Shown here: piece after piece, positions 1 through 64,000 of the stretch
How the letters are laid out: the number at the start of each line of letters is the position of its first letter
Position numbering within the stretch: position 1 is the stretch's first letter
From: Escherichia coli
GTDB taxonomy: Bacteria > Pseudomonadota > Gammaproteobacteria > Enterobacterales > Enterobacteriaceae
Reading direction: 5' to 3' (one strand)
Assembly (NCBI RefSeq): GCF_045037415.1
Contig: NZ_CP173438.1
DNA length: 64,000 nucleotides
Notes under the pieces: generated by a model
Databases searched by the model: none
What the model was told of the DNA's origin: nothing
What the model saw: the letters and a program-made list of their open reading frames with translations, nothing else
Made by a program: the position numbers and the translations under genes

Positions 1-721
1 TCAGTCTGGCGGTTGTGCTATCCATTGCCAGGATTGCAGCATCAGCCAGCTTTGCATCCCGTTCACACTCAACGAACATGAGCTTGATCAGCTTGATAAT
101 ATCATTGAGCGGAAGAAGCCTATTCAGAAAGGCCAGACGCTGTTTAAGGCTGGAGATGAACTTAAATCGCTTTATGCCATCCGCTCCGGTACGATTAAAA
201 GTTATACCATCACTGAGCAAGGCGACGAGCAAATCACTGGTTTCCATTTAGCAGGCGATCTGGTGGGATTTGATGCCATCGGCAGCGGTCATCACCCGAG
301 TTTCGCGCAGGCGCTGGAAACCTCGATGGTATGTGAAATCCCGTTCGAAACGCTGGACGATTTGTCTGGTAAAATGCCGAATCTGCGTCAGCAGATGATG
401 CGTCTGATGAGCGGTGAAATCAAAGGCGATCAGGACATGATCCTGCTGTTGTCGAAGAAAAATGCCGAGGAACGTCTGGCTGCATTCATCTACAACCTGT
501 CCCGTCGTTTTGCCCAACGCGGCTTCTCCCCTCGTGAATTCCGCCTGACGATGACTCGTGGTGATATCGGTAACTATCTGGGCCTGACGGTTGAAACCAT
601 CAGCCGTCTGCTGGGTCGCTTCCAGAAAAGCGGTATGCTGGCAGTCAAAGGTAAATACATCACTATCGAAAATAACGATGCGCTGGCCCAGCTTGCTGGT
701 CACACGCGTAACGTTGCCTGA
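1..721 (+). CDS. fnr: FNR, fumarate/nitrate reduction transcriptional regulator (5' end cut by window edge; frame begins at nt 2)
   Basis: Translation from nt 2 gives [18 protein letters not shown]... (Fe-S cysteine cluster) followed by the CRP/FNR-type body of ORF 263..721; stop TGA at 719-721. Confidence 0.95.
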
Positions 722-872
722 TTCTTCCGCATAACTCACTATCCTTCTGTCATATCATTAAATTTTTCTGATTTATTGATCTGACAGAAGGTTCATCACT
801 GTTTCATTCACCAGATATGGGTTAATCTTTTAATTACAAACTGCGTTGACAGTTGTTGTAAGGAGACCCTGT

Positions 873-1823
873 ATGGCTATGTATCAGAACATGCTCGTTG
901 TTATCGATCCTAACCAGGACGACCAACCAGCATTGCGGCGAGCTGTTTATTTACATCAACGGATTGGTGGCAAAATTAAAGCCTTTTTGCCGATCTATGA
1001 CTTCTCATACGAAATGACCACCCTGCTCTCTCCGGACGAACGTACCGCTATGCGTCAGGGCGTCATCAGCCAGCGTACAGCCTGGATCCACGAGCAGGCA
1101 AAATATTATCTCAATGCTGGCGTTCCCATTGAAATTAAAGTGGTCTGGCATAACCGTCCTTTCGAAGCCATCATTCAGGAAGTGATCAGCGGCGGGCACG
1201 ATTTGGTGCTAAAAATGGCGCACCAACATGACCGTCTGGAAGCGGTGATTTTTACGCCAACGGACTGGCATCTGTTACGCAAATGCCCAAGCCCCGTGTG
1301 GATGGTGAAAGACCAGCCGTGGCCGGAAGGGGGTAAGGCGCTGGTGGCGGTGAATCTCGCCAGTGAAGAGCCGTACCATAATGCGCTCAATGAAAAACTG
1401 GTCAAAGAGACGATCGAACTGGCAGAACAAGTCAACCATACCGAAGTTCATCTGGTTGGCGCTTATCCGGTAACGCCAATTAATATCGCGATTGAACTGC
1501 CGGAATTTGACCCGAGCGTTTATAACGATGCCATTCGTGGGCAACATTTGCTGGCAATGAAAGCTCTGCGACAGAAATTCGGCATTAATGAAAACATGAC
1601 GCACGTAGAAAAAGGTCTGCCAGAAGAGGTGATTCCTGATTTGGCGGAGCACTTACAGGCGGGGATTGTGGTTCTGGGCACGGTCGGACGCACCGGTATT
1701 TCAGCAGCATTCCTCGGCAACACGGCGGAACAGGTGATTGATCATCTTCGCTGCGACCTGCTGGTCATTAAACCTGACCAGTATCAGACACCCGTTGAAC
1801 TGGATGACGAAGAAGACGATTAA
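873..1823 (+). CDS. uspE: Universal stress protein E (tandem UspA domains)
   Basis: ORF 846..1823; start placed at [10 protein letters not shown] (nt 873) to give 316 aa; recognised protein sequence. Confidence 0.9.
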
Positions 1824-1844
1824 CGACTCTTCAATAACTGACAA

Positions 1845-1871
1845 GGCCCGAGTTATCGGGCCTATTTTTTA
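1845..1871. terminator. Hairpin plus T-tract between convergent uspE and ynaJ
   Basis: GGCCCGA-gtta-TCGGGCC stem followed by TATTTTTTA. Confidence 0.6.
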
Positions 1872-1872
1872 C

Positions 1873-2130
1873 TTACTGCTCTTCGCCGCCAAGGAAATAA
1901 ATTCCCAACGGGATTGCCAGCAACACAGTAAAGACCAGGCTATAAACAAAAATCATCGATGACTGAATCACATACATTGATGTCGTCCACTCAGACAGCG
2001 GAATATTGTACTGTTCTATAACGCCGCCGATGGTCGCGCGAGTCACAACCGACGCCGCAATAATGAAAACCGCCAACAAACCAAAGAGAAATTTCTTCCC
2101 TTTCGCTGACTTCAGTTTCGCCATAATCAT
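1873..2130 (-). CDS. ynaJ: Small inner-membrane protein YnaJ (DUF2534)
   Basis: 85-aa ORF with two hydrophobic segments; position between uspE and ynaI. Confidence 0.85.
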   Translation of the reverse strand: MIMAKLKSAKGKKFLFGLLAVFIIAASVVTRATIGGVIEQYNIPLSEWTTSMYVIQSSMIFVYSLVFTVLLAIPLGIYFLGGEEQ

Positions 2131-2373
2131 GATGTAATCCTTGTGCAGACAAATTTTTTGTTACCTAAACGTAACAATACCATGACATTTCACCGTTGTC
2201 TGCTCTGAAAACCTCACCTCTTAGCTGGATTTACAATCAACGCATTGATTAGTTAGCTAATGTTGCTACTTCCTTCCCTGACTATTGATGATCTGAATGA
2301 ATTGTCGCGGTAAAATAGTCCCGCCAGGGGTTTCCGGCATGACGACAATTATCTGGAGGAGCCTGATAAAACA

Positions 2374-3405
2374 ATGATCGCTGAACTGTTTACAAATAAT
2401 GCGCTTAATCTGGTCATTATTTTCGGTAGCTGCGCAGCATTGATTCTGATGAGCTTTTGGTTTCGCCGTGGAAATCGTAAAAGAAAAGGATTTTTATTCC
2501 ATGCGGTGCAATTTTTAATCTACACCATAATTATTAGTGCTGTTGGTAGCATCATTAACTATGTTATAGAAAACTATAAACTCAAATTTATCACCCCAGG
2601 CGTTATCGATTTTATCTGTACGTCCCTGATTGCGGTTATTCTGACGATTAAGCTATTTCTGCTGATTAATCAGTTTGAAAAACAGCAGATTAAAAAAGGT
2701 CGCGATATCACCAGTGCGCGGATCATGTCGCGCATTATCAAAATCACCATTATTGTGGTGCTTGTTCTGCTTTATGGCGAACATTTCGGCATGAGCCTTT
2801 CTGGCTTGTTGACCTTTGGTGGTATTGGTGGTCTGGCTGTCGGTATGGCCGGTAAAGATATTCTGAGTAACTTCTTTTCCGGGATTATGCTCTATTTCGA
2901 CCGTCCTTTCAGTATTGGCGACTGGATCCGTTCACCGGACAGAAATATCGAAGGTACAGTAGCGGAAATTGGCTGGCGAATTACCAAAATTAAGACCTTT
3001 GATAATCGTCCATTGTACGTACCGAACTCGCTGTTTTCGTCGATCAGCGTAGAAAATCCTGGACGAATGACCAACCGGCGCATTACCACGACCATTGGTT
3101 TACGTTATGAGGATGCGGCAAAAGTGGGCGTTATTGTCGAAGCCGTACGTGAGATGCTGAAAAATCACCCGGCCATCGACCAGCGACAAACCTTACTGGT
3201 TTATTTCAACCAGTTTGCTGATTCGTCATTAAATATTATGGTTTATTGCTTTACCAAAACCACGGTATGGGCTGAATGGCTTGCTGCACAGCAAGACGTT
3301 TATTTGAAGATTATCGATATTGTACAGTCACACGGCGCGGACTTTGCCTTCCCCAGCCAGACGCTGTATATGGATAACATTACACCGGCGGACCAGGGTC
3401 GCTAA
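2374..3405 (+). CDS. ynaI: MscS-family mechanosensitive channel YnaI
   Basis: 343-aa ORF; N-terminal TM helices plus MscS-like C-terminal domain; synteny. Confidence 0.9.
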
Positions 3406-3415
3406 ATCAGACATC

Positions 3416-3445
3416 ACTGGCGTTATCCACAAGGGTAACGCCAGT
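3416..3445. terminator. Bidirectional hairpin between convergent ynaI and mppA
   Basis: ACTGGCGTTA / TAACGCCAGT 10-bp inverted repeat with 10-nt loop. Confidence 0.5.
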
Positions 3446-3455
3446 TCTCATCACA

Positions 3456-5069
3456 TCAATGCTTCACAATATACATAGTCCGACTGTACGCCACATCTTC
3501 AGGGTTGTTAATGGGATAACCTTTCAGCCACGGCTTGATTAATCGTCCATTGGTATATTGATAAATTGGTGCAATCGGTGCTTGCTCCATGAGGATTTTT
3601 TCTGCCGCGTTGTAATCGGCATTACGCGCTTTAACGGTATTTTCCGTCGATGCCTGGGCCAGAACTTTGTCATATGCCGGATTGTTAAAGCGTGAAATAT
3701 TCCCGGAATGCGTTGACGTTAATAATGTCAGGAAAGTGGAGGGTTCATTATAATCCCCTACCCACGAGGCGCGGATAACATCAAAATTGCCGGTATTACG
3801 GCTATCGATATAGGTTTTCCATTCCTGGTTTTGCAATTTAACATCTACGCCCAGGTTCTTTTTCCACATCGATGCTACAGCAATCGCAATTTTTTGATGG
3901 TTTTCTGAAGTGTTATACAAAAGCGTCAGCTTCAGCGGTTTTTGCGGACCATAACCAGCGGCGCTCAACAAAGTTTTTGCCTGCGCATTCAGTTCTTCCT
4001 GACTCATTTGTTCAAACGGCGAAGGTTCCGGCGTAAATCCCGCGGTAACATCTGGTGTAAAATGCCACGCTGGCTTTTCGCCCGTCCCCAACACTTTTTC
4101 GGTCATCAGGCGGCGATCTATCGTCATACTTAATGCCAGGCGAACGCGCTGATCTGCCGTCGGCCCTTTTTGCGTGTTAAACGCATAATAATAGGTCCCG
4201 AGCTGCGGCGGCGTATAAACCTGCCCCGGAATATCCTTCAACAGCTTCTGATACATATTTTTCGGGAAGGATTCGGTGATATCAATATCCCCCGCGAGAT
4301 AACGCTTAGTGGCTGCGGATTCCTGATTAATTGGCAGGAAGGTCACTTTTTGCAGTACCGTTTTGGCGTTATCCCAATAATGGGTATTCGGCACTACGAC
4401 CAGTTTTTCATTGACTACGCGCTCTTTAAGAACATAAGCGCCATTGCCGATCAGATTTCCGGGTTTCGTCCACTCTTTACTGCTTTCTACGTTGGCTTTT
4501 TGCACCGGGAAGAAGGCAAAGTTAGCGGTTAAATTCACAAACCACGGCAACGGTTTATCAAGCTGGATTTTCAAAGTATGGGCATCAACTGCGGTAACGC
4601 CAAGCTGGTCAGGCGTGGCTTTACCATCAATAATCGCCTGTGCGTTGTTGATTCCCGCCAGCGCGGCAAACCATGCAAATGGCGAAAGCGTTTTCGGGTC
4701 CACCAGACGTTGCCAGCTGTAGACAAAATCTTGCGCCGTTACCGGTGTGCCATCCGCCCATTTTGCGTTATCGCGCAGGGTAAAAGTCCAGATACGGTTG
4801 TCATTACTTTTCCACTGAGTCGCAACGCCGGGGACAATCTCCCCTTTCTCGTTCTGATTCACCAGTCCTTCAAACAGATCGCGAATGACCTGAATCTCCG
4901 GCAGGCCCACGGCTTTAGCGGGATCCAGCGACGCTGGCTCATCTTTAATGTGGCGCACCAGCTCCTGCTTCTCTGCCAGTACTGTGCCGCTCGGAACTTC
5001 AGCAGCATACGAAAGAGAAATGCTGCTGACCAACAGCGCACAACACGTGACTGAAACAGAGTGCTTCAT
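3456..5069 (-). CDS. mppA: Periplasmic murein tripeptide-binding protein MppA (OppA paralog)
   Basis: ORF 3456..5090; start placed at MKHSVSVTCCALL (signal peptide) giving 537 aa; SBP family 5. Confidence 0.9.
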   Translation of the reverse strand: MKHSVSVTCCALLVSSISLSYAAEVPSGTVLAEKQELVRHIKDEPASLDPAKAVGLPEIQVIRDLFEGLVNQNEKGEIVPGVATQWKSNDNRIWTFTLRDNAKWADGTPVTAQDFVYSWQRLVDPKTLSPFAWFAALAGINNAQAIIDGKATPDQLGVTAVDAHTLKIQLDKPLPWFVNLTANFAFFPVQKANVESSKEWTKPGNLIGNGAYVLKERVVNEKLVVVPNTHYWDNAKTVLQKVTFLPINQESAATKRYLAGDIDITESFPKNMYQKLLKDIPGQVYTPPQLGTYYYAFNTQKGPTADQRVRLALSMTIDRRLMTEKVLGTGEKPAWHFTPDVTAGFTPEPSPFEQMSQEELNAQAKTLLSAAGYGPQKPLKLTLLYNTSENHQKIAIAVASMWKKNLGVDVKLQNQEWKTYIDSRNTGNFDVIRASWVGDYNEPSTFLTLLTSTHSGNISRFNNPAYDKVLAQASTENTVKARNADYNAAEKILMEQAPIAPIYQYTNGRLIKPWLKGYPINNPEDVAYSRTMYIVKH

Positions 5070-5125
5070 AAGTTTCCCTCTAACCGACATTAAAATTGAT
5101 GCGTAATTATTTGTTTCGCCTTAAA

Positions 5126-5161
5126 GAAATGCAAACAACTTCCATCAAAAAAGTGACAAAG
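5126..5161 (+). repeat. Copy A of a ~36-bp conserved element (AATGCAAACAACTTCC..CAAAAAAGTGA), upstream of mppA
   Basis: Near-identical to 8237..8273 (about 33 of 38 positions by eye). Confidence 0.7.
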
Positions 5162-5405
5162 GAAGCATCAAATGTTTTAAGTATCAATATATCAAATCAG
5201 ATTTAGTGTAAATAATAGTCTCCAAAATGCGGTAAAGCACATAGAACTCCGAACACTACGTTCGGGCTTCGCACATTCAAACCCGTTTTCGGTATCATAA
5301 TCAGCATCTGTCGCCATTGTGCGAAGAATAAAAAATAACCAAAACGTTGAAAGGAACTGAGAATACGTTAAGAGAAGAATTAAATTAATGTATCAGCAAG
5401 TAGTG

Positions 5406-6305
5406 CTAAACAGCACCTTTATACTTCAGCCTATCTATAAATAATGAGAATGCCGAGCCAGCATGTCGACGGTGTGGATAGTACAGGTGATAACCGGGTA
5501 AATCTGGTGTGAATTTATCCAAAACACGTATCAGTTTTTTTTCTTTAATAGCCCGCTCCACCTGATCATAAGGTAGATACGCCAATCCATGCCCATCAAT
5601 TGCAGCATCAATGATCAGATCTATCGTATTCAGTAAAAGCTGACCTTCCATGCGAACACGAACTTCACGTCCACCGCGTATTAATCTCCAGCGATTTGCT
5701 GTACCCGATGTGGGAAGATACAAATTAATTGCCTGATGATCTATTAATTGTGACACTGACGTTGGAGCACTTCGACGAGAAAAATAATCCGGTGAGCCAA
5801 CAATAGCCATTGGTATGTCTGGCCCGATTCGAATGGCGATCATATCTTTATCCATCTCCCCACCCAGACGGACGCCTGCATCAAAACGTTCAGAAACGAC
5901 ATCGGTCAAACCATAATCAATGGTAAGCTGAATATCAATTTCAGGATGCGATTTCAGGAATGTGCGCATGGCTGGTAACAATATCGTTTTTGCTGCATGT
6001 TCTACAGTAGTAATACGTATTGTCCCGGATGGGCGGTTCTGCAGATCGCTCAGGGATGTCAGGGCAGAATCTATGTCATGCAACATAGGGCCAAGAACAG
6101 ACAAAAGATGCTCGCCCGCTTCAGTGGGTACAACGCTGCGCGTGGTTCGCGTCAGAAGCCGCAATCCCAATCGTTCTTCTATACGGCGCACTATCTGGCT
6201 TAAAGCTGACTGCGCCATGCTCAGGCGGGCTGCTGCGCGAGTGAAGCTACGCTCCTCTGCAACAACGACAAACGCCATCAGATCAGCGATTTCTTCACGC
6301 TTCAT
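5406..6305 (-). CDS. ycjZ: LysR-family transcriptional regulator YcjZ
   Basis: 299-aa ORF; N-terminal LysR HTH (FTRAAARLSMAQSALSQ) and substrate-binding domain. Confidence 0.85.
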   Translation of the reverse strand: MKREEIADLMAFVVVAEERSFTRAAARLSMAQSALSQIVRRIEERLGLRLLTRTTRSVVPTEAGEHLLSVLGPMLHDIDSALTSLSDLQNRPSGTIRITTVEHAAKTILLPAMRTFLKSHPEIDIQLTIDYGLTDVVSERFDAGVRLGGEMDKDMIAIRIGPDIPMAIVGSPDYFSRRSAPTSVSQLIDHQAINLYLPTSGTANRWRLIRGGREVRVRMEGQLLLNTIDLIIDAAIDGHGLAYLPYDQVERAIKEKKLIRVLDKFTPDLPGYHLYYPHRRHAGSAFSLFIDRLKYKGAV

Positions 6306-6442
6306 TCAGTATCTCCATACAATCTATTAATCATTTAAATGATAGGTCTAATCATGATTTTGGGTCTAATCAACTTAATGATCAATATCTATAGTGATAT
6401 CACCAACCGTTAAAACGAACCGACAACTCCATGAGGAACGGA

Positions 6443-7363
6443 ATGATGAATAATAAAGTCAGCTTCACTAACAGCAATAATCCAACCATCTCTTTGTCTG
6501 CAGTGATCTATTTCCCTCCAAAATTTGATGAAACCCGTCAGTATCCGGCAATTGTGGTATCTCACCCAGGTGGGGGCGTTAAAGAGCAAACGGCCGGAAC
6601 CTATGCCGAAAAACTGGCGGAAAAAGGATTTGTCACTATTGCTTATGACGCATCTTATCAAGGTGAAAGCGGCGGCGAGCCGCGTCAGTTAGAAAACCCA
6701 TACATTCGTACTGAAGACGTCAGTGCCGTGATTGATTACCTGACAACGCTTTCTTATGTCGACAATACCCGAATTGGTGCGATGGGAATTTGTGCCGGTG
6801 CAGGATATACAGCCAATGCTGCAATTCAGGATCGCCGCATCAAGGCCATCGGTACTGTTAGTGCGGTCAATATTGGTTCGATGTTCCGTAATGGTTGGGA
6901 AAACAATGTGAAATCTATTGATGCCCTACCATACGTTGACGCGGGTTCAAACGCCCGAACCAGCGATATTAGCAGCGGAGAATACGCCACTATGCCACTG
7001 GCACCAATGAAGGAGTCCGATGCGCCGAACGAAGAACTGCGTCAGGCCTGGGAATATTACCACACCCCTCGCGCGCAGTATCCAACAGCACCGGGTTACG
7101 CTACTTTGCGCAGCCTTAACCAGATTATTACCTATGATGCTTACCATATGGCGGAAGTGTACCTGACTCAGCCGATACAGATTGTGGCGGGCAGCCTGGC
7201 TGGGAGCAAATGGATGAGTGACGACCTGTACGATCGAGCATCAAGCCAGGATAAACGCTATCACATTGTTGAAGGCGCAAACCATATGGATCTTTATGAT
7301 GGCAAAGTCTATGTGGCTGAAGTAATTTCAGTATTAGCTCCGTTCTTTGAGGAAACTCTGTAA
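6443..7363 (+). CDS. ycjY: Alpha/beta-hydrolase family protein YcjY
   Basis: ORF 6431..7363; start placed at second/third ATG after an AGGA; GxCxG nucleophile-elbow-like motif (MGICAGAG). Confidence 0.8.
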   Translation: MMNNKVSFTNSNNPTISLSAVIYFPPKFDETRQYPAIVVSHPGGGVKEQTAGTYAEKLAEKGFVTIAYDASYQGESGGEPRQLENPYIRTEDVSAVIDYLTTLSYVDNTRIGAMGICAGAGYTANAAIQDRRIKAIGTVSAVNIGSMFRNGWENNVKSIDALPYVDAGSNARTSDISSGEYATMPLAPMKESDAPNEELRQAWEYYHTPRAQYPTAPGYATLRSLNQIITYDAYHMAEVYLTQPIQIVAGSLAGSKWMSDDLYDRASSQDKRYHIVEGANHMDLYDGKVYVAEVISVLAPFFEETL

Positions 7364-7433
7364 TGAAACATATTCAAATCCGTAATAGTGATATGGCCTG
7401 GCATATTGCTGCCAATAATCTGGGAAAAGTTTC

Positions 7434-8072
7434 ATGAAAAATGTACTGATTCTTGGTGCTGGCGGTCAGATAGCCCGCCATGTGATTAATCAACTGGCAG
7501 ATAAACAAACCATTAAACAAACTTTATTTGCCCGTCAGCCAGCAAAAATCCACAAACCCTATCCAACTAATAGCAAGATTATTATGGGGGATGTACTGAA
7601 TCATGCAGCACTGAAGCAGGCCATGCAGGGACAGGATGTTGTGTATGCCAACCTTACGGGGGAAGATTTAGATATTCAGGCAAATTCAGTGATCGCTGCG
7701 ATGAAAGCCTGTGATGTTAAACGTCTGATCTTTGTTCTTTCCCTCGGTATTTATGATGAAGTTCCAGGAAAATTTGGCGAATGGAATAATGCAGTTATTG
7801 GTGAACCCCTAAAACCATTCCGCAGGGCTGCGGATGCAATTGAGGCTTCTGGACTGGAATATACAATTCTTCGCCCTGCCTGGCTGACTGATGAAGATAT
7901 TATTGATTATGAGCTTACCTCACGCAATGAACCATTCAAAGGTACGATCGTATCACGTAAGAGTGTCGCAGCATTAATCACAGATATCATCGATAAACCT
8001 GAGAAACACATTGGTGAGAATATAGGCATCAATCAACCCGGGACTGATGGTGATAAGCCCTTCTTCATGTAA
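7434..8072 (+). CDS. NAD(P)-binding NmrA/SDR-like oxidoreductase (ymjC-like, apparently intact)
   Basis: 212-aa ORF; N-terminal Rossmann motif VLILGAGGQIARHV. Confidence 0.75.
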   Translation: MKNVLILGAGGQIARHVINQLADKQTIKQTLFARQPAKIHKPYPTNSKIIMGDVLNHAALKQAMQGQDVVYANLTGEDLDIQANSVIAAMKACDVKRLIFVLSLGIYDEVPGKFGEWNNAVIGEPLKPFRRAADAIEASGLEYTILRPAWLTDEDIIDYELTSRNEPFKGTIVSRKSVAALITDIIDKPEKHIGENIGINQPGTDGDKPFFM

Positions 8073-8090
8073 ATCAATTATATAGCTACC

Positions 8091-8117
8091 ATCGTACTGT
8101 ACTATGTGCAGTACGAT
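8091..8117 (+). terminator. Hairpin downstream of the ymjC-like gene
   Basis: ATCGTACTG / CAGTACGAT 9-bp inverted repeat followed by an AT-rich tract. Confidence 0.4.
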
Positions 8118-8236
8118 TTATTAAACTTATTAAGGTGAACTGATCAATCAGATGCGATTAACATGTGTAGAACCAGTAAGAATAAAATACGCCATGTATA
8201 TAACATTACGACAATTCTAATATCTGCACATCAATG

Positions 8237-8273
8237 AAAATGCAAACAACTTCCGGCAAAAAAGTGATACAAG
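8237..8273 (+). repeat. Copy B of the ~36-bp conserved element, upstream of mpaA
   Basis: Near-identical to 5126..5161. Confidence 0.7.
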
Positions 8274-8362
8274 ATCGATGACATAGCGTTGAAGAAAAGG
8301 ATTTGATAATCCGCAAAATTTGCACAACACTGCCTGTAATACTTCCTGAACCAGAGACGATC

Positions 8363-9091
8363 ATGACCGTAACTCGCCCACGCGCCGAACGCGGCGCATT
8401 TCCGCCCGGAACAGAACATTACGGACGTTCATTATTGGGCGCGCCGTTAATCTGGTTTCCGGCCCCTGCAGCCAGTCACGAAAGTGGTTTGATTCTGGCT
8501 GGCACTCACGGTGATGAAAACTCTTCGATCGTCACGCTCTCCTGTGCTCTGCGGACTTTGACACCTTCTTTGCGCCGCCATCATGTGGTGCTGTGTGTGA
8601 ATCCTGACGGCTGCCAGTTAGGGTTACGGGCCAATGCTAATGGTGTGGATTTAAACCGAAACTTTCCGGCAGCGAACTGGAAGGAAGGTGAAACAGTTTA
8701 TCGCTGGAACAGCGCCGCTGAAGAACGTGATGTTGTATTACTGACAGGTGACAAACCTGGCTCCGAACCTGAAACCCAGGCGCTGTGCCAGCTTATACAC
8801 CGCATTCAACCTGCCTGGGTGGTCTCATTCCACGATCCGCTGGCCTGTATTGAAGATCCCAGACACAGCGAATTAGGTGAATGGCTGGCCCAGGCGTTTG
8901 AATTGCCTCTGGTAACCAGCGTCGGTTATGAAACGCCTGGCTCTTTCGGCAGTTGGTGTGCAGATCTCAACTTGCATTGCATCACCGCAGAGTTTCCACC
9001 CATCTCCTCCGACGAAGCCAGCGAAAAATATCTCTTTGCGATGGCAAACTTGCTGCGCTGGCATCCTAAAGATGCAATTCGCCCGTCGTGA
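8363..9091 (+). CDS. mpaA: Murein peptide amidase A (gamma-D-Glu-meso-DAP amidase, M14 family)
   Basis: ORF 8303..9091; start placed at MTVTRPRAERG giving 242 aa; zinc-carboxypeptidase-like HGDE motif. Confidence 0.9.
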   Translation: MTVTRPRAERGAFPPGTEHYGRSLLGAPLIWFPAPAASHESGLILAGTHGDENSSIVTLSCALRTLTPSLRRHHVVLCVNPDGCQLGLRANANGVDLNRNFPAANWKEGETVYRWNSAAEERDVVLLTGDKPGSEPETQALCQLIHRIQPAWVVSFHDPLACIEDPRHSELGEWLAQAFELPLVTSVGYETPGSFGSWCADLNLHCITAEFPPISSDEASEKYLFAMANLLRWHPKDAIRPS

Positions 9092-10031
9092 ACTGAAGCG
9101 CCGGTTCCACATCTACCGCCAGCCAGGTCGGTCCGTCAAGATCGGCGAAACTGACCTGCGGCACCAGCGGTAAAGCGGCGCTAATGGCACGAGAGGTACA
9201 CAACATGCAGCCCAGCATCAGACGAAAACCTTGTGCACGCGCTTCAGTCGCCAGCGCCAGCGCTTCCGTCAGACCACCGGTTTTATCAAGCTTAATGTTA
9301 ACCATCTCATAGCGCCCTTTCAGCGCCTTCAGATTGCTACGAGTATGACAACTTTCATCAGCACAAATCGGTAACGGATGAATAAAATTCTCCAGCGCCG
9401 CATCGTCCTGCGCAGGAAGCGGTTGTTCAAGCATCGCAACGCCTAAATCCGCCAATAGCTGGCAACGCGCCGCCAACCCTTCTGCACGCCAGGATTCATT
9501 TGCATCAACGATCAGCGTCGCATCGGGCACAGCTGTGCGAATTGCCACCATCCGCTCACTGATAAGATGGTTATCCAGCTTCACTTTCAGTAATTTCGCG
9601 CCTGCCTGCCAGAGTGTTGATGCACTATTGGCCATCTGATCAGGCGTACCGATGACTATCGTCTGTGCCGTGGTGACTGTCTCGGGAAGCGTTATGCCGA
9701 TCAAATCAGCCAGCGATTGCTGCTGTTTTCGCGCCGCCAGATCCCACAATGCACAATCCAGCGCATTACGTGCTGCGCCGGCAGGGAGGATTTTTTGCAA
9801 CTCCTCCCGTGTCAGCCCTTTCTCTAGTTGCGGCACGACGCTCATAATTTGCGCCATTACCGAGGCATCGCTTTCCCCATAACGCGGATACGGCGTGCAT
9901 TCACCGGTGCCTTTGATACCCTCTTCTTCCAGTTCAACCACCACCACGCGCGCTTCACTGCGACTTCCCCGAGCAATCACAAACGGGGTATGTAAGGGCC
10001 AGGCCTCCTCAAATACCTTAACGGTTCTCAT
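9066..10031 (-). CDS. ycjG: L-Ala-D/L-Glu epimerase (enolase superfamily)
   Basis: ORF 9066..10073; start placed at MRTVKVFEEAW giving 321 aa; 3' end overlaps mpaA 3' end by 26 bp. Confidence 0.9.
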   Translation of the reverse strand: MRTVKVFEEAWPLHTPFVIARGSRSEARVVVVELEEEGIKGTGECTPYPRYGESDASVMAQIMSVVPQLEKGLTREELQKILPAGAARNALDCALWDLAARKQQQSLADLIGITLPETVTTAQTIVIGTPDQMANSASTLWQAGAKLLKVKLDNHLISERMVAIRTAVPDATLIVDANESWRAEGLAARCQLLADLGVAMLEQPLPAQDDAALENFIHPLPICADESCHTRSNLKALKGRYEMVNIKLDKTGGLTEALALATEARAQGFRLMLGCMLCTSRAISAALPLVPQVSFADLDGPTWLAVDVEPALQFTTGELHL

Positions 10032-10149
10032 CTTTACTCCTTGTTGTCGCGGTGGTCTGCGGATTAAGCGCAAATAGCGTTTGCTGTGTTATTGACAGTT
10101 AGCATAAACTAGGTGTGACGTTAACTATATGTAAACAGGAAAGATAATC

Positions 10150-10656
10150 ATGTCACAAACCGTTCATTTCCAGGGCAACCCGGTTACAGTCGCCAATTCC
10201 ATCCCGCAGGCGGGTAGCAAAGCGCAGACTTTTACTCTCGTGGCAAAAGATCTGTCTGACGTCACCCTCGGTCAGTTTGCGGGTAAACGCAAAGTGCTGA
10301 ACATTTTCCCGAGTATTGATACCGGTGTTTGCGCCGCATCAGTACGTAAGTTTAACCAACTGGCAACCGAGATCGACAACACCGTTGTGCTGTGTATCTC
10401 TGCCGATCTGCCGTTCGCCCAGTCTCGTTTCTGCGGCGCAGAAGGTCTGAACAACGTTATCACCCTCTCCACTTTCCGTAACGCTGAATTCCTGCAAGCC
10501 TACGGTGTGGCAATTGCTGATGGCCCACTGAAAGGTCTGGCAGCGCGTGCCGTTGTGGTTATTGATGAAAATGACAATGTGATTTTCAGCCAGCTGGTGG
10601 ATGAAATCACCACCGAGCCGGATTACGAAGCAGCTCTGGCTGTACTGAAAGCATAA
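10150..10656 (+). CDS. tpx: Thiol peroxidase (atypical 2-Cys peroxiredoxin)
   Basis: 168-aa ORF; recognised sequence. Confidence 0.95.
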
Positions 10657-10659
10657 GTT

Positions 10660-10694
10660 AATATGCCTGATGGTATTGCACCATCAGGCATATT
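10660..10694. terminator. Bidirectional hairpin between convergent tpx and tyrR
   Basis: AATATGCCTGATGG / CCATCAGGCATATT 14-bp inverted repeat with 7-nt loop. Confidence 0.5.
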
Positions 10695-10699
10695 CACGC

Positions 10700-12241
10700 T
10701 TACTCTTCGTTCTTCTTCTGACTCAGACCATATTCCCGCAACTTATTGGCAATCGCGGTATGTGAAACGCCGAGACGTTTTGCCAGTTTGCGCGTGCTGG
10801 GATAATTGCGATAAAGCTGGGTTAATACCGAGCGTTCAAAACGGCTGGTGATTTCGTCCAGCGAACCTTCCATCGCATCTTCGCCCACGGCTACCGTTGC
10901 GGCGTCATAATCCGGCAACAAAATATCCTGTGGACGCAGCTCATAACCGTCCAGTTGTGTCAGTGCACGATAGATAGCGTTCTTTAACTGCCGCACATTT
11001 CCCGGCCACGCATAACGCGTAAGTACAGTATTCAGATCAGCGGCCAGTTTCGGACGCGGCACGCCCTGCTCGTCGGCAAAGCGGGCGACGAACAGCTCGG
11101 TTAACGGCATGATGTCCTGCGGACAGTCACGTAGCGGCGGCAGATTGAGCGTCAACACGTTCAGACGATAATAGAGATCTTCACGGAACACGCCTTTTTG
11201 CACCAGTTCGACCAGATTCTTCTGCGTAGCGCAAATCACCCGCACATCGACATGCACCTCATGGTCTTCGCCAACCCGACGGAAGGTGCCATCATTAAGG
11301 AAACGCAGTAATTTCGCCTGCATCCGTGGTGACATCTCACCTATTTCATCCAACAGCACCGAACCACCGTTCGCCTGCTCAAAGAACCCTTTCTTCCCTT
11401 CCGGAGCATGACCAAACAGTTCACTCTCGACCGCATCTTCCGGTATAGACGCACAGTTCAGCGCCAGGTAAGGTTTGCTCGCTCTGGGGCTTGCCTGATG
11501 ACAGGCGTAGGCAAAGAGATCTTTTCCGGTGCCGGTATCACCCGTAATCAGCAGTGGCGCGCTTAGCATCGCCAGTTTCTGCGCCTGTTCGACAACATGC
11601 TTCATTTTCGGGCTGACAGCGACAATTTGACTGAAGGCGCTGACATCCTGGGCGGCGACATTTTGCAACTGACGGCCCATACGAATCGTTGATCGCAGCA
11701 TCACCACCGCACCGGTCAGGACGTGTTGATCATTTTCATCCTGAAGATAAACAGGCGTAATCTCCATCAGGAAATTCTGCCCATTAATAACGACATGCTC
11801 GTTATGCGAATCTTGCGGTTCGCTTTCCAGCCAGCGTAAAAAATTAAAGCCGTTAATCAATTGCGCGGCGGTATGGTTGCGCAGGCGATCCAATTTTTGC
11901 CCAAAAAGCTGACAGCTCGCCGGGTTCGCCATATCCACTTTGCTTTTCATATCGACAGAGAGCACAGGTTCAGGCAACGCCTCCAGTAACGCGCTCAACG
12001 CCAGATGCTCACGTTCGGAAGGCATCCACGGGACAGTACGCACATCGGTAACACCTGCAATACGGCGTATTTCGGCCATCAGACTGCTGAAACTCTCAAA
12101 CTCCAGTTCAGCAAAATTGAGGTAGATTCGCCCAATGGGGTCAATCTCAATACCGCGTAAATCAATGCCTCTTAGCACGAGTAGATCGAGTAATTCGCGG
12201 GTCAGACCGAGTCGGTCTTCACAAAAGACTTCCAGACGCAT
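10700..12241 (-). CDS. tyrR: TyrR, sigma54-type AAA+ transcriptional regulator of aromatic amino acid genes
   Basis: ORF 10700..12268; start placed at MRLEVFCEDR giving 513 aa; Walker A GDTGTGKD and C-terminal HTH. Confidence 0.95.
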   Translation of the reverse strand: MRLEVFCEDRLGLTRELLDLLVLRGIDLRGIEIDPIGRIYLNFAELEFESFSSLMAEIRRIAGVTDVRTVPWMPSEREHLALSALLEALPEPVLSVDMKSKVDMANPASCQLFGQKLDRLRNHTAAQLINGFNFLRWLESEPQDSHNEHVVINGQNFLMEITPVYLQDENDQHVLTGAVVMLRSTIRMGRQLQNVAAQDVSAFSQIVAVSPKMKHVVEQAQKLAMLSAPLLITGDTGTGKDLFAYACHQASPRASKPYLALNCASIPEDAVESELFGHAPEGKKGFFEQANGGSVLLDEIGEMSPRMQAKLLRFLNDGTFRRVGEDHEVHVDVRVICATQKNLVELVQKGVFREDLYYRLNVLTLNLPPLRDCPQDIMPLTELFVARFADEQGVPRPKLAADLNTVLTRYAWPGNVRQLKNAIYRALTQLDGYELRPQDILLPDYDAATVAVGEDAMEGSLDEITSRFERSVLTQLYRNYPSTRKLAKRLGVSHTAIANKLREYGLSQKKNEE

Positions 12242-12311
12242 GGGAACCTTCACCTGAAAAAAGAACAATTAATATGATGATATGACACTATTTGGATAGC
12301 AGGAAGGTTTC

Positions 12312-12329
12312 TGTCAACAATCATTGACA
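12312..12329. promoter_or_regulatory. Candidate TyrR box in the tyrR upstream region
   Basis: Perfect inverted repeat TGTCAA-N6-TTGACA, one mismatch per arm from the TGTAAA-N6-TTTACA consensus; about 70-90 bp upstream of the tyrR start. Confidence 0.45.
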
Positions 12330-12388
12330 CAAAGACGGAAAAACGGGCACTTCGGCGTAAAGATATCCGGTCAGCACCCGATATTGCA

Positions 12389-13450
12389 TTATTTTTCGCT
12401 GGGCGTTTTGCCTTTTTGCAGAGTTTCTTTCACCTGACCGATAAGCTGACGACGGAAATCCCCGAGGCGTGGCTTGTCATCGTCAATCCACGGCAGCGGG
12501 CGGCAAAGCTCCATAGCTTTAATCCCGAGTCGTGCCGTCAGAAGTCCAGCACCAATCCCCTGAGCTGCCCGGGTAGACAAACGCGCAGCGAGATCTTGCG
12601 ACATCCAGTCCATCCCCACTTCGCGCACCAGTTCGCTGGCTCCGGCGAAAGCGATATTCAGCAATACCAGCTTAAACAGGCGCAAACGGCTGTAATATCC
12701 CAGTTCAATGCCATACAGCGTGGCGATGCGATTAATCAAACGCAGATTGCGCCAGGCGATAAACGCCATATCCACCAGCGCCAGTGGGCTAACGGCAATC
12801 ATTAACGTTGATTCCGCCGCTGAGCGGCTGATTTCGCGCCGCGCCTGGGCATCTAAAACTGGCTGGACCAGGTGAGCATACAAACTGACCACTTCACGAT
12901 CGTTCTGCGTTTCATGGATTGAGGCATACCAGCGCTGCAGCGCCGGATGTGACTGATCGATGCCCGCCTGCTGCGCCAGTTTTTCGCAGAATGCACGGCC
13001 TTTACCCGTGCCGTGACTGTGCAACAAATCGCGCGCTTCATCGCGTTCATGGGCGCGCTGTCGCAAGCGCCATAAGCGCCGCCACTCTGTTACCACAGAA
13101 CCTACGCCAGCGCCGATAATCAATGCCCCAGCGGCACATCCACCCAGCGCCACCCAGTCCTGGGTTTGCCAGGCGTTCATTGTCCACTGCACGCCCTGCC
13201 CGACAACGCTTGCGCCAAACAGAGCCAGCCCGCCCATCACCATTTTGCGCCACAGGCTGCGTTTCGGACGTAACGCTGCGTCCATCACCGCTTCAACTTG
13301 CCCCTCTTCTTCCTGTGCTTCGTCGAGCGTGGCCGGGGCAAAATTTTGCGCCTGATTTTCGTCAAAGGTCTGCTGCGCCCTGAATTTTGGATTCTGATCG
13401 ACCTCCAGTGGACCGTCGAAATCAATACGTGGTTTTAACGGTTCGGTCAT
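12389..13450 (-). CDS. ycjF: Inner-membrane protein YcjF (DUF697)
   Basis: 353-aa ORF; start overlaps the ycjX stop by 4 bp. Confidence 0.85.
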
Positions 13451-14844
13451 CGCAATTTATCTCCTATTAAAAATTCCAGCGCAGCATCAAGACGAATATG
13501 CGGTAGCGGTTTGTCGACATCCATCACCTGCGGACGAAACGCCTCAAACTGGAAGCCTTGCTTATCCCAGAACGCCTGACCTGGCAAACGTGCGGGAACT
13601 TCGCCAGGATAAACAGTGAGCGGTGCGCCATCGCTGAGTCGATTACCGCGCAGCGCCGGGATTTTCTCACCGTTAACATCAATCATTCCGCTGGTGGTCG
13701 CCTGAACAGACGCCAGCCCCAGGCAGTCCATACTGATCCCTTCGAACGCCGCATTTTGCCATGCATCCTGAATCAGTTGTTGCAGCAATGAAACCATATT
13801 GGCGTGCTGATCGATGGTCACATGGTCCGCTTTAGTGGCAGCAAACAATAGCTTATCGATAACCGGCGAAAACAAACGCCGGAACAGGGTACGCTGCCCG
13901 TAGTGGAAACTTTGCATCAGCTGCGTCAGCGCCAGACGCATATCATTAAATGCCTGTGGCCCACTGTTGAGAGGTTGCAGGCAATCCACCAGCACAATCT
14001 GGCGGTCAAAGCGCAGAAAATGATTCTTATAGAACCCCTTCACCACTTTCTCGCAGTAATAATTAAACCGCTCGCGCAACATTCCGGCATTAGTGTGCTT
14101 ATCGGCCTGCGCCAGTTTGGACTCGCCCCAGGCATCGACATCCGGCCACGGGAAGAATTGCAGCGCGGGTGCTCCTGCCATATCTCCCGGCAAGACAAAG
14201 CGCCCAGGCTGAATAAAGTGCAACCCCTGCTGTTTGCAGTGATGGAGATACTCGGTCCAGGCGGCGGCAATGTCTGCCAGCCGGTTTTCGTCGGCAGGCG
14301 CTAGCGGGTCCAGCCCTTCGCACATCATTCGCCATTTCGCCGACCATTCGCCGCGCTGACCATTGAGTAAGCCCGTCATCTGGCGCGACCAGCTTAAATA
14401 GTCCTGCGCCAGCATCGGCAGGTCGAGCAACCATTCGCCGGGGTAATCCACAATCTCCAGATACAGCGTGGAGGTATCCTTAAAGTGGCGCAGCAGCGAA
14501 TCGTTCGATTTAAAACGTAACGCCAGGCGAATTTCACTGACACCGCGCGTAGGCGTCGGCCAGGCGGGAGGATCGCCATATAACTGCGCCAACCCTTCAT
14601 CATAGGTGAAGCGCGGAATGCCAAAGTCACGCTGGGGAATGCGTTTTACGCCCAGCAGGCGCTCTTCACGCACCGCACTTAAAAGCGGCAAACGTGCTCC
14701 GGCATGAATATTGAGCAACTGATTAACCATCGCGGTGATAAACGCTGTTTTGCCGCTGCGGCTAAGTCCGGTTACAGCGAGGCGCAGATGTCTGTCGACA
14801 CCCCGATTCACCAGCGCATTGAGTTCATTTTTAAGTCGCTTCAT
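13447..14844 (-). CDS. ycjX: P-loop NTPase YcjX (DUF463)
   Basis: ORF 13447..14916; start placed at [11 protein letters not shown] giving 465 aa; Walker A GLSRSGKT. Confidence 0.85.
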
Positions 14845-14897
14845 TGCTGTCCTGTGCTGCTCTGAAGACCAGAAAAAAAATCGTTCGTAAGGATATG

Positions 14898-14926
14898 AAT
14901 GTGGGGGCCAGGCCATTGATTATCAA
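14898..14926 (-). promoter_or_regulatory. Candidate sigma32 (heat-shock) promoter for ycjX-ycjF(-tyrR)
   Basis: Minus strand reads TTGATA - 13 bp - CCCCCACAT, resembling the sigma32 -35 TTGAAA and -10 CCCCATNT; ycjX is a reported sigma32 regulon member. Confidence 0.5.
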
Positions 14927-14999
14927 CTACCCGTGTTGTCATCGACGGGCGAACTCCATAAGATGTGCAGCATTCACGTTCGGACGGAGTTCCTGACCT

Positions 15000-15998
15000 A
15001 TGTCCCCTACTATTTATGATATTGCCAGGGTTGCAGGCGTATCAAAATCCACCGTATCACGCGTGCTGAATAAGCAAACCAATATCTCCCCGGAAGCGCG
15101 CGAAAAAGTGTTACGGGCCATTGAAGAATTACAGTATCAACCAAACAAGCTGGCCCGCGCGCTGACCTCTTCGGGTTTTGATGCCATTATGGTGATTTCT
15201 ACTCGTTCGACCAAAACTACGGCGGGTAATCCATTTTTCTCTGAAGTTTTGCATGCCATCACCGCCAAAGCAGAAGAAGAAGGTTTCGACGTGATATTAC
15301 AAACGTCGCACAATCCGGCAGAAGATCTGCAAAAATGCGAAAGCAAAATTAAGCAGAAAATGATTAAAGGCATTATTATGCTAAGTTCGCCTGCCGATGA
15401 ATCCTTCTTTGCACAACTCGACAAATACGAGATCCCGGTGGTGGTGATCGGTAAAGTTGAAGGTCAATACAGCCATGTTTATTCCGTCGATACCGATAAT
15501 TATGGCGACAGTATTGCGCTGACCAATGCGTTAATTGAAAGCGGGCATAAGAATATAGCCTGCCTGCATGCGCCGCTTGATGTACAAGTTTCAGTGGATC
15601 GGGTAAATGGTTATAAGCAAAGTCTGGCTACGCATAATATTGCAGTGCGTGATGAATGGATTGTTGACGGCGGTTATACCCATGAGACAGCATTAAAAGC
15701 AGCACGGGAATTATTAAGCCAGTCACCGTTGCCTGAGGCAGTGTTTGCTACTGACAGCCTGAAATTAATGAGTATTTATCGTGCGGCGGCAGAGAAAAAC
15801 ATTGCTATTCCGCAGCAGTTAGCGGTGGTGGGTTATAGTAATGAAACGCTGTCGTTTATATTAACGCCTGCACCAGGCGGCATCGATGTTCCGACGCAGG
15901 AGTTAGGTCAACAAAGCTGCGAGTTATTATTCCAGTTAATTGCCGGAAAACCGTCACCACAAAATATTACCGTTGCTACGCATATGTCGTTGAAATAA
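15000..15998 (+). CDS. ycjW: LacI-family transcriptional repressor YcjW
   Basis: 332-aa ORF; N-terminal LacI HTH ([21 protein letters not shown]) and periplasmic-binding-protein-like sensor domain. Confidence 0.9.
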
Positions 15999-16003
15999 AT
16001 GTA

Positions 16004-16035
16004 TGCCGGATTTGGCGCTCGCCCCGCATCCGGCA
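16004..16035. repeat. REP-like palindromic unit between convergent ycjW and ompG (probably also a terminator)
   Basis: TGCCGGAT...ATCCGGCA inverted repeat, GC-rich, resembling REP/PU elements. Confidence 0.5.
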
Positions 16036-16048
16036 ATTTAGCACATTA

Positions 16049-16954
16049 TCAGAACGAGTAATTCACCCCAACACCCGCATAATGGAATTTATCGCTGTCG
16101 CCTTCGTCGTGATCCTGCCACTCAAACGCGTATTCCAGCGAAACGGAAAGACCATTCTGGAAATCATAACCGTAAAATAAACCCACACGGTTAAAATCAT
16201 GGCCTTCACGTTCAATATCATCCTGCCAGTCCCAGTTACTCCAGCGATCCAGCCCAATGCGCGTATACGGCGTCACCGAGTGGTTGCCGAGCGTCAGCGG
16301 CAAATAGGCGCGAATTTCTTGCGTGGAAAACTCACCGTTATTGCGGCTATCATCCATATTGAAACCACGCTCGAGATAATAGTTCACTCGCAAGGCAACC
16401 GTTTCGTTGAAGGTATATTGCAGACCCGTTTCCGTTTCGACACGGGTATCAGCATAACCGGTCGTATTCAGATCGTTGGCAAATTTATACATCGACAGCC
16501 AACCGTTGAAACGTAAATCGTCAGTCAGTTTCACATCCCAGTCTGGCGCGATTTTCCAGCGCTGCATATTTGCCGTGTCTTTACCCGGTTCATCAACGTA
16601 GTGATAACCATAGTTACGGAAACCACCAGTCAGACCGAGACTGAAATCATCGCTTTCGAGGAACTGATAATGTACCTCCAGCTCCGGGCGATCAAACCAC
16701 GTTCCACGTTTACCCGCGCTATAATCTACCGGCCCTTCCTGATAATAGGCCAGAGAAATTCTCCACGGCCCGTTGGCGGCATTAAAATAGACAGAAGGCT
16801 CTGCCAGCCCATCCATATCTTCGACATAACCCTCGACGTTTTCTATTTCGTACATCGCGCCGATATTAAAGTGCCAGTTGTTCTTTTCCTCGGCCTGTGC
16901 GCAGGCCATTCCCGCACACATCACCAGTGCGGTACAGGGTAATAACTTTTTCAT
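16049..16954 (-). CDS. ompG: Outer membrane porin OmpG
   Basis: ORF 16049..17005; start placed at MKKLLPCTALVMCAGMACA (signal peptide) giving 301 aa; C-terminal aromatic residue. Confidence 0.9.
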   Translation of the reverse strand: MKKLLPCTALVMCAGMACAQAEEKNNWHFNIGAMYEIENVEGYVEDMDGLAEPSVYFNAANGPWRISLAYYQEGPVDYSAGKRGTWFDRPELEVHYQFLESDDFSLGLTGGFRNYGYHYVDEPGKDTANMQRWKIAPDWDVKLTDDLRFNGWLSMYKFANDLNTTGYADTRVETETGLQYTFNETVALRVNYYLERGFNMDDSRNNGEFSTQEIRAYLPLTLGNHSVTPYTRIGLDRWSNWDWQDDIEREGHDFNRVGLFYGYDFQNGLSVSLEYAFEWQDHDEGDSDKFHYAGVGVNYSF

Positions 16955-16998
16955 TATTGTTCCTTGTATTATCCTGGGAGAATGCCTTCCCCCTGTAT

Positions 16999-18081
16999 TT
17001 AGCAAATTGCTATTTCCGTTTCTGCATCAAAGAAATGACATTTAGTCATATCAAAATGAATAGTGATATTTTCTCCTGCATGATAATCATTTAACGCACC
17101 AGCACGGACCACTAACTCGTGCCCCCCAACCGTGGTGTAGAGCATAAATTCCGCACCGGTTAATTCCGCCACGCTAATTTTGGCGGAAATGTTATTTTCT
17201 TCTTGCGCATCCGGATGAATATCCTCCGGGCGTATTCCCATCACAATGGGTTTATGTAAACTTTCCTGCGTTTTCAGAACCGCTAATTTCTCTTCGGGAA
17301 TGGTTAATTTAAGTGTTTCCGTAACGAATTTATCGCCATCGATCGTGCCGCGAATAAAATTCATTGCTGGTGACCCAATAAATCCGGCAACAAACATATT
17401 CGCCGGTTGGTTATAGACCGTTTTCGGCGCACCGACCTGCTGAACAATCCCATCCTTCATAATGACAATCCGCGTCGCCATGGTCATCGCTTCGGTCTGA
17501 TCGTGGGTCACGTAGATCATGGTGGTGTTCAGTTTCTGATGCAGCTTGCTGATCTCTGCGCGCATTTGCACACGCAGCTTGGCATCCAGGTTAGAGAGCG
17601 GCTCATCCATTAAAAACACGCCCGCTTCGCGCACAATCGCCCGCCCAAGCGCCACTCGCTGACGTTGCCCGCCGGAAAGCGCGCCCGGCTTGCGTTTCAG
17701 GTACTCACGCAGGCCGAGGATTTGCGCCGCCCAGTTAACCCGCTCATCAATCATCTCTTTGGCGATTTTTTGTATCTTCAGGCCAAACGCCATGTTGTCG
17801 TAGACCGTCATATGCGGATACAGCGCGTAGTTCTGGAACACCATCGCGATATTGCGTGCTTTGGCTGGAACGTCATTCATTCGTTTGCCGTCGATCAACA
17901 GCTCACCGCCGCTGATCTCCTCAAGCCCGGCAATCATACGCAGGGTGGTCGATTTACCGCAGCCCGACGGACCGACAAACACGATGAACTCTTTATCGGC
18001 AATCTCCAGGCTGAAGTCCTTCACCACATGCACCTGGTTATCGTAGATCTTTTGAATATGTTGTAACGAAAGCTGTGCCAT
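16999..18081 (-). CDS. ycjV: ABC transporter ATP-binding protein YcjV (MalK/UgpC-like), apparently intact
   Basis: 360-aa ORF; Walker A GPSGCGKST, signature LSGGQRQRV, Walker B FLMDEPLS and a C-terminal MalK-type regulatory domain. Confidence 0.9.
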   Translation of the reverse strand: MAQLSLQHIQKIYDNQVHVVKDFSLEIADKEFIVFVGPSGCGKSTTLRMIAGLEEISGGELLIDGKRMNDVPAKARNIAMVFQNYALYPHMTVYDNMAFGLKIQKIAKEMIDERVNWAAQILGLREYLKRKPGALSGGQRQRVALGRAIVREAGVFLMDEPLSNLDAKLRVQMRAEISKLHQKLNTTMIYVTHDQTEAMTMATRIVIMKDGIVQQVGAPKTVYNQPANMFVAGFIGSPAMNFIRGTIDGDKFVTETLKLTIPEEKLAVLKTQESLHKPIVMGIRPEDIHPDAQEENNISAKISVAELTGAEFMLYTTVGGHELVVRAGALNDYHAGENITIHFDMTKCHFFDAETEIAIC

Positions 18082-18094
18082 GTTGATTCCTTTG

Positions 18095-18754
18095 CTATAC
18101 GTTTTGCCAGAAGGCCGATAACCGCGGCCAGGTCAGGGAGTCCGTTGAGGGCAACAATAATTGCGCCCCGGTTAAGCCCGCGCCGATCCCCACCGAGCGC
18201 ATACCGCTGGCGTTAATGGCGTCAATGCCCGCCTGCGCATCTTCAATGCCGATACATGCCTGTGGCGGCACGCCCAGCCCTGCACAGGCGGCGAGAAAGA
18301 TTTCCGGGTCCGGTTTCGAATTTTTGAGTTGGGAAGCGTCCGCGCAGAAGGTGAAAAACTCGCGCAGCTCCAGCGCTGCTAAAATCGTCGGCGCATTCAG
18401 GGAGACAGAAGCCAGCCCAACTGGAATCTGCTGTGCCCGGAGATCTACCAGCAAATTGTGAATGCCAGGCAGCACAGCATTAACCGTCAGTTCGCGCAGT
18501 GAGTGGACGTAAAGCAGATTTTTGCGATACGCCAGTTGCGCCCGTTCCTGTGGGTTAAAATCGCCCTCTTTACCCCCGTGCTGCAGAATTCGCCGCAGGG
18601 ACTCATCGCGGCTGATCCCTTTTAGGAATTCGTTAAACTGCGCATCAATGCTGATGCCAATTTCAGCGGCAATCTGCTGCCACGCCTGGAAATGCAGATG
18701 CGCGGTATCGGTGATTACTCCATCCAGATCGAAAATTACCCCTTGCAGTTTCAT
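18095..18754 (-). CDS. ycjU: Beta-phosphoglucomutase (HAD superfamily)
   Basis: 219-aa ORF; HAD motif [11 protein letters not shown]. Confidence 0.9.
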
Positions 18755-21018
18755 TCACCCTCCTGATGCGTGGTAGCGGTCCCATTGAAGGGCAAAATAA
18801 AATCCCCCAAACAGAAAACAGATTCTTCAGCGACGTAAATAAGCTGACCGTTCAAACGCAGTGAAACAGGCGCAGAAGTTCGAATCGCAATACGCTGCGC
18901 GTCGAGAGTGACCTGTAATTCGCAGCCCTGCCAGAACAGAGGGAAAGACAACTGTTGCCACTGCTCAGGTAACGCCGGATTGAGATGTAATTCACCGTCA
19001 CGCACGCTCACCCCGGCAAAACCCTGAATCGCCCCCAGCCAGATAGCGCCAGTTGCGGCAGCGTGGATACCGTCATCACAGCTATGCGGATCAGCACCAA
19101 GATCGATTTCAGTCCCCTCGCGCCAGAACTGATAACTTTGGGTCAGCAGGCCACAGCGTGCGGCAACAATGCCGTGGATTGCTTTACTTAATGACGAGTC
19201 GTGAATAGTGCGCGGTTCATAAAATTGCAGATTGGCAAGACACGATGCCGCTGAGAACTGCTCCGGCAGCATGTAATTGAGCATCACCACATCAGCTTGT
19301 TTGAGGATCTGCATCTCGTTCACTTCTGCGCGTGAATAATCCAGCAGAATGGTTTGCTTCCCCGCCGCCGCTTTGTATTTCGCCAGATTAATCACCGGCT
19401 TAGCCATAAACGAATCATCCTGCGGCAAAACGCCGTCGGGCTGAATTTCTGGCAGCCGCAGTTCTTTGAGGTACATTTCTGCACGATGAATAAACGCGTC
19501 GTCGCTACAGCCAAACTGACGAGCGATATTCAGCGCCTGCTGGACGTTGTAATACGCCATATAGCTGGTGAAGGCGTTATTATTGACATGTTCGGTATAT
19601 TCGTCTGGCCCAATAACATCATGAATTTCCAGACGCTCGTTAACCCTCACCGCGCGGCTAATCCAGAACTTTGCCGTCTCCAGAAGTAGCGCCATGCCTT
19701 CATGAGCAATGAAACTTTCATCCCCCGTGGTCCGCCAGTATTGAATCACCGCCCAGGCGATATCGGCGACCAGATGGTGTTCCGCCTGCGCAGAGGCCAC
19801 TTTTTGCCGCAGCCCGGTACGAATGTTAATGGCGGCAAATTCCGGCGTCTCTTCTTCGCCGCTACGCGCGCTTTCCCACGGAAACAGAGCGCCCTGCCAG
19901 CCGTTGCGTCGCGCTTTCTCCTGCGCGCCAGGCAAGTTGTGCCAGCGATAACGCAGTAAACTTCGGGCAACCGTCGGATCGCTAAACAGATGGAACGGTA
20001 GCAAAAATACTTCTGTATCCCAGAAAACGTGGCCTTTGTAGCCTTCGCCGGTTAAACCTTTCGCCGCAATGCTGCTGCGCTCATCGTGGGCAGGCGTCAT
20101 GATGCGCAGGTGATAAAGCGCATAATCTAATGCTTGCTGATCGTGCGCATCGCGGCCGTTTACCGTGATACGACGTTTCTGCCACCATTGACGCCAGTTT
20201 TCTGTTGATGCTGCAAGAAGTTGGTCGTAACTCTGCTGCGCGCACATTTCAAGCTGACGAAGCGACGCACTGCCCCATTCGTCTAAAGCGGCTTGTCTGT
20301 CGTCCCGCCAGTCGATCCACACCAGTTTTTGCAGCGTCAGCGTCTCACCTGCGTGAAGCTGCGCGCAGGTATGTTGCAATAAACGGCGCTCTTTGGCGGT
20401 ATAGCATTGCTGCACATCACCGCTCACCTTACAGCAACAGCTGATGGCCACATCACTACGCCCATCCTGGGTGGTGTAGATCCCCTGCATCAGATGCTGA
20501 CCAAACACCCGCACCTGGATTTCGTCAATATGCTGGCGACCGTGGTTGGTTTGCGTGGCGTCAATGCCTGTTGAAATCAGCACTGACGCGTCGGCGTCCA
20601 GTGGAGTAATAGTGATTTCCAGCGCAATGAGCGGCAGTTGGTCTGCCGAAACAAAGCGACGGCTGGCGATGGTGTAACCAGTGCCGTTGCTGGTACGCCA
20701 GACAACGTTGCGACGTAATTCGCCACTGGCAAAGTTAAGCTCACGCTGCCATGCTTCGCGGGATAACGAGAAAATCTCACCATTTATGGCAATCTCCATC
20801 CCCACGACATCAGGCAGGTTCACCAGTTCGTTGATTTCTCCTTTACCCGCTCGATGATACAGCCCCGCCAGATACATCCCACGGGTCTGGCGCGTGTAAT
20901 CTTCTTCATGGCTGGCACGAAGCCCAAGATAGCCGTTCCCCTGCGCCATCAGCGAAGCATACTTGTTCAGGGTATGCTGGCTGAAATGGGGTTCTGATAA
21001 CGTTACTGGCCTGGTCAT
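18751..21018 (-). CDS. ycjT: Kojibiose phosphorylase (glycoside hydrolase family 65)
   Basis: 755-aa ORF; GH65 architecture; synteny in the ycj cluster. Confidence 0.9.
18769..18785. promoter_or_regulatory. Candidate YcjW (LacI-family) operator, inside the last codons of ycjT and just upstream of ycjU
   Basis: CGTGGTAGCGGTCCCAT, identical over 17 bp to 28696..28712; fits the LacI-family core TGnnAnCGnTnnCA. Confidence 0.6.
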
Positions 21019-22070
21019 AATTCCACACGCGTCCCTGTTTCCGCGGATTGATACAACGCCGCCACCAGTTGCTGGATGATGTACCCCTGCTCGGCGTCGG
21101 CTATCATCACGGGCTTGCCCTGTACGTGATTGATAAAGGCTTCCATGCTGCGCAAATGGCGGTTGTCGTCTGCCATTTCCCGTTGCATCAGCGTCATTAA
21201 TTCACCGTTGTTATCGGTGTAGATATGTGCCGGAAACAGCGTCGCACCGGCTTTATCACCACAAAAGCTGACATTCATAATCGACTGTTCGCGGATGTTG
21301 AGTGCAAATGACGTTTCCAGCCACAGAATGCCGCCGTTATGAAATTCAATGGTGCCAAACAGCGAATCTTCAACGCTGTAAGTTGCCGGGTCCCACTCGC
21401 CAAATTGACCACAGCTCTTTTGCGTGCCGATCTTTTGAAAGCTATGCGCATTCACGCTTTTCACCGCCGGAAAGCCCAGCACATACATCGCAGCATCCAG
21501 CATATGAATGCCGATGTCGATCAGCGGGCCACCACCCTGCAGTTCTTTATTGGTAAAGACACCCCAGCCGGGAACGCCGCTGCGACGCAGGGCGCGGGCG
21601 GTGGTAACGTAAATCTCTCCCAAAACGCCGTTGGTCACCTGTTCACGCAGCTGTTGCGTATCGAACGCAAAACGATGGTGAAAGTCGTAGGCCAGCACCT
21701 TGCCCTGTTTGCGCGCGGTATCGCACATTTCCCGCGCCTGTTCTGCCGTCATGGCGGGCGGTTTTTCGCACATCACATGGCAGCCCGCTTCAAGCGCCAT
21801 CAGGGTATGTTCGTAATGAAAACGGTTCGGTGAGCAGACGCTAACCACATCAGGTTTCACCGCCAGCAGCATGGCCTGCGGATCGTCCCACAAGGATGCA
21901 TTACCGTATTTTTCTGCCAGCGCCTGCGCCTGGGAAAGGCGGCTGTCACAGACGGCCACCAGTTCCAGATCGTTGCGGGTGCAGTAGTACGAAGCATGAA
22001 CCTTATCCGCCACCTGGCCTGCGCCGATTATCGCGACACGCAGCGGAGAGCTTGTCATTGCACTTTTCAC
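21015..22070 (-). CDS. ycjS: Gfo/Idh/MocA-family NAD-dependent sugar dehydrogenase YcjS
   Basis: 351-aa ORF; N-terminal Rossmann fold VAIIGAGQVA. Confidence 0.85.
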   Translation of the reverse strand: MKSAMTSSPLRVAIIGAGQVADKVHASYYCTRNDLELVAVCDSRLSQAQALAEKYGNASLWDDPQAMLLAVKPDVVSVCSPNRFHYEHTLMALEAGCHVMCEKPPAMTAEQAREMCDTARKQGKVLAYDFHHRFAFDTQQLREQVTNGVLGEIYVTTARALRRSGVPGWGVFTNKELQGGGPLIDIGIHMLDAAMYVLGFPAVKSVNAHSFQKIGTQKSCGQFGEWDPATYSVEDSLFGTIEFHNGGILWLETSFALNIREQSIMNVSFCGDKAGATLFPAHIYTDNNGELMTLMQREMADDNRHLRSMEAFINHVQGKPVMIADAEQGYIIQQLVAALYQSAETGTRVEL

Positions 22071-22079
22071 AAAGACCTC

Positions 22080-22868
22080 TTAGCAGGTGCGCAACCAGGC
22101 CAACGAATCACGGTACGCCTGGGCAGGAGCTTCTGCCCGGATACGCCCTTCATACACCACATAACCCTGATAGTTATCGGCGCGCAGCTGTTCAAACAGC
22201 GCGTGGAAATCGAGGGTGCCGCTGCCCGGCTGGTAACGATGGTTATCGGCAATATGCACATGACCGAGCAAGTCGCGGTGGTCATGCAGCGCCTGCGCCA
22301 GGTTATCTTCTTCGATGTTCATGTGATAGAAATCGCCGATAATCTGCACATGTTTAAGATCGTTTTCGACGATGTAACGGCGGGCATCGGCGAGAGTATT
22401 GATCATATGATCCTGATAACGGTTTAACGGTTCGAGATACACCACGGTTCCGGTACGCGCGGCGACCTGTTCCAGTACGCGCAGGGAATCACTCACCATT
22501 TTGCGGTCGCCGTCCAGGCTGCGCGGCGAGGTCATCGGCGGTAAACGGAAGGTAAACATGCCCCATGCAGCAGGAACGACGATACCTTTACCGCCCACTT
22601 CTGCCAGCGCTTCGAGAATGCGTTCGATCTGCTTTAAGCCATTAAGACGACGCTCTTCGATAAAATCACCAATCCAGCCGTCATAGCCGCCGCAGGCAGT
22701 GGTCACCGGTAAACCGGTTTCTTTGATCGCCGCTTTGACTTCTTCGATGTTGTTGACCAGCAGTTTGCCGTCAATCTCAAAACCATCGAAGCCCATCTCT
22801 TTGATGTAACGAAATTTCTCCAGAATATTTCCCGGAAAGAATGCCTGATTCTGTGTGCCTATTTTCAT
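22080..22868 (-). CDS. ycjR: Sugar-phosphate isomerase/epimerase (xylose-isomerase-like TIM barrel) YcjR
   Basis: ORF 22080..22997; start placed at MKIGTQNQAFF (ATG at 22866-22868) giving 262 aa. Confidence 0.85.
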   Translation of the reverse strand: MKIGTQNQAFFPGNILEKFRYIKEMGFDGFEIDGKLLVNNIEEVKAAIKETGLPVTTACGGYDGWIGDFIEERRLNGLKQIERILEALAEVGGKGIVVPAAWGMFTFRLPPMTSPRSLDGDRKMVSDSLRVLEQVAARTGTVVYLEPLNRYQDHMINTLADARRYIVENDLKHVQIIGDFYHMNIEEDNLAQALHDHRDLLGHVHIADNHRYQPGSGTLDFHALFEQLRADNYQGYVVYEGRIRAEAPAQAYRDSLAWLRTC

Positions 22869-22885
22869 TTTTTCATTCCTTTGAA

Positions 22886-23938
22886 TTAAAACGTAACGCC
22901 CATTTTGATGCTCTGTTCCGGATGCTGATCGACATACTGCATGTAGCTTTCCGGGCTGTTGGCAAAGGTCACTACCGGGTCGATTAAATCTTCGCAATTG
23001 AGATAACCGTTCATCAGCAGTTCCCAGCAGGTTTCTTCAATACGCTTACGGCTCCAGCGCGGATAATCCGGGTTCGGTTCGCTGCACGCGCGGGAGAAAA
23101 CAATTTTGGCGTTATTGAAATGCGCTTCGCGTCCGAGGTTAAAACCTTCAGCAAATGGTTTGGCAAACGCGACATAGGAGATGGTGCCGCCGTAGGCCAG
23201 ACCGCGGAGCGCCGACTGCAGCGCGTCGGCGTAGCCGCTGGTTTCGATAATCACATCGGCACCCTGCTTGCCGGTCAGCGTTTTGATCTCTTTACCTACG
23301 TCAGCGCCAATGGGGTTAAGACAGAAATCCGCACCGTGGCGACGGGCAATATCACAGCGATGAGCGATAGGATCGACACCAATCACCACCGACGCGCCAG
23401 CGCGTTTTGCCAGTTGAATGGCAATTTGACCAATCGTGCCAAGCCCTACCACCACCACAAAATCGCCCACGCGCACGTTGGCATCGCGCACGCCGCTCAT
23501 GGCAAACTGCGCCGGGTCGTAACAGACGGCGTTTTTCCAGGAGCTGCCTTGCGGCATTTTGCGCAGCTTGTAGTTATTCACTGCGTTAATGATGACCGTC
23601 TCGGAGAGCGGGCCGTAGCCGCATACGCTGTCGCCCACCGCGTAGTCGTTAACGTCGCTGCCGCACTCGATAATGTCGCCAACCACCATGTTGCCAAGCT
23701 GGAACTTGCCAAACTCAATGCCGCGCGGCGCATTTGCCGGACGCGGGCTGAACATCTGCCATTCACCGTTAAAGTCTTCATCGATAAACGGACTGGCAGC
23801 GCGGAAATCGACCACTTCCGTCCCGTGCTTCGGAGCGCCGAAACGCACGCGGATCTTCACTTCATTGGCTAAAATCGCCCGCTCTTCATACTCAACCAGC
23901 GCAGCTACACGCGGTGCTGTGGCTACTAACTTTTTCAT
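22886..23938 (-). CDS. ycjQ: Zinc-binding medium-chain alcohol/sugar dehydrogenase YcjQ
   Basis: 350-aa ORF; MDR-family NAD-binding GxGxxG (VVGLGTIGQ). Confidence 0.85.
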   Translation of the reverse strand: MKKLVATAPRVAALVEYEERAILANEVKIRVRFGAPKHGTEVVDFRAASPFIDEDFNGEWQMFSPRPANAPRGIEFGKFQLGNMVVGDIIECGSDVNDYAVGDSVCGYGPLSETVIINAVNNYKLRKMPQGSSWKNAVCYDPAQFAMSGVRDANVRVGDFVVVVGLGTIGQIAIQLAKRAGASVVIGVDPIAHRCDIARRHGADFCLNPIGADVGKEIKTLTGKQGADVIIETSGYADALQSALRGLAYGGTISYVAFAKPFAEGFNLGREAHFNNAKIVFSRACSEPNPDYPRWSRKRIEETCWELLMNGYLNCEDLIDPVVTFANSPESYMQYVDQHPEQSIKMGVTF

Positions 23939-23968
23939 GTAAAACTCCTTGTAAAGAAATTGGTCGCT

Positions 23969-24811
23969 TTAGCCCTTCACGCCACCAGCGGTCAAACCAC
24001 TCTTAATAAAACGTTCCGAAAGCGCATACATAATCACTACCGGTAGTGCGGTCACCAGCGAGGCCGCCATCATCCGTCCCCAGATGTAATCAGGCGTACT
24101 GAACAGCGCGTTCAGGCCCACAGGTAAGGTGAAATTGCTGGCGCTGGAAAGGAAAATCGACGCAAACAGATAGTCGTTCCACGCCACCATAAAGCAGTAG
24201 ACGAATACGGATATCAGCCCGGACATTGCCAGGGGCACGGTGATACGGAAGATAATTTGCAGACGATTGAGGCCATCCATCATTGCCGCTTCTTCGATTT
24301 CATCGGGGATGGTGTCGAAGTAGCTTTTCAGCATAAACACGGCGGTAGGCAGAGTTTGCGTCACCATGGTGATAATCAGCGCCATCTCGGTGTCGTAAAT
24401 GCCAAGTGCGGTGATGATTTTGAACAGCGGCACCACCAGCAAAATGCCGGAGAACATGTACACCGTGTAAAAGCTGGCGTTGATGGTCATTCGCCCTTTA
24501 AAGCGCAGGCGGGAAAGCGCGTAAGCCCCAAGAATGCCGAGAAATACCGCCACCACGGATGAAACCACCGACACCACCATGCTGTTACGGAAGTAGTCGA
24601 CAAACGGGAAAATCACCGGATTAAAAATGTCGACGTAATGCTCCAGCGTCCACTGCTGTGGCAGCAACGTAGGATGCAGCGAGATCGCCTCTTTTGCGCT
24701 CTTGAACGAGGTCATCAGCATCACAAAAAATGGAAACAGCGTGATGATGAGAAACAGCGCCAGCCCGCAGTAAAAACCGATTCGACTGAGTGTGCGTTTA
24801 TTTGTTGCCAT
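23969..24811 (-). CDS. ycjP: ABC sugar transporter permease YcjP
   Basis: 280-aa ORF; multiple TM helices and MalG-like EAA loop region. Confidence 0.85.
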   Translation of the reverse strand: MATNKRTLSRIGFYCGLALFLIITLFPFFVMLMTSFKSAKEAISLHPTLLPQQWTLEHYVDIFNPVIFPFVDYFRNSMVVSVVSSVVAVFLGILGAYALSRLRFKGRMTINASFYTVYMFSGILLVVPLFKIITALGIYDTEMALIITMVTQTLPTAVFMLKSYFDTIPDEIEEAAMMDGLNRLQIIFRITVPLAMSGLISVFVYCFMVAWNDYLFASIFLSSASNFTLPVGLNALFSTPDYIWGRMMAASLVTALPVVIMYALSERFIKSGLTAGGVKG

Positions 24812-25679
24812 TGAGGTTCACCCGTTTCCTGGTCAGCAGAATGACAGCGAAAATAATGATGAAAAGCACCACCGAGATCGCCGCCGCTTTCCCTAAGTCA
24901 TTAAAGGCAAAGGCGGTTTTGTAGAGATAGACACCGAGAATATCGACCTTGGTCGTCAGCAGATAAACATCCGCGAACATGTAGAACATCCAGATAGTGC
25001 GCAGGGTCACCACCGTCGCCAGAACCGGCATAATCGCGGGCAGCGTGACGATGCGAAACCGTTGCCAGGCATTCGCGCCATCCATCTCTGCCGCTTCGTA
25101 CAGCGATTTGTCGATGGTCTGCAAAATCGCCAGAAACGAGATAAAGGCATACGGGAAGTAGCGCCAGATGGCGAACAGCACCACCAGCACAAAACTACTG
25201 CCCGGGTTATCGAACCACAGCGGCGCCTGCTCATAGAGATGCAGAAGATCGACGCCGAGGTAGTTCACAATGCCGTAGCCGTTGTTGAACATGTATTTCC
25301 AGGCGAACACCAGCGAAATAGACGGCGTTACGTAGGAAAGGATCACCAGCGAACGCGCGGTTTTGCGCAGGCGGAACTCGCGGTTGAAAAACATCGCCAC
25401 GGCCAGCCCGAGCACGGTGCTGCCCGCCACCACAAGCGCGGTATACCAGACCGTCATCCACAGCGAGTGCCAGAAACCAGGATCGGAGAGAATGCGCACA
25501 TAGTTACTCACCCCAACAAACGTTGACTCGATGTTGGGATTAAGCGGCAGACGTAAAAAACTGATTTCGATATTCGACACCATCGGCCACGCCACCAGAC
25601 CGCCCAGCAGTAATAAGCTGGGCGCGAGAAGCAACAGCGCAAAGGGCATATCGGAACGACCTGAAAAAAGCCTGTTCAT
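24798..25679 (-). CDS. ycjO: ABC sugar transporter permease YcjO
   Basis: 293-aa ORF; MalF-like permease; 14-bp overlap with ycjP. Confidence 0.85.
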   Translation of the reverse strand: MNRLFSGRSDMPFALLLLAPSLLLLGGLVAWPMVSNIEISFLRLPLNPNIESTFVGVSNYVRILSDPGFWHSLWMTVWYTALVVAGSTVLGLAVAMFFNREFRLRKTARSLVILSYVTPSISLVFAWKYMFNNGYGIVNYLGVDLLHLYEQAPLWFDNPGSSFVLVVLFAIWRYFPYAFISFLAILQTIDKSLYEAAEMDGANAWQRFRIVTLPAIMPVLATVVTLRTIWMFYMFADVYLLTTKVDILGVYLYKTAFAFNDLGKAAAISVVLFIIIFAVILLTRKRVNLNGNK

Positions 25680-25699
25680 TGCGGATTCCTGTCCTGGGT

Positions 25700-26992
25700 T
25701 TAGCGCTGTTCGACCAACTCATCCAGCTTTTTCTGGCTCGCTTGCAGCGTGCCAGGGAGGTCGGCTTTACCCACGGTGACGTTATGCACCATTGAACTCA
25801 CCACACCAGACCCCGTCACATCACCCATGCGGGTAAAGTTTTTATCCCCTACTGCGCCAAAGACCTGAATATTTGGCAATTCGCTGATTAGCTGATTCGG
25901 CAATTCTCCCAGCGCCTTAATAACGTCGTTGTCTTTCCAGGTGGCGGTAGTGACAACCGCTTTGTTCACCGGCAGCGCCGCGCCTGGTGACATCATCACC
26001 CAGTCGGCAATGTTGTCCGCCTGCTCCATAAAGGTGACAAATTTTTCAGCCGCTTCGGTCTCTTCAGTCTTTTGCCCGGCGGTAATGGTCAGCGAGGTCA
26101 ACATGCCGTAGACCGCAGAATTTTTCTCGGTTGGCACCACGAAACCAACGTTTTTCGGATCGCCTTCTTTAATCACAGCCGGAAGGATATAGGTGGAGTA
26201 AATCGCCATCGGCGCGGTGCCGTTCATAAAAGCGTCTTTCACTTCCATGATGTCGTTAGAACCTGGCATGGTGTTGGCAGCAAGGTTGCGGTAATAGGTC
26301 AGCGCCTGCATCATCTCTGGTGTATCAAGGGTGATTTTGCCTTCGGCGTTAAAGACGTTAGCCTGATTGGATAACGCAAACTGGGAGAAAGACTGTTCCG
26401 TCAACACGCTTTCTGCTGTAGGCAGCGCAATACCGTATTTTTTATTCGCCGGGTCATTCAGTTTCTGTGCAACGTCCAGCAATTGCTGCCAGTTTTTTGG
26501 CTCCTCCAGCCCAGCTTTTGCCAGCACATCTTTGCGATACCAGATCCCGCCAATCCATGCGCTGACAGGAACACCGGTCCAGGCGCTGCCATCTTCGGTG
26601 CGCACAATCCGCAGTACGCCATCGTAGAACGCGCCTTCACCGACGTTGCTGATGACCGTGGCAACCGCTTTACGATCGATAAGCTGCTCTTTGTCCATCA
26701 CTTTGGCGTAGTCATGGCTGGTTTCGATCACTTCCGGCAGCGAACCGCTACGTGAAAGGGTAATGACTTTGGTGTTATAGGCGTCTTCTTCCACGGGCAC
26801 TTGTTTTACGGTGATACCTGGGTTTTCTTTTTCAAAACGGGCAATCAATTTGCTGATGACGGCCTGGCGCTCCTGCTCCACCGAAGAATGCATAAATTCG
26901 ATGGATACATTATTTTTATTTTCTTCTTTACAGCCTGAAATCAGGGCGCAGGAAACCAGTGCTGATAACAGCACGATTTTTGATTTAATCAT
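25700..26992 (-). CDS. ycjN: Periplasmic sugar-binding protein YcjN (ABC transporter)
   Basis: 430-aa ORF; lipoprotein-like signal (LISGC); SBP family 1. Confidence 0.85.
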   Translation of the reverse strand: MIKSKIVLLSALVSCALISGCKEENKNNVSIEFMHSSVEQERQAVISKLIARFEKENPGITVKQVPVEEDAYNTKVITLSRSGSLPEVIETSHDYAKVMDKEQLIDRKAVATVISNVGEGAFYDGVLRIVRTEDGSAWTGVPVSAWIGGIWYRKDVLAKAGLEEPKNWQQLLDVAQKLNDPANKKYGIALPTAESVLTEQSFSQFALSNQANVFNAEGKITLDTPEMMQALTYYRNLAANTMPGSNDIMEVKDAFMNGTAPMAIYSTYILPAVIKEGDPKNVGFVVPTEKNSAVYGMLTSLTITAGQKTEETEAAEKFVTFMEQADNIADWVMMSPGAALPVNKAVVTTATWKDNDVIKALGELPNQLISELPNIQVFGAVGDKNFTRMGDVTGSGVVSSMVHNVTVGKADLPGTLQASQKKLDELVEQR

Positions 26993-27005
26993 GAAATGTT
27001 CCTTT

Positions 27006-28685
27006 TTATTTAATCCACATAACCTGCCAGGGATGCAGTGTTATTTCATTACCCAATATATCAACTTCACTAATCAGATCCCGACCGTGCAGGTCAGTAA
27101 TATTTATATGCTGAATATTTTCGCTGACATTAAACAATCCCGTCAGGCAATCGCCATCCGCATTGCTTCTTTGAATTCGCATTACAAATGAATTAATTGC
27201 ATCGATGGTGAAATTATTATCCGGATGAAACTCTTTATGACTGCGACGAAGGGTAATTAAATGCGACAACTTATAATATACCGAATACCTTAATGTCGCT
27301 TTATTGTCCAGTTCTGTCGTTATCTCTTTACTAGAGTATTTTTTACGGTTAATCGCGCGATTATATCCAAGTTTTTCGACACCGGCGTAATCATTACGCG
27401 ACCCCAGAATGCTTTGAATATATATCGCTGGCACACCGGGGAAACTTAACAAAATCGCATGGGCGAGAATAAACCTGGCACACCGTTCTTCGTCGCTACA
27501 CTCACGGCGGCTCAACGCATCCATATAGGTGACATTCATTTCATAGGGGCTACGCGTACCGTCGGGATTATTTTTCCAGTTTACTAATGCCCCTTCCTGC
27601 TGTAACACCTCGACCAGCGCTAATATTTCGTTTTCGGGTAACAACCCCCGCAGTGGGTTAAGCCCGATGCCATCGTGAGAGGCAAGGAAGTTAAACCAGG
27701 TGGTGTTGCTGGAAGGTAGTGTCAGGTTTTGCGCCCACGCACAAAGTGCCTCAACGTTCTGTTTTTGCACCGCATGCAGCACCAGCGGCGGCAGCGAGAA
27801 CTGGTACACCATATGCGCTTCGTCATCGCCTTCGCCAAAGTAAGCAATGTTGTCTTTATGCGGAACATTGGTCTCGGTAATGATCACTGTGCCTGGCGCG
27901 ACGTTATCAATAATCGAACGTAACAGTTTGATAATCAGATGTGTTTTTTCCAGATGGATGCAGTTTGTTCCCGGCTCTTTCCACATAAAGCCAACGGCAT
28001 CCAGACGGACATACTCTGCGCCCTTTTCCAGGTAGCACAGCAATACATCCACCATCGCCAGCAACACTTCAGGGCTACGGTAATTGAGGTCAATTTGATC
28101 GTCGCTAAAGGTGGTCCATAAATGACGCGTTGAATGATCGCGCATCTGGAATGGCGTTAATAACGGTAACGCACGCGGGCGAGTGACGGCGCTGAGATCG
28201 GTTTTCGGATCAACGGTAATAAAAAAATCTTCAAAACCTGGCTGCTGTTGTAAATAGTTTTTAAACCATTCACTTTTTGCCGACATATGGTTGCAGACAA
28301 AATCAAACATTAAATGGCTGCATTCACCGAGTTGCTGAATATCCTGCCACTCCCCCGCTTCACTGGCGACCTGATGATAATCAATTACCGAAAATCCATC
28401 ATCAGATGACCATGGATAAAAAGGTAATAAATGAACATGTGAAAAAATTCTTTGCAGCCATTGAGGGTAAAACTGATTAAATGTGGGTAGTGGCTTTAAA
28501 TCATTACTGTGAAATTGATCGGCATAGGTAATTAACACGACATCACTTTCATCCCAGTGTTTTTTACGTCGCTGTGTAATTAATCGTTTCGCACTCTCAA
28601 GACGCGTTACAAGTTTCTGTAAATGAGTCGCGGTAAATGTTCCACCGTAGATTTCGTCCAGGTAATCCGTAATTTTCTGTTGCAT
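27006..28685 (-). CDS. ycjM: GH13 sucrose-phosphorylase-like enzyme YcjM (reported glucosylglycerate phosphorylase)
   Basis: ORF 27006..28712; start placed at MQQKITDYL (ATG at 28683-28685) giving 559 aa. Confidence 0.85.
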   Translation of the reverse strand: MQQKITDYLDEIYGGTFTATHLQKLVTRLESAKRLITQRRKKHWDESDVVLITYADQFHSNDLKPLPTFNQFYPQWLQRIFSHVHLLPFYPWSSDDGFSVIDYHQVASEAGEWQDIQQLGECSHLMFDFVCNHMSAKSEWFKNYLQQQPGFEDFFITVDPKTDLSAVTRPRALPLLTPFQMRDHSTRHLWTTFSDDQIDLNYRSPEVLLAMVDVLLCYLEKGAEYVRLDAVGFMWKEPGTNCIHLEKTHLIIKLLRSIIDNVAPGTVIITETNVPHKDNIAYFGEGDDEAHMVYQFSLPPLVLHAVQKQNVEALCAWAQNLTLPSSNTTWFNFLASHDGIGLNPLRGLLPENEILALVEVLQQEGALVNWKNNPDGTRSPYEMNVTYMDALSRRECSDEERCARFILAHAILLSFPGVPAIYIQSILGSRNDYAGVEKLGYNRAINRKKYSSKEITTELDNKATLRYSVYYKLSHLITLRRSHKEFHPDNNFTIDAINSFVMRIQRSNADGDCLTGLFNVSENIQHINITDLHGRDLISEVDILGNEITLHPWQVMWIK

Positions 28686-28695
28686 GTTGCCTTTC

Positions 28696-28712
28696 CGTGG
28701 TAGCGGTCCCAT
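28696..28712. promoter_or_regulatory. Candidate YcjW (LacI-family) operator in the ycjM leader
   Basis: CGTGGTAGCGGTCCCAT about 10-27 bp upstream of the ycjM start codon; twin of 18769..18785. Confidence 0.6.
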
Positions 28713-28856
28713 GAAGCGAGAGACTACTCCGCATAAAATAAACTGTCAATTGAGCTCAAGGGGTTTAGTCACGCAGGAAATCTTTTTTTACCTGGGAAAA
28801 AGCGTATTTGTGAGCTGACGCAAATAATCTATGGGGATGTAAATAAGGTGTGACAG

Positions 28857-28878
28857 AAAAAAACGGCGCATAAGCGCC
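28857..28878 (-). terminator. Rho-independent terminator downstream of pspE
   Basis: Minus strand: GGCGC-TTAT-GCGCC hairpin followed by TTTTTTT. Confidence 0.7.
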
Positions 28879-28895
28879 GCTCATGGTGAATTCTT

Positions 28896-29210
28896 TTAAC
28901 CTTTGACCTTCGGCATTGCGATGTCTTTCAGGCCACCGGCGTTCTCAACGTGGGTATATCCCATCTCGCTAAGGATCTCTTTTGCCTGCCCTGACTGGCG
29001 TCCGGCATTGCAATACACTTTCACGGTGTCGTTTTTATCCGGAACGGCGGTAGCAATGCGCTCTTTCACTTCCTTCAGGGGAATATTGATGGCCCCCTGA
29101 ACGTGCTCTTGCTGATACTGCTCTGGAACACGAACATCGATCCAGTGTTCAGCGGCGAAAACGGGCAGTGAAAACACCAGTGTCAGAGCAAGTAAGCCTT
29201 TTTTAAACAT
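28896..29210 (-). CDS. pspE: Periplasmic rhodanese (thiosulfate sulfurtransferase) PspE
   Basis: 104-aa ORF with signal peptide and rhodanese active-site region (VKVYCNAGRQS). Confidence 0.95.
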   Translation of the reverse strand: MFKKGLLALTLVFSLPVFAAEHWIDVRVPEQYQQEHVQGAINIPLKEVKERIATAVPDKNDTVKVYCNAGRQSGQAKEILSEMGYTHVENAGGLKDIAMPKVKG

Positions 29211-29284
29211 GTAAGCGTCCTTCTATGGATGAAAATTGCTATCCATTATACGCCTGAGATTTAACCATTTTTGCGAAACTCCCC

Positions 29285-29506
29285 TCACCTTTTATAACGC
29301 TGCGCCAGTTTATTGGCAGCCCGACTTAACAGCGGTTCCAGCGCCACAGCCAGCAACATTTTCAGCGGTCGGCGAGCAACTGATTTTATCGCCCAGCCCG
29401 CCACACCCGCCGGGCCATAGCGCAGTGCGGTAAGAAGTACCAGCTTGCCTGCTAATTTGAACCCAGGCTTCACCTTTTGCCCGGCCTGTTGCCAGCGAGT
29501 ATTCAT
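29285..29506 (-). CDS. pspD: Phage shock protein D
   Basis: ORF 29285..29518; start placed at [10 protein letters not shown] giving 73 aa. Confidence 0.85.
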
Positions 29507-29514
29507 AACTTTCC

Positions 29515-29874
29515 TCACAGTTGACGGAAACGGCTACGCAGCGTGAAAGTGTCGGAAGTGACATAACGTTCCATCTCGCGTAAACGCGTTTCACTTGCCG
29601 CCAGTTCACGGTCGACTTCATCCAGCAATTCGCTGCTGGAAGGTAGCTGCTCACCAAAGGCCATGTTGTCCGGCATTGGATCAAGCGCAAATGACAAAAT
29701 GATGTAAGCAACCAGGGTAAACAGCGCCAGACCGAAGAAAATCGACAGCACCACCAGGATACGCACCAGTTTTACTGGTACATCAAAATAGTTGGCAATC
29801 CCGGCGCAGACGCCACGGACCATGCCCTGCTGCGGAATACGCCATAATTTTTTATTGAGATTAATGCCCGCCAT
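29515..29874 (-). CDS. pspC: Phage shock protein C
   Basis: 119-aa ORF; PspC domain with one TM helix. Confidence 0.9.
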
Positions 29875-30098
29875 TAGCGATCCCTCCAGTTCGGATGTTC
29901 TGCATCAAGAATGGATTCCAGCGCCTGAATACGCTCGCGCATCCGTTTTGCTTCATCAGCCAGTTGCGCTAATCGCTGCTGCTCACTTTGTGACAATTCA
30001 CTGCGACCGGAACGATTGCTGTAATGCAGCCATAACCAGATCGGTAAAACAAACAGCACAAAAATGGTTAACGGAATAGCCAGAAATAGCGCGCTCAT
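29874..30098 (-). CDS. pspB: Phage shock protein B
   Basis: 74-aa ORF; N-terminal TM helix; 1-nt overlap with the pspC start. Confidence 0.9.
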   Translation of the reverse strand: MSALFLAIPLTIFVLFVLPIWLWLHYSNRSGRSELSQSEQQRLAQLADEAKRMRERIQALESILDAEHPNWRDR

Positions 30099-30151
30099 AA
30101 GTACTCCTTAGACGATGAGCGGCGGCGCGTTCGGACGCCGCCTGGATGTTA

Positions 30152-30892
<741 letters not shown>

Positions 30893-30986
30893 TTATCTTT
30901 TTGATTTATAAAGATCTGATTGAAGAATCAACAGCAACATGCCAGGATGAATTAGCGAATTACACTAACAAGTGGCGAATTTCATC

Positions 30987-31964
30987 ATGGCAGAATACAA
31001 AGATAATTTACTCGGTGAGGCGAACAGCTTTCTCGAAGTGCTGGAACAGGTTTCGCATCTCGCACCGCTGGACAAACCGGTGCTCATCATCGGCGAGCGC
31101 GGCACCGGTAAAGAGCTGATTGCCAGCCGTCTGCATTATCTCTCCTCCCGTTGGCAAGGGCCGTTTATTTCCCTTAACTGCGCGGCGTTAAATGAAAATT
31201 TGCTGGATTCCGAACTGTTTGGTCACGAAGCGGGGGCGTTTACCGGTGCGCAAAAACGTCATCCAGGGAGATTTGAACGTGCCGACGGCGGTACGCTATT
31301 TCTTGATGAACTCGCTACGGCACCGATGATGGTGCAGGAAAAATTATTGCGTGTGATTGAGTACGGTGAACTGGAGCGCGTCGGCGGCAGCCAGCCATTG
31401 CAGGTGAATGTGCGGTTGGTATGCGCGACGAATGCCGATCTCCCGGCAATGGTCAATGAAGGGACTTTTCGCGCTGACCTGCTCGACCGACTAGCGTTCG
31501 ATGTTGTGCAACTGCCGCCACTACGCGAACGTGAAAGCGACATTATGTTGATGGCAGAACACTTTGCCATCCAGATGTGTCGGGAAATCAAGCTGCCTCT
31601 GTTCCCGGGTTTTACCGAGCACGCCAGAGAAACATTGCTGAATTATCGCTGGCCGGGAAATATACGTGAATTGAAAAACGTGGTGGAACGTTCAGTGTAT
31701 CGCCACGGCACCAGCGATTATCCGCTTGATGACATCATTATTGATCCCTTTAAACGCCGTCCATCTGAAGAAGCCATCGCCGTTTCAGAAAACACCTCGC
31801 TTCCGACGCTGCCGCTGGATTTACGCGAGTTTCAGATGCAGCAGGAAAAAGAACTGCTTCAGGTCAGCTTGGAACAAGGGAAGTATAACCAGAAGCGCGC
31901 CGCTGAATTGCTGGGGTTAACCTATCATCAGTTCCGCGCGTTGCTGAAAAAGCACCAGCTTTAG
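30987..31964 (+). CDS. pspF: PspF, sigma54-dependent enhancer-binding activator of the psp operon
   Basis: ORF 30972..31964; start placed at MAEYKDNLLG giving 325 aa; AAA+ Walker A GERGTGKE, GAFTGA motif, C-terminal HTH. Confidence 0.95.
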   Translation: MAEYKDNLLGEANSFLEVLEQVSHLAPLDKPVLIIGERGTGKELIASRLHYLSSRWQGPFISLNCAALNENLLDSELFGHEAGAFTGAQKRHPGRFERADGGTLFLDELATAPMMVQEKLLRVIEYGELERVGGSQPLQVNVRLVCATNADLPAMVNEGTFRADLLDRLAFDVVQLPPLRERESDIMLMAEHFAIQMCREIKLPLFPGFTEHARETLLNYRWPGNIRELKNVVERSVYRHGTSDYPLDDIIIDPFKRRPSEEAIAVSENTSLPTLPLDLREFQMQQEKELLQVSLEQGKYNQKRAAELLGLTYHQFRALLKKHQL

Positions 31965-31983
31965 CATTTCGACAATGCAACTT

Positions 31984-32065
31984 GCCGGGTGTGCCGTGAA
32001 CGCCTTATCAGGCCTACAAAATCAATACGTCGTTTGCAGGCCTGATAAGCGCTGCGCATCAGGCA
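31984..32065. repeat. REP/BIME-like palindromic elements downstream of pspF
   Basis: GCCGGGTGTGCCGTGAACGCCTTATCAGGCCTAC ... GCAGGCCTGATAAGCGCTGCGCATCAGGC, typical REP consensus pieces in inverted orientation. Confidence 0.7.
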
Positions 32066-32095
32066 TTATTGCGTTAACCCTGCTTCTGCGTATTA

Positions 32096-32167
32096 ATCTC
32101 TCAGCGCATCCTGCAAAATTTTCATTGCCGCATCGAATTGCGCAACCGGGATGGTATGGGCTTCGTT
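32096..32167 (-). pseudogene. Possible 3'-terminal remnant of a class-III aminotransferase gene (puuE/gabT-like)
   Basis: Minus-strand frame ends ...[24 protein letters not shown] followed by stop TAA at 32093-32095; resembles GabT-type C-termini (TIxDAQ.....I); no upstream ORF. Confidence 0.3.
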
Positions 32168-32255
32168 AGGCGGCGCATATTTGTGGTATTTGATCCGCCG
32201 CTATCGCAAAGTGCCATTGTATGATGGCGACAGAACGCCGGTGAGCGAAACGTAA
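32157..32255 (+). pseudogene. Possible 3'-terminal remnant of an APC-family permease gene (puuP-like)
   Basis: Plus-strand frame ends ...[32 protein letters not shown] (hydrophobic helix end plus basic cytoplasmic tail); no start or upstream ORF. Confidence 0.25.
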
Positions 32256-32388
32256 TAGTCGAATGCGCGGCGCATTATCCTGCCTGAGGGTAATGCACCG
32301 CGCCATTAACTATAAAAATATGTATGACCCGGATCACGAGTGCTATCATCCGCCCTTATGCTTAGCGCATTAACCCCAGGGGCAAATA

Positions 32389-32634
32389 ATGAACCACGAT
32401 ATCCCGCTAAAATATTATGATATTGCCGATGAGTACGCGACCGAATGCGCAGAGCCTGTCGCAGACGCTGAACGCACACCGCTGGCCCACTACTTCCAGT
32501 TACTGCTCACCCGTTTGATGAACAATGAAGAGATCAGTGAAGAAGCCCAACATGAAATGGCTGCTGAAGCGGGGATTAATCCCGTACGCATTGATGAGAT
32601 CGCAGAGTTTTTGAATCAATGGGGTAATGAGTAA
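32389..32634 (+). CDS. ymjA: Small protein YmjA (DUF2543)
   Basis: 81-aa acidic ORF; synteny next to sapA. Confidence 0.8.
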
Positions 32635-32664
32635 TTATTTAATTGCAGACTATCGGTCAGTATC

Positions 32665-32697
32665 GTTGCCCGGATAAAGCGTTCGCGCCGCATCCGG
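32665..32697. repeat. REP-like palindromic unit between ymjA and sapA
   Basis: TTGCCCGGATAAAGCGTTCGCGCCGCATCCGGC. Confidence 0.6.
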
Positions 32698-32946
32698 CTA
32701 AAAATGACACGCACTGCAGCGTGCTTTAATGGGTTTCTCACGATCGTACCGCTCTGCTCCTCGCTAAGTTGTTCTGTGAGTTATAGTTATAAAGAAATCA
32801 CGGGTACGAATGTTGAACTGATGGCGACGCCACCTGTTCAATGACCAACCACACGGCCCTCATTATTACCTCTGAACACAAACGGTAATGGCAAATGTCA
32901 TTAAATATTAGTAAGATAGCCTCTTTACATAAAATCCCTTAATATT

Positions 32947-34590
32947 ATGCGCCAGGTATTATCGTCTCTTTTGGTGATTGCTGGACTTGTGAGTGGTCAG
33001 GCAATCGCCGCGCCTGAATCCCCCCCGCATGCTGATATCCGCGACAGCGGTTTTGTCTATTGCGTCAGCGGGCAAGTCAACACCTTTAACCCATCCAAAG
33101 CGAGCAGTGGGTTAATTGTCGATACCCTTGCCGCCCAGTTTTATGATCGACTGCTGGATGTCGATCCCTATACCTATCGTCTGATGCCGGAACTTGCCGA
33201 AAGCTGGGAAGTACTCGACAACGGCGCAACCTATCGCTTCCACCTGCGTCGCGATGTTCCGTTTCAAAAAACCGACTGGTTTACTCCCACTCGTAAAATG
33301 AATGCCGACGATGTGGTTTTTACCTTCCAGCGAATTTTTGACCGCAACAACCCGTGGCATAACGTTAATGGCAGCAACTTCCCCTACTTCGACAGCCTGC
33401 AATTTGCCGATAACGTGAAAAGCGTCCGCAAACTGGATAATCATACCGTTGAGTTCCGTCTGGCTCAGCCGGATGCTTCTTTTTTGTGGCACCTCGCGAC
33501 CCATTATGCTTCGGTCATGTCGGCAGAATATGCAGGGAAGTTAGAGAAAGAAGATCGCCAGGAGCAACTCGACCGTCAACCGGTCGGCACCGGTCCGTAT
33601 CAGTTGTCGGAATACCGCGCCGGGCAATATATTCGCTTACAACGTCATGATGATTTCTGGCGTGGTAAGCCGTTGATGCCACAAGTGGTGGTGGATTTAG
33701 GCTCTGGCGGTACAGGACGATTGTCGAAACTCCTGACCGGGGAGTGCGACGTTCTGGCCTGGCCTGCTGCCAGTCAGCTATCCATTTTGCGTGACGACCC
33801 ACGCTTGCGTTTAACGCTGCGTCCTGGGATGAACGTCGCCTATCTGGCATTCAACACCGCCAAACCGCCGCTAAATAATCCCGCTGTCCGCCATGCGCTG
33901 GCACTGGCAATTAATAACCAGCGCCTGATGCAATCCATCTATTATGGTACGGCTGAAACAGCGGCCTCTATTTTACCGCGCGCCTCGTGGGCCTATGACA
34001 ACGAGGCTAAAATTACTGAATACAATCCGGCAAAATCGCGCGAACAGTTGAAGGCGTTGGGGCTGGAAAACTTAACGCTGAAACTGTGGGTGCCCACACG
34101 TTCGCAGGCGTGGAACCCCAGTCCACTGAAAACCGCCGAACTGATTCAGGCGGATATGGCACAGGTTGGCGTAAAAGTGGTGATTGTGCCGGTAGAAGGT
34201 CGTTTTCAGGAGGCGCGGTTGATGGATATGAGCCATGATCTGACGTTATCCGGTTGGGCGACGGACAGTAACGACCCGGACAGTTTCTTCCGTCCGTTAC
34301 TGAGCTGCGCGGCAATTCATTCGCAGACCAACCTCGCCCACTGGTGCGATCCGAAATTCGACAGCGTGTTGCGTAAGGCGCTCTCCTCGCAGCAGCTGGC
34401 GGCGCGTATTGAAGCCTATGACGAAGCGCAAAGTATTCTGGCGCAGGAATTACCTATTCTGCCGCTGGCGTCGTCATTGCGTTTGCAGGCCTATCGGTAC
34501 GATATCAAAGGTCTGGTACTTAGCCCGTTTGGTAACGCCTCCTTTGCTGGGGTGTATCGCGAGAAACAGGATGAGGTGAAAAAGCCATGA
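32947..34590 (+). CDS. sapA: Periplasmic binding protein SapA (peptide/putrescine ABC transporter)
   Basis: 547-aa ORF; signal peptide; SBP family 5; heads the sapABCDF operon. Confidence 0.9.
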
Positions 34591-35552
34591 TTATCTTCAC
34601 CTTACGCCGTATTTTGTTATTGATTGTGACCTTGTTCCTGCTGACCTTCGTTGGCTTCAGCTTGAGCTATTTCACCCCACATGCGCCGTTACAAGGCGCG
34701 TCACTGTGGAATGCCTGGGTGTTCTGGTTTAATGGCCTGATCCACTGGGATTTTGGTGTTTCCAGCATTAACGGTCAACCGATTGCCGAACAGTTAAAAG
34801 AGGTCTTCCCGGCAACGATGGAACTGTGCATCCTCGCCTTCGGTTTTGCGCTGATTGTTGGCATCCCCGTGGGGATGATTGCCGGGATTACGCGCCATAA
34901 GTGGCAGGATAACTTGATCAACGCCATCGCCTTACTGGGCTTTTCAATCCCGGTGTTCTGGCTGGCGCTTCTGTTGACGCTGTTTTGTTCACTCACGCTA
35001 GGTTGGTTGCCCGTTTCAGGGCGTTTCGATCTGCTCTACGAAGTGAAACCGATTACCGGTTTTGCGTTGATTGATGCCTGGCTTTCGGACTCACCGTGGC
35101 GGGATGAAATGATCATTAGCGCAATCCGCCATATGGTATTGCCCGTGATCACCCTGTCGGTTGCGCCAACAACTGAAGTGATCCGACTGATGCGTATCAG
35201 CACTATCGAAGTGTATGACCAGAACTATGTTAAAGCAGCGGCGACCCGCGGTTTGTCGCGCTTTACTATTTTGCGTCGCCACGTTCTGCATAACGCGTTA
35301 CCTCCGGTTATTCCTCGCCTGGGCTTACAGTTTTCCACCATGCTGACGCTGGCGATGATCACCGAAATGGTTTTTAGCTGGCCGGGTTTAGGGCGCTGGT
35401 TAATTAACGCCATCCGCCAGCAGGATTACGCAGCCATTTCCGCCGGAGTGATGGTGTGTGGCTCACTGGTCATTATTGTTAACGTGATTTCTGATATTTT
35501 GGGTGCCATGGCTAACCCTCTGAAACATAAGGAATGGTATGCCTTACGATAG
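34587..35552 (+). CDS. sapB: ABC transporter permease SapB
   Basis: 321-aa ORF; DppB-like permease; 4-bp overlap with sapA. Confidence 0.9.
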
Positions 35553-36429
35553 CGTATACAGCGAAAAGCGCCCGCCGGGCACGCTGCGTACCGCCTGGCG
35601 CAAATTTTATAGTGACGCCTCTGCGATGGTCGGCCTGTACGGCTGCGCGGGGCTGGCTGTACTGTGTATTTTTGGCGGCTGGTTTGCGCCTTACGGCATC
35701 GACCAGCAATTTCTCGGTTATCAATTATTGCCGCCGTCATGGTCGCGCTATGGCGAAGTTTCTTTCTTCCTGGGGACTGACGACCTCGGACGCGATGTTT
35801 TAAGCCGTTTACTGAGCGGAGCTGCGCCAACCGTAGGTGGCGCATTTGTGGTGACGCTTGCCGCGACGATCTGTGGCCTGGTACTGGGCACCTTCGCCGG
35901 GGCGACCCACGGCCTACGCTCAGCGGTGCTTAACCATATTCTGGATACCTTACTGGCGATCCCTTCGCTGCTGCTGGCAATTATCGTTGTAGCGTTTGCC
36001 GGACCGAGTTTGTCTCACGCCATGTTTGCTGTCTGGCTGGCGCTGCTGCCACGTATGGTACGTTCGATTTACAGCATGGTGCATGACGAACTGGAAAAAG
36101 AGTACGTTATCGCCGCCCGTCTGGATGGCGCATCAACGCTGAATATTCTCTGGTTTGCTGTGATGCCCAACATCACCGCCGGGCTGGTCACCGAGATCAC
36201 CCGCGCACTGTCGATGGCAATTCTCGATATCGCCGCGCTGGGCTTTCTCGATCTCGGCGCACAACTGCCCTCGCCTGAATGGGGAGCGATGCTCGGTGAT
36301 GCGCTGGAACTGATTTATGTCGCCCCGTGGACTGTCATGCTGCCTGGTGCGGCGATTATGATTAGCGTGCTGTTGGTTAACCTCCTTGGCGACGGTGTCC
36401 GTCGTGCAATTATTGCGGGGGTGGAATAA
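35539..36429 (+). CDS. sapC: ABC transporter permease SapC
   Basis: 296-aa ORF; DppC-like permease. Confidence 0.9.
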
Positions 36430-37421
36430 TGCCATTACTCGATATTCGTAACCTGACCATTGAATTTAAAACCGGTGATGAGTGGGTTAAAGCCGTCGAC
36501 CGCGTAAGTATGACCTTAACCGAAGGTGAAATCCGCGGTCTTGTTGGCGAATCCGGTTCCGGTAAAAGTTTGATTGCGAAAGCGATTTGTGGGGTGAATA
36601 AAGATAACTGGCGTGTTACTGCTGACCGTATGCGTTTTGATGATATCGATTTGCTGCGTCTCTCCGCACGCGAACGGCGCAAGCTGGTTGGTCACAACGT
36701 GTCGATGATTTTCCAGGAACCGCAGTCGTGTCTTGACCCTTCAGAACGTGTGGGTCGCCAGTTGATGCAAAACATCCCAGCCTGGACCTATAAAGGCCGT
36801 TGGTGGCAGCGTTTTGGCTGGCGCAAACGCCGTGCCATTGAACTGCTGCACCGCGTGGGGATTAAAGATCACAAAGATGCGATGCGCAGTTTTCCCTATG
36901 AGTTGACCGAAGGCGAATGTCAGAAAGTGATGATAGCCATTGCACTGGCGAATCAACCGCGTCTGCTGATTGCTGACGAACCGACAAACTCAATGGAGCC
37001 AACAACCCAGGCGCAAATCTTTCGCCTCCTGACGCGTCTCAACCAAAACAGCAATACCACTATTTTGCTTATCAGCCATGACTTACAAATGCTTAGCCAA
37101 TGGGCGGATAAAATTAACGTGCTTTACTGCGGTCAAACGGTGGAAACCGCGCCGAGTAAGGAGTTGGTGACGATGCCACACCATCCTTATACCCAGGCGC
37201 TGATCCGCGCGATACCAGACTTCGGCAGCGCGATGCCGCATAAAAGTCGCCTCAATACGCTGCCCGGCGCTATCCCGCTACTGGAACAGTTACCGATTGG
37301 TTGTCGTCTGGGGCCACGTTGCCCGTATGCACAACGAGAATGCATTGTGACGCCACGTTTGACGGGGGCGAAAAATCATCTCTATGCCTGTCATTTCCCA
37401 CTGAACATGGAGAAAGAGTGA
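36429..37421 (+). CDS. sapD: ABC transporter ATP-binding protein SapD
   Basis: 330-aa ORF; Walker A GESGSGKS. Confidence 0.9.
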
Positions 37422-37422
37422 G

Positions 37423-38229
37423 ATGATCGAAACGCTACTTGAAGTGCGTAATTTAAGTAAAACGTTCCGCTACCGGACCGGCTGGTTTCGTCGTCAGACC
37501 GTAGAAGCGGTAAAACCCTTGAGCTTTACGCTACGTGAAGGCCAGACACTGGCGATTATCGGCGAGAATGGTTCGGGTAAATCCACGCTGGCAAAAATGC
37601 TGGCGGGAATGATAGAACCTACCAGCGGCGAGTTATTGATTGACGATCATCCGCTGCATTTTGGCGATTATTCCTTCCGCAGTCAGCGTATTCGCATGAT
37701 TTTTCAGGATCCTTCCACCTCGTTGAATCCCCGTCAACGTATCTCGCAAATTCTGGATTTTCCACTGCGCCTGAACACCGACCTGGAACCGGAACAGCGT
37801 CGCAAACAGATTATTGAAACGATGCGTATGGTTGGGCTGCTACCGGATCACGTCAGTTACTATCCGCATATGTTGGCACCCGGGCAAAAACAGCGTCTGG
37901 GTCTGGCGCGCGCGCTGATATTGCGCCCAAAAGTCATTATTGCCGATGAAGCCCTCGCCTCACTGGATATGTCGATGCGTTCGCAGTTGATTAATCTGAT
38001 GCTGGAGTTACAGGAAAAACAGGGCATTTCGTATATTTATGTTACCCAGCATATCGGAATGATGAAGCACATTAGCGACCAGGTGCTGGTGATGCATCAG
38101 GGCGAGGTTGTCGAGCGAGGCAGCACCGCAGATGTGCTGGCATCGCCGCTGCATGAACTCACCAAACGGCTGATCGCCGGTCATTTTGGCGAGGCATTGA
38201 CGGCGGATGCGTGGCGTAAGGACCGTTAG
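37423..38229 (+). CDS. sapF: ABC transporter ATP-binding protein SapF
   Basis: 268-aa ORF; Walker A GENGSGKST. Confidence 0.9.
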   Translation: MIETLLEVRNLSKTFRYRTGWFRRQTVEAVKPLSFTLREGQTLAIIGENGSGKSTLAKMLAGMIEPTSGELLIDDHPLHFGDYSFRSQRIRMIFQDPSTSLNPRQRISQILDFPLRLNTDLEPEQRRKQIIETMRMVGLLPDHVSYYPHMLAPGQKQRLGLARALILRPKVIIADEALASLDMSMRSQLINLMLELQEKQGISYIYVTQHIGMMKHISDQVLVMHQGEVVERGSTADVLASPLHELTKRLIAGHFGEALTADAWRKDR

Positions 38230-38236
38230 TGTTTTG

Positions 38237-38272
38237 CACCTCATCCTGACAGGCCCCCCTCAGGATGAGGTG
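38237..38272. terminator. Bidirectional hairpin between convergent sapF and the MFS gene
   Basis: CACCTCATCCTGA / TCAGGATGAGGTG perfect 13-bp inverted repeat with 10-nt loop. Confidence 0.6.
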
Positions 38273-38276
38273 TTCA

Positions 38277-39440
38277 TTACTTTTGGTTGTCGATTCTGGT
38301 GAGAGCAACCAGCAATGCCAGCGTATAACACACCGTAATTGCCAGACTCATTTTTAACAGTGTTTCTCCGCCAATTCCCGACAATGGCGCGGCTATACCG
38401 CCGAAGACAAACATGCTCATCCCCATCAACGCAGACGCCGTTCCAGATTCCTGCGTCCCTACTGCACTCATAGCCTCTGCCCCGCCAACAGTGCCGATGC
38501 CGCTACAAAATGCGATGGTGAAAAATAATGCCACCAGTGCCGGAATGGGCAATTGTATCCATGCGCATAAGACCGTGAGCAATGCACACAAAATTGCCGC
38601 TATCAGGCCACCTCGCAACAATGTCATCGCGTTAATCCGTCGCGCCAGGCGCGAGAAGATCCATGAAGCAATGATAAGTCCGGTGCCGTTAAGGCCAAAC
38701 ACCAGGCTAAATTGCATTGGACTAAAGCCAAATTCCTTCTGCAACACGAACGACGAAGAGCCGATATATGCAAACAAACCGGCCAGCATAAAACTTTGAA
38801 TCAGGCAAAAGCGCATAAAACGGCGGTTCTGCACCACGCTTCGTCCGGTTAATAGCAATGATGAGCCCCTTTTATTTTCTGGCAAGGTCTCATGAATAAA
38901 TAACAGACAGCCCAGCAACAGTACGGTGCTAATTTCAGCCATTACCCAGAATAAAGTGCGCCAGTCAAAAGTGCTAACAATGTACCCGCCCAGCACTGGC
39001 GACAACACCGGTGCCAGGCCATTCACCGTCATTAACAGCGCAAAAAACTGGGTCAACGTTACTCCCTGATATTTGTCACGAGCAATAGAACGAGAGAGCA
39101 CCGAACCACCCGCCCCCGCGATCCCTTGAATAAAACGCCAGACCACCAGCCAGTAAATATTGTTCGTTGTCGCGCATAAAATGGAAGAAACAATAAACAA
39201 TAGCAACGACAAGATTAACGGACGTTTACGCCCTATTTTGTCGCTCAGAGGGCCAAATAACAGTTGTCCGACGCCAAGACCAATCAGTGATGCGGTCAGG
39301 GTTAATTGCGTTATGGTCGTGGTTGCCGCCAGTTGCTCAGACATCTCCGGCAAAGCCGGCAAATAAAGATCGGTACACATCGGGCCGATACCGGCTAAAA
39401 GACCAAGAATCAATGCCCATGAAAGAGAGACTCTAGCCAT
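38277..39440 (-). CDS. MFS drug:H+ antiporter, Bcr/CflA (DHA1) family
   Basis: 387-aa ORF; about 12 predicted TM helices; MFS motif A GPLSDKIGRKRP; N-terminus resembles Bcr. Confidence 0.8.
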   Translation of the reverse strand: MARVSLSWALILGLLAGIGPMCTDLYLPALPEMSEQLAATTTITQLTLTASLIGLGVGQLLFGPLSDKIGRKRPLILSLLLFIVSSILCATTNNIYWLVVWRFIQGIAGAGGSVLSRSIARDKYQGVTLTQFFALLMTVNGLAPVLSPVLGGYIVSTFDWRTLFWVMAEISTVLLLGCLLFIHETLPENKRGSSLLLTGRSVVQNRRFMRFCLIQSFMLAGLFAYIGSSSFVLQKEFGFSPMQFSLVFGLNGTGLIIASWIFSRLARRINAMTLLRGGLIAAILCALLTVLCAWIQLPIPALVALFFTIAFCSGIGTVGGAEAMSAVGTQESGTASALMGMSMFVFGGIAAPLSGIGGETLLKMSLAITVCYTLALLVALTRIDNQK

Positions 39441-39448
39441 ATTATTCC

Positions 39449-40822
39449 TTACTTGAGTGATGACATACCGCCGCCCAGCGACTGCCAGAGCGTGATTCGG
39501 TTTGTAAAATCAGTCAGTTGCAGTGCCAGCAGCTCCTGCTGTGCGCTCCACAAGCTGCGCTGCGCCGTCAACACGGTCAGGTAATCACCAACACCCGCCT
39601 GATAGCGACGCAAGCCAACATCGACCGTTTGTTGTTCAGCTTTAACATACTGGCGCTGTGCATCCAGTTGCTCTTCAAGCGTGGTCCGCCGCGCCAGTGC
39701 GTTAGCGACATCTTTAAATGCGCTCTGAACGGTTTTTTCATAGGTGGCAATGAGTCCACGCTTTTGTGCTTCTGCGTAACGAAGCTGCGCCAGATTACTT
39801 CCGCCAGTAAACAGCGGTAATGTGACCGATGGCGCAAATGACCAGATCTGCATTCCGTGGCTGAACAACGACGACAACGCGTCACTGCCAACACCGGCAC
39901 TGGCAGTCAGCGAAATCGTCGGGAAAAAGTTAGCCCGCGCCGCGCCAATATCTGCATTGGCGCTCTTCAAATTATGTTCCGCTTCCTGGATATCCGGGCG
40001 ACGCAGCAGAACATCAGATGATACTCCCGCAGGAACCAGACTTATCATTTGTTCCGGCAGGCTTTCCAGTGTTCCCGGTAGCAGATTTTCCGCAAGCGTT
40101 GTACCTGCCAGTAAGTTCAGCGCATTTTTATCCTGCATCACTTGTGTCTGATAGCTGGCAACGCTGGCGCGCGCTTGCTGATAAACACTCATCGCCTCAC
40201 TGACATCTGTCGCTGCCGCCGTGCCAACCTGTTGCTGGCGCTGGATAATTTTCAATGAGTTTTCTGCACTGGCCATCGTTTCTTTTGCCAGGGCCAGGTT
40301 GCTGTTATCAGCCGCCAGTGTCAGCCAGGCGGTGCTGATTTCAGCAATCAGCGTTAAACGAGTGTTCTGGGCTGTAAATTCACTGGCAAGCCAGGTTTCC
40401 CGCGCCGCCCGAGATAAACTCTGATTACGACCAAACAGATCTAACGTATAACTGGACACCGTGCCGTCAGCCTCGGCAGTTGTTCCCGTACCATTCGCCA
40501 GCGAACGGCTGCGGGTCGAACTTAAGGCCGCATTCACCGTCGGAAATAACGACGCATTAGTTTGCCCATAGAGCGCCCGTGCTGAGTCAATATCAGCAAT
40601 CGCTTTTTGCACATCGCGGTTACTGTTCAGTGCAATGGTTACTACCTGCTGCAATCGGGGATCGTGGATCACCTGCTGCCAGTCATGGCTGATTGCCTTC
40701 CCCTGGCCCTGTGCTCCCGGCAAGGTCGCCGGGATTGGGGATTCAGGCGTACTGTAGTGAGGATCGAGCGAGACACATCCCGCACTCAACAACACCAGAA
40801 AAATAAGAGAACGACGCAACAT
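39449..40822 (-). CDS. Outer-membrane efflux lipoprotein (OMF, NodT/OprM family)
   Basis: 457-aa ORF; lipobox LLSAGC; two coiled-coil/TolC-like repeats. Confidence 0.85.
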   Translation of the reverse strand: MLRRSLIFLVLLSAGCVSLDPHYSTPESPIPATLPGAQGQGKAISHDWQQVIHDPRLQQVVTIALNSNRDVQKAIADIDSARALYGQTNASLFPTVNAALSSTRSRSLANGTGTTAEADGTVSSYTLDLFGRNQSLSRAARETWLASEFTAQNTRLTLIAEISTAWLTLAADNSNLALAKETMASAENSLKIIQRQQQVGTAAATDVSEAMSVYQQARASVASYQTQVMQDKNALNLLAGTTLAENLLPGTLESLPEQMISLVPAGVSSDVLLRRPDIQEAEHNLKSANADIGAARANFFPTISLTASAGVGSDALSSLFSHGMQIWSFAPSVTLPLFTGGSNLAQLRYAEAQKRGLIATYEKTVQSAFKDVANALARRTTLEEQLDAQRQYVKAEQQTVDVGLRRYQAGVGDYLTVLTAQRSLWSAQQELLALQLTDFTNRITLWQSLGGGMSSLK

Positions 40823-40825
40823 AAC

Positions 40826-43800
40826 TTACTCCTGACGGCGCGGTTTACCGGCAAACAAACGTTTCACCAGTACAAAAAACAGAGGAACGAAGAAAATGGC
40901 CAGTAATGTAGCGGTCAGCGTGCCGCCAATAATGCCCGTACCAATGGCGATGCGGCTGTTCGCCCCTGCGCCGGTTGCTATCGCCAGCGGCATTACCCCC
41001 GCAATAAACGCCAGCGAGGTCATGATGATTGGGCGTAAACGAGTCTGCGCCGCGCGTAATGCCGCACGACTCAAGGAATAGCCCTCTGCAACCGCCGCTT
41101 CAGCAAATTCCACAATCAGAATGGCGTTTTTCGACGACAAGCCGATAGTAGTTAATAGCGCTACCTGGAAGTAAACGTCGTTGTTTAAATCACGCATCCA
41201 GGCCGCCAGCGCCGCGCCAAGAAGCCCCAGAGGGATCACCAGAATGACCGAGAACGGGACTGACCAGCTTTCGTACAGTGCTGCAAGGCAGAGGAAAACC
41301 ACCAGAATAGAAACTGCATACAGACTTAATGCCTGACCGCTGGCCAGTTTCTCCTGCAATGACAAACCACTCCAGGCCCAGGTTGTTCCCGCAGGAAGAC
41401 TGTTTGCCAGTTCCTCCATTTTTGTCATTGCATCGCCGGAACTAAAGCCAGTCGCGTTTTCGCCCTGAATTTCATAGGCTGCCGAGCCGTTGTAGCGCAC
41501 CAGTCTTTCCGGTCCATACAGCCAGCGGGTGGTCGCAAAAGCAGAGAATGGTGTCATGGCGTTATCGCTGCCGCGCACAAACCATTTACCTAAGTCTGAC
41601 GGCGCGGAACGAAATTCGCTGTCGCCCTGAATGTAGACTTTTTTCACACGACCACGGTCAATAAAGTCATTCACATAAGTACCGCCCCACGCACTGGACA
41701 GGGTGTCGGTGACATCATTCAAACTCAACCCTAATGACACCGCTTTATTACTATCAATATCTACCTGCAATTGCGGCATTTGTGGCAAATCATTGGCGCG
41801 TACAGAATGTAACTCCGGACTTTGATTCGCTTTTTCTATCAACTGATTACGCATTTGCAGCAGTGTTTCACGATCGGTTCCACCGTTAGCTAACAATTCA
41901 AACGTAAAACCATTGCTTTGGCCCAGCCCATCAACGGCTGGCGGCGTCATCGCAAATACCGTGGCATCACGAATTGTGCCCAGCTCTTTGGTTGCCCGTA
42001 GGGCGATAGCCTGGGCGGTGTTTTCTGCCCCTTTACGTTGAGACCAGTTTTTCAACGAAACAAACGCCATCCCGGTGTTCTGTCCGCTACCGCTAAAACT
42101 GAAACCATCAACGGTAAAGATGACATCGGTATTTGCTTTCTCGTTAATCAGGAACCAGTCAACAATCTGGCGATTCACTTCTGCTGTACGGGCAGCGGTC
42201 GCCCCGGCCGGCAGCGTGTACTGCACCATGATTTCGCCCTGGTCTTCAGTGGGTAAGAAACTGCCCGGCAGTTTCCACATCATCAGGGCCATTCCACCAC
42301 CCAGCACGACATAAAGCCCCATCGTTCGGGCTGCACGGCGCAGGACATAAATTACGCCTCGCTGATATTTATCTTCAGTACGGCGGTAAAAGCGGTTAAA
42401 TGCGCCGAAAAAGCCTTTTTTATGTGGTGGAACATGCTGGAGGACGGAACCGCACAGGGCGGGAGTCAAGGTCAATGCCACCACCACGGAAAGCAGCATT
42501 GCGGAGATGATGGTGATGGAGAACTGACGATAAATTACCCCCGTAGATCCCCCAAAGAAGGCCATCGGCAGGAATACGGCTGACAACACCAGCGCAATGG
42601 CAACCAGTGCGCCAGAAATCTCGCCCATTGATTTTTCCGTGGCTTCACGCGCGGGCAACCCTTCGTCACGCATAATGCGTTCGACGTTCTCTACCACCAC
42701 AATGGCATCGTCCACCAGCAAGCCGATCGCCAGCACCATTGCAAACAACGTCAGGGTATTAATCGAATAGCCAAACAACGCAAGAACGCCGAATGTGCCC
42801 AGCAAAACGACGGGGACAGCTAACGCCGGAATCAGTGTGGCACGCAGGTTTTGCAGGAATAAATACATCACGCAAACCACCAATACGATGGCTTCAAACA
42901 GCGTCTGAATTACGTCCTCTACGGAGATTTTAATAAATTCAGTGCTGTCTTTCGGGTATGCGATGTCGTATCCCTGCGGCATGTTCCGCTGGAATTCGGC
43001 AATCTTATCCTTGACCAGCGTCGCCGTATTCAGCGCATTCGCACCGGGCGAAAGCATTACAGCAACCCCGGCAGACGGGTGACCGTTAAGTTTGCCGATA
43101 GCGGTATAATCTTCACTGCCCATCTCAACGCGAGCCACATCTTTTATACGAACAACTGCGCCGTCTGACTGGCTTTTCACGATAATATTTTTGAACTGAT
43201 CCACCGTCTGCAAGCGAGACTGCGCACGTACCGTTGCGGTCAGTTGCTGAGTATCCGGTGAAGGCAATGCCCCTATTTTCCCGGCAGTAACCTGCACGTT
43301 TTGCGCTTCAATAGCACTTTGCACGTCTGAAGGCATCAGCGAGTAAGACGCCAGTTTGGCCGGGTCAAGCCAGATGCGCATAGCGTATTCCGCGCCAAAG
43401 ACTTGCAGACTCCCCACACCTTCAACACGCGCCAGCGGGTCCTGAACGTTACTGACCAGCCAGTCGGCGATATCCGAACTGGAGGCTTTGTCAGTGGTGT
43501 CATACACGGCAGCAATCAGCAAAAAGTTGCTTTGTGATTTCTCCACCGTAACACCCGTTTGCTGCACTTCGCTGGGTAGGCGCGACTCCGCCTGCTGAAT
43601 TTTATTCTGCACCTGAACCTGTGCAGTATCTGGATCGGTACCTTGTTCAAAGGTCACATTAATACTGACCGAACCATCAGAGCTACTGGTTGAGCTGAAA
43701 TAGAGTAAATTATCAAGCCCAGTGAGTTGTTGCTCGATAACCTGAGTCACGCTGTTCTCCAGCGTTTCGGCAGAAGCACCAGTATAAGTGGCTGAAATTT

Positions 43801-43933
43801 TAATGGTCGGCGGTGCAACGTCAGGATATTGCGCGACGGGCAATGTGCGAATAGCCAGAATCCCTGCCAACATAATCAAAATGGCGATAACCCAGGCAAA
43901 GACCGGGCGGCGAACAAAAAAGCGCGAAAACAT
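40826..43933 (-). CDS. RND multidrug efflux transporter (HAE1 family, AcrB/MexB-like)
   Basis: 1035-aa ORF; N-terminus MFSRFFVRRPVFAWVIAILIMLAG and overall motifs closely parallel AcrB but not identical; 12-TM RND architecture. Confidence 0.9.
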   Translation of the reverse strand: MFSRFFVRRPVFAWVIAILIMLAGILAIRTLPVAQYPDVAPPTIKISATYTGASAETLENSVTQVIEQQLTGLDNLLYFSSTSSSDGSVSINVTFEQGTDPDTAQVQVQNKIQQAESRLPSEVQQTGVTVEKSQSNFLLIAAVYDTTDKASSSDIADWLVSNVQDPLARVEGVGSLQVFGAEYAMRIWLDPAKLASYSLMPSDVQSAIEAQNVQVTAGKIGALPSPDTQQLTATVRAQSRLQTVDQFKNIIVKSQSDGAVVRIKDVARVEMGSEDYTAIGKLNGHPSAGVAVMLSPGANALNTATLVKDKIAEFQRNMPQGYDIAYPKDSTEFIKISVEDVIQTLFEAIVLVVCVMYLFLQNLRATLIPALAVPVVLLGTFGVLALFGYSINTLTLFAMVLAIGLLVDDAIVVVENVERIMRDEGLPAREATEKSMGEISGALVAIALVLSAVFLPMAFFGGSTGVIYRQFSITIISAMLLSVVVALTLTPALCGSVLQHVPPHKKGFFGAFNRFYRRTEDKYQRGVIYVLRRAARTMGLYVVLGGGMALMMWKLPGSFLPTEDQGEIMVQYTLPAGATAARTAEVNRQIVDWFLINEKANTDVIFTVDGFSFSGSGQNTGMAFVSLKNWSQRKGAENTAQAIALRATKELGTIRDATVFAMTPPAVDGLGQSNGFTFELLANGGTDRETLLQMRNQLIEKANQSPELHSVRANDLPQMPQLQVDIDSNKAVSLGLSLNDVTDTLSSAWGGTYVNDFIDRGRVKKVYIQGDSEFRSAPSDLGKWFVRGSDNAMTPFSAFATTRWLYGPERLVRYNGSAAYEIQGENATGFSSGDAMTKMEELANSLPAGTTWAWSGLSLQEKLASGQALSLYAVSILVVFLCLAALYESWSVPFSVILVIPLGLLGAALAAWMRDLNNDVYFQVALLTTIGLSSKNAILIVEFAEAAVAEGYSLSRAALRAAQTRLRPIIMTSLAFIAGVMPLAIATGAGANSRIAIGTGIIGGTLTATLLAIFFVPLFFVLVKRLFAGKPRRQE

Positions 43934-45054
43934 CAGGCGTTGCCTCCATTAGCCTGAACTTCAACAGCCTTGACGGTCTGCCCTGAAGTGACTTTGGCAG
44001 AACCTTCAACAATCAGTCGGTCGCCGTTGTGCAGGCCGTTCAGCACCAGCCATTTATCACCATACGTTTCTCCCGTTTCGAGCGTTCGCTGCTCTACTTT
44101 ATTGTCTTTATTCACCACCAGCGCAGTTGCATTGCCTTTAGCATCGCGCGTAACGCCCTGTTGAGGCGCGAGAATAGCGTTTTCCATCACGCCTTCATCG
44201 ACACGAGCGCGAACAAACATTCCCGGTAATAACTGCTGTTGTGGATTGGGGAAAATTGCCCGTAATATCACCGAACCGGTAGACTCATCCACCGCGACTT
44301 CGGTGAGTTCCAGACGCCCTTTTTCGCTGTAGGTTGTGCCATCTTCCAGAATAAGTGAGACGCTCATGGTGTCACTGTTGGTCGCCAGTGACTGTTTACG
44401 CAGACGTAATAAATCGACACTGGAGCGAGTGAGGTCGACATACATTGTATCCAGACCACGAATAGTCGTTAACGCTGTATCCTGCGACGCGGTCACCAGT
44501 GCGCCAGGGGTTACCGACGAAATACCAATACGCCCCGAAATCGGTGCGGTTACCGTGGTCCAGTCAAGATTAATGCGCGCAGTTTCCAGTGCGGCTTTTT
44601 TCGCCTCTACACTGGCTTTATCTTGTGCACAGGTAGACTGAGCATCATCAGCATCCTGTTGTGAAACACCATTCTCTTTCACCAGTCGGGCATAACGCTG
44701 CGCTTTCTGGCAATCGGCTTTTACCAGTGCCTGTGCTTGTTGTAATGCTGCCCGGGCTTCATTCCATGCAGCCTGATAACTGGCCGCATCAATCTGGTAG
44801 AGAGGCTGTCCAGCCTTGACCAGATCACCTTCCTTAAATAAGCGTTTCTGGATAATTCCCCCAACCTGCGGACGTACTTCAGCACTGAGCGCAGCACTGG
44901 TGCGTCCGGTTAATTCACTGACTACCGAAACCGGTTGAGATTTGAGCGTAACAACGCCGACTTCTGTTTCTGACGGGGATGAATTGTTACTTTGCGTATT
45001 ATCACAACCCGATAAGAGCAGCATTGCCACTACAGATGTTGCTATATACTTCAT
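43933..45054 (-). CDS. RND periplasmic adaptor (membrane fusion protein, AcrA/MexA-like lipoprotein)
   Basis: ORF 43933..45087; start placed at MKYIATSVVAMLLLSGC (ATG 45052-45054, preceded by GGAG SD); 1-nt overlap with the RND start. Confidence 0.85.
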   Translation of the reverse strand: MKYIATSVVAMLLLSGCDNTQSNNSSPSETEVGVVTLKSQPVSVVSELTGRTSAALSAEVRPQVGGIIQKRLFKEGDLVKAGQPLYQIDAASYQAAWNEARAALQQAQALVKADCQKAQRYARLVKENGVSQQDADDAQSTCAQDKASVEAKKAALETARINLDWTTVTAPISGRIGISSVTPGALVTASQDTALTTIRGLDTMYVDLTRSSVDLLRLRKQSLATNSDTMSVSLILEDGTTYSEKGRLELTEVAVDESTGSVILRAIFPNPQQQLLPGMFVRARVDEGVMENAILAPQQGVTRDAKGNATALVVNKDNKVEQRTLETGETYGDKWLVLNGLHNGDRLIVEGSAKVTSGQTVKAVEVQANGGNA

Positions 45055-45138
45055 TATTTTCTCCAGGGTGAGAAATACCCTCCTCATTGAAATTAATGAG
45101 GATATGTCAGGGATATTCAGTTATAACGAACCCGCATC

Positions 45139-45154
45139 GCGAAATGAATTTCGC
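45139..45154. promoter_or_regulatory. Candidate repressor operator upstream of the adaptor-RND-OMF-MFS genes
   Basis: Palindrome GCGAAATGAATTTCGC (7+2+7) about 85 bp upstream of the adaptor start codon. Confidence 0.4.
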
Positions 45155-45164
45155 AATGAAATAA

Positions 45165-45182
45165 GGGGGATTAATATCCCCC
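45165..45182 (-). terminator. Hairpin downstream of the TetR-family gene (possible attenuating terminator before the pump genes)
   Basis: GGGGGAT-taat-ATCCCCC inverted repeat about 20 bp after the TetR stop, followed on the minus strand by TTATTT. Confidence 0.5.
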
Positions 45183-45202
45183 GCTATTGGTTAATTCTGT
45201 TC

Positions 45203-45769
45203 TTATTTATTTATCAACATACTAACAATATCCTGATATATTTCCTGCAGATGTTGTGGATCGCTTTTTTGCGGTGTTAAACGACGATAAACCGTACCTT
45301 CCATCATGGTAGCAAACACTTCAACGCAGCAACGAATGTGCTCGTCGCTAAGATGGGGATGCATTCTTTTCATATGTGCACAACCGTTAGCGAACATTCT
45401 GGCGTCAGCTTCTTCAAGCATTGCCATAACCCGCGGGTTGCGTGTGGCTTCTGCAGCCACTTCCAGCATCAGCGCGTCGTCGTCCTCATTTAAGGATTTA
45501 CGCAAGGCAAGGACTTCCGGGAAGTGATCGGTACGCGCGTCAATGTCCATTTGGGCAATACGAAAGTCGATGATACGGCGAACCATCTCTTCAATAATGG
45601 CGTCTTTGTTGGCGAAGTAACGATATATCTGACCCACGCTAAGCTGAGCTTCGCTGGCAATTTGCGACATACTGGCGGCATGAAATCCGCAGCGACGAAA
45701 ACACCGACGGGCGGCGTTAATGATTTCATCCTGACGCTGTTTGTGGCGTATCTCCAGCTTGCTGGTCAT
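45203..45769 (-). CDS. TetR-family transcriptional regulator (probable repressor of the adjacent efflux genes)
   Basis: ORF 45203..45868; start placed at MTSKLEIRHKQRQDEI (ATG 45767-45769, AGGAGA SD) because the longer N-terminus would begin upstream of the predicted promoter; TetR HTH (MSQIASEAQLSVGQIYRYF). Confidence 0.8.
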   Translation of the reverse strand: MTSKLEIRHKQRQDEIINAARRCFRRCGFHAASMSQIASEAQLSVGQIYRYFANKDAIIEEMVRRIIDFRIAQMDIDARTDHFPEVLALRKSLNEDDDALMLEVAAEATRNPRVMAMLEEADARMFANGCAHMKRMHPHLSDEHIRCCVEVFATMMEGTVYRRLTPQKSDPQHLQEIYQDIVSMLINK

Positions 45770-45795
45770 TTCTGTCTCCTGGCCTATCACTTGGT

Positions 45796-45827
45796 GAGAA
45801 TGATCATTCTCATTTTTGCTAATTATA
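45796..45827 (-). promoter_or_regulatory. Candidate promoter -10 with overlapping palindromic operator for the TetR-family gene
   Basis: Minus strand: TATAAT at 45822-45827, then 10 bp, then perfect 16-bp palindrome GAGAATGATCATTCTC (45796-45811), about 27 bp before the start codon. Confidence 0.5.
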
Positions 45828-46246
45828 CGTTTCTCCAAAGTAATGGAAAGTATTTTTATCTTATTCATGATGCATATTCTGATAATGAAGAGATTGTGGA
45901 GATTCTGTGAAGATAGTTGACAATATTAAGTTGGAGTCAATTCATCAGAAAGACAGCGACTTGTTGTCGCCAGTTCTGTTTTCATCATTAAACTTATAGG
46001 AGCTAATACGAATAGTTTCAAAGTCAGATTCTATAAGATATTTCCCCAACCTCCCCCTTGCAGGCGTCAGGAGTAGATAACGCAAAATGCTCTGTACCGC
46101 AGCTTCTCTCCGCTACAGAAAGCGCAACTATAGCCACCCACAGCCAGGTTGATTATAATAACCGTTTATCAGTTCGTACTGTTTACTAAAACGACGAATC
46201 GCCTGATTTTCAGGCACAACAAGCATCAACAATAAGGATTAAAGCT

Positions 46247-47035
46247 ATGGGTTTTCTTTCCGGTAAGCGCATTCTGGTAACCGGTGTTGCCAGCAAACTG
46301 TCCATCGCCTACGGTATCGCTCAGGCGATGCACCGCGAAGGAGCTGAACTGGCATTCACCTACCAGAACGACAAACTGAAAGGCCGCGTAGAAGAATTTG
46401 CCGCTCAATTGGGTTCTGACATCGTTCTGCAGTGCGATGTTGCCGAAGATACCAGCATCGACACCATGTTCGCTGAACTGGGGAAAGTTTGGCCGAAATT
46501 TGACGGTTTCGTACACTCTATTGGTTTTGCACCTGGCGATCAGCTGGATGGTGACTATGTTAACGCCGTTACTCGTGAAGGCTTCAAAATTGCCCACGAC
46601 ATCAGCTCCTACAGCTTCGTTGCAATGGCAAAAGCTTGCCGCTCCATGCTGAATCCGGGTTCTGCCCTGCTGACCCTTTCCTACCTTGGCGCTGAGCGCG
46701 CTATCCCGAATTACAACGTTATGGGTCTGGCAAAAGCGTCTCTGGAAGCGAACGTGCGCTATATGGCGAACGCGATGGGTCCGGAAGGTGTGCGTGTTAA
46801 CGCCATCTCTGCTGGTCCGATCCGTACTCTGGCGGCTTCCGGTATCAAAGACTTCCGCAAAATGCTGGCTCATTGCGAAGCCGTTACCCCGATTCGCCGT
46901 ACCGTTACTATTGAAGATGTGGGTAACTCCGCGGCATTCCTGTGCTCCGATCTCTCTGCCGGTATCTCCGGTGAAGTGGTCCACGTTGACGGCGGTTTCA
47001 GCATCGCTGCAATGAACGAACTCGAACTGAAATAA
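46247..47035 (+). CDS. fabI: Enoyl-ACP reductase (NADH) FabI
   Basis: 262-aa ORF; recognised sequence [40 protein letters not shown]. Confidence 0.95.
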
Positions 47036-47179
47036 TCGTTCTGTTGGTAAATATTGGGCGGCGTTCTGCCGCCCGTTATCTCTGTTATACCTTTCTGATA
47101 TTTGTTATCGCCGATCCGTCTTTCTCCCCTTCCCGCCTTGCGTCAGGATAACGATTTCCTTTACGACCAAGGAGCGCCC

Positions 47180-48307
47180 ATGGAACAACGCCACATCACC
47201 GGCAAAAGCCACTGGTATCATGAAACGCAATCCAGTACTGCGGAGTATGACGTTCTGCCTCTGGTCCCGGAAGCCGCAAAGGTCAGCGATCCCTTTCTGC
47301 TCGACGTGATCCTTGATGAAGAAACGCTGGCCCCCTTCCTTTCATGGCTGGTCCCTGCGCGCGTTCTTGCAGTGGAGTTGTTCCCTGACCCGCTTACCGT
47401 GACTCGTTCACAGACCTTCACCGCTTATGAACGCTTGTCGACGGCCCTGACGGTTGCTCAGGTTTGCGGCGTCCAACGGTTATGTAACTACTATTCTGCG
47501 CGACTTACGCCGCTCCCCGGGCCTGATTCCTCCAGGGAAAGTAATCATCGGTTGGCACAAATCACGCAATATGCCCGCCAACTGGCTAGCTCGCCTTCTA
47601 TTATCGACAACCGATCGCGCCAGCATCTGAATGACGTTGGTCTTACTGTCTGTGACTGTGTGATCATTAACCAAATCATTGGTTTTATTGGCTTTCAGGC
47701 GCGGACCATTGCGACATTTCAGGCTTATCTCGGGCATCCAGTACGCTGGTTACCCGGGCTGGAGATACAAAACTACGCCGACGCGTCACTGTTTGCTGAT
47801 GAATCATTACGCTGGCGAAGCAGCTATGAGGTGGAAAAACTCCCTGAAGAGCACACAAAAAGTTCAACTGCAGAACTTTGCCAACTGGCCAACACACTCT
47901 CTCTCCACCCTATTTCACTTTCCCTTCTCGAAAAGTTGTTAAACAGCACACGGGTCAATACACAGCCGGATAATCAGCTTGCGGCGTTGTTATGCGCGCG
48001 GATAAATGGCAGTCCTGCTTGTTTTGCCGCCTGTATGAATTCATCAAATGAATATAAAAAAATCAGCCCCCTTCTGCGCAAGGGCGAAAATGAAATTAAC
48101 CGATGGGCTGACCGTCATTCTGTTGAGCGCGCTACCGTTCAGGCGATACAATGGCTGACCCGAGCACCCGATCGCTTTAGCGCCGCCCAGTTCAGCCCAT
48201 TACTCGAACACGAAAAATCATCAACGCAGATTATTAATCTGCTAGTATGGAGCGGGCTGTGTGGCTGGATAAATCGCTTAAAAATCGCGTTGGGTGAGAC
48301 ATATTAA
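47180..48307 (+). CDS. yciW: CMD (carboxymuconolactone decarboxylase-like) domain protein YciW
   Basis: ORF 47102..48307; start placed at [13 protein letters not shown] (ATG 47180, AAGGAG SD) giving 375 aa. Confidence 0.8.
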
Positions 48308-48374
48308 CCTTGCCGCGTCAGACAGATTCGCGTAAAACTGTCAGCCGCTCTAATGGCCACCAAAATAGACAATT

Positions 48375-50309
48375 ATGTTTCAGGACAACCCGCTGCTAGC
48401 GCAGCTTAAACAGCAACTGCATTCCCAGACGCCACGCGCTGAAGGGGTGGTAAAAGCCACAGAAAAAGGCTTTGGCTTCCTGGAAGTCGACGCGCAAAAA
48501 AGTTATTTCATTCCGCCGCCGCAGATGAAAAAAGTCATGCATGGCGACCGAATTATCGCGGTGATCCACAGTGAAAAAGAACGTGAATCCGCAGAGCCAG
48601 AAGAACTGGTTGAACCGTTCCTGACTCGTTTCGTGGGTAAAGTTCAGGGCAAAAATGACCGTCTGGCCATCGTTCCTGACCATCCACTCTTAAAAGACGC
48701 CATTCCTTGCCGCGCAGCCCGTGGCCTGAACCACGAGTTTAAAGAAGGTGACTGGGCGGTTGCCGAAATGCGCCGTCATCCGCTGAAAGGCGATCGTTCT
48801 TTCTATGCTGAACTGACACAATACATCACTTTTGGTGACGATCACTTTGTACCGTGGTGGGTTACCCTTGCGCGTCATAATCTGGAAAAAGAAGCACCAG
48901 ACGGCGTTGCTACCGAAATGCTCGATGAAGGTCTGGTTCGTGAAGATCTGACTGCGCTGGATTTTGTCACCATCGACAGTGCCAGCACAGAAGATATGGA
49001 TGACGCCCTTTTCGCCAAGGCGTTACCGGATGGCAAACTTCAGCTGATTGTGGCGATTGCCGATCCAACCGCGTGGATTGCTGAAGGCAGCAAGCTGGAC
49101 AAAGCCGCGAAAATTCGCGCATTCACCAACTATCTGCCTGGCTTCAACATCCCTATGCTGCCTCGCGAGCTTTCTGACGATCTCTGCTCACTGCGCGCCA
49201 ATGAAGTCCGCCCGGTACTGGCATGCCGCATGACGCTCTCCACTGATGGCACCATTGAAGATAATATCGAATTCTTTGCCGCCACCATCGAATCCAAAGC
49301 GAAGCTGGTGTATGACCAGGTTTCTGACTGGCTGGAAAATACCGGTGACTGGCAGCCTGAAAGCGAAGCAATTGCCGAACAAGTCCGTTTGCTAGCACAA
49401 ATTTGCCAACGCCGCGGCGAGTGGCGTCATAACCACGCACTGGTGTTTAAAGATCGCCCGGATTACCGCTTTATTCTCGGTGAAAAAGGTGAAGTGCTGG
49501 ATATCGTCGCCGAGCCTCGTCGCATTGCCAACCGTATCGTCGAAGAAGCGATGATTGCCGCTAACATTTGTGCGGCCCGCGTACTGCGCGATAAGCTCGG
49601 TTTTGGCATCTATAACGTGCATATGGGCTTTGATCCGGCGAATGCCGACGCGCTGGCAGCGTTGCTGAAAACGCACGGTCTGCATGTCGATGCTGAAGAA
49701 GTGCTCACGCTGGACGGTTTCTGCAAACTGCGTCGTGAACTGGATGCGCAACCAACTGGTTTCCTCGACAGCCGCATTCGTCGCTTCCAGTCATTTGCTG
49801 AAATTAGCACTGAACCCGGTCCTCACTTTGGCCTCGGTCTGGAAGCATACGCCACTTGGACTTCGCCGATCCGTAAATATGGCGACATGATCAACCACCG
49901 TCTGCTGAAAGCGGTTATCAAAGGCGAAACTGCGACGCGTCCACAGGATGAAATCACTGTCCAAATGGCCGAGCGTCGCCGTCTCAACCGGATGGCAGAA
50001 CGTGATGTTGGCGACTGGTTATACGCACGCTTCCTGAAAGACAAAGCCGGGACCGACACCCGTTTCGCGGCGGAAATTGTCGATATCAGCCGTGGCGGCA
50101 TGCGTGTTCGTTTGGTTGATAACGGCGCTATCGCCTTTATTCCAGCACCTTTCTTACACGCTGTGCGCGATGAACTGGTTTGCAGCCAGGAAAACGGCAC
50201 TGTACAAATTAAAGGTGAAACGGCTTACAAAGTGACTGACGTTATTGACGTCACCATTGCCGAAGTCCGCATGGAAACCCGCAGCATTATTGCGCGCCCA
50301 GTCGCGTAA
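48375..50309 (+). CDS. rnb: Exoribonuclease II
   Basis: 644-aa ORF; RNB catalytic domain plus C-terminal S1 domain; recognised sequence. Confidence 0.95.
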
Positions 50310-50319
50310 TCTCCTTTCA

Positions 50320-50353
50320 CGGCCCATTCCTCATGGATGGGCCGTTTATTTCC
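50320..50353 (+). terminator. Rho-independent terminator of rnb
   Basis: CGGCCCAT / ATGGGCCG stem with 9-nt loop followed by TTTATTTCC. Confidence 0.7.
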
Positions 50354-50542
50354 CCGCTCAACCTTCGTCATATCCCGGCAGATTTTTAACTGACTTTCGT
50401 TTGAAAACTGGCGTTTTTCCAAAACTGGATTACAAATAAATATATAAAAAAACAATGTGTTTAGCCGCCGTTAATTTCATGTAAGTCATGTTGTTCCTTT
50501 TATTTAACTGCGGACTCCGCTGTTAACCGGAGGATATGCATC

Positions 50543-52528
50543 ATGAAAACCGTTAGGGAGTCCACAACGTTGTACAACTTTCTCGGATCGCACAATCCAT
50601 ACTGGCGGTTGACGGAAAGCAGCGATGTTTTGCGCTTTTCTACCACCGAAATCACAGAACCCGATCGTATTTTGCAACTATCTGCCGAACAGGCTGCTCG
50701 CATCAGGGAAATGACGGTCATCACCTCCAGCCTGATGATGAGTCTGACCGTCGATGAAAGCGATCTTTCTGTGCATCTGGTAGGACGAAAAATCAATAAA
50801 CGAGAATGGGGAGGCAACGCGTCTGCATGGCATGACACACCGGCGGTTGCTCGTGATTTATCACATGGGCTTTCCTTTGCTGAGCAGGTAGTTTCTGAAG
50901 CACATTCCGCAATAGTGATTCTCGACAGCCGGGGGAATATCCAGCGCTTTAATCGGTTATGTGAAGATTACACAGGCTTGAAAGAACACGACGTCATTGG
51001 GCAAAGCGTGTTTAAACTGTTTATGAGTCGTCGTGAAGCTGCGGCATCCAGGCGCAATAACCGTGTATTTTTTCGAAGCGGCAATGCATATGAAGTCGAA
51101 CTGTGGATACCAACACGTAAAGGCCAGCGGCTGTTTCTGTTTCGCAATAAATTTGTCCACAGCGGCAGTGGCAAAAACGAGATTTTTTTAATCTGTTCCG
51201 GCACCGACATTACCGAAGAGCGCCGCGCTCAGGAGCGACTGCGTATTCTGGCAAATACCGACAGTATCACCGGACTGCCGAATCGTAACGCAATGCAGGA
51301 GTTAATCGATCACGCTATTAATCAGGCAGATAACAATAAAGTTGGGGTTGTGTATCTTGATTTGGATAATTTTAAAAAGGTCAACGACGCCTATGGGCAT
51401 TTGTTTGGTGACCAGTTATTACGCGACGTGTCATTGGCTATTTTAAGCTGTCTCGAACATGACCAGGTATTGGCGCGTCCAGGTGGCGATGAGTTTCTGG
51501 TACTGGCATCCAATACCTCACAAAGCGCGCTGGAAGCAATGGCATCACGAATTTTGACCCGCTTACGGCTCCCCTTTCGCATTGGTTTAATTGAAGTTTA
51601 TACCAGCTGTTCAGTAGGTATTTCACTCTCTCCCGAACATGGTTCGGACAGCGCGGCTATTATTCGTCACGCCGACACAGCAATGTACACAGCGAAGGAA
51701 GGCGGACGAGGACAATTTTGCGTTTTTACCCCAGAAATGAATCAGAGGGTATTTGAATATCTCTGGCTGGATACCAACTTGCGTAAAGCACTGGAAAACG
51801 ATCAGTTGGTTATTCACTATCAACCGAAAATCACCTGGCGTGGTGAAGTGCGCAGTCTGGAAGCACTAGTACGTTGGCAGTCACCTGAACGTGGGTTGAT
51901 TCCACCGTTGGACTTCATTTCCTACGCCGAAGAATCAGGGCTAATTGTGCCTTTAGGCCGTTGGGTGATTCTCGATGTCGTACGCCAGGTAGCGAAGTGG
52001 CGGGATAAAGGCATTAACCTGCGAGTAGCGGTAAATATTTCTGCACGTCAGCTCGCCGATCAAACCATTTTCACCGCCCTGAAACAGGTTCTCCAGGAAC
52101 TCAATTTTGAATACTGCCCTATAGATGTTGAACTGACGGAGAGCTGCCTGATTGAGAATGATGAACTGGCACTGTCTGTTATTCAACAATTTAGCCGATT
52201 AGGTGCGCAAGTTCATCTGGACGATTTTGGTACCGGCTACTCTTCACTTTCGCAACTGGCGCGCTTTCCGATCGATGCCATCAAACTTGACCAGGTTTTT
52301 GTTCGGGATATTCACAAACAGCCTGTCTCGCAATCACTGGTCCGGGCGATCGTCGCTGTGGCCCAGGCATTGAATCTTCAGGTGATCGCCGAAGGTGTAG
52401 AAAGTGCAAAGGAAGATGCTTTTTTAACCAAGAACGGGATCAATGAGCGACAAGGATTTTTGTTTGCCAAACCGATGCCCGCCGTCGCCTTCGAACGCTG
52501 GTATAAACGCTATCTGAAGCGCGCATAA
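50543..52528 (+). CDS. pdeR: c-di-GMP phosphodiesterase PdeR (YciR; PAS-GGDEF-EAL)
   Basis: 661-aa ORF; GGDEF region and EAL motifs (EALVRW, DDFGTG). Confidence 0.9.
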   Translation: MKTVRESTTLYNFLGSHNPYWRLTESSDVLRFSTTEITEPDRILQLSAEQAARIREMTVITSSLMMSLTVDESDLSVHLVGRKINKREWGGNASAWHDTPAVARDLSHGLSFAEQVVSEAHSAIVILDSRGNIQRFNRLCEDYTGLKEHDVIGQSVFKLFMSRREAAASRRNNRVFFRSGNAYEVELWIPTRKGQRLFLFRNKFVHSGSGKNEIFLICSGTDITEERRAQERLRILANTDSITGLPNRNAMQELIDHAINQADNNKVGVVYLDLDNFKKVNDAYGHLFGDQLLRDVSLAILSCLEHDQVLARPGGDEFLVLASNTSQSALEAMASRILTRLRLPFRIGLIEVYTSCSVGISLSPEHGSDSAAIIRHADTAMYTAKEGGRGQFCVFTPEMNQRVFEYLWLDTNLRKALENDQLVIHYQPKITWRGEVRSLEALVRWQSPERGLIPPLDFISYAEESGLIVPLGRWVILDVVRQVAKWRDKGINLRVAVNISARQLADQTIFTALKQVLQELNFEYCPIDVELTESCLIENDELALSVIQQFSRLGAQVHLDDFGTGYSSLSQLARFPIDAIKLDQVFVRDIHKQPVSQSLVRAIVAVAQALNLQVIAEGVESAKEDAFLTKNGINERQGFLFAKPMPAVAFERWYKRYLKRA

Positions 52529-52675
52529 GTAGATGAATATATATACTTAGCGCTATATTCCGTCATTATATATCGTATTCCCGGATGATAATTAGCCGTT
52601 GCTGTTAAACCCTTCTCTTTTAGCGGCAATTTTTGCATTATTCATTTTCCCCCTTTTGCTATAAGGATGTCCTTG

Positions 52676-52849
52676 ATGTCTGAATTTGATGCCCAGCGCG
52701 TTGCCGAACGTATTGATATTGTGTTAGATATCCTTGTGGCAGGCGATTACCACTCTGCGATCCATAATCTCGAGATACTTAAAGCAGAACTCTTGCGCCA
52801 GGTTGCTGAATCTACGCCAGACATCCCGAAGGCACCGTGGGAGATTTAA
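52676..52849 (+). CDS. yciZ: Small hydrophilic protein (UPF0509 / YciZ-like)
   Basis: ORF 52667..52849; start placed at MSEFDAQRV (ATG 8 nt after AGGA) giving 57 aa; name from memory. Confidence 0.5.
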
Positions 52850-52937
52850 CAATCGTGCCTTCAGGTTTTCCTATTTGAGGATGCCGGCGCGTCAGTATTT
52901 TTTTATTTAGTATTATAACGTTATAAGAATTACAGCG

Positions 52938-53687
52938 ATGAATTCCCGACAACAAACTATTCTACAGATGGTCATTGACCAGGGTCAGGTTAGCGTAACC
53001 GATCTGGCAAAAGCCACTGGAGTTTCTGAAGTTACCATTCGCCAGGATCTCAACACCCTCGAAAAACTGAGTTACCTCCGACGTGCACATGGTTTTGCAG
53101 TTTCGCTTGATAGTGATGACGTCGAAACCCGTATGATGAGCAACTATACGCTGAAGCGTGAACTCGCCGAGTTTGCCGCGTCACTGGTTCAACCGGGCGA
53201 AACCATCTTTATCGAAAATGGTAGCAGCAATGCCCTGCTCGCCCGGACTCTGGGCGAGCAGAAGAAAAATGTCACTATCATCACGGTCAGCAGCTACATC
53301 GCGCATTTGCTGAAAGACGCGCCTTGTGAAGTCATTTTGCTCGGTGGCGTGTACCAGAAAAAAAGCGAAAGTATGGTTGGCCCTTTGACACGCCAGTGCA
53401 TCCAACAGGTGCATTTCAGCAAAGCATTTATTGGTATTGATGGCTGGCAACCTGAAACTGGGTTTACCGGTCGCGATATGATGCGTACCGATGTGGTCAA
53501 TGCCGTGCTGGAAAAAGAGTGCGAGGCGATAGTCCTGACCGACAGCTCGAAATTTGGTGCTGTACATTCATACTCCATCGGCCCCGTTGAGCGATTCAAT
53601 CGCGTGATTACCGATTCGAAAATACGCGCCAGCGATCTGATGCATCTTGAACAAAGTAAACTCACCGTTCACGTCGTTGACATTTAA
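52938..53687 (+). CDS. deoT: DeoR-family transcriptional regulator DeoT (YciT)
   Basis: 249-aa ORF; N-terminal DeoR HTH and C-terminal sugar-phosphate-binding domain. Confidence 0.9.
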
Positions 53688-53955
53688 CCATTTCCCTTCT
53701 CTACGGATGATTTGCAGTTTGGCAAATCATCCGCTCTAAGATGATTCCTGGTTGATAATTAAGACTATTTACCTGTTATTAACACTCTCAAGATATAAAA
53801 TTATTATCAGCGATATAACAGGAAGTCATTATCACCTGCGTGATATAACCCTGCGCGCGAGCGGATTTCACGGAATAATTTCACCTGGCTTATTCTTAGC
53901 TATTATAGTTATAGAGAGCTTACTTCCGTGAATCATAAATTCAGGAGAGAGTATT

Positions 53956-54174
53956 ATGTTTGTAACGAGCAAAAAAATGACCGCGGCTGTTCTGGCAATT
54001 ACCCTGGCAATGTCTCTGAGTGCCTGTTCTAACTGGTCTAAACGGGACCGCAACACCGCAATCGGCGCAGGTGCAGGGGCATTAGGCGGTGCAGTACTGA
54101 CCGATGGCAGTACGTTGGGTACATTAGGTGGTGCAGCCGTCGGTGGTGTTATTGGTCACCAGGTCGGTAAATAA
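53956..54174 (+). CDS. osmB: Osmotically inducible lipoprotein OsmB
   Basis: 72-aa ORF; lipobox LSAC; glycine-zipper repeats (GAGAGALGGAV...). Confidence 0.95.
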   Translation: MFVTSKKMTAAVLAITLAMSLSACSNWSKRDRNTAIGAGAGALGGAVLTDGSTLGTLGGAAVGGVIGHQVGK

Positions 54175-54270
54175 TCGTAAATAAATGTCGATTATCGACT
54201 CGCAATTATAATACGCTTGATTCTGTTCAGTACGAAATAACTGAATAATACACACAGTAAAATATTCGAA

Positions 54271-54298
54271 AGCCACGGATATATCCGTGGCTTTTTAT
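54271..54298. terminator. Bidirectional terminator between convergent osmB and yciH
   Basis: Perfect 22-bp palindrome AGCCACGGAT-AT-ATCCGTGGCT followed by TTTTAT. Confidence 0.7.
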
Positions 54299-54299
54299 G

Positions 54300-54629
54300 T
54301 TAGCCGCCTGCAAGTTTTACCTTCATCCCTTTCGCTTCAAGCATTGATTTTAATAAATCACGCTTATCGCCCTGGATTTCAATAATTCCATCTTTTACTG
54401 CTCCGCCGCAGCCGCATTTTTTCTTCAGTTCAGCTGCCAGTTTCGTCAGTTCGGCATCATCGAGATCGACACCGGTAATCAGGCAAACGCCCTTACCTTT
54501 GCGTCCACTGGTCTGACGCTGAATACGCACCACACCGTCGCCTTTAGGGCGTACAGGGGCCGCTTTTGGCTCATCAATACGTCCGGTTTCCGTTGAGTAG
54601 ACCAGACGGCTGTTGGAATCACTCATCAT
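54300..54629 (-). CDS. yciH: SUI1/eIF1-like translation factor YciH
   Basis: 109-aa ORF (true start may be the second Met); SUI1 domain; 4-bp overlap with pyrF. Confidence 0.9.
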
Positions 54630-55363
54630 GCACTCCGCTGTAAAGAGGCGTTGATCGCTTTCAGCGTCTGCGCTGGATCTACCGATTGCGTTACCGGGCG
54701 ACCAATCACCATATAATCAACACCAGCCGCCAACGCCTGTTCTGGCGTCATAATGCGGCGCTGGTCGCCAGCATCACTCCCCTGCGGACGAATGCCCGGC
54801 GTAACCAGTTTGAACTCCTGACCGAATACCTGTTTAAAGCGCACAGCTTCCTGAGCAGAACACACCACACCATCAAGGCCACATTTTTGCGTCAGTGCCG
54901 CCAGACGTTCTGCATAATCTGCAGGTGACAGTGTCACGCCAAGATCGGCCAGGTCGCAGGCTTCCATGCTGGTCAACACTGTCACAGCAATCAAAAGCGG
55001 TGCATCTTTGCCAAACGGAACCAGTGCCTCACGCGCTGCGGCCATCATACGCGCCCCACCGGAGGCATGAACATTCACCATCCACACGCCTAAGTCAGCC
55101 GCAGCAGCGACAGCGTGCGCTGCAGTGTTGGGAATATCGTGGAATTTCAGGTCAAGAAAGATATCAAAATCACGCTGTTGAAGTTCGCGCACAAACTGTG
55201 GCCCAAACAATGTAAACATCTCTTTGCCGACCTTCAGACGACAATCGCGTGGGTCGATCTTGTCGACAAAGGCCAGCGCGGCATCGCGATTATGATAATC
55301 AAGGGCAACAACTACAGGAGAATTCGTAACAGCGCGGGAAGAAGATGAAGCAGTTAACGTCAT
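54626..55363 (-). CDS. pyrF: Orotidine-5'-phosphate decarboxylase
   Basis: ORF 54626..55423; start placed at [22 protein letters not shown] giving 245 aa; recognised sequence. Confidence 0.95.
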
Positions 55364-55554
55364 GACCAGACCTTCTTGATGATGGGCACCGGAAGTGGCG
55401 CGAAACAGGTAAACGGCGAGCATTCTACCCGTGGAAATAAAAAATTAACAGTTGCGATTTCTCCTCTGGCAGGCTTTTCCGCGCCGTCGGTACCGGAACA
55501 CAATAGAAGATCAATAATTAGTATGTTGTAACTAAAGTCGGATTTTTTTAAAAA

Positions 55555-56724
55555 TTACAGGCCATCAAGACCGCGAATTGGTTTAATGGTTGACCAGGCC
55601 CGACAAGACGGACAATGCCAGTAGAGGGTGTATGCGGTAAAACCACATTTCTGGCAGCGATAACGAGGCTTACTACGTACCTTCTCGCCAACCATGTCAC
55701 GCAGCACCATCAGACTCTCTTTGGCACGCCCTTCTTCTGCTTCATTTAAGTGGTAATCCATTAATTTATGGAACACACGCATGGTCGGATGACGCTGAAG
55801 CTGGCGCGTAATATAGACCTGTGCAGCCTCACTACCGTCGCGCGCTTCGATGATATCCGCAAGCATCAATTCAGCATCGGCACCGGTGTTCTCTTCCACC
55901 GCGCGCTGCAGGAATTCTGCCCATTCGGCAGTTTTACCCAACAGCTGATAGCATGTTTGCAGCATTTCCAGCGTTTCGCTGACCAGTTCTCTGTCCTGGG
56001 ATATGACACGTTGCAAACTTTCGACGGCTTTGGCGTATTCTGCTTTCGCCATAAACACGCGTCCCATCATGATGGATACGCGGGCGCTGTTTTTATCTGC
56101 CGCCGCACCTTTTTTTAGCAAAGTCATGGCACGATCGAGATCGTCGCTGGCCATATGCTGCAGAGCTAACTCACAGTAGAAATGGGCAATTTCGACGCGC
56201 TGTTTATCTTTACCCAGCTTCACCAGGCGTTCGGCAACATCAATTGCTTTCTGCCACTCGCTGGTAGCCTGGTAAATTTGTAGCAGTTGTTGCAGCGCGC
56301 CGATGCGGAAGTCAGTTTCATCTGTCAGCTGATTGAACATGTCTTCCGCGCGGTCGTATAACCCGGCAGCCATGTAATCACGCCCCAGTTGTTGAATCGC
56401 CAAAAGCCGCTGTTCATAGGTCAGCGAGGCGCTTTCCATTAGGGTCTGATGGATGCGAATAGCGCGATCAACTTCGCCACGCGAACGGAACAGGTTTCCG
56501 AGCGTAAGGTGGGCTTCAACGGTACCTGTATCCTCTTTAAGCATATCGAGAAACAGGTCTACCGCTTTATCCTGTTGATTACTAAGCAGGAAGTTAACCC
56601 CCGCTACGTAATCACGCGACAAGCGGTTGGCTTCATCTTGCTTGTTTTGTTGCGCACTTCTGCGGCCCATATACCAGCCATAGGCAGCGGCTACAGGCAA
56701 AAGCAGAAACAACAACTCCAGCAT
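55555..56724 (-). CDS. lapB: LPS assembly protein LapB (YciM; TPR repeats plus rubredoxin-like zinc finger)
   Basis: 389-aa ORF; C-terminal CQKCG...CPSC motif. Confidence 0.9.
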   Translation of the reverse strand: MLELLFLLLPVAAAYGWYMGRRSAQQNKQDEANRLSRDYVAGVNFLLSNQQDKAVDLFLDMLKEDTGTVEAHLTLGNLFRSRGEVDRAIRIHQTLMESASLTYEQRLLAIQQLGRDYMAAGLYDRAEDMFNQLTDETDFRIGALQQLLQIYQATSEWQKAIDVAERLVKLGKDKQRVEIAHFYCELALQHMASDDLDRAMTLLKKGAAADKNSARVSIMMGRVFMAKAEYAKAVESLQRVISQDRELVSETLEMLQTCYQLLGKTAEWAEFLQRAVEENTGADAELMLADIIEARDGSEAAQVYITRQLQRHPTMRVFHKLMDYHLNEAEEGRAKESLMVLRDMVGEKVRSKPRYRCQKCGFTAYTLYWHCPSCRAWSTIKPIRGLDGL

Positions 56725-56730
56725 AGAAAG

Positions 56731-57039
56731 TTATTCCTTCGCCGCAGACGAGTGCGGCGCTACAGCCACGTCAGTCGCGGGTGAAAGCTGGTTTTCCAGT
56801 CGCTTTATTTTACGTTCAGCGCGCGCCAGGGAAACACGAACTCGCAGCCAGAACAGGCCGCAAATCAACCAACCGATAGCAAACCCCGCAGCAAACAATA
56901 CCGCCAGCAATGTGGAAATACGGTACTCCCCTTGCGCTAACAGATAATTAAACGTCACCTGTTGATCGTTCTGCGCACCCAACGTGACCGAAATCACGAA
57001 GATCGCTAACACCAGTAAGAAAATGAGTAAATATTTCAC
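56731..57039 (-). CDS. lapA: LPS assembly protein LapA (YciS)
   Basis: 102-aa ORF; two TM helices; directly upstream of lapB. Confidence 0.9.
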   Translation of the reverse strand: MKYLLIFLLVLAIFVISVTLGAQNDQQVTFNYLLAQGEYRISTLLAVLFAAGFAIGWLICGLFWLRVRVSLARAERKIKRLENQLSPATDVAVAPHSSAAKE

Positions 57040-57187
57040 ATTACTTCCCGTTATGTGGTTAGAGCGAATAAATTATGGTCAACTTACCGCAATAGCCCTT
57101 TAAAGTACCATTTTCGCGCCGTCTGCGAAATGGCATCCACGCGCATTGTTGATGATTTAAGGGCTAAATTCGGAAAATCAACCAGCG

Positions 57188-57952
57188 TTAACTTTCTTGT
57201 TCTCGTTGCGCTATTTCGCGATTTTCTTCCGCAGGTGGTGTTAATGGCCCACAAATTCGTTGCGCAAGCCACGTTGCCACCGCCACCAGCGCCCACGAAA
57301 TCAACGTAGCTACAACCAGATCGCGTGGCCAATGCATCCCGAGCAGCAGGCGGCTTCCCATGACTCCCGTTGCCCAGACCAACAAGATAGCAATGGTTAA
57401 CGTTCGCCGACGCGGCCACAGCAAACCAACGGCCAGCAGTGCCCAACTGGCAGCAAACATCGTGTGACCGGAAGGAAAGGCAAACCCCGTCTCTTTCTGC
57501 CAGTGTGAACGCAAATATTGTGGGATATTTTTCTCTTCAGCCAACTGTTCTTTCACCAGATTTCCGCGTTCTGCTCGCTTTAAAGTGTAGAACTCATCAA
57601 CCGGAATATGATGTGTTTTTTCCAGCCAGATAACAAAAGGTCGTGGTTCCTGGACTTTGTCTTTGATCCAGGATTTAACGCCTTGTCCCATAAGGATTGC
57701 TGCCGCCAGAATGGCAAATAACATAATGGCAGCCTTAATGCGAAAACGCAGACACCAGAGAAACCAGCCGAATAAAATCAAATGTGTAATGACGCCCCAG
57801 GGCTGGGTGACAGTTTCAGTAACCCAAAAAGCCGCTTTTAGTAACCAACTTTGTTCTCCAGGTTGCCAACGCCAGCCAGAAATCCATACGGCTACTGGCA
57901 TGACAAGCAATAGTGCAGCTCCCACTGCGGTACGTCTGGCAATCGAACGCAT
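57188..57952 (-). CDS. pgpB: Phosphatidylglycerophosphatase B (PAP2 family)
   Basis: 254-aa ORF; PAP2 motifs (PSGH, SRLLLGMHWPRD). Confidence 0.9.
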   Translation of the reverse strand: MRSIARRTAVGAALLLVMPVAVWISGWRWQPGEQSWLLKAAFWVTETVTQPWGVITHLILFGWFLWCLRFRIKAAIMLFAILAAAILMGQGVKSWIKDKVQEPRPFVIWLEKTHHIPVDEFYTLKRAERGNLVKEQLAEEKNIPQYLRSHWQKETGFAFPSGHTMFAASWALLAVGLLWPRRRTLTIAILLVWATGVMGSRLLLGMHWPRDLVVATLISWALVAVATWLAQRICGPLTPPAEENREIAQREQES

Positions 57953-58121
57953 GGCCTCTCCTTTTTGATAAGTCCCACAATCATAACTGAAAATGCCAGT
58001 TCCAGGAAAAATTGACAGATTTGTGCCATTCCGTGAACGATCGACGCGTCGTGATTAGGTGAACCCCTTCTCGTTATGGCAAAATAAGCCAATACAGAAC
58101 CAGCATTATCTGGAGAATTTC

Positions 58122-58712
58122 ATGCAGCTTAAACGTGTGGCAGAAGCCAAACTGCCAACCCCATGGGGCGATTTCCTGATGGTGGGATTTGAAGAACTGG
58201 CAACCGGACACGATCATGTCGCGCTAGTCTATGGCGATATTTCCGGGCATACCCCGGTACTTGCGCGCGTCCATTCCGAATGTCTGACCGGTGACGCCCT
58301 GTTCAGCTTGCGCTGCGATTGTGGCTTCCAGCTCGAAGCGGCATTGACGCAAATTGCCGAGGAAGGCCGTGGTATTTTGCTGTATCACCGTCAGGAAGGT
58401 CGTAACATTGGTCTGCTGAATAAAATCCGCGCTTACGCACTGCAGGATCAAGGTTACGATACTGTAGAGGCTAACCACCAGTTAGGCTTCGCCGCTGATG
58501 AGCGCGACTTCACTCTTTGCGCTGATATGTTCAAACTCCTTGGCGTCAATGAAGTCCGCTTGTTAACCAATAACCCGAAAAAAGTCGAAATTCTGACCGA
58601 AGCAGGGATTAATATTATTGAACGCGTACCGTTGATTGTAGGTCGCAACCCCAATAACGAACATTATCTCGATACCAAAGCCGAGAAAATGGGTCATTTG
58701 CTGAACAAATAA
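58122..58712 (+). CDS. ribA: GTP cyclohydrolase II (riboflavin biosynthesis)
   Basis: ORF 58059..58712; start placed at [10 protein letters not shown] (ATG 58122, GGAGA SD) giving 196 aa; zinc-binding cysteines. Confidence 0.95.
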
Positions 58713-58733
58713 CCCTCTTGCATTGTGTAATTA

Positions 58734-58770
58734 ATTTGCTTGCCGGAAGCAAAATAACCGGCAAGCAAAT
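58734..58770. terminator. Bidirectional terminator between convergent ribA and acnA
   Basis: ATTTGCTTGCCGG / CCGGCAAGCAAAT 13-bp inverted repeat with 11-nt loop. Confidence 0.7.
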
Positions 58771-58775
58771 ACTCG

Positions 58776-61451
58776 TTACTTCAACATATTACGAATGACA
58801 TAATGCAAAATGCCGTCGTTCTGGTAGTAGGTCAACTCCGTCGCGGTGTCGATACGACAATGGCAGGGTACGACTTCCTGGCTACCATCCGCGCGCGTAA
58901 GCGTCACCGGAACCGTCGCGCCGGGTTGTAGATTTTGCAGATCACCAATATCAATCTTCTCTTCCCCGGTAAGCTCTAACGTTTTACGCGTCACACCTTG
59001 TGGAAATTCCAGCGGCAGGATGCCCATGCCTATTAAATTCGAACGGTGAATTCGTTCAAACGATTCGGCAATCACAACACGAATACCAAGCAGACGCGGA
59101 CCTTTTGCCGCCCAGTCACGGCTGGAGCCTGATCCATACTCTTTCCCGGCAATCACCGCCAGCGGCGTTTGCTCCTGCTTATAGCGCATTGCGGCATCAT
59201 AAATAGAGACGACATCGCTGTCAGGTAAATGGCGCGTCATCCCCCCTTCAACGCCAGGCACCATTTCATTACGGATGCGAATATTGGCGAAGGTGCCGCG
59301 CATCATCACTTCATGGTTACCACGCCGCGAACCATAGGAGTTAAAGTCTTTCCGCTCAACACCCCGACCTTGTAGATATCGACCCGCCGGGCTGTCGGGC
59401 TTAATACTGCCCGCCGGAGAGATATGGTCAGTGGTGACTGAATCCCCCAGCATTGCGAGGATCCGCGCACCGTGAATATCTTCCACAGGTGCTGGTGTTG
59501 CCTGCATTTCATCAAAGAAAGGCGATAAGCGAATATAGGTTGAATCCTCCTGCCAACCGTAGGTATCGGATCGTGTGACGTTAATTTCCTTCCACTCGGC
59601 TGTGCCTTCAAAAACTTCTGCGTACTCTTTGCGGAACATTTCTGTGGAGACTTGGTCTACCGCACGGGCAATTTCTTGTGCCGATGGCCAGATATCTTTC
59701 AGAAATACCGGCTCGCCTTTGCGATCATGGCCGATAGGCTCAGAAGCCAGATTGATATTCATATTTCCCGCCAGCGCATAGGCAACCACCAGCGGCGGCG
59801 AGGCCAGCCAGTTGGTTTTAACCAGCGGATGGATACGGCCTTCAAAGTTACGGTTGCCGGACAGCACTGCACCGACGGTTAAATCGCCTTTTTTGATTGC
59901 CGTTTCGATAGGATCGGGCAACGGTCCCGAGTTACCAATACAGGTGGTACAACCGTATCCCACAAGGTTAAATCCCAGTTCATCGAGATACGGTGTCAGT
60001 TTCGCTTTTGCCAGATAATCAGAAACGACTTTCGAACCCGGTGCCAGCGACGCTTTGACCCATGGTTGCCGCTTGAGGCCCAGAGTTACGGCTTTTTTCG
60101 CCAGCAAGCCTGCGGCCATCAGCACACTTGGGTTAGAGGTGTTGGTGCACGACGTTATCGCAGCAATGACCACAGCGCCATCAGGTAACTGATACTGATG
60201 TCCGTTCATAACATAATCGACCGGCAGGCGATCTTTATGCGTGGCATTCACTTCCAGTTCGCTACTGGCAGCAAATGCTTTTGGTACATCGGGCAGTGCA
60301 ACGCGATCCTGCGGGCGTTTTGGCCCTGCCAGGCTCGCTTCAACGTCATTCATATCCAGTTCTAACACACTGGTAAAAATTGGTTCATCGCCCGGATTAC
60401 GCCACATGCCCTGCGCTTTGGCATATTTTTCGACCAACTCGACCTGATCTTCACTGCGCCCGCTTAAACGCATGTAATCGAGGGTGACAGCATCGATTGG
60501 GAAGAAGCCACAGGTGGCACCATATTCTGGCGACATATTGGCAATGGTGGCGCGATCCGCCAGCGGTAGTGAATCCAGCCCATCACCATAAAATTCGACG
60601 AATTTCCCCACCACGCCATGTTTGCGCAACATTTGGGTAACAGTGAGAACCAGGTCTGTGGCGGTAATACCTTCACGTAATTTTCCGGTAAGTTTAAAGC
60701 CCACTACGTCCGGGATAAGCATGGAAACCGGCTGGCCTAACATTGCGGCTTCTGCTTCGATGCCACCAACGCCCCACCCCAGCACGCCAAGGCCGTTGAT
60801 CATGGTGGTGTGCGAGTCAGTACCAACGAGTGTATCCGGATAAGCAATCCATTCACCGTCCTGCAATTCGCTCCACACTGCTTTGCCGAGATATTCGAGG
60901 TTAACCTGATGGCAAATGCCTGTGCCTGGCGGCACGACGCTAAACCGACTGAACGCCTGCTTTCCCCATTTCAGGAACACATAACGTTCGTGGTTGCGCT
61001 CCATTTCCAGGCGTACGTTTTCTTCAAATGCCTCATCATCACCAAAACGATCGACGGTCACCGAGTGGTCAATGACCAGGTCGACCGGTGAGAGCGGATT
61101 AACCTTTGCAGTATCGCCGCCGAGGCGTTTAACCGCTTCGCGCATTGCCGCCAGATCAACAACGGCAGGTACGCCGGTAAAGTCCTGCATCAGCACTCTT
61201 GCCGGGCGGTAGGCAATTTCACGGTCAGCATGGGCATTTTTCAGCCATCCCGCCAGCGCGTGGATATCCTCTTCGGTAACCGATTTACCATCCCGCCAGC
61301 GCAGCAGGTTTTCGAGCAAAACTTTGAATGACTTGGGTAGACGGGTGATATCGCCCAGTGATTTGGCAGCAAGCGGCAAGCTGTAGTAGTGGTAAGTTTT
61401 ATCTTTGGCCTGCAACGTGTCCTTACTGGCTTCTCGTAGGGTTGACGACAT
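58776..61451 (-). CDS. acnA: Aconitate hydratase A
   Basis: 891-aa ORF; recognised sequence; aconitase family. Confidence 0.95.
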
Positions 61452-61600
61452 AGCTCCTCCTTAATGACAGGGTTGCGAAGCCCTGATTCTCTTCAGGGTG
61501 AATATTAAAGATAACACAAACATCGCGTAACGATTTGATAACAACCCAAATTGATAAAAGAGGAGAAACCTTGAGGCAAAGCAAACAGCGGGATCAGGGA

Positions 61601-61696
61601 TCAGTGAGTAATGATCCAGAGGAGTTCGGCCCAGAAGAGCATCGACAGAGAAAATGCGCCCATCCAGGACCAATATTTCATATTTGTGTTGATCAT
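61601..61696 (-). CDS. Candidate 31-aa small hydrophobic protein (sORF) in the acnA upstream region
   Basis: Hand translation MINTNMKYWSWMGAFSLSMLFWAELLWIITH; AAGGG SD-like element about 8 nt upstream; below the ORF-track length cutoff. Confidence 0.3.
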   Translation of the reverse strand: MINTNMKYWSWMGAFSLSMLFWAELLWIITH

Positions 61697-61809
61697 AGGC
61701 TACACCCTTAACGGTTATTACTTTGTGTTGAGATAACTCAACCTGTTATTGCTGCGGTGTATTAAAAGCCCTGTAATTCATTAAAAATGGGTAATAAGAA
61801 TGATGATAA

Positions 61810-61977
61810 TTATTGTTTCGGCTGATCATCTTCAGCAAACAGTTCTATAAAGGCTTGTTGCTGCGATGTTAGTTGCCAGTCGTCTGGAATAACGACGGAA
61901 CATTCCCGTTTTGCTTCTGGTTCATTGTCACTATGCTGACATAATGGTGACGACTCCAGTTGCTCCTGACCGACCAT
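61810..61977 (-). CDS. yciX: Small acidic protein (YciX-like)
   Basis: ORF 61810..61998; start placed at MVGQEQLESS, whose ATG overlaps the stop of the upstream small ORF (TAACCATGG) giving 55 aa; name from memory. Confidence 0.45.
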   Translation of the reverse strand: MVGQEQLESSPLCQHSDNEPEAKRECSVVIPDDWQLTSQQQAFIELFAEDDQPKQ

Positions 61978-61979
61978 GG

Positions 61980-62120
61980 TTATCCCCACAATTTCCAAAT
62001 AAGCAGTGCGACAACCACCCAGAAAAGTGCAGAACCAAGAAAAACCGCCAGCCAGGCTTTACGTTTTAATTCAGGATTGCGGCGGGGTTCCTGATTTCCA
62101 GAAGGCATTGCTAACCTCAT
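61980..62120 (-). CDS. ymiA: Small membrane protein (YmiA-like), translationally coupled to the downstream small gene
   Basis: Hand translation MRLAMPSGNQEPRRNPELKRKAWLAVFLGSALFWVVVALLIWKLWG (46 aa; alternative start at the second Met preceded by GAGG); one TM helix; name from memory. Confidence 0.4.
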   Translation of the reverse strand: MRLAMPSGNQEPRRNPELKRKAWLAVFLGSALFWVVVALLIWKLWG

Positions 62121-62438
62121 ATAATCGCCATCACTTATCAGCAAGACGTTGAACGATTGGTGTAATTAATCATACGATGAGACAAATCCTAAAGAAACTT
62201 TAGTCAAAAATCCAGCGAATTTACGAATCGTCTCCAGTGAATAATTCAATCTTTTGACCTGAAATAGATATTTGAAAACTGGAGTTTGCGAGGTGTGTAA
62301 TTAGACACTACTTTACAGGTAATTTACCCTATAAATATGAGGGATAAAAATATTGTGCACCGGATACAAATAAGTAACAAAGGAGAATATATTCCGGCAC
62401 CTTCGCTACATAAAAGGTGCCGAAAATAACGCAAGAAA

Positions 62439-63437
<999 letters not shown>

Positions 63438-63567
63438 TCAGAACATCGTTTTTTCGCCACACCAGGCGGGTGACTAATACGATTTAATAATAAAAAAGGT
63501 GCTAACTATAACCACTATATCATTTATAGCCTTAGTGTATAGGTGTGAAGAAAAAATAATATGCAAT

Positions 63568-63591
63568 AAAAAAGGGCCGCTTTCGCGACCC
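63568..63591 (-). terminator. Rho-independent terminator downstream of topA
   Basis: Minus strand: GGGUCGC-GAAA-GCGGCCC hairpin (one G-U pair) followed by TTTTTT. Confidence 0.6.
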
Positions 63592-63622
63592 TTTGTTTAT
63601 AAAAACCAGACGGAATTAAAGG

Positions 63623-64000
63623 TTATTTTTTCCCTTCAACCCATTTGCCATCAACATAAAATGCTGACCAACCAGTCGCCTTTCCGTCTTTTTCCGAAGA
63701 GACATATTGCTGTTTGGTTTTACGGCTAAAGCGAACCATGGTCTTATTACCTTCCGGATCCTGCTGTGGCGCATCGGCCAGATAACGCAGTTTTTCCGGC
63801 AGACGGTCGCGGAAGCGATAAAGCTCCTCCACCAGAGGCGCACGCGTTTCACGCGATTTCGGGAAGGTATTGGCCGCCAGGAACACACCGGCAGCACCGT
63901 CACGCAACACGAAATAGGCATCTGATTTTTCGCACGGCAGCTCCGGTAATGGCACCGGATCTTCTTTCGGTGGTGCCACTTCGCCGTTACGTAAAATCTT
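63623..64000 (-). CDS. topA: DNA topoisomerase I, C-terminal part (gene continues beyond the window edge)
   Basis: Minus-strand frame open to the window end; ends ...[16 protein letters not shown]; lysine-rich C-terminal domain; synteny upstream of cysB. Confidence 0.8.

Follow-up and report, generated by a model that had tools for sequence, protein, structure and literature searches.

An uninterrupted ynaJ-ynaI intergenic region in Escherichia coli at the site occupied by IS5F in K-12

The window, by which is meant the whole 64,000-nucleotide stretch of Escherichia coli DNA analysed here, has at its left end the gene order fnr (partial, +), uspE (+, 873-1823), ynaJ (-), ynaI (+), mppA (-) and pgrR (-). 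ynaJ (1873-2130, - strand) encodes an 85-residue DUF2534 inner-membrane protein, the orthologue of MG1655 b1332, and ynaI (2374-3405, + strand) encodes a 343-residue low-conductance mechanosensitive channel of the MscS family, the orthologue of b1330. Both assignments come from the open reading frames together with the RefSeq annotation, and they place the uninterrupted spacer between the two divergent genes at exactly 2131-2373, a length of 243 bp, just as an earlier note on this DNA had given it. The RefSeq coordinates of ynaJ and ynaI are the same in strain SK1144, which is 100% identical to the window over 1873-3405. The best matches of the window include O25b:H4 strains, which we take to be of the ST131 type. 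Between the convergent uspE and ynaJ genes lies a G+C-rich hairpin with T-runs at 1844-1863; the uspE-ynaJ bidirectional terminator, which has served as a model for RNA-polymerase collision (bioRxiv 10.1101/2022.10.23.513370), locates to this position.

A copy of IS5 is characterised by a transposase gene (insH/ins5A, about 326 aa) and by 16-bp terminal inverted repeats (GGAAGGTGCGAACAAG / GGAAGGTGCGAATAAG), and the spacer has neither. With the flanking genes and the reading frames lying mostly inside ynaJ set aside, it contains only short reading frames of 21-31 aa, and the terminal repeat core GGAAGGTGCGAA, searched for on both strands of the whole 64-kb window, was not found. A blastn comparison of IS5F from MG1655 with the whole window returned nothing beyond chance matches, none longer than 18 bases. 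Since the core is missing from both strands of the window, the spacer is neither an IS5 copy nor the remnant of one, in agreement with the claim that it holds no transposase frame and no IS terminal repeats. The corresponding junction of MG1655 is occupied. NC_000913.3 carries the feature 'insertion sequence:IS5F' at 1396044-1397238 (1,195 bp), with insH4 (b1331), between ynaI (b1330) and ynaJ (b1332), and the IS5 that the earlier note had placed in MG1655 is thus a matter of annotation. Megablast of the window against MG1655 1330000-1400500 aligned window 1-2256 with MG1655 1399494-1397239 and window 2253-7572 with MG1655 1396043-1390724, so that the alignment named beforehand as a possible refutation has IS5 at this very junction. 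The flanks of the site are 99% identical between the window and MG1655. Absence of K-12 IS copies from other E. coli is expected, and the K-12 element between ynaI and ynaJ is already known; the empty site of the window is a correct but ordinary strain difference.

IS5 targets YTAR and makes a 4-bp duplication. The two MG1655 alignment blocks overlap by four bases, TTAG, at window 2253-2256, and the flanks in MG1655 read ...AGCTAA, then IS5, then CTAACTAATC...; removal of IS5 together with one CTAA from MG1655 yields a sequence of 243 bp which differs from the window spacer by 2 substitutions. The block overlap and this reconstruction confirm the CTAA-type target that had been supposed to lie in the spacer and locate it at 2253-2256 (TTAG on the + strand, CTAA on the - strand). 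At this position the YTAR tetranucleotide is present once in the window, whereas it is directly duplicated beside an inserted element in two genomes, around IS5F in MG1655 and around ISKpn26 in Eco_23-3571. The spacer has five YTAR sites, at 2165, 2221, 2249, 2253 and 2257. That at 2253-2256 forms the first half of the palindrome TTAGCTAA (2253-2260) and the second half of a tandem TTAG-TTAG, TTAGTTAG, at 2249-2256. In BW25113 the ynaI/ynaJ intergenic IS5 is one of 11 copies and is 100% identical to wild-type IS5, and CTAA/CTAG sites border the IS5 copies of that strain (PMC11677980).

Two insertions of other elements were found in the spacer. Eco_23-3571 (NZ_CM176496.1), a non-laboratory strain isolated on St Kitts from an African green monkey, was recovered with a query joining the flank to the IS5 end in reverse orientation. 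Its ISKpn26 copy (91.4% identity to IS5) occupies the same CTAA, has the same 4-bp duplication and is inverted relative to the K-12 element. In FDAARGOS_943 the trinucleotide TAG (2250-2252) is duplicated by a different, unrelated IS5-family element of about 915 bp, flanked by spacer positions 1-122 and 120-243. The ends of this element are GGCTGTGTCCCTTAAT...ATTAAGGGACACAGCC, and its transposase uses a programmed frameshift. FDAARGOS_943 also has a 10-bp deletion at the equivalent of 2283-2292, in the otherwise conserved ynaI-proximal part of the spacer and a little upstream of the candidate ynaI -10 element, and IS4-family insertions which disrupt mppA.

The distribution of the empty and occupied states was assessed in complete E. 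coli genomes. A 200-bp query with the target at its centre was covered to at least 80% in 5,055 of 5,426 genomes, and the site was scored as uninterrupted in these, as the joining rule of the search tool cannot bridge a 1.2-kb insertion; some match was obtained in 5,422. A 160-bp query spanning the K-12 junction on the ynaI side was fully covered in 355 genomes, and a 54-bp query limited to the junction was matched in 357, at least one spurious plasmid match at 80% coverage being among them. All of the matches listed (60 for the 160-bp query and 20 full-length ones for the 54-bp query) look K-12-type by strain name and genome size (4.5-4.7 Mb); they include MG1655, W3110, DH1, DH5alpha, C600, MC4100, J53, NCM3722, the ER and NEB strains and O16:H48, and each listed K-12-type genome has several to many matches to the IS5 end. 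Among the 367 genomes without an uninterrupted site, about 10 fall outside the characterised insertion alleles, and some of these probably lack one flank entirely, because the 367 genomes gave only 354 extra places. The suggestion that the site could act as a simple strain marker is therefore well borne out by these counts and by the K-12-like character of the listed carriers: the insertion is a marker of the K-12 lineage and the window represents the common state. Its presence or absence separates K-12-derived strains, about 355 of the 5,426, from essentially all other E. coli.

Further differences between the window, MG1655 and SK1144 lie outside the spacer. The window is 99.98-99.99% identical to SK1144 (L005) over the first 50.7 kb, the part that was compared. 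SK1144 lacks about 670 bp inside ycjF (window 12623-13279), where the window aligns to MG1655 without a gap; this difference indicates that the window comes from a close relative of SK1144 and not from SK1144 itself. At 7573-8232 the window has 660 bp missing from MG1655 which complete a gene for an SDR-family oxidoreductase (7434-8072 in the SK1144 annotation); MG1655 has there only the short ymjC and ymjD, apparently remnants of such a gene. The SK1144 annotation has an intact gene for an ABC-transporter ATP-binding protein (L005 16327-17409, approximately window 16999-18081 on adding a 672-bp offset), the counterpart of ycjV, which is a pseudogene (ycjV + ymjB) in MG1655. An 8.85-kb segment, MG1655 1357905-1366753, is missing from the window, where the adjoining blocks abut at about 32152-32155 between pspF and ymjA. 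It comprises most of puuP, ymjE, puuA, puuD, puuR, puuC, puuB and nearly all of puuE, genes of putrescine utilisation, and SK1144 has only a small gene remnant at the pspF-ymjA junction. Conversely, between sapF and fabI the window has a 7.9-kb segment (38229-46123) which is not in MG1655 and stands in place of the ycjD region. Its reading frames, all on the - strand, are 38277-39440, 39449-40822, 40826-43933, 43933-45087 and 45203-45868, and the SK1144 annotation of the segment gives an MFS transporter, an outer-membrane efflux subunit, an RND permease, a periplasmic adaptor and a TetR-family regulator.

The spacer itself is unevenly conserved. Across six Escherichia lineages, the ynaJ-proximal block (2131-2204) has 62% invariant columns and a mean pairwise identity of 0.81, the AT-rich and poorly conserved central block (about 2205-2260) 39% and 0.66, and the ynaI-proximal block (2261-2373) 79% and 0.90. 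The IS5 target thus falls in the least conserved block. On the ynaJ side, SMRT-Cappable-seq of MG1655 detected a ynaJ-only transcript starting at 1397328 (PMC6131387, Supplementary Data 2). This start was measured in K-12 and is transferred to the window strain by a gap-free alignment, in which it corresponds to position 2167 of the - strand and precedes the ATG by 37 nt. TATTGT (2179..2174) precedes this start by exactly 7 nt and, with TG at 2182..2181, makes up a putative extended -10 element, TGgTATTGT (2174-2182, - strand). A putative -35-like hexamer, CAGACA (2197-2202, - strand), is placed 17 nt further upstream. Across Escherichia there is hardly any variation in the block 2171-2190, and TTGTCTGC at 2196-2203 is kept in all lineages. 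The two hexamers, read by hand, would constitute the ynaJ promoter. An inverted repeat, TTGTTAC-N6-GTAACAA (2158-2177), overlaps the -10/+1 region of this promoter; its arms are mostly kept from species to species and its 6-nt centre is variable, the pattern expected of an operator, and we regard it as a candidate for one. A second inverted repeat, ATCAA-N4-TTGAT (2236-2249), lies centrally in the spacer, with 3 bp between it and the IS5 target. Its TTGAT arm is invariant in the six lineages, two of the six have a single substitution in its ATCAA arm, and its 4-nt centre is variable. It is a candidate protein-binding site. Term-seq of MG1655 has placed an RNA 3' end at 1397380 (bioRxiv 10.1101/2020.07.18.207399 supplements), which corresponds to about 2115 in the window, on the - strand and 15 nt inside the ynaJ coding sequence. 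Together with the start at 2167, this implies a short 5' transcript of ynaJ of about 53 nt, which could result from premature termination or from processing.

On the ynaI side, TAAAAT at 2311-2316 (+ strand) is invariant in all aligned Escherichia and is a candidate -10 element, from which transcription would start near G2323. GGAGGA (2355-2360, + strand), within an invariant block at 2351-2369, is the candidate ribosome-binding site of ynaI. A strict sigma-70 consensus scan of both strands over 1800-2500 gave no promoter hits, with 1.6 expected in shuffled sequences. No ynaI start was found in the Romero et al. supplement (PMC4681348), nor any with matching coordinates in the accessible part of the Cappable-seq supplement (PMC4782308), and the SMRT-Cappable-seq data (PMC6131387) list ynaJ but not ynaI. 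A SELEX study of sigma-S RNA polymerase reported a peak inside ynaI of K-12, at 1393856 in the coordinates of that study (PMC5493296). Converted from these older coordinates it falls about 90 bp inside ynaI, a weak and low-resolution hint that polymerase binds nearby. In the work of Edwards et al. (2012) (PMC3508906), ynaI showed no strong dependence on RpoS. The description of the spacer as the native divergent promoter region accordingly holds for its ynaJ half, where a published start maps to the spacer and fits a conserved promoter, whilst for the ynaI half conservation is what suggests it.

The empty state was compared across species with a single scan of species-representative genomes for the YnaI pore-helix pattern, which returned E. 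albertii, E. whittamii, two further Escherichia species, two divergent E. coli and two Yersinia. ynaJ was not detected beside ynaI in the two Yersinia loci, and the scan returned no Salmonella, Citrobacter or Klebsiella, so that the comparison rests on the Escherichia loci. Six of these were fetched; the spacer is exactly 243 bp in all five in which it is whole, and in the sixth (L013) the sequence, which aligns colinearly with the window spacer, stops at the start codon of ynaJ. Because five other Escherichia lineages share the 243-bp spacer, the empty state is ancestral, as its prevalence within E. coli would also have it. The window spacer is almost certainly the divergent regulatory region of the two genes in its ancestral form, never interrupted. 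Conceivably the lineage of the window had instead once carried IS5 and lost it by excision, with the tandem TTAGTTAG, which superficially resembles a retained 4-bp duplication, as its leftover. An excision footprint would add 4 bp, yet the spacer measures 243 bp in the five other lineages, and the same columns differ in other lineages of this length, reading TCGCTAGC, AAATTCGC and GAGCTGGC. The constant length across species, including those in which the sequence differs, rules out the tandem as a footprint and shows that it arose by substitution and not by insertion. Furthermore, IS5 in the K-12 orientation at this site was seen, among the matches listed, in K-12-like strains only, and secondary loss is extremely improbable.

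Reading frames of 21-31 codons are present within the spacer, and a terminator-like hairpin with a T-run lies on the - strand at 2339-2322, so that, besides promoters, the spacer might encode a small protein or a structured RNA which IS5 disrupts in K-12. Against this, the spacer has no match in Rfam at E<=1, IS5F is the only feature annotated there in MG1655, IS5 is located in the least conserved block, and shuffled sequences fold as well as the candidate ynaI leader (z = -0.54), on which ground a structured leader was rejected; such a gene product is very unlikely. The centre might also be a preferred target of IS5-group elements, owing to DNA structure or to a bound protein, with the K-12 insertion as one of several. 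Three independent insertions, those of IS5 in K-12, ISKpn26 in Eco_23-3571 and the approximately 915-bp element in FDAARGOS_943, fall within 7 bp (2250-2256), at a target which is half of the palindrome TTAGCTAA and adjoins the conserved ATCAA-N4-TTGAT. With only five YTAR sites in the spacer, however, two IS5-group elements would hit the same one about one time in five under uniform choice, and the site at 2165 lies inside the ynaJ promoter and leader, where insertions may be removed by selection. Insertions outside K-12 are also rare, two having been found among about 5,070 non-K-12 genomes. The centre may simply be where insertions are tolerated, which seems a simpler reading than a hot spot, and a true preference for this site is doubtful.

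On the reading favoured here, that the spacer of the window was never interrupted, IS5 transposed into the CTAA of the K-12 ancestor and duplicated it, an insertion that the window strain never received and that moved the starts of ynaJ and ynaI 1,199 bp further apart. About 121 bp remain between IS5F and ynaI, and 126 bp between IS5F and ynaJ, so that both core promoters, the candidate one of ynaI included, would be intact. In MG1655, SMRT-Cappable-seq (PMC6131387) detected a two-gene transcript, b1331|b1332, described as novel, whose 5' end lies within IS5F at 1396084, from which it follows that the transcript of the insH4 transposase gene reads through into ynaJ. The element has also been linked to genome instability. 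In a W3110 stock, the b1331 IS5 and a second IS5 near ogt border the ynaJ-uspE-fnr segment, and the two copies were taken by the authors to recombine at high frequency, deleting it; fnr deletions had been seen earlier in MG1655 stocks, as noted in the same study (PMC2072959). The reported deletion starts at 1395267 in U00096.2 coordinates (PMC2072959), by our own estimate some 5 bp beyond the right-hand end of IS5F when an offset of +1,976 is used to convert from U00096.2 to U00096.3. In the literature searched, read-through is the only documented effect on transcription, with no report of activation or repression of ynaJ or ynaI by IS5F, and the main paper on the YnaI channel (PMC3508906) makes no mention of an IS5 upstream of ynaI.

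Nearly all functional work on YnaI and YnaJ has used K-12, in which an upstream distance of 121-126 bp separates each gene from IS5. In the window ynaJ and ynaI are arranged as in natural strains, albeit without a new biological principle. It is rather unlikely that TTAG/CTAA 2253-2256, hit independently by IS5 and ISKpn26 and with a third IS 1 bp away, is a preferred landing site of IS5-group elements and that, in addition, the K-12 insertion measurably rewired the locus, through read-through and by cutting off the ynaI promoter from everything upstream of about -70, including ATCAA-N4-TTGAT. Were both true, expression data for YnaI and YnaJ from K-12 would be unrepresentative of wild-type E. 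coli, in which two promoters share a 243-bp region.

IS5 insertions upstream of promoters, as at glpFK, flhDC and fucAO, alter expression of the adjacent operon. The geometry in K-12 is comparable to these cases, with IS5 about 89 bp upstream of the ynaJ start and its transposase gene directed toward ynaJ, whereas in the window the element is absent. Relative to K-12, the window is thereby without the read-through from insH4 into ynaJ and without the IS5 linked to deletion of ynaJ-uspE-fnr. The CTAA target is shared with Eco_23-3571, in which the inserted element is a different member of the IS5 group from that of K-12; the window has neither. Compared with IS5F of MG1655, the chromosomal position is the same and the window lacks both the 1,195-bp element and the second CTAA. 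It represents the unoccupied allele of exactly that site.

Follow-up and report, generated by a model that had tools for sequence, protein, structure and literature searches.

Insertion sequences and transposons usually duplicate 2–14 bp of their target. In genomic islets flanked by direct repeats, foreign DNA lies between imperfect repeats of the target, the empty site is single-copy and loss of the insert restores that single copy. Short non-coding repeats between genes are also known from dispersed families such as REP/BIME and ERIC. The genes considered here are those of the PgrR regulon of E. coli, in which pgrR is divergent from ycjY-ymjD-ymjC-mpaA (Shimada, Yamazaki and Ishihama 2013, summarised in PMC5934670). 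In PMC5934670 the PgrR SELEX peak is placed in the ycjY/ycjZ spacer, and the operon model has read-through from the ycjY promoter into mpaA. Our literature search found no paper describing the duplication or the insertion reported below, and no mapped transcription start of mppA.

A direct repeat on both sides of pgrR-ycjY-ymjC

The window is a 64-kb stretch of E. coli DNA. It contains mppA, encoding the murein tripeptide binding protein (3456..5069, minus strand), and mpaA, encoding the murein tripeptide amidase (8363..9091, plus strand). A repeat search of the window gave one direct-repeat family of 37 bp, with copy 1 on the mppA side at 5127..5163 (AAATGCAAACAACTTCCATCAAAAAAGTGACAAAGGA) and copy 2 on the mpaA side at 8238..8274 (AAATGCAAACAACTTCCGGCAAAAAAGTGATACAAGA). 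The two copies are on the same strand and identical at 32 of 37 positions, including uninterrupted matches of 17 nt and 11 nt. Copy 1 lies 58–94 bp upstream of the mppA ATG (5069, minus strand) and copy 2 lies 89–125 bp upstream of the mpaA ATG (8363). The original prediction of an element of about 36 bp upstream of both genes was therefore borne out, its distances being right and its coordinates off by only 1–2 nt, and the copies do bracket three genes, pgrR/ycjZ, ycjY and ymjC, between 5163 and 8238.

The element was found at this locus only. A 30-nt core pattern with up to 3 mismatches occurs at exactly two places in the window, compared with 0.00 expected from 100 shuffles. With a 45-nt query, 5,418 E. 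coli genomes gave a median of two matching places each, and these were all at the mppA-mpaA locus. No further copy was seen outside the mppA-mpaA spacer in any retrieved locus and none in viral contigs. The prediction had named a common repeat dispersed over many unrelated loci as the result that would speak against it; the window pattern search, the genome counts, the other loci and the viral contigs together rule out such a repeat. A structured RNA was likewise rejected since neither copy has an Rfam match nearby; the sole hit was a sub-threshold RAGATH-10 inside pgrR.

The DNA between the copies (5164..8237, spacers included) encodes the LysR regulator PgrR (pgrR/ycjZ, 5406–6305, minus strand), the alpha/beta hydrolase YcjY (6443–7363, plus strand) and an SDR protein, whose gene ymjC is intact in the window (7434–8072, plus strand). 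A terminator-like hairpin detected by motif scan lies downstream of pgrR, between this gene and copy 1 (5249..5265, minus strand). The repeat search found another hairpin, with 12-nt arms and a 3-nt loop, after the ymjC stop codon and upstream of copy 2 (8091..8117, plus strand). The GC content of the block is 43.9% vs 50.1% for the window. YcjY is 82–89% identical to proteins of Pluralibacter, Rhizobium, Sphingobium and Burkholderia, and the LysR-hydrolase-hydrolase synteny recurs in unrelated contexts, each without the element in the few contexts sampled (loci L083–L089). The pgrR-ycjY-ymjC cassette is foreign and horizontally acquired. There is no integrase, recombinase or transposase among its ORFs, no integrase or recombinase gene in or next to it, and the repeat search found no terminal inverted repeats pairing its two ends.

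The ancestral mppA-mpaA spacer and the origin of the duplication

The original prediction had proposed a search of other Enterobacterales for genomes in which mppA and mpaA are adjacent. Such genomes were found in about 70 other Enterobacteriaceae species from more than 15 genera, where the two genes are divergent and separated by a spacer of about 182 bp with one element and without the cassette. They include E. albertii, E. whittamii and three other Escherichia lineages as well as Citrobacter, Enterobacter, Leclercia, Lelliottia, Kluyvera, Raoultella, Kosakonia, Pluralibacter and others. An nhmmer profile built from 74 single-copy spacers had two matches in the window, profile positions 2–100 at 5071–5165 and 60–182 at 8236–8359, and these overlap in the repeat only. 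The repeat is a duplication of ancestral spacer positions ~58–94. Because the outgroup species have adjacent mppA and mpaA with a single element, the pgrR-ycjY-ymjC block is an insertion. One of the two possibilities raised by the prediction, insertion of the block into an ancestral promoter region between divergent mppA and mpaA, is upheld by these outgroups, by 174 E. coli genomes with adjacent genes and a single element, and by the split of the profile at the repeat.

The shared sequence ends with the 37 bp. Outside the repeat, Smith-Waterman scores of the block ends against the 74 spacers fell within the shuffle distribution. Homology beyond the repeat, as in a Campbell-type insertion of a circle with a foreign spacer, was rejected since the nhmmer matches stop at the repeat and the Smith-Waterman scores do not stand out from those of shuffles. 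A match by eye of the copy 1 flank to a Pluralibacter spacer was not upheld by either method.

We propose that the two copies are very probably a target duplication, made when the foreign cassette entered the ancestral spacer in the lineage of E. coli. Before this event, mppA and mpaA were neighbours, divergently transcribed from the ~182-bp spacer. A horizontally acquired cassette with the LysR gene pgrR, one or two alpha/beta hydrolase genes and an SDR gene would have landed there and left ~37 bp of the spacer (positions ~58–94) on either side of the insert. As this segment would be present on both sides, mppA and mpaA would each have retained their full native upstream sequence. The duplicated segment comprises the predicted −35 of mppA and the T-tract upstream of it, and the promoter-distal half of copy 1 would have drifted afterwards. 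The repeats now provide short homology for a crossover that precisely deletes the cassette and leaves one, sometimes chimeric, element, and this generates presence/absence polymorphism in E. coli. Our guess is that the 37-bp duplication was made by a staggered break with fill-in, or by template switching, during illegitimate insertion.

Variation of the repeats and deletion of the cassette

Relatives without the block, such as Escherichia sp. MOD1-EC7003, have a single element that is identical to copy 2. In copy 1, the left 17 nt and CAAAAAAGTGA agree with the native sequence and drift is confined to the right half (AT and C..A.G). The variants of copy 1 can be arranged in a series that leads to copy 2, with GATACAGGA in LD22-1, GACACAGGA in TW10828 and GACAAAGGA in the window and K-12, and copy 1 of E1V33 keeps GG. 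Since the variants in LD22-1, TW10828 and E1V33 are less diverged, they point to a duplication that may at first have been near-perfect. The GATAC form of the element, which is specific to E. coli, is found in the copy-1 variants. In some strains drift is seen in both copies, and copy 2 of the TW10828 type has three substitutions inside both cores. E1V33 belongs to a second, distinct Escherichia species in which the block and both repeats are present. The interior of its block is 97–98% identical to K-12, whereas the first ~100 bp beside copy 1 are at roughly species-level divergence, a contrast that weighs against a firm dating or direction for the spread of the block.

The block is absent and one element is present in 174 of 5,426 complete E. 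coli genomes (about 3%), a total drawn from a count separate from the E-value-filtered junction types, since the latter take in a few genomes that do have the block, LD22-1 among them (its copy 1 matches 58 nt). An exact chimera with the left part of copy 1 and the right part of copy 2, AAATGCAAACAACTTCC-AT-CAAAAAAGTGA-TACAAGA, occurs in 18 genomes. In CP131_Sichuan, the 1,517 nt to the left and the 1,500 nt to the right of the chimera are 100% identical to block-bearing K-12, which shows that recombination between the repeats removed the block precisely in this strain. In SCU-172 an identical chimera sits on another flank haplotype, and there were therefore at least two deletion events. Precise repeat-mediated deletion of the cassette occurs in E. 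coli. In about 150 block-less E. coli the element is purely copy-2-like; these strains could either never have had the block or have lost it via a crossover in the first 17 nt.

Predicted promoters and alternative explanations of the repeat

A sigma-70 promoter of mppA is predicted at 5106..5134 on the minus strand, with the −35 TTGCAT (5134–5129) and the −10 AATAAT (5111–5106) separated by a 17-nt spacer. The −35 hexamer is inside copy 1, and a T-tract (the reverse complement of CAAAAAA, 5145–5150) occupies the place of an UP element ~10 bp further upstream. Hexamers spaced by 16–18 nt upstream of mppA carry little weight on their own, and the consensus scan, which lists TTTGCA-18-AATAAT at 5135..5106, gave no more matches across the region than in shuffles. 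Within the spacer, conservation across the 74 species is highest in the two hexamer regions, GTAATTATTTGTTTC and GAAATGCAAA being conserved at 85–95% or more. The predicted mppA promoter thus draws on both consensus and conservation. On the mpaA side, the most conserved stretch of the ancestral spacer is GAAA..ATTTGATA-N9-TTTGCACAACACTGCC (8296..8335, plus strand), which is outside the repeat and stayed beside mpaA after the insertion. It is a candidate for the native mpaA promoter or an operator, with TTGATA (8303–8308) and AACACT (8326–8331) 17 nt apart, although the consensus scan did not call it.

The other possibility raised by the prediction was a shared regulator site. Both copies may have been kept by selection as operators of one factor that co-regulates mppA and mpaA, which is compatible with an origin by insertion. 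The single-copy spacers of different genera preserve the sub-blocks GAAATGCAAA and AAAGTGA/AAATTGA, 28 of 30 core nucleotides are still identical between the copies in most E. coli, and mppA and mpaA share one pathway (PMC13204101). However, the mean conservation of the element is barely above that of the rest of the spacer (0.75 vs 0.69), and the mppA −35 would account for the conserved left sub-block just as well. The drift in the right half of copy 1 and the core substitutions in the TW10828-type copy 2 also argue against constraint on both copies. Nor did a regulator emerge. PgrR was rejected since its SELEX targets, as reported in PMC5934670, are in the ycjY/ycjZ spacer and not in the repeat copies. 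A CRP site from ChIP-seq is tabled under 'ycjZ/mppA' (Table 1, PMC4287617), but this sequence is absent from the mppA-side spacer and was found in the abgA-abgR spacer of H10407; as the element has no pair of CRP half-sites either, CRP was rejected. Sigma-54, TyrR-box and PurR-box readings, made by eye, were dropped because the spacing was wrong or the second half-site missing. We consider selection for a common operator unlikely.

A further alternative is that the repeats are attL/attR-like sites and the spacer a dedicated landing site for a recombinase encoded elsewhere. The layout resembles that of att sites: imperfect direct repeats surround foreign DNA, the empty site is single-copy and excision is precise. 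In addition, an unrelated cdtB islet entered the same spacer in Salmonella arizonae and diarizonae, and the ymjC truncation of K-12 ends within 1 nt of the left edge of copy 2. On the other hand, the block lacks an integrase, no attP-like sequence in another host or in free form was found with the cassette homologues sampled or in viral contigs, and the variants of copy 1 approach the native sequence and not some separate attP. The Salmonella islet moreover shows no duplication and stands in place of the mppA-proximal spacer sequence. Attachment sites are thus a very improbable explanation. If the 37-bp segment were nonetheless a landing pad at which outside machinery inserts and excises cassettes as units, which we strongly doubt, this would explain the clean duplication and the Salmonella cdtB islet in the same spacer, as well as the transfer of the block to another species of Escherichia and the fact that the ymjC deletion of K-12 ends exactly at the repeat edge. 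Finally, the outgroup survey effectively rules out that the ancestor of Enterobacteriaceae already had the block with both repeats and that all other lineages lost the block by repeat-mediated deletion: deletion between the repeats does happen in E. coli, but here the block would have to have been lost independently dozens of times in more than 15 genera and is kept in none of about 70 outgroup species, the closest relatives of the cassette are at other loci, and the copy-1 variants bear the E. coli-specific GATAC variant.

With target duplication by an inserted cassette as the preferred explanation, the locus is a real but ordinary kind of genome scar. The splitting of an ancestral mppA-mpaA unit by the cassette accounts for the unusual order of the genes at this much-studied locus of E. 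coli. Since the cassette that split this unit is foreign, the control of mpaA by PgrR, a regulator that takes its name from peptidoglycan recycling, is probably a by-product of where the cassette landed and not an ancient design. The locus provides a natural example of a long target duplication that preserves both halves of a divergent promoter region, and of short repeats that drive a gene presence/absence polymorphism, with about 3% of sequenced E. coli block-less. Otherwise identical block-less and block-bearing pairs such as CP131_Sichuan and K-12 are ready controls for the functions of PgrR and YcjY.

The locus shares with the PgrR regulon (PMC5934670) its genes; the published binding site, in the ycjY/ycjZ spacer, differs from the repeat. 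Like REP/BIME and ERIC, the element is a short non-coding repeat between genes; unlike these, it is non-palindromic, has no Rfam match and is present in two copies per genome at one locus. Its 37 bp far exceed the short, fixed-length duplications of insertion sequences and transposons, and the insert has neither transposase nor terminal inverted repeats. The closest likeness in layout is to direct-repeat-flanked genomic islets, in which foreign DNA between imperfect target repeats can be lost to restore the single-copy site. Here, however, the insert lacks terminal inverted repeats and any gene for an integrase or transposase, it entered a divergent promoter region rather than a tRNA gene, and the cassette occurs in other contexts without a matching att-like copy. 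The losses resemble deletion between short direct repeats in E. coli, by short-homology recombination or replication slippage: at this locus the 2.4–4 kb between the copies are removed precisely by a crossover in an identical run of 11–16 nt, and a chimeric repeat is left behind. The deletion is read here as a natural polymorphism across sequenced genomes and not from a genetic assay.

The repeat and the ancestral mppA–mpaA spacer

In the window, mppA (3456-5069, minus strand) and mpaA (8363-9091, plus strand) are separated by pgrR/ycjZ (5406-6305, minus strand), ycjY (6443-7363, plus strand) and ymjC, an intact SDR gene (7434-8072, plus strand). The sequence from 5060 to 8370 is 100% identical to that of E. 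coli strain SK1144. A terminator-like hairpin lies 3' of pgrR (5249-5265) and another hairpin 3' of ymjC (8091-8117). The convergent ycjG shares its last 26 bp with the 3' end of mpaA (9066-9091).

A repeat search of the window returned a single direct-repeat family, copy 1 on the mppA side (5127-5163) and copy 2 on the mpaA side (8238-8274), identical at 32 of 37 positions. The original prediction had placed such a repeat around the three genes, and its positions and distances were accurate to 1-2 nt. A 30-nt core matched only at the two copies, even with up to three mismatches, while shuffled sequences lead one to expect no match. Nor is the element a dispersed repeat: a 45-nt query had hits in 5,418 of 5,426 complete E. 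coli genomes, at a median of two sites each, and no copy outside the mppA–mpaA spacer turned up in the fetched loci, nor any copy in viral contigs.

The ancestral arrangement was examined through an MpaA scan with one genome per species, which gave 80 loci. At some 70 of these, mppA and mpaA are divergent neighbors across a ~180-bp spacer with one copy of the element; among them are E. albertii, E. whittamii, three more Escherichia lineages, Citrobacter, Enterobacter, Leclercia, Lelliottia, Kluyvera, Raoultella, Kosakonia and Pluralibacter. In Escherichia sp. MOD1-EC7003, which lacks the block, the spacer corresponds nearly base for base to the left flank of the window, copy 2 and the right flank. 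A profile HMM built from 74 block-free single-copy spacers split in the window, with profile positions 2-100 matching 5071-5165 and positions 60-182 matching 8236-8359, and the repeat is the sole overlap of the two matches. Beyond the repeat, neither block end was more similar to any of the spacers than shuffled sequence is. Therefore, the window carries two copies of ~37 bp of the old spacer with 3.07 kb of other DNA between them, which bears out the earlier suggestion that the block was inserted into an ancestral divergent mppA-mpaA region. The best account of the element is that of a 37-bp target duplication covering the −35/upstream region of mppA.

Origin and loss of the block

The cassette between the copies is foreign. 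At 43.9%, its GC content is below the 50.1% of the window. Proteins that share 82-89% identity with YcjY come from Pluralibacter, Rhizobium, Sphingobium, Burkholderia, Mesorhizobium and many metagenomic contigs (comparison proteins P0005-P0120); such unusually high conservation across classes implies wide horizontal spread. Its best NCBIfam match, to a quorum-quenching lactonase family, was weak and below cutoff. Each of three sampled contexts has a LysR gene divergent to a YcjY-type hydrolase accompanied by a second, paralogous hydrolase; the neighbors differ each time, and the element is absent from all three. A four-gene version, pgrR–hydrolase–hydrolase–SDR, persists in some E. coli, for example TW10828 (comparison locus L095, 1684-4192), where the extra paralogous alpha/beta hydrolase sits between ycjY and ymjC as in the Pluralibacter and metagenomic relatives. 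The window has lost this gene except for a 70-bp remnant at 7364-7433. RefSeq annotates a 75-nt pseudogene fragment of epoxyqueuosine reductase (QueH) between copy 1 and pgrR (window ~5235-5310; L095 475-549; L096 532-606), which may be a relic of the donor context. A transposase, an integrase and terminal inverted repeats were sought in the 3.07-kb block and none was found.

Recombination between the repeats now also removes the cassette precisely. Block-less loci with one element occur in 174 of the 5,426 E. coli genomes, and 18 of these contain the exact chimera AAATGCAAACAACTTCC-AT-CAAAAAAGTGA-TACAAGA, which joins the diagnostic AT of copy 1 to the diagnostic right end of copy 2. In CP131_Sichuan, 1,517 nt to the left of the chimera and 1,500 nt to the right are 100% identical to block-bearing K-12, while the window and K-12 differ by ~2% over the same stretches. 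This is a recent, precise deletion by crossover within the shared run of the repeats. The same chimera is on a different flank haplotype in SCU-172, and therefore at least two deletion events took place. About 150 other block-less genomes, IAI39 among them, have a copy-2-like element and could be either ancestral or products of crossing over within the first 17 nt. In UTME-7 and about 8 similar block-less E. coli (L001 6098-6192), the 90-bp stretch from the element to mpaA is strongly unlike that of all other Escherichia and partly Citrobacter-like (CACTGCGAATAACA), with flanking coding sequence ~98% E. coli, and has the appearance of a small imported segment.

Divergence and promoter content of the copies

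The right half of copy 1 reads …AT…GATACAGGA in LD22-1, …AT…GACACAGGA in TW10828, …AT…GACAAAGGA in the window and K-12, and …GG…GACACAGGG in Escherichia sp. E1V33; in the native sequence and copy 2 it is …GG…GATACAAGA. Copy 1 of other strains thus forms a graded series approaching the native sequence. The series fits a duplication that would have been near-perfect at first, followed by drift of the promoter-distal half of copy 1, and is at odds with an att-like sequence of foreign origin arriving with the cassette. Copy 2 varies as well, with three substitutions in the TW10828 type, which is exact in 54 genomes.

E1V33 belongs to another species: its mppA and mpaA are 89.7% and 86% identical to those of the window. 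The interior of its block is 97-98% identical to K-12, with ymjC truncated alike, whereas the ~100 bp at the copy-1 end of the block is about as divergent as the flanks; on the right, host-like sequence begins directly past copy 2. Since an interior close to K-12 lies within divergent flanks, the block crossed species boundaries by recombination.

A consensus scan of the mppA strand predicted TTGCAT-17-AATAAT (as TTTGCA-18-AATAAT) at 5135..5106, which puts the −35 hexamer within copy 1; a T-tract (CAAAAAA reverse complement) lies ~10 bp upstream of it, the usual position of an UP element. The literature search turned up no mapped start site for mppA, and the placement of its −35 and −10 in and beside copy 1 is a prediction from sequence. 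The best-conserved spacer blocks across 74 species are the −10 region GTAATTATTTGTTTC, the −35 region GAAATGCAAA and AAAGTGA/AAATTGA, the latter two within the repeat, and a long mpaA-proximal block, …ATTTGATTA-N9-TTTGCACAACACTGCC. Mean conservation is 0.75 for the whole element versus 0.69 for the remaining spacer, a slight excess. The mpaA-proximal block (window 8296-8335; single-copy spacers L003-L081), directly upstream of mpaA, is the conservation maximum of the spacer, covers >15 genera and exceeds the repeat. After the duplication, mppA retains the predicted −10 and −35 and ~30 bp upstream of the −35, and mpaA retains its full 125 bp of native upstream sequence.

Other readings of the repeat

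A shared operator at both copies is possible. PMC5934670 places the reported PgrR SELEX peak in the ycjY/ycjZ spacer and counts ycjY-ymjDC-mpaA in the published regulon. The sequence CGTGAACCGGGTCACA, tabulated in PMC4287617 (Table 1) as a CRP ChIP-seq site under 'ycjZ/mppA', lies in the abgA–abgR spacer of ETEC H10407 (L094 3418-3433); the K-12 homologue given for it there therefore appears wrong. No Rfam family matched near either copy. With the SELEX peak and the CRP site both elsewhere and no Rfam match, a shared operator is thus without direct support.

It is improbable that the 37-bp segment is a recombination landing site, a reading kept alive by the inter-species transfer of the block, by an islet in Salmonella and by a deletion at the edge of the repeat. 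In S. enterica subsp. arizonae and diarizonae, the mppA–mpaA spacer holds an unrelated islet of 3.1-3.4 kb (L024 3848-7000; L025 3562-7000) with a cytolethal distending toxin B gene (NF011787, 378.9 bits) flanked by two lectin-like lipoprotein ORFs (cdtA/cdtC-like). At both loci the mppA-proximal conserved blocks are replaced and the element is not duplicated. The deletion, 665 bp absent relative to the window (7573-8237), is shared by K-12 (L002 ~4013), where it makes ymjC a pseudogene, and E1V33 (L005 ~6876). It ends 0-1 nt from the left edge of copy 2 (…CCAACTAATA|AAATGCAAAC), which may reflect coincidence, weak microhomology (AATAGCAAG vs AAATGCAAA) or a fragile boundary.

Our literature search found no paper on a duplication at mppA–mpaA. 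The target duplication described here is a further, well-documented case of a familiar type of event.

Follow-up and report, generated by a model that had tools for sequence, protein, structure and literature searches.

The intact open reading frame at 7434-8072 of the window, the whole 64,000-nucleotide stretch of Escherichia coli DNA that was analyzed, is a real reductase gene and not a chance ORF. It probably encodes an NAD(P)H-dependent reductase that lacks the classical catalytic tyrosine, and would be the last gene of a horizontally acquired, stepwise-decaying LysR-hydrolase-hydrolase-reductase cassette. The gene is no new discovery: thousands of genomes carry it in their annotation, a crystal structure of the Shigella orthologue has been solved, and ymjC and ymjD stand in the K-12 annotation. 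The SDR gene itself is an ordinary one, and the history of the cassette adds a modest interest. The features of the locus are as follows.

5127..5163: left copy of a 37-nt direct repeat flanking the putative inserted cassette
5164..8237: predicted inserted segment, 3,074 bp here, with pgrR, ycjY, the hyd2 remnant and the SDR gene
5406..6305, minus strand: pgrR (ycjZ), divergent LysR-type regulator with Pfam HTH_1 and LysR_substrate domains, annotated pgrR
6330..6343: perfect 14-bp palindrome, ATCATTTAAATGAT, in the pgrR/ycjY divergent control region
6443..7363, plus strand: ycjY, COG1073/DLH/S15-like serine alpha/beta hydrolase, first operon gene
7363..7437, plus strand: ymjD, 24 codons, in-frame remnant of the deleted alpha/beta-hydrolase gene hyd2
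7434..8072, plus strand: SDR gene between ycjY and mpaA, identified by PF13460, identity to 3QVO, AF2/Foldseek and dN/dS
7573..8236: segment missing from K-12, 664 bp, with SDR codons 47-212, the hairpin and what remains of the insert as far as its right boundary
8091..8117, plus strand: stem-loop with a 12-bp stem, 19 nt past the SDR stop, followed by a T-rich stretch (TTTATTAAACTTATT)
8238..8274: right copy of the 37-nt direct repeat, where native mpaA upstream DNA restarts
8363-9091: mpaA, downstream neighbour of the SDR gene

Fold and family of the 212-residue protein

The earlier note had described an intact NmrA/SDR-like oxidoreductase with an N-terminal Rossmann motif, and the description holds. 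The ATG-started frame of 212 codons is intact in the ORF list, and a Pfam search aligned residues 8-189 of its product with positions 1-184 of the 184 in NAD_binding_10 (PF13460), at 184.1 bits (E 3e-54) against a curated gathering cut-off of 27.2. The NmrA profile (PF05368) matches residues 2-100 at its positions 3-104 of 298 (41.8 bits, E 1.3e-10); the C-terminal domain of the two-domain NmrA architecture of ~300 residues is absent from the 212-residue protein. NCBIfam gave no specific (equivalog) model for it, the best score being 24 bits. The exact protein is found on at least 1000 contigs under the public label "SDR family oxidoreductase [Escherichia coli]". By its sequence it would be an atypical SDR, or NAD(P)H-binding reductase, and the full-length form of K-12 ymjC.

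The protein was modelled with AF2 at a pLDDT of 78.5. Strand 4-7 followed by helix 11-20 forms a beta-alpha-beta Rossmann unit with a GxxGxxG/A motif, here G8-A-G-G11-Q-I-A14; neither G8 nor G11 varies among 24 orthologues. Residues 105-121, modelled at pLDDT below 50, are probably a substrate lid. The top Foldseek match of the model is 3QVO (E 8e-30), followed by the Veillonella SDR structures 3R6D/4HNG (1e-15), BLVRB (1HDO, 1.5e-11, TM 0.73) and ChuY (5GUY/5FFQ, 3e-10), and the fold is closer to the BLVRB/ChuY-type NAD_binding_10 proteins than to NmrA proper. The 24 orthologues, from alpha-, beta- and gamma-proteobacteria, share 82 invariant columns and the window protein retains all 82.

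The Tyr-x3-Lys of classical and extended SDRs is replaced, in the sequence alignment, by Leu126 and Arg130. Both are invariant in the 24 orthologues and lie at the start of helix 5 (E124-P-L126-K-P-F-R130-R). Because the pair is absent at the aligned position, catalysis by the classical mechanism cannot be assumed. Other tyrosines of the protein are conserved (Y107, Y143, Y159), and BLVRB and ChuY likewise have no Tyr at the aligned helix-5 position. S103, found in 22 of the 24 orthologues and replaced by Ala in two, aligns by HMMER with BLVRB S111 and ChuY S106. Invariant R34 aligns by HMMER with the Arg after beta-2 of NADP-bound BLVRB, and NADPH is probably the preferred cofactor, judging from the sequence. 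The protein is probably soluble as well as NADPH-dependent.

The nearest known structure, 3QVO from Shigella flexneri, is the same gene product, with about 99% identity over 212 residues and 3 substitutions; it has V where the window protein and the family have an invariant G115. 3QVO is a structural-genomics entry, solved but uncharacterized, under the names 'Rossmann-fold NAD(P)-binding family protein' and 'NmrA family protein', and the protein's function is unassigned, as had been stated. The Veillonella parvula SDR (3R6D/4HNG/4HNH/4IPT), an uncharacterized Firmicute protein, resembles it in length and fold and aligns end to end at about 29% identity, the C-terminal DKPxF motif included, but has a Tyr near the helix-5 start where the 212-residue family has Glu/Asp-Pro-Leu. 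Human BLVRB (biliverdin-IX-beta reductase / flavin reductase, 1HDO), a ~205-residue single-domain Rossmann reductase also without the SDR catalytic Tyr, is about 21% identical (profile E 8e-12) and shares the Ser and the Arg after beta-2. It differs in having His153 where this SDR family has an invariant Trp (W150), in a C-terminal third that is unalignable by sequence, and in its unrelated genomic context.

The anaerobilin reductase ChuY/ShuY (5FFQ, 5GUY), a small bacterial NAD_binding_10 reductase with about 20% identity, has the S-L-G-x-x-D segment and the ILRP motif in common with the protein. ChuY works in the chu heme-utilization locus, whereas the 212-residue SDR has no heme genes nearby; the chuW-chuX-chuY context is replaced by pgrR, ycjY and mpaA in the window, and by hydrolase and LysR genes in 79 loci of other species. 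YhfK (Listeria/Bacillus), an SDR_a5 ene reductase, belongs to the same Pfam family and is of the same size, but it retains the Ser-Tyr-Lys triad where the present family has Leu126/Arg130; the structure of a YhfK homologue, 3E8X, is a weak match (E 1e-5). A detoxifying ene-reductase role on alpha,beta-unsaturated aldehydes has been demonstrated for YhfK, and the characterized small NAD_binding_10 / SDR_a5 enzymes YhfK, ChuY, Par1 and DVR reduce activated double bonds (PMC10269891).

The SDR gene is under purifying selection (dN/dS 0.03-0.10 against orthologues). The ratio is 0.095 against O26 (6 synonymous and 2 non-synonymous changes), 0.046 against the Klebsiella/Salmonella orthologue and 0.032 against Serratia; UTI89 differs by 1 amino acid, with 0 synonymous changes.

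An apparently foreign cassette between mppA and mpaA

The earlier note gave K-12 only fragments, ymjC and ymjD, between ycjY and mpaA. Its reference sequence NC_000913.3 indeed has nothing but ymjD (66 nt) and ymjC (183 nt) annotated there and lacks the intact 212-codon ORF. Alignment showed that K-12 is without 7573-8236, with an AAT microhomology at the junction, and the deletion endpoint falls within 1-2 nt of the insertion boundary. As a consequence of this 664-bp deletion ymjC (b4525) retains SDR codons 1-46 only and ends in 14 out-of-frame codons; PGAP labels the K-12 piece 'NAD-dependent dehydratase, incomplete, missing C-terminus'. The uninterrupted ycjY...mpaA arrangement that has been studied in K-12 results from this deletion.

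ymjD was rejected as an independent small gene. Its first 18 codons are the start of the 310-residue hyd2 of O26 (L002 2563-3495) and are followed by the last hyd2 codons (LG). K-12 ymjD (b4673) has the same remnant and the same hyd2-deletion junction as the window, but it ends after 21 codons at the original hyd2 TAA, whereas in the window TAA has become AAA and the frame reads through to 24 codons, overlapping the SDR start. ymjD shares nucleotides with both neighbours, its ATG with the stop of ycjY (TAATG) and its TGA with the start of the SDR gene (ATGA), which suggests translational coupling along ycjY-ymjD-SDR.

YcjY matches the PDB entry 5XB6, 'YcjY', at E 1e-199; its Pfam matches (Peptidase_S15, DLH, PETase-like) are all weak and do not define its chemistry. 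The best NCBIfam match of the hydrolases, the UilS lactonase model, scored 76-86 bits (86 for YcjY), far under the cut-off of 400, so membership was dropped and the match is kept as a lead only. The palindrome ATCATTTAAATGAT is common to the E. coli, Klebsiella/Salmonella and Serratia cassettes and is a candidate LysR box to which PgrR may bind. The stem-loop folds with an MFE of -16.8 kcal/mol (z -3.4), and the Klebsiella/Salmonella cluster retains the stem with both arms changed (ATCGTAC/GTACGAT vs CCCGTAC/GTACGGG). A simple terminator scan did not flag this hairpin 3' of the SDR gene. It is terminator-like or intercistronic, and is deleted in K-12; we do not claim a strong terminator because the hairpin is intercistronic in the Klebsiella-type cluster.

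Several features point to insertion. The copies of the 37-nt direct repeat are 86% identical at a spacing of 3111 (repeat search), and one copy is present in E. coli with an empty site and in the mppA-mpaA spacer of Citrobacter. No cassette separates mppA from mpaA in Citrobacter, Enterobacter, Klebsiella or 174 E. coli genomes, where the two genes are direct neighbours. The inserted segment, about 3,970 bp in the full allele versus 3,074 bp in the window, has a GC content of 43-48% compared with 54-55% for mpaA/ycjG. As to donor homology at its ends, 43 nt 3' of the SDR gene match the Klebsiella/Salmonella cluster, and a search with the left end (5164-5405) gave no match. The repeat, the empty sites and the GC content suggest that the cassette is a horizontally acquired insertion in the E. 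coli mppA/mpaA intergenic region.

A census of 5,426 complete E. coli genomes found the full cassette, with hyd2 present as in O26, in about 1,272 and the window-type allele in about 1,656. The K-12-type junction, with the SDR gene deleted, occurs in 2,293 (42%) and the empty site in 174 (3%). hyd2 has been lost in about 73% of the genomes, and the region with the reductase and the hairpin is kept in roughly 54%. In strain 2020S05-013-17 an IS5 lies inside the SDR gene, in strain 23555 an IS1 lies nearby, and truncated SDR proteins of 162 and 171 residues form clusters with hundreds of members. Deletion in 42% of genomes and IS insertions in some imply that the gene is dispensable in many niches. 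Decay would have begun with the loss of hyd2, leaving ymjD (the window allele), followed by that of most of the reductase gene (K-12). The K-12 ycjY-ymjD-ymjC-mpaA operon is what decay has left of a foreign four-gene cassette.

The cassette was defined as a divergent PgrR-like LysR gene, then YcjY-like and hyd2-like hydrolase genes and the 212-residue SDR gene on one strand; the window holds the LysR gene, Hyd1, the hyd2 remnant and the SDR gene. Outside E. coli, the flanks of orthologous SDR genes were scanned for neighbours in 79 species loci (5 kb for hydrolases). At least one YcjY-family hydrolase gene is within 5 kb in 67 and both are in 43, hyd2 lies immediately upstream of the SDR gene in 45, and a PgrR-like LysR gene is near it in 55. 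None of the 79 has MpaA, YcjG or MppA in the flanks. These counts agree with the proposal, made in the earlier note, that ycjY (hydrolase), ycjZ (LysR regulator) and the SDR gene make up a small module. When complete, the module has two paralogous hydrolases; the second is lost from the window, where ymjD remains of it. ycjZ is now named PgrR.

The full gene order is seen in O26, a Klebsiella plasmid, Serratia and Pseudomonas, and the strict canonical order in 27 of the 79 loci. The cassette was found in Klebsiella/Salmonella, Serratia, P. aeruginosa, Burkholderia, Stenotrophomonas and Delftia, with a PgrR homologue in the same divergent position in Klebsiella, Serratia, Pseudomonas, Delftia and Stenotrophomonas. 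A scan of genome contigs returned no Escherichia locus, one likely reason being a representative genome with a K-12-like deletion. The Klebsiella copy is on the conjugative IncF plasmid pKGB1a, and the Pseudomonas/Delftia cassette adjoins Trb conjugation genes, with three different left flanks. Other reductase genes (OYE, Flavodoxin_2/_4, adh_short) often adjoin the cassette. The unit pgrR(ycjZ)<->ycjY-hyd2-SDR is a mobile cassette.

Role of the reductase

We infer the enzymatic activity, cofactor preference, substrate class and co-transcription of the SDR gene. Its product most likely serves as an NADPH-dependent reductase within a module for detoxification or catabolism under PgrR control. 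The operon would consist of two paralogous COG1073/dienelactone-hydrolase-like serine hydrolase genes and then the reductase gene, with PgrR/YcjZ divergent. PgrR may sense a small molecule and control the ycjY promoter. The hydrolases would open an ester or lactone, and the reductase would transfer hydride from NADPH to an activated C=C, a quinone or a carbonyl of the same compound or its product, such that a xenobiotic or a plant or microbial metabolite might be detoxified or funnelled.

The protein could instead be an NmrA-like, non-catalytic NAD(P)(H) sensor that tunes PgrR or another regulator by redox state. The 3QVO depositors' name, the Pfam NmrA match, the missing classical Tyr and the LysR gene nearby (PgrR-like in 55 of 79 loci) would all fit such a sensor. 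But the NmrA match takes in the Rossmann N-terminus only whereas NAD_binding_10 runs end to end; BLVRB and ChuY, the nearest characterized relatives, also lack the Tyr and are true enzymes; the gene sits in an enzyme operon, often with more reductases; and the invariant surface includes the presumed substrate side, e.g. W150, D153 and the GDKPYFM C-terminus. We regard a sensor as unlikely. That the gene is a decaying passenger in E. coli, one without current function which decay has yet to reach in the window strain, is quite unlikely. Such a passenger would be expected from the stepwise loss in the species (hyd2, the SDR gene and the whole cassette), the IS5 and IS1 insertions and the truncated clusters, but not from a dN/dS of 0.095 within E. 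coli with a single amino-acid change and no synonymous one against UTI89, the retention of all family-invariant residues, the preserved translational-coupling overlap with the upstream ORF, or the keeping of the region in about 54% of the genomes.

The position of the SDR gene between mppA and mpaA-ycjG raises a role in murein-tripeptide (peptidoglycan) recycling, in which the reductase would share a PgrR regulon with mpaA, ycjG and mppA and use a compound derived from the cell wall. PMC5934670 describes PgrR as the 'regulator of peptidoglycan recycling', with ycjY-ymjDC-mpaA as its target in K-12; overexpression of ycjY causes filamentation (PMC3614548). The species loci argue otherwise, with MpaA, YcjG and MppA in none of the 79 and LysR and hydrolases in most. 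So do the cassette-free mppA-mpaA pairs, the direct repeat around the cassette with its lower GC, and the K-12 contiguity of ycjY and mpaA, which arose from the 664-bp deletion. A peptidoglycan-related role is very unlikely, and was rejected on the 79 loci and the cassette-free pairs of three genera and 174 E. coli genomes.

PgrR and the K-12 reference

We also put forward a broader reading, tentatively. PgrR/YcjZ may be the cognate sensor of a mobile lactone/ester/electrophile cassette and not originally a peptidoglycan-recycling regulator, with mpaA rewired in K-12 and the reductases acting on a new class of substrate. If true, the cassette came to lie within the control region from which mppA and mpaA diverge, and the 664-bp deletion of K-12 fused mpaA to the PgrR-controlled ycjY transcript with loss of the reductase and the 3' hairpin. 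The 'PgrR regulon' of K-12 would then have arisen by accidental rewiring in that lineage, mpaA would be under different control in strains with the intact allele, and the 212-residue family would add a new substrate class to the Tyr-less, BLVRB/ChuY-like ene/quinone reductases.

The K-12 reference is misleading as a picture of the pgrR-mpaA locus. If PgrR is the cassette's own regulator, what has been concluded on its part in peptidoglycan recycling may not hold for the roughly 54% of E. coli in which the reductase and the hairpin are kept. The 212-residue reductase is 55-70% identical across Proteobacteria and beyond, which with the steady company of hydrolases makes this a well-defined, experimentally tractable orphan enzyme family, one for which a crystal structure (3QVO) is already at hand.

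A probable reductase gene between ycjY and mpaA

The SDR gene is the full-length form of ymjC of K-12. The earlier note had read it as an intact 212-aa oxidoreductase gene between ycjY and mpaA, and the reading holds. The arrangement is as follows.

6443-7363: ycjY, one flank of the SDR ORF
7434-8072, + strand: SDR ORF, ATG start, 212 codons
8363-9091: mpaA, the other flank of the SDR ORF

The SDR is matched end to end by Pfam PF13460 NAD_binding_10 (184 bits, E 3e-54); NmrA, Epimerase and 3Beta_HSD give weaker, partial Pfam matches to the Rossmann N-terminus only. Along its full 212 residues it shares ~99% identity with PDB 3QVO, a structural genomics entry from Shigella flexneri that is uncharacterised. 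The identical protein is recorded on at least 1000 contigs as "SDR family oxidoreductase [Escherichia coli]". Codon comparisons gave dN/dS values of 0.095 with the O26 allele, 0.046 with the Klebsiella/Salmonella orthologue and 0.032 with Serratia. Together the Pfam match, the 3QVO identity, the contig records and the low dN/dS show that the ORF is a genuine gene. For ycjY, the mechanical ORF begins at ATG 6431 (310 aa) versus 6443 (306 aa, MMNNK...) in all public annotations.

The inserted cassette and its relatives

The full cassette consists of pgrR (ycjZ, a LysR-type regulator gene) divergent from ycjY, hyd2 (a second YcjY-like hydrolase gene) and the SDR gene. The Citrobacter mppA-mpaA spacer aligns in two parts, the left to 4801-5156 and the right to 8238-8700, with ~30 bp of overlap. 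The overlap corresponds to a 37-nt direct repeat whose sequence is single-copy in the Citrobacter spacer and in cassette-free E. coli (174 genomes without the cassette), and this defines the inserted segment.

5127-5163 and 8238-8274: 37-nt direct repeat, copies 86% identical, bracketing pgrR-ycjY-ymjD-SDR
5164-8237: inserted segment, 3,074 bp long (full allele, ~3,970 bp)

The repeat looks like a target duplication or an attachment-site duplication of an insertion. The genes of the inserted segment have a GC content of 43-48%, against 54-55% for mpaA and ycjG. In O26, PGAP annotates a partial QueH (epoxyqueuosine reductase) pseudogene in the mppA-pgrR spacer (416-508 of the O26:H11 11368 locus). 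A constant offset of +4800 places it at ~5216-5308 (-), inside the left end of the insert, and it could be a leftover from the donor genome.

Exact-protein look-ups showed that a LysR gene divergent from two hydrolase genes and a 212-aa SDR gene recurs outside E. coli:

Klebsiella aerogenes/Salmonella: cassette, then an adh_short SDR and an Old-Yellow-Enzyme (OYE)
Serratia marcescens: same arrangement
P. aeruginosa and Delftia: cassette, then a Flavodoxin_4 protein, adjoining Trb-type conjugation genes
Stenotrophomonas: cassette within a long series of reductases
Burkholderia: same arrangement
pKGB1a, a conjugative IncF plasmid of K. variicola: same four cassette genes

DUF2274-TrbI-TrbG-TrbF-TrbL genes lie directly beside the cassette and Flavodoxin_4 gene in P. 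aeruginosa, Delftia and metagenomes (L010, L015, L016, L017), and three different chromosomal left flanks at these loci fit cargo carried at one end of an integrative conjugative element. In Klebsiella/Salmonella-type loci (L005-L007, 9068-10978) anti-phage signalling genes lie ~2.4 kb 3' of the SDR. They are an AGS_C-domain cyclase with PycTM, or SMODS with SLATT, and differ between otherwise identical loci.

The neighbourhood was also tabulated by ORF/BLASTP in a scan that took one genome from each species and gave 80 loci, with the SDR recognisable in 79. At least one YcjY-family hydrolase lies within 5 kb of the SDR in 67 of the 79, both hydrolases are near it in 43, and hyd2 is directly 5' of it in 45. 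A PgrR-like LysR gene is near the SDR in 55/79, and the strict canonical order is kept in 27/79. MpaA, YcjG or MppA was found near the SDR in none of the 79. Conversely, no cassette separates the divergent neighbours mppA and mpaA in Citrobacter, Enterobacter mori and Klebsiella oxytoca. The SDR gene is thus part of a mobile cassette and not of the murein-peptide genes.

The cassette carries the following putative regulatory features:

6330-6343: 14-bp perfect palindrome ATCATTTAAATGAT, pgrR/ycjY divergent region, conserved in Klebsiella and Serratia cassettes
6350-6359: second palindrome AATCATGATT, same region, one mismatch in the Klebsiella/Salmonella sequence
8091-8117: 12-bp stem-loop, 19 nt past the SDR stop, -16.8 kcal/mol, z -3.4

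The block that holds both palindromes has almost the same sequence in the Klebsiella and Serratia cassettes, and ATCATTTAAATGAT is a plausible candidate LysR box. The stem-loop is kept in the Klebsiella/Salmonella cluster (L005 ~6656-6685) by compensatory changes in both arms and is intercistronic in larger clusters; a simple terminator scan made no call there. It appears to be a conserved hairpin of uncertain strength. On the 3' side of the SDR, 43 nt of the Klebsiella/Salmonella post-SDR spacer remain, among them what is there the ribosome-binding site of the following gene. This element, AAGGTGAA after the stem-loop, serves adh_short in that cluster and is orphaned in E. coli.

Alleles of the locus in E. 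coli

The earlier note had given K-12 only ymjC/ymjD fragments, and annotation and alignment agree on this. In the MG1655 record the ycjY-mpaA interval contains no genes but ymjD (66 nt) and ymjC (183 nt), and in another K-12 assembly PGAP calls the ymjC piece an incomplete "NAD-dependent dehydratase" with its C-terminus missing. In pairwise alignment K-12 follows the window up to 7572 and again from 8237, a 664-bp deletion with AAT microhomology. K-12 therefore does not carry the same intact 212-aa ORF: the deletion, 7573-8236, removed SDR codons 47-212, the 3' hairpin and 165 bp of spacer. Because of it, ymjC consists of 46 genuine codons and 14 out-of-frame ones. The right end of the deletion (8236/8237; ~2769-2773 of the K-12 locus) lies at most 1-2 nt from the right-hand limit of the insert, where the right repeat starts; that an aberrant excision used the insert boundary is speculation.

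E. coli O26:H11 11368 and like strains have hyd2 (2563-3495 of that locus), which lies between ycjY and the SDR and encodes a further alpha/beta hydrolase of 310 aa, a paralogue of YcjY. Since codons 1-18 of ymjD are those of hyd2 and its end is the final hyd2 codons (…LG), ymjD is an in-frame deletion remnant of hyd2. K-12 and the window share the deletion junction, so the loss of hyd2 came before that of the SDR. The remnant ATG overlaps the ycjY stop (TAATG). In the window (7363-7437) the original TAA has become AAA, so the remnant has 24 codons instead of 21, and its TGA overlaps the SDR ATG (ATGA). A cassette-free fourth allele, with a mppA-mpaA gap of 182 bp, occurs in further strains, KOr019 and one of ST648 among them. 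Searches specific to the junctions gave these counts across 5,426 complete E. coli genomes:

K-12-type junction: 2,293
hyd2-deletion junction (K-12 type and window type): 3,949
window type: ~1,656 (3,949 minus 2,293)
hyd2 present, full cassette: 1,272 (~23%)
empty site: 174

The four alleles sum to 5,395 of the 5,426 genomes. IS elements have independently disrupted the locus: IS5 splits the SDR in the full-cassette strain 2020S05-013-17 (L103 2613-4316), and in strain 23555 the matched region includes an IS1, near the SDR. Relative to the window and UTI89, 18 nt (TTACATCTAAGTCAGCAT, ~4292-4309 of the O26 locus vs ~8212) are inserted in the SDR-mpaA spacer of the O26-type allele.

Fold and possible role of the SDR

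The AlphaFold model is a single Rossmann domain (pLDDT 78.5, pTM 0.81) with residues 105-121 poorly defined. Foldseek ranked 3QVO first, followed by a Veillonella SDR (3R6D/4HNG, uncharacterised) and then by human BLVRB (E 1.5e-11, TM 0.73) and ChuY, and a profile search gave the same order. Bilins, flavins and quinones are substrates of BLVRB. The Gly-rich motif is conserved and R34 is invariant; R34 aligns with the Arg that follows beta-2 in NADP-bound BLVRB, and S103 with BLVRB S111 and ChuY S106. In the sequence alignment the classical SDR Tyr-x3-Lys is not present at the start of helix 5, which is E-P-L126-K-P-F-R130-R with L126 and R130 invariant; BLVRB and ChuY likewise lack this Tyr. 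An invariant Trp150 stands where BLVRB has His153. Conservation of the family is unusually high: at 55-70% identity it spans E. coli, Burkholderia, Stenotrophomonas, Acinetobacter and also a Bacillus locus, with 82 invariant columns across 24 sequences and an invariant C-terminal K-P-x-F-M.

The partner hydrolases are COG1073/DLH/S15-like serine hydrolases (YcjY structure, 5XB6). Their matches to the UilS lactonase model and to hydrolases of dienelactones and aromatic esters are all weak. Additional neighbours that recur are classical SDRs, OYE and reductases with a flavodoxin fold. Characterised small NAD_binding_10/SDR_a5 enzymes reduce activated double bonds; the substrates are enals for YhfK, anaerobilin for ChuY and hydroxycinnamates for Par1, while DVR reduces a vinyl group (PMC10269891). 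These relatives, hydrolases and neighbours point, with fair probability, to a general role in which the SDR would carry out an NADPH-dependent reduction alongside ester- or lactone-opening hydrolases. PgrR would control the module, and the target would be a xenobiotic or a plant or microbial metabolite with an activated C=C, quinone or carbonyl group. Any specific chemistry is much less probable.

The independence of the cassette from mpaA across taxa and the existence of empty sites contradict a role in peptidoglycan recycling. The missing catalytic Tyr would suit a non-catalytic NmrA-like sensor, but this reading is disfavoured by the full-length NAD_binding_10 match, the operon context and the fact that Tyr-less relatives are enzymes. 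The gene is dispensable in many settings, since it has been lost repeatedly in E. coli; that it is a functionless relic is disfavoured by the purifying selection on it.

Records already exist for the SDR gene, for its structure and for the K-12 fragments, and the finding as the earlier note stated it was already known. In the searchable literature, a scope outside which the primary PgrR paper falls, no description was found of the cassette, of its insertion into the mppA/mpaA control region with the 37-nt repeat, of the four-allele census or of the K-12 unit as a deletion product. That unit is described as ycjY-ymjDC-mpaA (PMC5934670, PMC3946193); by implication of the cassette history, it is the product of deletion.

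Follow-up and report, generated by a model that had tools for sequence, protein, structure and literature searches.

The genes mpaA and ycjG of Escherichia coli converge and end inside each other, and the locus raises the question of whether this arrangement regulates the two genes or simply marks where their stop codons have come to lie. MpaA frees L-Ala-D-Glu from the murein tripeptide, and YcjG then epimerises L-Ala-D-Glu. The original prediction, drawn from the letters of the window alone (the window being the whole stretch of DNA analysed, 64,000 nucleotides), held that the overlap leaves no room for terminators, makes each transcript antisense to the other's 3' end and could impose reciprocal expression interference. 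In our view the overlap, which is real, probably arose passively as stop codons turned over; termination would be displaced and Rho-dependent, and any interference weak and incidental at most.

The two genes and their 26-bp overlap

The features on which the analysis turns are as follows.

8363..9091 (+): mpaA CDS, murein tripeptide amidase, 242 aa; stop TGA 9089-9091; supported by the ORF, RefSeq, NF007897 and 5HXD
9066..10031 (-): ycjG CDS, L-Ala-D/L-Glu epimerase, 321 aa; stop TAG 9068-9066; supported by the ORF, RefSeq, NF011708 and 1JPD
9066..9091 (no strand): convergent coding overlap, 26 bp, phase 123:132 (mpaA codon position 2 opposite ycjG position 3)
10150..10656 (+): tpx, thiol peroxidase, the next same-strand gene after mpaA

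NCBIfam equivalogs, solved structures and RefSeq annotation establish mpaA and ycjG as genuine protein-coding genes on opposite strands. The match of MpaA to equivalog NF007897 reaches 478.5 bits (cut-off 157) and that of YcjG to NF011708 676.8 bits (cut-off 343), the latter covering residues 1-321 of 321; structures are available for MpaA (5HXD) and for YcjG (1JPD, full length). The names given to the pair in the original prediction are thus correct. The plus-strand ORF ends MpaA in ...LLRWHPKDAIRPS, and YcjG ends in ...QFTTGELHL, its TAG being the reverse complement of CTA at 9066-9068.

The genes of the surrounding locus in the window are mppA, pgrR, ycjY, an intact SDR gene, mpaA, ycjG, tpx, tyrR, ycjF and ycjX. 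The SDR-family oxidoreductase gene (212 aa, 7434-8072, + strand) lies between ycjY and mpaA; K-12 MG1655 retains only the fragments ymjC and ymjD at this site, so the K-12 'ycjY-ymjD-ymjC-mpaA' operon contains a decayed gene. In Erwinia, Pantoea, Cronobacter and Siccibacter (L086-L089), mppA, which encodes a binding protein for murein peptides (SBP_bac_5), is immediately upstream of mpaA and divergent from it; the E. coli locus has pgrR, ycjY and the SDR gene inserted between mppA and mpaA (window 3456-8363).

Each stop lies inside the partner's ORF, the TGA at 9089-9091 within ycjG and the TAG at 9068-9066 within mpaA, and these two codons fix the overlap exactly at 9066-9091, as predicted. 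Because a 3' overlap is set by stop codons alone, uncertainty over start codons has no effect on it. RefSeq annotation gives an identical overlap of 26 bp in strain SK1144, whose DNA is 100% identical, and in K-12 MG1655 (ycjG 1388930..1389895, mpaA 1389870..1390598); three divergent E. coli strains have it too. The prediction would have fallen had a verified earlier stop in either gene removed the overlap. Of 5412 complete E. coli genomes, 4471 carry an identical 60-nt junction and the remainder one of 95-98% identity, and the overlap stands. That faulty sequencing or a wrongly called stop in one of the genes created it has a negligible probability: beyond the 4471 identical junctions and the overlapping divergent strains, the reading frames are backed by full-length family matches and solved structures, and the geometry is kept in related genera. 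The population data exclude such an artefact, and nothing was found in its favour.

Two insertions were seen at the locus among E. coli strains. In O157:H7 strain PV15-279 (L085, locus 1218-2460), the IS66-family element ISEc8 truncates ycjG, which carries a pseudogene annotation, and leaves mpaA and the 26-bp junction intact; this strain is in effect a natural ycjG knock-out. Strain 22872 (H1) carries an ISEc52 insertion inside the matched region.

The length of the overlap is not above chance. Read across antisense ycjG, the mpaA frame meets stops at 13 of 320 codons, giving a mean run of about 25 codons, and at this density the 7-codon run-in seen here is ordinary. The persistence of an overlap is above chance, being found in 75 of 80 Enterobacteriaceae species (80 of 215 MpaA loci) and in four of four further taxa.

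Junction turnover and the frame under selection

A search for MpaA with one genome per species found 215 MpaA-encoding loci; 80 of these, all from Enterobacteriaceae (L003-L082), were examined and both stops located in each. Junction forms at these 80 of 215 loci are listed below.

10 bp overlap (TCAnnnnTGA): 45 species, the commonest form; the values for L048 and L072 rest on partial ycjG matches
26 bp overlap: 25 species, namely all Escherichia and Salmonella and most Citrobacter
4 bp overlap: 3 species
33 bp overlap: 1 species
47 bp overlap: 1 species
No overlap, spacer of 88-331 bp: 5 species, with inserted DNA

The 10-bp form occurs in Enterobacter, Klebsiella/Raoultella, Kluyvera, Kosakonia, Leclercia, Lelliottia, Trabulsiella, Yokenella and other genera. 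Further taxa reached through protein homologues overlap by 21 bp (Erwinia), 26 bp (Pantoea), 19 bp (Cronobacter) and 10 bp (Siccibacter); in these four, MpaA stops just after ...LLRW(HP/QR) and the extra C-terminal residues are on YcjG instead. Both the gene order mpaA-ycjG-tpx-tyrR and the overlap are conserved as far as Erwinia and Pantoea. These comparisons show that the spacer-free tail-to-tail arrangement is older than the Enterobacteriaceae and that its boundaries turn over.

Among the five species with a spacer, four (L043, at 4727-5038, L046, L049 and L053) have a 284-331 bp insert between mpaA and ycjG. It holds a small ORF (MIEWEDESVATQDELMKRMIDTVAAVVLVLIVVAGLYFA) on the ycjG strand, with one predicted hydrophobic helix and no match in NCBIfam, and a strong bidirectional terminator (AAAAAACCCGCAT...ATGCGGGTTTTTTT). 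In the fifth (L041), an 88-bp REP-like hairpin (-48 kcal/mol) separates the genes. Mislabelling or contamination of the assembly is probable for L049: its contig (CACSKA010000006.1) bears the name 'Chryseobacterium sp. 18061', yet the mpaA-ycjG locus on it is typical of Enterobacteriaceae, encodes an MpaA 86% identical to that of E. coli and is closely similar to the one in 'Citrobacter sp. 18056', which belongs to the same project.

One nucleotide of length beside the ycjG stop separates the E. coli form from the 10-bp form, as seen in the alignment and in the junction sequences themselves. The difference falls in a very short segment.

9062..9068 (no strand): segment between the conserved cores (mpaA W233 codon and ycjG L321 codon), 7 nt; 8 nt in 10-bp-type relatives

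Where the 10-bp type has ...CCTCAGAGATGA..., Citrobacter has ...CCT-AGAGATGAAGC... and E. coli has ...CCT-AAAGATGCAATT... at the junction. Read in the ycjG direction the difference is TGAGG to TAGG, which keeps a stop at the same codon (TGA to TAG), so that YcjG still ends ...LHL*. On the mpaA strand it shifts the frame and loses the old TGA, with the next stop 16 nt onward; the ...LLRWQPQR* end of the 10-bp-type relatives thereby becomes ...WHPKDAIRPS*. In mechanistic terms, a one-nucleotide length change by the ycjG stop would preserve the end of YcjG and let the end of mpaA read 16 nt deeper into antisense ycjG.

We claim from these junctions that the MpaA extension of E. coli is probably derived. 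The polarity of the change, a deletion in the Escherichia clade or an insertion elsewhere, rests on parsimony, and the outgroup geometries differ again. The proposal that the whole group descends from a 10-bp overlap found only partial support: this form has the majority within Enterobacteriaceae (80 of 215 loci), but Erwinia, Pantoea and Cronobacter, at 21, 26 and 19 bp, show another geometry in which the YcjG tail is extended.

Three Citrobacter loci (L015, L018 and L020) illustrate how little is needed to move the boundaries. A single A-to-T change there both creates an earlier mpaA stop (WHP*, P235) and destroys the ycjG TAG (LHLKDASAKD*); since one change moves both ends, the boundaries are easily shifted. 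An overlap nevertheless persists because the cores lie 7 nt apart, and a dispensable tail on either protein must enter the neighbour. Stop codons turning over between genes so closely set would produce the variable overlaps observed (4, 10, 19, 21, 26, 33 and 47 bp).

To see which frame selection reads, we compared mean column entropy by codon position in 23 sequences of E. coli geometry (22 species and the window).

30 nt upstream (mpaA only): mpaA3/ycjG2 0.96; mpaA2/ycjG3 0.14; mpaA1/ycjG1 0.18
Overlap: mpaA3/ycjG2 0.057; mpaA2/ycjG3 0.725; mpaA1/ycjG1 0.32
Downstream (ycjG only): mpaA3/ycjG2 0.33; mpaA2/ycjG3 1.47; mpaA1/ycjG1 0.28

Precisely where the overlap begins, the periodicity of variation ceases to follow mpaA codons and follows those of ycjG; selection thus reads the overlap as ycjG. 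The mpaA product of this region is a short, lineage-specific tail.

9068..9088 (+): MpaA tail K236-S242 (KDAIRPS), antisense of conserved YcjG C-terminal codons

Its variants include KDAIRPS, KDAIRRS, KDGVARS, RDEAVRS and KDGVDPS, among others, with 5 of 7 positions varying while YcjG keeps FTTGxLHL. The NCBIfam MpaA profile matches residues 1-236 of 242, leaving the tail outside; the crystallised E. coli chain (PDB 5HXD) ends at D237, with residues 238-242 absent; and Vibrio MpaA (4AXV) aligns only to residue 235. YcjG is matched by profile and structure to its last residue. From four independent observations we infer that KDAIRPS is probably a frameshift-derived passenger with no sign of protein-level constraint.

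The opposite reading would have the overlap kept by protein selection, the tail having a function of its own (stability, localisation or interaction) so that the 26 bp encode two useful peptides. We regard this as very improbable. The tail has the same length and ends in S* in the window and in all 22 sampled Escherichia, Salmonella and Citrobacter species of E. coli geometry, and ycjG third positions are less variable within the overlap than outside it: their entropy (0.725) is about half that of the adjacent ycjG-only stretch (1.47), a comparison based on 9 columns that include stop-codon positions. The mpaA frame or the RNA may thus place some constraint on the overlap. Yet the variation in the tail tracks ycjG third positions, the tail falls outside both the family profile and, for five residues, the crystallised chain, it is absent from most Enterobacteriaceae (80 of 215 loci) and from all outgroups, and three Citrobacter species have an MpaA truncated at P235.

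Transcription and termination at the junction

A consensus scan found no intrinsic terminator between 8050 and 10064, and its total count equalled the shuffled-sequence level. Folds of the junction (z-scores -1.77 and -0.40) contain nothing but a 5-bp palindrome.

9062..9076 (no strand): palindrome GCATC-CTAAA-GATGC, stem of 5 bp; neither strand has a U-tract; not a terminator

Scan and folds together rule out an intrinsic or bidirectional terminator at the junction, where there is no GC-rich hairpin flanked by T/A tracts. No Rfam family matched between 6000 and 12500 at E <= 1. Between mpaA and tpx there is a weak terminator-like site at 10065-10083 (+), of a kind no commoner here than in shuffled sequence.

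With no intergenic DNA and no intrinsic terminator, the complete mRNA of either gene must be antisense to the 3' end of its partner. Anatomy, scan and folds bear out this part of the original prediction, and published data agree with the antisense relationship. To speak of 'no room for terminators' is too strong: a terminator may lie within the coding sequence of the partner, and at this locus termination appears to be displaced (Rho-dependent), not absent.

The published Term-seq data of Adams et al. 2021 (LB OD 0.4, LB OD 2.0 and M63; PMC7815308) were placed on the window by the conversion window = 1398961 - K-12. No 3' end is called at the junction. A bicyclomycin-sensitive (Rho) region is reported at 1390286 (+) and labelled 'antisense mpaA', with a Rho score of 3.94 and p = 7.2e-5 (PMC7815308 supplementary file 2). 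On the strand of ycjG this is window position 8675, which lies antisense to mpaA and 391 nt beyond the stop of ycjG. Reads upstream/downstream are 47/14 in untreated cells and 58/68 with bicyclomycin, low counts taken in 800-nt windows and hence of coarse resolution. At that resolution and those counts, the published data indicate that ycjG-sense transcription runs well into antisense mpaA and is probably ended by Rho. ycjG-strand expression is low in these data. The composition of both read-through regions is given below.

8565..8765 (-): C-rich, G-poor stretch of ycjG-sense RNA; C/G up to 1.79, 300-500 nt past the stop; surrounds 8675
9092..10031 (+): putative mpaA-sense read-through region, untranslated and antisense to all of ycjG; more C than G along most of its length, with C/G up to 2.3

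On the mpaA strand no 3' end or Rho region is called before tpx, and the supplements have no ycjG entries (PMC7815308). On this strand Rho may end transcription at a level that escapes detection, or transcription may continue into tpx. We expect mpaA-sense transcription to run untranslated into antisense ycjG and to be ended by Rho or on reaching tpx. The supplementary operon tables of the SMRT-Cappable-seq study (PMC6131387) make no mention of mpaA, ycjG or ycjY.

Further published 3' ends frame the pair. A prominent one at K-12 1390559 (score 27317; PMC7815308), by its file position seemingly from the M63-glucose data set only, corresponds to window 8402 (+), 39 nt inside the mpaA ORF. It lies just past a GC hairpin, GCGCCG-AAC-GCGGCGC followed by CAUUUC (8380-8408, +). 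This end could mark premature termination or a protected processing end, and in either case limit the transcription that reaches the overlap. We rejected the view that this hairpin is a conserved attenuator: conservation of the 5' arm does not extend beyond Escherichia and Citrobacter, and the hairpin lies within constrained codons. The dominant 3' end of tpx, at window 10655 inside its own stop codon, is seen in all three Term-seq conditions (PMC7815308). Downstream of tpx a strong Rho region at about 11103, antisense to tyrR (score 19, p = 3.6e-30; PMC7815308), indicates that the convergent neighbours tpx and tyrR, with a 43-nt spacer, also overlap in transcription.

Passive overlap or regulatory architecture

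The overlap is already known: it stands in the reference annotation, and the transcriptional overlap has been catalogued. ExcludonFinder (NAR 2025; PMC12288877, Table 1) lists ycjG-mpaA among 165 convergent excludons called in at least 50% of 58 MG1655 RNA-seq samples. At the same threshold the text of that study places tpx-ycjG among 16 divergent excludons and names mpaA-ycjG-tpx as one of three E. coli noncontiguous operons. Its authors, in that text, consider excludons and noncontiguous operons regulatory.

These calls are the principal support for a reading we judge unlikely, that the overlap is part of a selected regulatory architecture, a convergent excludon within an mpaA-ycjG-tpx noncontiguous operon. 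The mpaA read-through would then form an antisense RNA to the whole of ycjG and feed tpx, the ycjG read-through would damp mpaA, and transcriptional interference together with RNase III cleavage would set the enzyme ratio or its timing. The mpaA-ycjG-tpx-tyrR order and the overlap, conserved to Erwinia and Pantoea, fit such a scheme, as does the mpaA strand, with no reported Rho region or 3' end before tpx (PMC7815308). The excludon call, however, is not independent evidence: where coding sequences overlap, a coverage-based call is automatic once both genes are expressed, and it confirms the overlap, not regulation. The noncontiguous-operon call in turn follows from the two flanking excludon calls, and the main text of PMC12288877 describes no full-length mpaA-to-tpx transcript. 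Both genes are also listed in the PgrR regulon (secondary table, PMC5934670) and, by general knowledge of the pathway, encode sequential enzymes, which fits co-expression over mutual exclusion. Finally, the overlap is dispensable, since five species hold a small gene with a bidirectional terminator, or a REP-like hairpin, between the genes, and the boundaries drift freely.

The occurrence of an overlap in about 94% of sampled species across two families (80 of 215 loci and 4 taxa) could reflect selection for the overlap itself. In its most specific form, such selection would have kept the two genes free of a spacer from a time before Enterobacteriaceae and Erwiniaceae diverged, with PgrR-controlled mpaA read-through serving as full-length ycjG antisense and as a second promoter input to tpx; we give this only a slim chance. 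If true, it would make the locus a noncontiguous operon that ties murein-peptide recycling to peroxide defence and sets the MpaA:YcjG ratio.

Some interference is mechanistically plausible by analogy. Antisense transcription represses in proportion to promoter strength (PMC4731013), and converging polymerases collide (bioRxiv 10.1101/2022.10.23.513370); mpaA and ycjG may interfere with each other by either route. Under our preferred reading of a passive overlap, the antisense overlap would cause at most weak, incidental interference (RNA polymerase collisions, RNase III cleavage of duplexes) and would amount to no selected on/off switch. The effect is expected to be weak because expression of the two genes is low, PgrR is listed as repressing both, and they belong to the same pathway. 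The joint PgrR listing, the sequential pathway roles, the low ycjG-strand expression, the spacer species and the loss of ycjG in O157:H7 argue against a mutually exclusive switch.

Comparison with known systems places the pair among short prokaryotic tail-to-tail overlaps: two genuine genes, an overlap of less than 60 bp, a moved stop codon and no intrinsic terminator (PMC2174442, PMC4161906). Convergent CDS overlaps number 58 or 75 in E. coli, depending on the survey, and only some 20% of the genes concerned possess an intrinsic terminator (PMC2174442, PMC4161906). At 26 bp the mpaA-ycjG overlap departs from the modal length of 4 bp, and its history is unusually clean in that a one-nucleotide change kept one stop and frameshifted the partner's end. 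As in the Listeria paradigm of convergent excludons with overlapping 3' UTRs, transcription units on opposite strands overlap, and the pair is named in the E. coli excludome (PMC12288877 Table 1). The paradigm concerns mutually exclusive units of opposing function, whereas mpaA and ycjG share a pathway and a PgrR regulon listing.

The likeness to the S. aureus noncontiguous operon menE-menC-MW1733-ytkD-MW1731 (Saenz-Lahoya et al. 2019, cited in PMC12288877) is that mpaA and tpx flank the opposite-strand ycjG. Unlike in that operon, co-transcription of mpaA and tpx is inferred from coverage in the text of PMC12288877; tpx has a promoter-like site of its own, and its 3' end is far more abundant than the one inside mpaA (Term-seq 114165 versus 27317, same condition; PMC7815308). 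The pair also resembles the convergent genes with converging RNA polymerases of the SEnd-seq collision model (bioRxiv 10.1101/2022.10.23.513370). It differs from bidirectional-terminator pairs in having no GC-rich hairpin with A-/U-tracts, and its ycjG-strand termination appears to be Rho-dependent and displaced by about 390 nt.

As one among some 60-75 convergent CDS overlaps of E. coli, mpaA-ycjG matters little alone. Its value is modest and lies in being a clean worked example of how an overlap originates and drifts, with a periodicity of variation that switches frames at the boundary. The locus could also be used as a test of whether catalogued excludons between co-regulated genes of the same pathway have a regulatory effect.

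Follow-up and report, generated by a model that had tools for sequence, protein, structure and literature searches.

The TyrR boxes of Escherichia coli follow the consensus TGTAAA-N6-TTTACA, count as strong when at least 10 of the 12 arm positions match it, and contain a G and a C, 14 bp apart, that are essential (PMC4374768). Such boxes, each an 18-bp dyad with the G-N14-C arrangement, are found at aroF-tyrA, aroLM, tyrP, aroP, mtr, aroG, tyrB and folA, and RegulonDB 8.5 holds 19 TyrR sites and eight operons with multiple sites (PMC4280137). At activated promoters (mtr, tyrP with phenylalanine, Enterobacter cloacae ipdC) the strong box lies upstream of the -35 element, and at ipdC the distance from box centre to -35 centre is 33 bp, equal to three helical turns, which places both on the same DNA face (PMC4374768). 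The regulator gene belongs to its own regulon. tyrR is negatively controlled by TyrR and is among the most conserved members of the TyrR regulon across gammaproteobacterial lineages (PMC5343134), genomic SELEX targets of TyrR include TyrR itself (PMC5791370), and PMC4374768, citing Camakaris 1982 and Cornish 1986, has TyrR repressing tyrR from a position upstream of the -35 element. That tyrR is autoregulated by way of a TyrR box upstream of the gene has been textbook knowledge for E. coli since the 1980s, and the site described below has little import beyond annotation. Camakaris and Pittard, in 1982, reportedly found the repression of tyrR to be weak and largely cofactor-independent.

Here we describe the tyrR control region in a window of 64,000 nt, the whole stretch of E. 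coli chromosome that was analysed, which carries a perfect palindrome upstream of tyrR. We read this palindrome, with a probability of about 0.92, as a strong TyrR box and the operator for negative autoregulation of tyrR. Like the regulon boxes named above, it is an 18-bp dyad with G-N14-C that lies in the promoter of a gene regulated by TyrR, and the effect of TyrR there is repression. As in the autoregulation of trpR by TrpR, a palindromic operator stands in the regulator's own promoter and is conserved as a core member of the regulon; trpR-type operators overlap the core promoter, whereas the tyrR box abuts it from upstream. The tyrP, aroF, aroL and tyrB boxes lie over the -35 element, the -10 element or the start (PMC4374768), whereas the tyrR box lies upstream of the -35, as at the activated promoters. 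Unlike the usual pairs of boxes it is apparently a single strong box with no partner at 23 bp, and no other box recovered in this analysis has C at position 4, which at tyrR is paired with a symmetric G15.

Results

The palindrome consists of two 6-nt arms, TGTCAA (12312..12317) and TTGACA (12324..12329), around the spacer CAATCA (12318..12323), and if one mismatch is allowed the dyad reaches 10-nt arms (12308..12317 and 12324..12333). It lies in the 147-nt spacer between ycjF (12389..13450, minus strand) and tyrR (10700..12241, minus strand, 513 aa), 71-88 nt upstream of the tyrR ATG, and reads TGTCAATGATTGTTGACA in the orientation of tyrR. The gene coordinates come from the RefSeq annotation of an identical strain; in this annotation ycjX lies upstream of ycjF and tpx beyond tyrR. 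The TyrR encoded by the adjoining gene is intact, with ACT, PAS and sigma54-interaction AAA+ domains and a C-terminal HTH_50 DNA-binding domain. The 3-kb region around the site has matches in 5,415 of 5,426 complete E. coli genomes, several of them at 100%, and the ycjF-tyrR spacer is 100% identical to that of K-12 MG1655, so that the K-12 literature applies to it directly. The pattern TGTCAA-N6-TTGACA occurs once in the 64-kb window when both strands are searched, compared with 0.01 expected (one match in 100 shuffles).

An earlier, sequence-only reading of the window had reported a perfect palindrome at 12312..12329 in the ycjF-tyrR spacer and had seen in it the architecture of a TyrR box with one change per arm, and both descriptions hold: the palindrome is exact, perfect and single in 64 kb, and its 10 of 12 consensus matches together with the retained G-N14-C (positions 2 and 17) amount to the published criterion for a strong box. 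The two departures from the consensus are symmetric (A4 to C and T15 to G). The site shows the features of the strong class, namely the arm matches, G-N14-C, the cognate regulator beside it and conservation at orthologous promoters. When the same box rule was used to search the K-12 upstream regions of aroF, aroL, tyrP, aroP, mtr, tyrB and aroG, it recovered the known boxes of aroF, aroL, tyrP, aroP, mtr and aroG, including TGTAAAACCCCGTTTACA at aroG (12/12), TGTAAATTTATCTATACA and TGTAAATAAAAATGTACG at aroF and TGTACATTTATATTTACA at tyrP; the spacing in K-12 is 23 bp for adjacent TyrR boxes and 52-53 bp for distal ones.

Consensus resemblance by itself is not significant for the tyrR site, since TyrR-consensus sites occur in the window at chance level, with five at two or fewer mismatches against 2.75 expected and 23 at three or fewer against 27.6 expected. 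A symmetrised matrix was also built from 12 K-12 TyrR boxes, with the tyrR site left out. It scored the site at 11.2 bits, within the training range of 7.8-21.7 bits, while every other box that matches the consensus in 10 or more of its 12 positions scored higher (13.1-21.7 bits); the site ranked 8th of 63,983 window positions, with seven outscoring it. Judged on its letters alone, the site is therefore suggestive as a TyrR box, and what sets it apart is its perfect dyad, its location and its conservation. The deciding evidence is comparative and positional.

Two further sites in the window match 10 of 12 positions and carry G-N14-C: TGTAAATAAGGTGTGACA at 28838..28855, in the pspE-ycjM intergenic region beside the pspE terminator, and TGTAAATAATAGTCTCCA at 5207..5224. 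Their matrix scores (12.2 and 13.2 bits, respectively) are both above that of the tyrR box, and the window holds no more sites of this kind than chance would give.

To compare orthologous promoters, a genome collection was scanned with the TyrR protein, which gave 80 loci, each from a different species of Enterobacteriaceae and with a TyrR 84-99% identical to the query; three genera, Cronobacter, Siccibacter and Entomohabitans, were added by exact-protein look-up, and 84 sequences were analysed. The homology search with the TyrR protein gave no relative below 77% identity and only one below 82%, and the comparison covers Enterobacteriaceae. A TGT-N12-ACA box was present 84-99 nt upstream of tyrR at every locus of the 84 species, and TGT and ACA ends were kept in all of them. 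Across the 84 sequences the 12 arm positions were conserved at 99.7% (permutation p<1e-5), the N6 spacer of the box at 89.9%, the -10 hexamer at 95.4%, the -35-like hexamer at 86.7% and the remaining promoter positions at 62.3%. Only three arm substitutions were found in total, all of them G to A or C at box position 15 (-45) in three Buttiauxella-type loci, and the distal arm (12324..12329) was without change in the 84 species.

Within Escherichia the N6 spacer of the box varies: K-12, the window and one Escherichia sp. (L002) have TGATTG, other Escherichia (L003-L006) have TGTTTG or TCTTTG, and the arms are unchanged; most other genera have TATTTG or TAATTG.

The same data bear on whether the palindrome could be the operator of some other dimeric regulator, or a chance palindrome of no function. 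The chance frequency of TyrR-consensus matches with up to two mismatches in the window would be in keeping with either, but across the 84 species the arms are conserved almost perfectly while the flanks vary, which excludes a chance palindrome. As for another regulator, the arm spacing, the TGT and ACA ends and G-N14-C all fit TyrR, and the gene that the site serves, tyrR, is documented as a target of TyrR (PMC5343134, PMC4374768). We consider this pair of explanations extremely unlikely. Two specific candidates were rejected on inspection of the sequence: a CRP-like site has the wrong arm spacing here (TGTCA-N8-TGACA) and the critical G is absent, and a LexA site is ruled out by its arm spacing.

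In K-12 a transcription start of tyrR has been mapped to 1384715 of NC_000913.2 on the basis of 4 reads, which gives a 5' UTR of 29 nt (Kim et al. 2012, PMC3415461 Table S1), and the -50..+1 sequence of this start (TTGTTGACAGAAACCTTCCTGCTATCCAAATAGTGTCATATCATCATATTA) is identical to the window. Placed on the window, the start (A, +1) is at 12270 on the minus strand, as given by 4 reads from one dataset. The -10 hexamer TATCAT (12277..12282, minus strand, -12..-7) is assigned from its conservation and its distance to the mapped start, and the weak -35-like hexamer TTCCTG (12300..12305, minus strand, -35..-30), of which TTC is conserved, from its spacing of 17 bp upstream of the -10. The box (12312..12329, minus strand) covers -59..-42 with its centre at -50.5; in the orientation of tyrR the proximal arm is TTGACA (12312..12317, -47..-42) and the distal arm TGTCAA (12324..12329, -59..-54). 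Together with the upstream terminator candidate described below, this gives a clean coordinate map of operator, weak -35, -10 and start. The Mendoza-Vargas 2009 supplement lists no tyrR promoter start; among the Ettwiller 2016 coordinates searched none falls in this range, and among the Kim et al. 2012 entries searched (PMC3415461) there was no Klebsiella tyrR start. The K-12 dataset of Kim et al. 2012 (PMC3415461) also contains a minor second tyrR-associated start at 1384333 (2 reads), which corresponds to about 12652 of the window (minus strand), 411 nt upstream of the ATG and inside the ycjF coding sequence.

The distance from the end of the box to the conserved -10 hexamer is exactly 29 nt in 84 of 84 species. 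The hexamer itself is TATCAT or TATTAT in 83 species and TATGAT in one. Between the -10 and the ATG, by contrast, there are anywhere from 31 to 46 nt in the 81 species measured, and this variation next to a fixed spacing between box and -10 indicates that the box and the core promoter form one unit of fixed geometry. The comparative data thus define an operator whose 29-bp spacing to the -10 is fixed across Enterobacteriaceae, and a -35 look-alike that is not the -35 of the promoter.

With respect to the promoter, the sequence-only reading had made two proposals, that the position would suit tyrR autoregulation and that the site could serve as promoter element and operator at once, each arm being a consensus -35 hexamer. 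The first is supported by the box at -59..-42, its conservation in 84 species and the literature (PMC4374768, PMC5343134). The second is not supported: both arms are a perfect TTGACA, each on its own strand, but the tyrR-proximal arm is 29 bp away from the -10 of the promoter. A -35 element is expected to have a -10 at 16-18 bp and a start about 7 nt beyond, and at the arms only the hexamer was found.

If the tyrR-proximal arm were also a functional -35, TyrR and sigma70 would compete for the same six bases. Besides the perfect hexamers, such dual use would be in line with the poor -35 (TTCCTG) at the mapped promoter and with C4 and G15, which create TTGACA and are almost invariant in the 84 species, while all other E. 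coli boxes with at least 10 of 12 matches have A at position 4; moreover, at a depth of 4 reads a second start could be overlooked. The spacing between this arm and the conserved -10, however, is constant at 29 bp in the 84 species, and neither arm is followed at 16-18 bp by an acceptable or conserved -10. In E. coli the proximal arm has CCAAAT, CAAATA and AAATAG at these distances, of which the 17- and 18-bp ones match in 2 of 6 positions, and other genera do not conserve these hexamers. A promoter scan joined no -10 to either arm, Kim et al. 2012 (PMC3415461) recorded no start about 12 nt upstream of the mapped one, 12270 being the sole start in the spacer, and variation in the arms is confined to the G of TTGACA, a key base of the -35. 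PMC4374768 also puts the operator upstream of the -35. We therefore regard dual use as very unlikely, and the arm as -35 hexamer of the tyrR promoter is not supported, with room left for a minor cryptic promoter because the start-site evidence is shallow.

The non-consensus C4/G15 pair that makes the TTGACA look-alikes is strictly conserved. A second constraint beyond TyrR binding, through docking of sigma70 or RNA polymerase or through use of an upstream half-site, seems unlikely to us, and it can be put in several ways. Sigma70 region 4 or RNA polymerase could use the upstream TTGACA as a decoy or recruitment site for which TyrR competes; a cryptic second promoter could be active without TyrR; or the autoregulatory complex could also use a conserved TTTACG half-site located 44 bp upstream, in the loop of the probable ycjF terminator. 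Tuning of affinity for homeostatic autoregulation is a more ordinary account of the conservation of this pair.

Just after the ycjF stop there is a conserved hairpin (12345..12379, minus strand; fold -13.9 kcal/mol) followed by a T run (TTTTT, 12339..12343). Across 51 species its stem showed pairing in 75.7% of cells, whereas slid controls gave 37-53%; the covariation score was 0.418, and that of the controls did not exceed 0.20. These figures refer to a hand-specified stem, and RNAalifold gave no consensus structure for the upstream element. We infer that the hairpin and T run (12339..12379) are probably the ycjF terminator, which probably separates transcription of ycjXF from the tyrR promoter.

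This hairpin also matters for the idea that the palindrome is an RNA element, that is, a hairpin acting as terminator or processing signal in transcripts that read through from ycjF. The palindrome can be folded in the tyrR orientation (-8.5 kcal/mol, z = -2.5). Its stem, however, has 6 bp with two G-C pairs, it is followed by GAAACC and no U run, and so it does not have the G+C-rich stem-loop and U run of an intrinsic terminator. A terminator scan gave no hit there and Rfam no match, the arms are invariant where a conserved stem would covary, and the hairpin and T run just upstream (12339..12379) make a better candidate, with a stem that covaries. Furthermore, the tyrR mRNA does not contain the palindrome because its start lies downstream of it. 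The chance that the palindrome is an RNA element appears vanishingly small.

The 19-nt loop of the upstream hairpin bears an almost invariant CTTTACG, which is unusual in a terminator loop. It is part of a candidate weak second TyrR box, TGACCGGATATCTTTACG (12356..12373, minus strand), which matches 7 of 12 positions, keeps G-N14-C and has its centre 44 bp upstream of that of the strong box; TTTAC[GA] is present at this fixed 44-bp offset in 53 of 81 species. In view of a low matrix score (4.8 bits, rank 75 among the window positions) and an atypical spacing (44 bp vs 23 or 52-53 bp at other E. coli TyrR operators), we treat TGACCGGATATCTTTACG as a candidate only, and its role as a weak second box is speculative. 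On a count of sites per operon, the RegulonDB totals would presumably fit two sites at tyrR. No credible weak box was found at the usual 23-bp spacing from the strong box. An overlapping candidate at +10 with 6 of 12 matches was discarded, as it could not be bound at the same time as the strong box.

The -44 element is absent from seven loci of an Enterobacter clade (L029, L031, L034, L036, L047, L048 and L050), where the strong box is preceded, at a distance of 30 bp, by another TyrR-like 18-mer with 7-8 of 12 matches, for example AGTGAGGTTTTGTTTACT. An auxiliary site may have turned over in these species, or the match may be due to chance. In Siccibacter colletis (L085, 1..400) tyrR is not preceded by ycjF, and a DUF943 gene on the opposite strand takes its place. 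The 5' arm of the hairpin has decayed in this species, but an upstream TGACCG-N6-TTTACG element persists together with the T run and the strong box, an arrangement which hints that the element travels with tyrR rather than with ycjF.

Discussion

The box upstream of tyrR is a real, functional and well-conserved autoregulatory TyrR box that was already known. This reading is supported by the sequence criteria, the conservation in 84 species and the literature taken together. The 18-mer TGTCAATGATTGTTGACA is reportedly the tyrR box of the Pittard reviews, and we equate it with the published operator on the strength of its position and of secondary citations. A full-text literature search for the 18-mer in either orientation gave no match, and the supplement of PMC5343134 gives the regulon without site sequences.

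With its centre at -50.5 the box is clear of the core promoter hexamers, and the mechanism of repression is for this reason not self-evident. A TyrR dimer would grip both arms through its C-terminal helix-turn-helix domains, with the G and C 14 bp apart as the essential contacts. Bound at -59..-42, it would abut the -35 hexamer with a gap of 6 bp and would occupy DNA needed by the alpha C-terminal domains and by sigma region 4, most likely hindering RNA polymerase. The distance from box centre to -35 centre is 18 bp (about 1.7 turns) at tyrR, as compared to 33 bp at ipdC, so that the distance would be too short and the DNA face wrong for TyrR to touch the alpha C-terminal domain, and this geometry favours interference over activation. 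Given its weak -35, of which only TTC is kept, the promoter should be sensitive to lost upstream contacts, which fits a modest homeostatic repression. The expected outcome would be a modest, steady repression that holds the level of TyrR constant.

Two variants of the neighbourhood were also observed. In one NCBI genome an 807-aa gene call (protein P0001) shares 99% identity with TyrR and in addition contains a DUF697 (YcjF) domain; this apparent ycjF-tyrR fusion across the spacer could be a frameshift or an annotation artefact. In E. coli CUVET17-1136 (L096, locus 2983..4311), the IS4-like element ISVsa5 is inserted in the 5' part of ycjF, and the spacer and the TyrR box are intact.

Follow-up and report, generated by a model that had tools for sequence, protein, structure and literature searches.

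The question raised by this locus is whether ycjX, together with the genes that follow it, is transcribed from a heat-shock promoter of its own. The DNA analysed (the window) is a stretch of 64,000 nucleotides of an E. coli chromosome, and the 701 nt around the site in question match many E. coli chromosomes at 100% identity, and in these the annotated flanking genes are ycjW and ycjX. The gene order of K-12 MG1655, which is ompG, ycjW (on the opposite strand), ycjX, ycjF, tyrR and then the convergent tpx, is present on the minus strand of the window. Positions were converted by the relation K-12 (v3) coordinate = 1384117 + (14844 - window position), which was verified base by base. The coding sequences are as follows:

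15000-15998, plus strand: ycjW, encoding a LacI-family regulator
13447-14844, minus strand: ycjX, 465 residues, annotated ATG at 14844
12389-13450, minus strand: ycjF, its ATG overlapping the ycjX stop codon (ATGA, 13450-13447)
10700-12241, minus strand: tyrR

The ycjX and ycjF products are a P-loop NTPase (DUF463) and a membrane protein (DUF697) and the regulator TyrR follows, whereas the canonical sigma-32 genes encode chaperones and proteases. A longer ycjX reading frame beginning at 14916 appears in the program-made list of open reading frames. It begins inside the promoter spacer described below and differs from the annotated start.

Within the 155-nt ycjW/ycjX intergenic region the minus strand at the motif reads gtagTTGATAatcaatggcctggCCCCCACATtcatatcc. 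The first-pass annotation had parsed this sequence as TTGATA, 13 bp and CCCCCACAT, and had likened the two elements to those of sigma-32 promoters. An exact pattern search found TTGATA at 14926-14921 and CCCCCACAT at 14907-14899 of the minus strand, and the likeness was borne out both by that search and by the top rank of the site in a matrix scan (see below). The span first given, 14898-14926, does hold the motif, but the exact match is 14899-14926, and thus position 14898 is either one base off or takes in the next T. The motif lies on the ycjX strand, 55-83 nt 5' of the ycjX ATG. When both strands of the 64 kb were searched with the looser pattern TTGAWA-N12-15-CCCCA, a single match was found (0.24 expected from shuffled sequences), and 22 of 100 shuffles contained at least one match. 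Taken alone, the motif is improbable only to a mild degree; its weight comes from its position and strand before ycjX.

A bipartite matrix was trained iteratively on 14 K-12 sigma-32 promoter regions (those of dnaK, groS, grpE, htpG, clpB, ibpA, hslV, lon, clpP, htpX, fxsA, ybeD, ybeZ and prlC), the sites being found by the procedure itself. The trained matrix recovered the textbook CTTGAAA-13/14-CCCCATnT sites of dnaK P1, groS, grpE, htpG and others. With this matrix the ycjX site ranked first among 127,948 window positions with a score of 15.4 bits, the next match having 14.6 bits. The best register was GTTGATA, a 14-nt spacer and CCCCACATT, whereas the register of the first-pass annotation (13 nt followed by CCCCCACAT) scored only 8.6 bits. 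For the functional -10 element, CCCCACAT after a 14-nt spacer is the better reading, and it is the additional C at 14907 that yields CCCCCACAT. The two elements are:

14921-14927, minus strand: -35 element GTTGATA (consensus CTTGAAA), at -36 to -30 from the mapped start
14898-14906, minus strand: -10 element CCCCACAT(T) (consensus CCCCATnT), at -15 to -8 (-7)

The C-run of CCCCATnT serves as the sigma-32 "extended -10". The -35 element gives 7.4 bits of the matrix score and has an intact TTGA core, and CCCCACAT at 14906-14899 gives 7.6 bits with one mismatch, and is thus below consensus. Measured from the 7-mer -35 element to CCCC, the 14-nt spacer lies within the 13-14 nt of sigma-32 promoters and equals that of groS, htpG, clpP and prlC. 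In its bipartite CTTGAAA/CCCCATnT plan, its 13-14 nt spacer and its -10 element at -15 to -8 the site resembles the canonical sigma-32 promoters (dnaK P1, groSL, grpE, htpG, ibpA and hslVU), which have leaders of about 50-150 nt. Unlike these, the ycjX -35 element begins with G rather than C and has T at position 6, and its -10 element has a C in place of the invariant T. None of the training promoters (17.8-26.6 bits) scores as low as 15.4 bits; the deficit is due to the -10 element, which reads CCCCAcAT, with a C where 14 of 14 training sites have T. The deviant base is the C at 14901, and a T there would give CCCCATAT. Other window matches of 14.4-14.6 bits were found at 59226-59252 (minus), 53106-53135 (plus) and 21346-21374 (minus). 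These are probably not promoters, and hence the score by itself is weak evidence for the ycjX site.

The intergenic region was also inspected by eye for promoters of other classes. A sigma-54 promoter was rejected, there being no TGGCAC-N5-TTGC in the region, as was a sigma-E promoter, since the GGAACT at 14992-14987 is not accompanied by a TCAAA -10 element. The sigma-32 -35 element lies within an 11-nt palindrome, TTGAT-A-ATCAA (window 14916-14926, minus strand). The same 11-mer is found in Enterobacter, and its arms recur with a 2-nt centre in E. albertii. By eye, the 19 nt around the palindrome agree with the consensus of the Fur box at about 14 positions. Judged from its sequence, the palindrome could be an operator overlapping the promoter, or could be due to chance, the arms being only 5 bp. 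A RegulonDB-derived table places "ycjXF-tyrR" under PgrR.

In the dnaK P1 scaffold of the sigma-32 open-complex structure CTTGAA occupies -35 to -30 and CCCCATTT occupies -15 to -8. The matrix site together with this geometry predicted, beforehand, a +1 at window 14891 +/-2. SMRT-Cappable-seq (Yan 2018, Supplementary Data 2) reports a primary capped 5' end at NC_000913.3 1384070, the C of cattcatatc[C]ttacg, and this is window 14891:

14891, minus strand: transcription start, +1 = C, equal to K-12 NC_000913.3 1384070 (base checked)
14845-14890, minus strand: 5' leader, 47 nt including +1, with an AGGA ribosome-binding site at 14853-14850

The start at 1384070 puts CCCCACAT at -15 to -8, as in dnaK P1, and falls within the 7-8 nt past the -10 element that is expected. 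The first-pass annotation had staked its reading on a start about 7 bp downstream of its -10 element, and 7 nt do intervene between the last T of CCCCCACAT and 14891. From the -35 element through +1 the core is identical to that of K-12. The two SNPs relative to K-12 lie outside the elements, one just upstream of the -35 element and the other in the leader at +11. Apart from these two SNPs, there is no substantive difference from ycjXp of K-12 (RegulonDB; Nonaka 2006) in locus, organism, core sequence or operon content. Among 5,426 complete E. coli genomes, 5,004 have the 61-nt promoter stretch at an identity of 95% or more.

The leader has a run of eight T residues (14880-14873, minus strand, +12 to +19), before which there is no hairpin; the run is thus not an obvious attenuator. 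No stable fold was detected in the ycjX 5' leader (fold z = +1.4) and no Rfam family matched positions 10500-16200 at E <= 1. An RNA thermometer or riboswitch in the ycjX leader is therefore unsupported.

The start at 14891 is one of three ycjX-directed starts at the locus, which also has a back-to-back ycjW promoter:

14936-14972, plus strand: divergent ycjW promoter TTGTCA-17-TAAGAT, transcription start at 14972 (TSS-seq and SMRT-Cappable-seq)
15008-15045, minus strand: distal, sigma-70-type ycjX promoter TTGATA-18-TATCAT, transcription start at 15008

The -35 element of the ycjW promoter stands back to back with that of the sigma-32 site, 10 bp apart. The distal ycjX promoter sits inside the first codons of ycjW and is accompanied by a weaker start at about 15044; SMRT-Cappable-seq has an entry at K-12 1383917 in this region. 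A transcript begun at 15008 overlaps the 5' end of the ycjW mRNA (start at 14972) by 37 nt in antisense orientation.

The distal promoter allows another account of the data, in which the motif before ycjX arose by chance and the promoter inside ycjW (start at 15008) drives ycjX and owns both the sigma-32 ChIP peak and the heat induction reported for the locus (see below). The frequency of the loose pattern in shuffled windows (22%) would fit such an account, as would the Kim 2012 and Cho 2014 TSS-seq sets, which lack the start at 14891, although a heat-shock sample is included in the latter, and report only the upstream starts v2 1381977 and 1381942 (window 15008 and 15043/15044, the second approximate). 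However, a capped 5' end is found exactly at the predicted +1, and the distal promoter has no sigma-32-like -10 element and is not among the matrix matches. Moreover, E. albertii and Citrobacter youngae, in which pspE lies upstream, are examples of species without ycjW that have kept the proximal motif. Given a capped start at the base that was predicted, and the retention of the proximal motif where ycjW is missing, the chance account is excluded for practical purposes, and we consider it highly improbable.

Conservation of the site was assessed in 80 ycjX loci from species-representative genomes ranging from Escherichia to Vibrio, Aeromonas and the Pasteurellaceae. The 200 nt upstream of each ycjX were scored with the sigma-32 matrix against a background of 1,600 windows of coding sequence from these loci, the 95th percentile of which was 9.5 bits. 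A sigma-32-like site with a -10 element ending 42-76 nt before the ATG was present in 17 of 27 Enterobacteriaceae and in 3 of the 53 other loci (Fisher's p 6e-8, with loci treated without phylogenetic correction). The 17 Enterobacteriaceae sites scored at or above the 95th background percentile and were in the same register. Sorted by the length of the spacer upstream of ycjX, 18 of 38 loci with at least 100 nt had the site versus 1 of 33 with a shorter spacer. An alignment of the upstream regions of 20 species had a mean column identity of 44%, and, the ribosome-binding site and ATG aside, no positions were invariant or nearly so except the TT of the -35 element and the CC..A of the -10 element. 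The -35 TT was at least 90% conserved, the -10 CC was invariant and the A was nearly so. The C-run is a determinant of sigma-32 rather than of sigma-70 recognition.

Published data connect the locus with sigma-32. In a 2010 paper on psp evolution (PMC3041696), ycjX-ycjF-tyrR is given as an experimentally verified RegulonDB unit, and a sigma-32 promoter associated with ycjX is credited to Nonaka 2006 (Genes Dev 20:1776). A re-examination of sigma-32 ChIP-chip data aimed at removing artefacts gave ycjX a signal of 2.9, equal to that of dnaK (2.9) (PMC2996942). ycjX and ycjF are two of four genes of unknown function that respond early to temperature upshift (PMC7572479), and both are induced together with ibpAB in phiX174 infection. 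The paper on RpoH genomic SELEX does not mention ycjX, the Cappable-seq 2016 supplements and the Bonocora 2013 supplement have no entries for the locus, and a full-text literature search for the promoter sequence or "ycjXp" returned no relevant paper.

Which sigma factor makes the start at 14891 is a separate matter. M9 and rich medium were used for the SMRT-Cappable-seq cultures, which included no heat-shock sample, and hence the start could be sigma-70-driven. TTGATA followed by 17 nt and CACATT would serve as a sigma-70 promoter, either with the sigma-32 likeness being minor or with dual use, sigma-70 providing basal and sigma-32 heat-induced transcription. TTGATA agrees with the sigma-70 -35 element at five of six positions, CACATT at -12 to -7 keeps the key A2 and T6, the spacer is 17 nt, the start was seen under ordinary growth in M9 and rich medium, and Cho 2014 assigned both sigma-70 and sigma-32 binding ("DH") to the ycjX units. 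Such a mainly sigma-70 or dual promoter is possible, although we regard it as rather less probable than not, since the CC/CCCC run conserved across genera is needed by sigma-32 and not by sigma-70, the sigma-32 ChIP signal equals that of dnaK, ycjX and ycjF are induced early upon heat shock and the site did not pass a sigma-70 consensus scan (8/12). Dual use of the site by the two sigma factors is quite possible and is compatible with a sigma-32 promoter. The ChIP signal, the heat response and the conserved C-run make it unlikely that sigma-70 alone uses the site. We infer that the 14891 start is made by the sigma-32 holoenzyme rather than, or besides, the sigma-70 holoenzyme, and conclude with high confidence that the motif is ycjXp, a sigma-32 (RpoH) heat-shock promoter of the ycjX-ycjF(-tyrR) unit.

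The first-pass annotation had further proposed that the promoter drives ycjX-ycjF and possibly reads into tyrR, and published transcripts from 14891 do either end after ycjF or run through tyrR. The full-length SMRT-Cappable-seq transcripts from 1384070 are b1321|b1322 and b1321|b1322|b1323, both of which are marked as the same as RegulonDB units. The accompanying claim that the junctions are short or overlapping was right for ycjX/ycjF (ATGA), but the ycjF-tyrR gap is 147 nt. This gap contains the promoter of tyrR itself, with a start at about 12271 (K-12 1386690), and an inverted repeat, TGTCAATGATTGTTGACA, which we take to resemble the tyrR autoregulatory operator (TyrR boxes). Two structures bear on where the transcripts end:

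12339-12380, minus strand: hairpin with an 8-bp G+C-rich outer stem followed by UUUUU, directly 3' of ycjF
about 10663-10693: strong terminator hairpin shared by tyrR and tpx, mapped 3' end at about 10660 (TTS 1388301)

The hairpin after ycjF was missed by the terminator scan owing to its long loop, and the fold of the region is not significant overall (z = -0.6). The Term-seq tables list no 3' end after ycjF. It is plausible that the hairpin and its five U residues act as a leaky terminator, a candidate that would explain the ycjX-ycjF and ycjX-ycjF-tyrR isoforms. The bicyclomycin-sensitivity table of Adams 2021 lists a Rho-dependent site at K-12 1386738 (+), about window 12223 and 18 nt into tyrR, which hints that Rho ends some transcripts early in tyrR.

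The proposed course of events is that sigma-32 RNA polymerase would recognize GTTGATA (-36 to -30) and CCCCACAT (-15 to -8) and begin transcription 47 nt ahead of the ycjX ATG, with the C at window 14891 as the first base. The rise in sigma-32 following heat or protein misfolding would then increase transcription of ycjX and of the translationally coupled ycjF. Some transcripts would stop at the weak hairpin-U5 past ycjF, and the remainder would continue over the 147 nt to tyrR, a gene that has a promoter of its own as well.

How ycjX came to have this promoter is suggested by its neighbours in other species. A tblastn search with the K-12 neighbours gave as the common arrangement pspF | pspABC(D)(E)-ycjX-ycjF-tyrR, and psp genes lie directly upstream of ycjX in most of the 80 loci. 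The pspABCD-ycjXF operon of Yersinia enterocolitica and many other Enterobacterales, which is dependent on sigma-54 and PspF, has the same ycjX-ycjF pair with the same overlapping junction. In these species ycjX lies 7-100 nt after pspD or pspC and has no sigma-32-like site, and in the matrix scan of the 80 loci the site was absent where ycjX abuts pspD or pspC. E. coli differs from the psp-coupled species in that the ycjM-ycjW island stands between psp and ycjXF, and the pair has its own sigma-32 promoter. The gene directly upstream of ycjX is pspE in E. albertii and in one divergent "E. coli", and ompG-ycjW is upstream in E. coli, some Enterobacter and Citrobacter, Siccibacter and Superficieibacter.

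Several loci show details of these arrangements. In E. albertii ycjX lies about 120 nt after pspE (positions 2066-2500 in the loci of E. albertii and of the divergent E. coli). In E. coli the ycjM-ycjV/ompG/ycjW sugar-utilisation island (about 15000-32000) lies between pspE and ycjX, with its boundary just 5' of the sigma-32 -35 element. Citrobacter sp. FP75 and C. werkmanii have ompG-ycjW, then pspE and then ycjX. In Moellerella wisconsensis (about 2420-2455 of its locus) a strong sigma-32-like site, GTTGATA, 14 nt and GCCCATATT, scoring 15.9 bits, is found 47 nt upstream of ycjX, inside pspD or at its end. As this species is outside the Enterobacteriaceae, the site could be an independent gain or due to chance.

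These arrangements can be read as a lineage-specific rewiring. In the ancestral state, as in Yersinia, Serratia, Proteus and Vibrio, ycjXF would have been the tail of the sigma-54/PspF-controlled psp operon. The Enterobacteriaceae would then have gained a spacer of at least 110 nt carrying the sigma-32 promoter, by which ycjXF, with some of the expression of tyrR, would have left the membrane-stress regulon for the cytoplasmic heat-shock regulon. Insertion of the ycjM-ycjW island upstream of the -35 element would later have fixed the separation in E. coli. We judge the chances of this scenario to be about even. The 2010 psp evolution paper (PMC3041696) called for such a promoter comparison, and our literature search found no report of one.

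RegulonDB and several genome-wide data sets already contain the promoter, its sigma factor and the operon, and thus the assignment is correct but ordinary and has little significance beyond annotation. What the analysis provides is verification to the base of a call made from sequence only, with the +1 at window 14891, and correction of the register to CCCCACAT with a 14-nt spacer. Mildly new is the distribution of the promoter, which is found where ycjXF is no longer coupled to the psp operon with its sigma-54 control, a pattern consistent with a regulatory rewiring in the Enterobacteriaceae. The comparative pattern thereby suggests a route by which ycjXF may have passed from psp (sigma-54) to sigma-32 control in this family.
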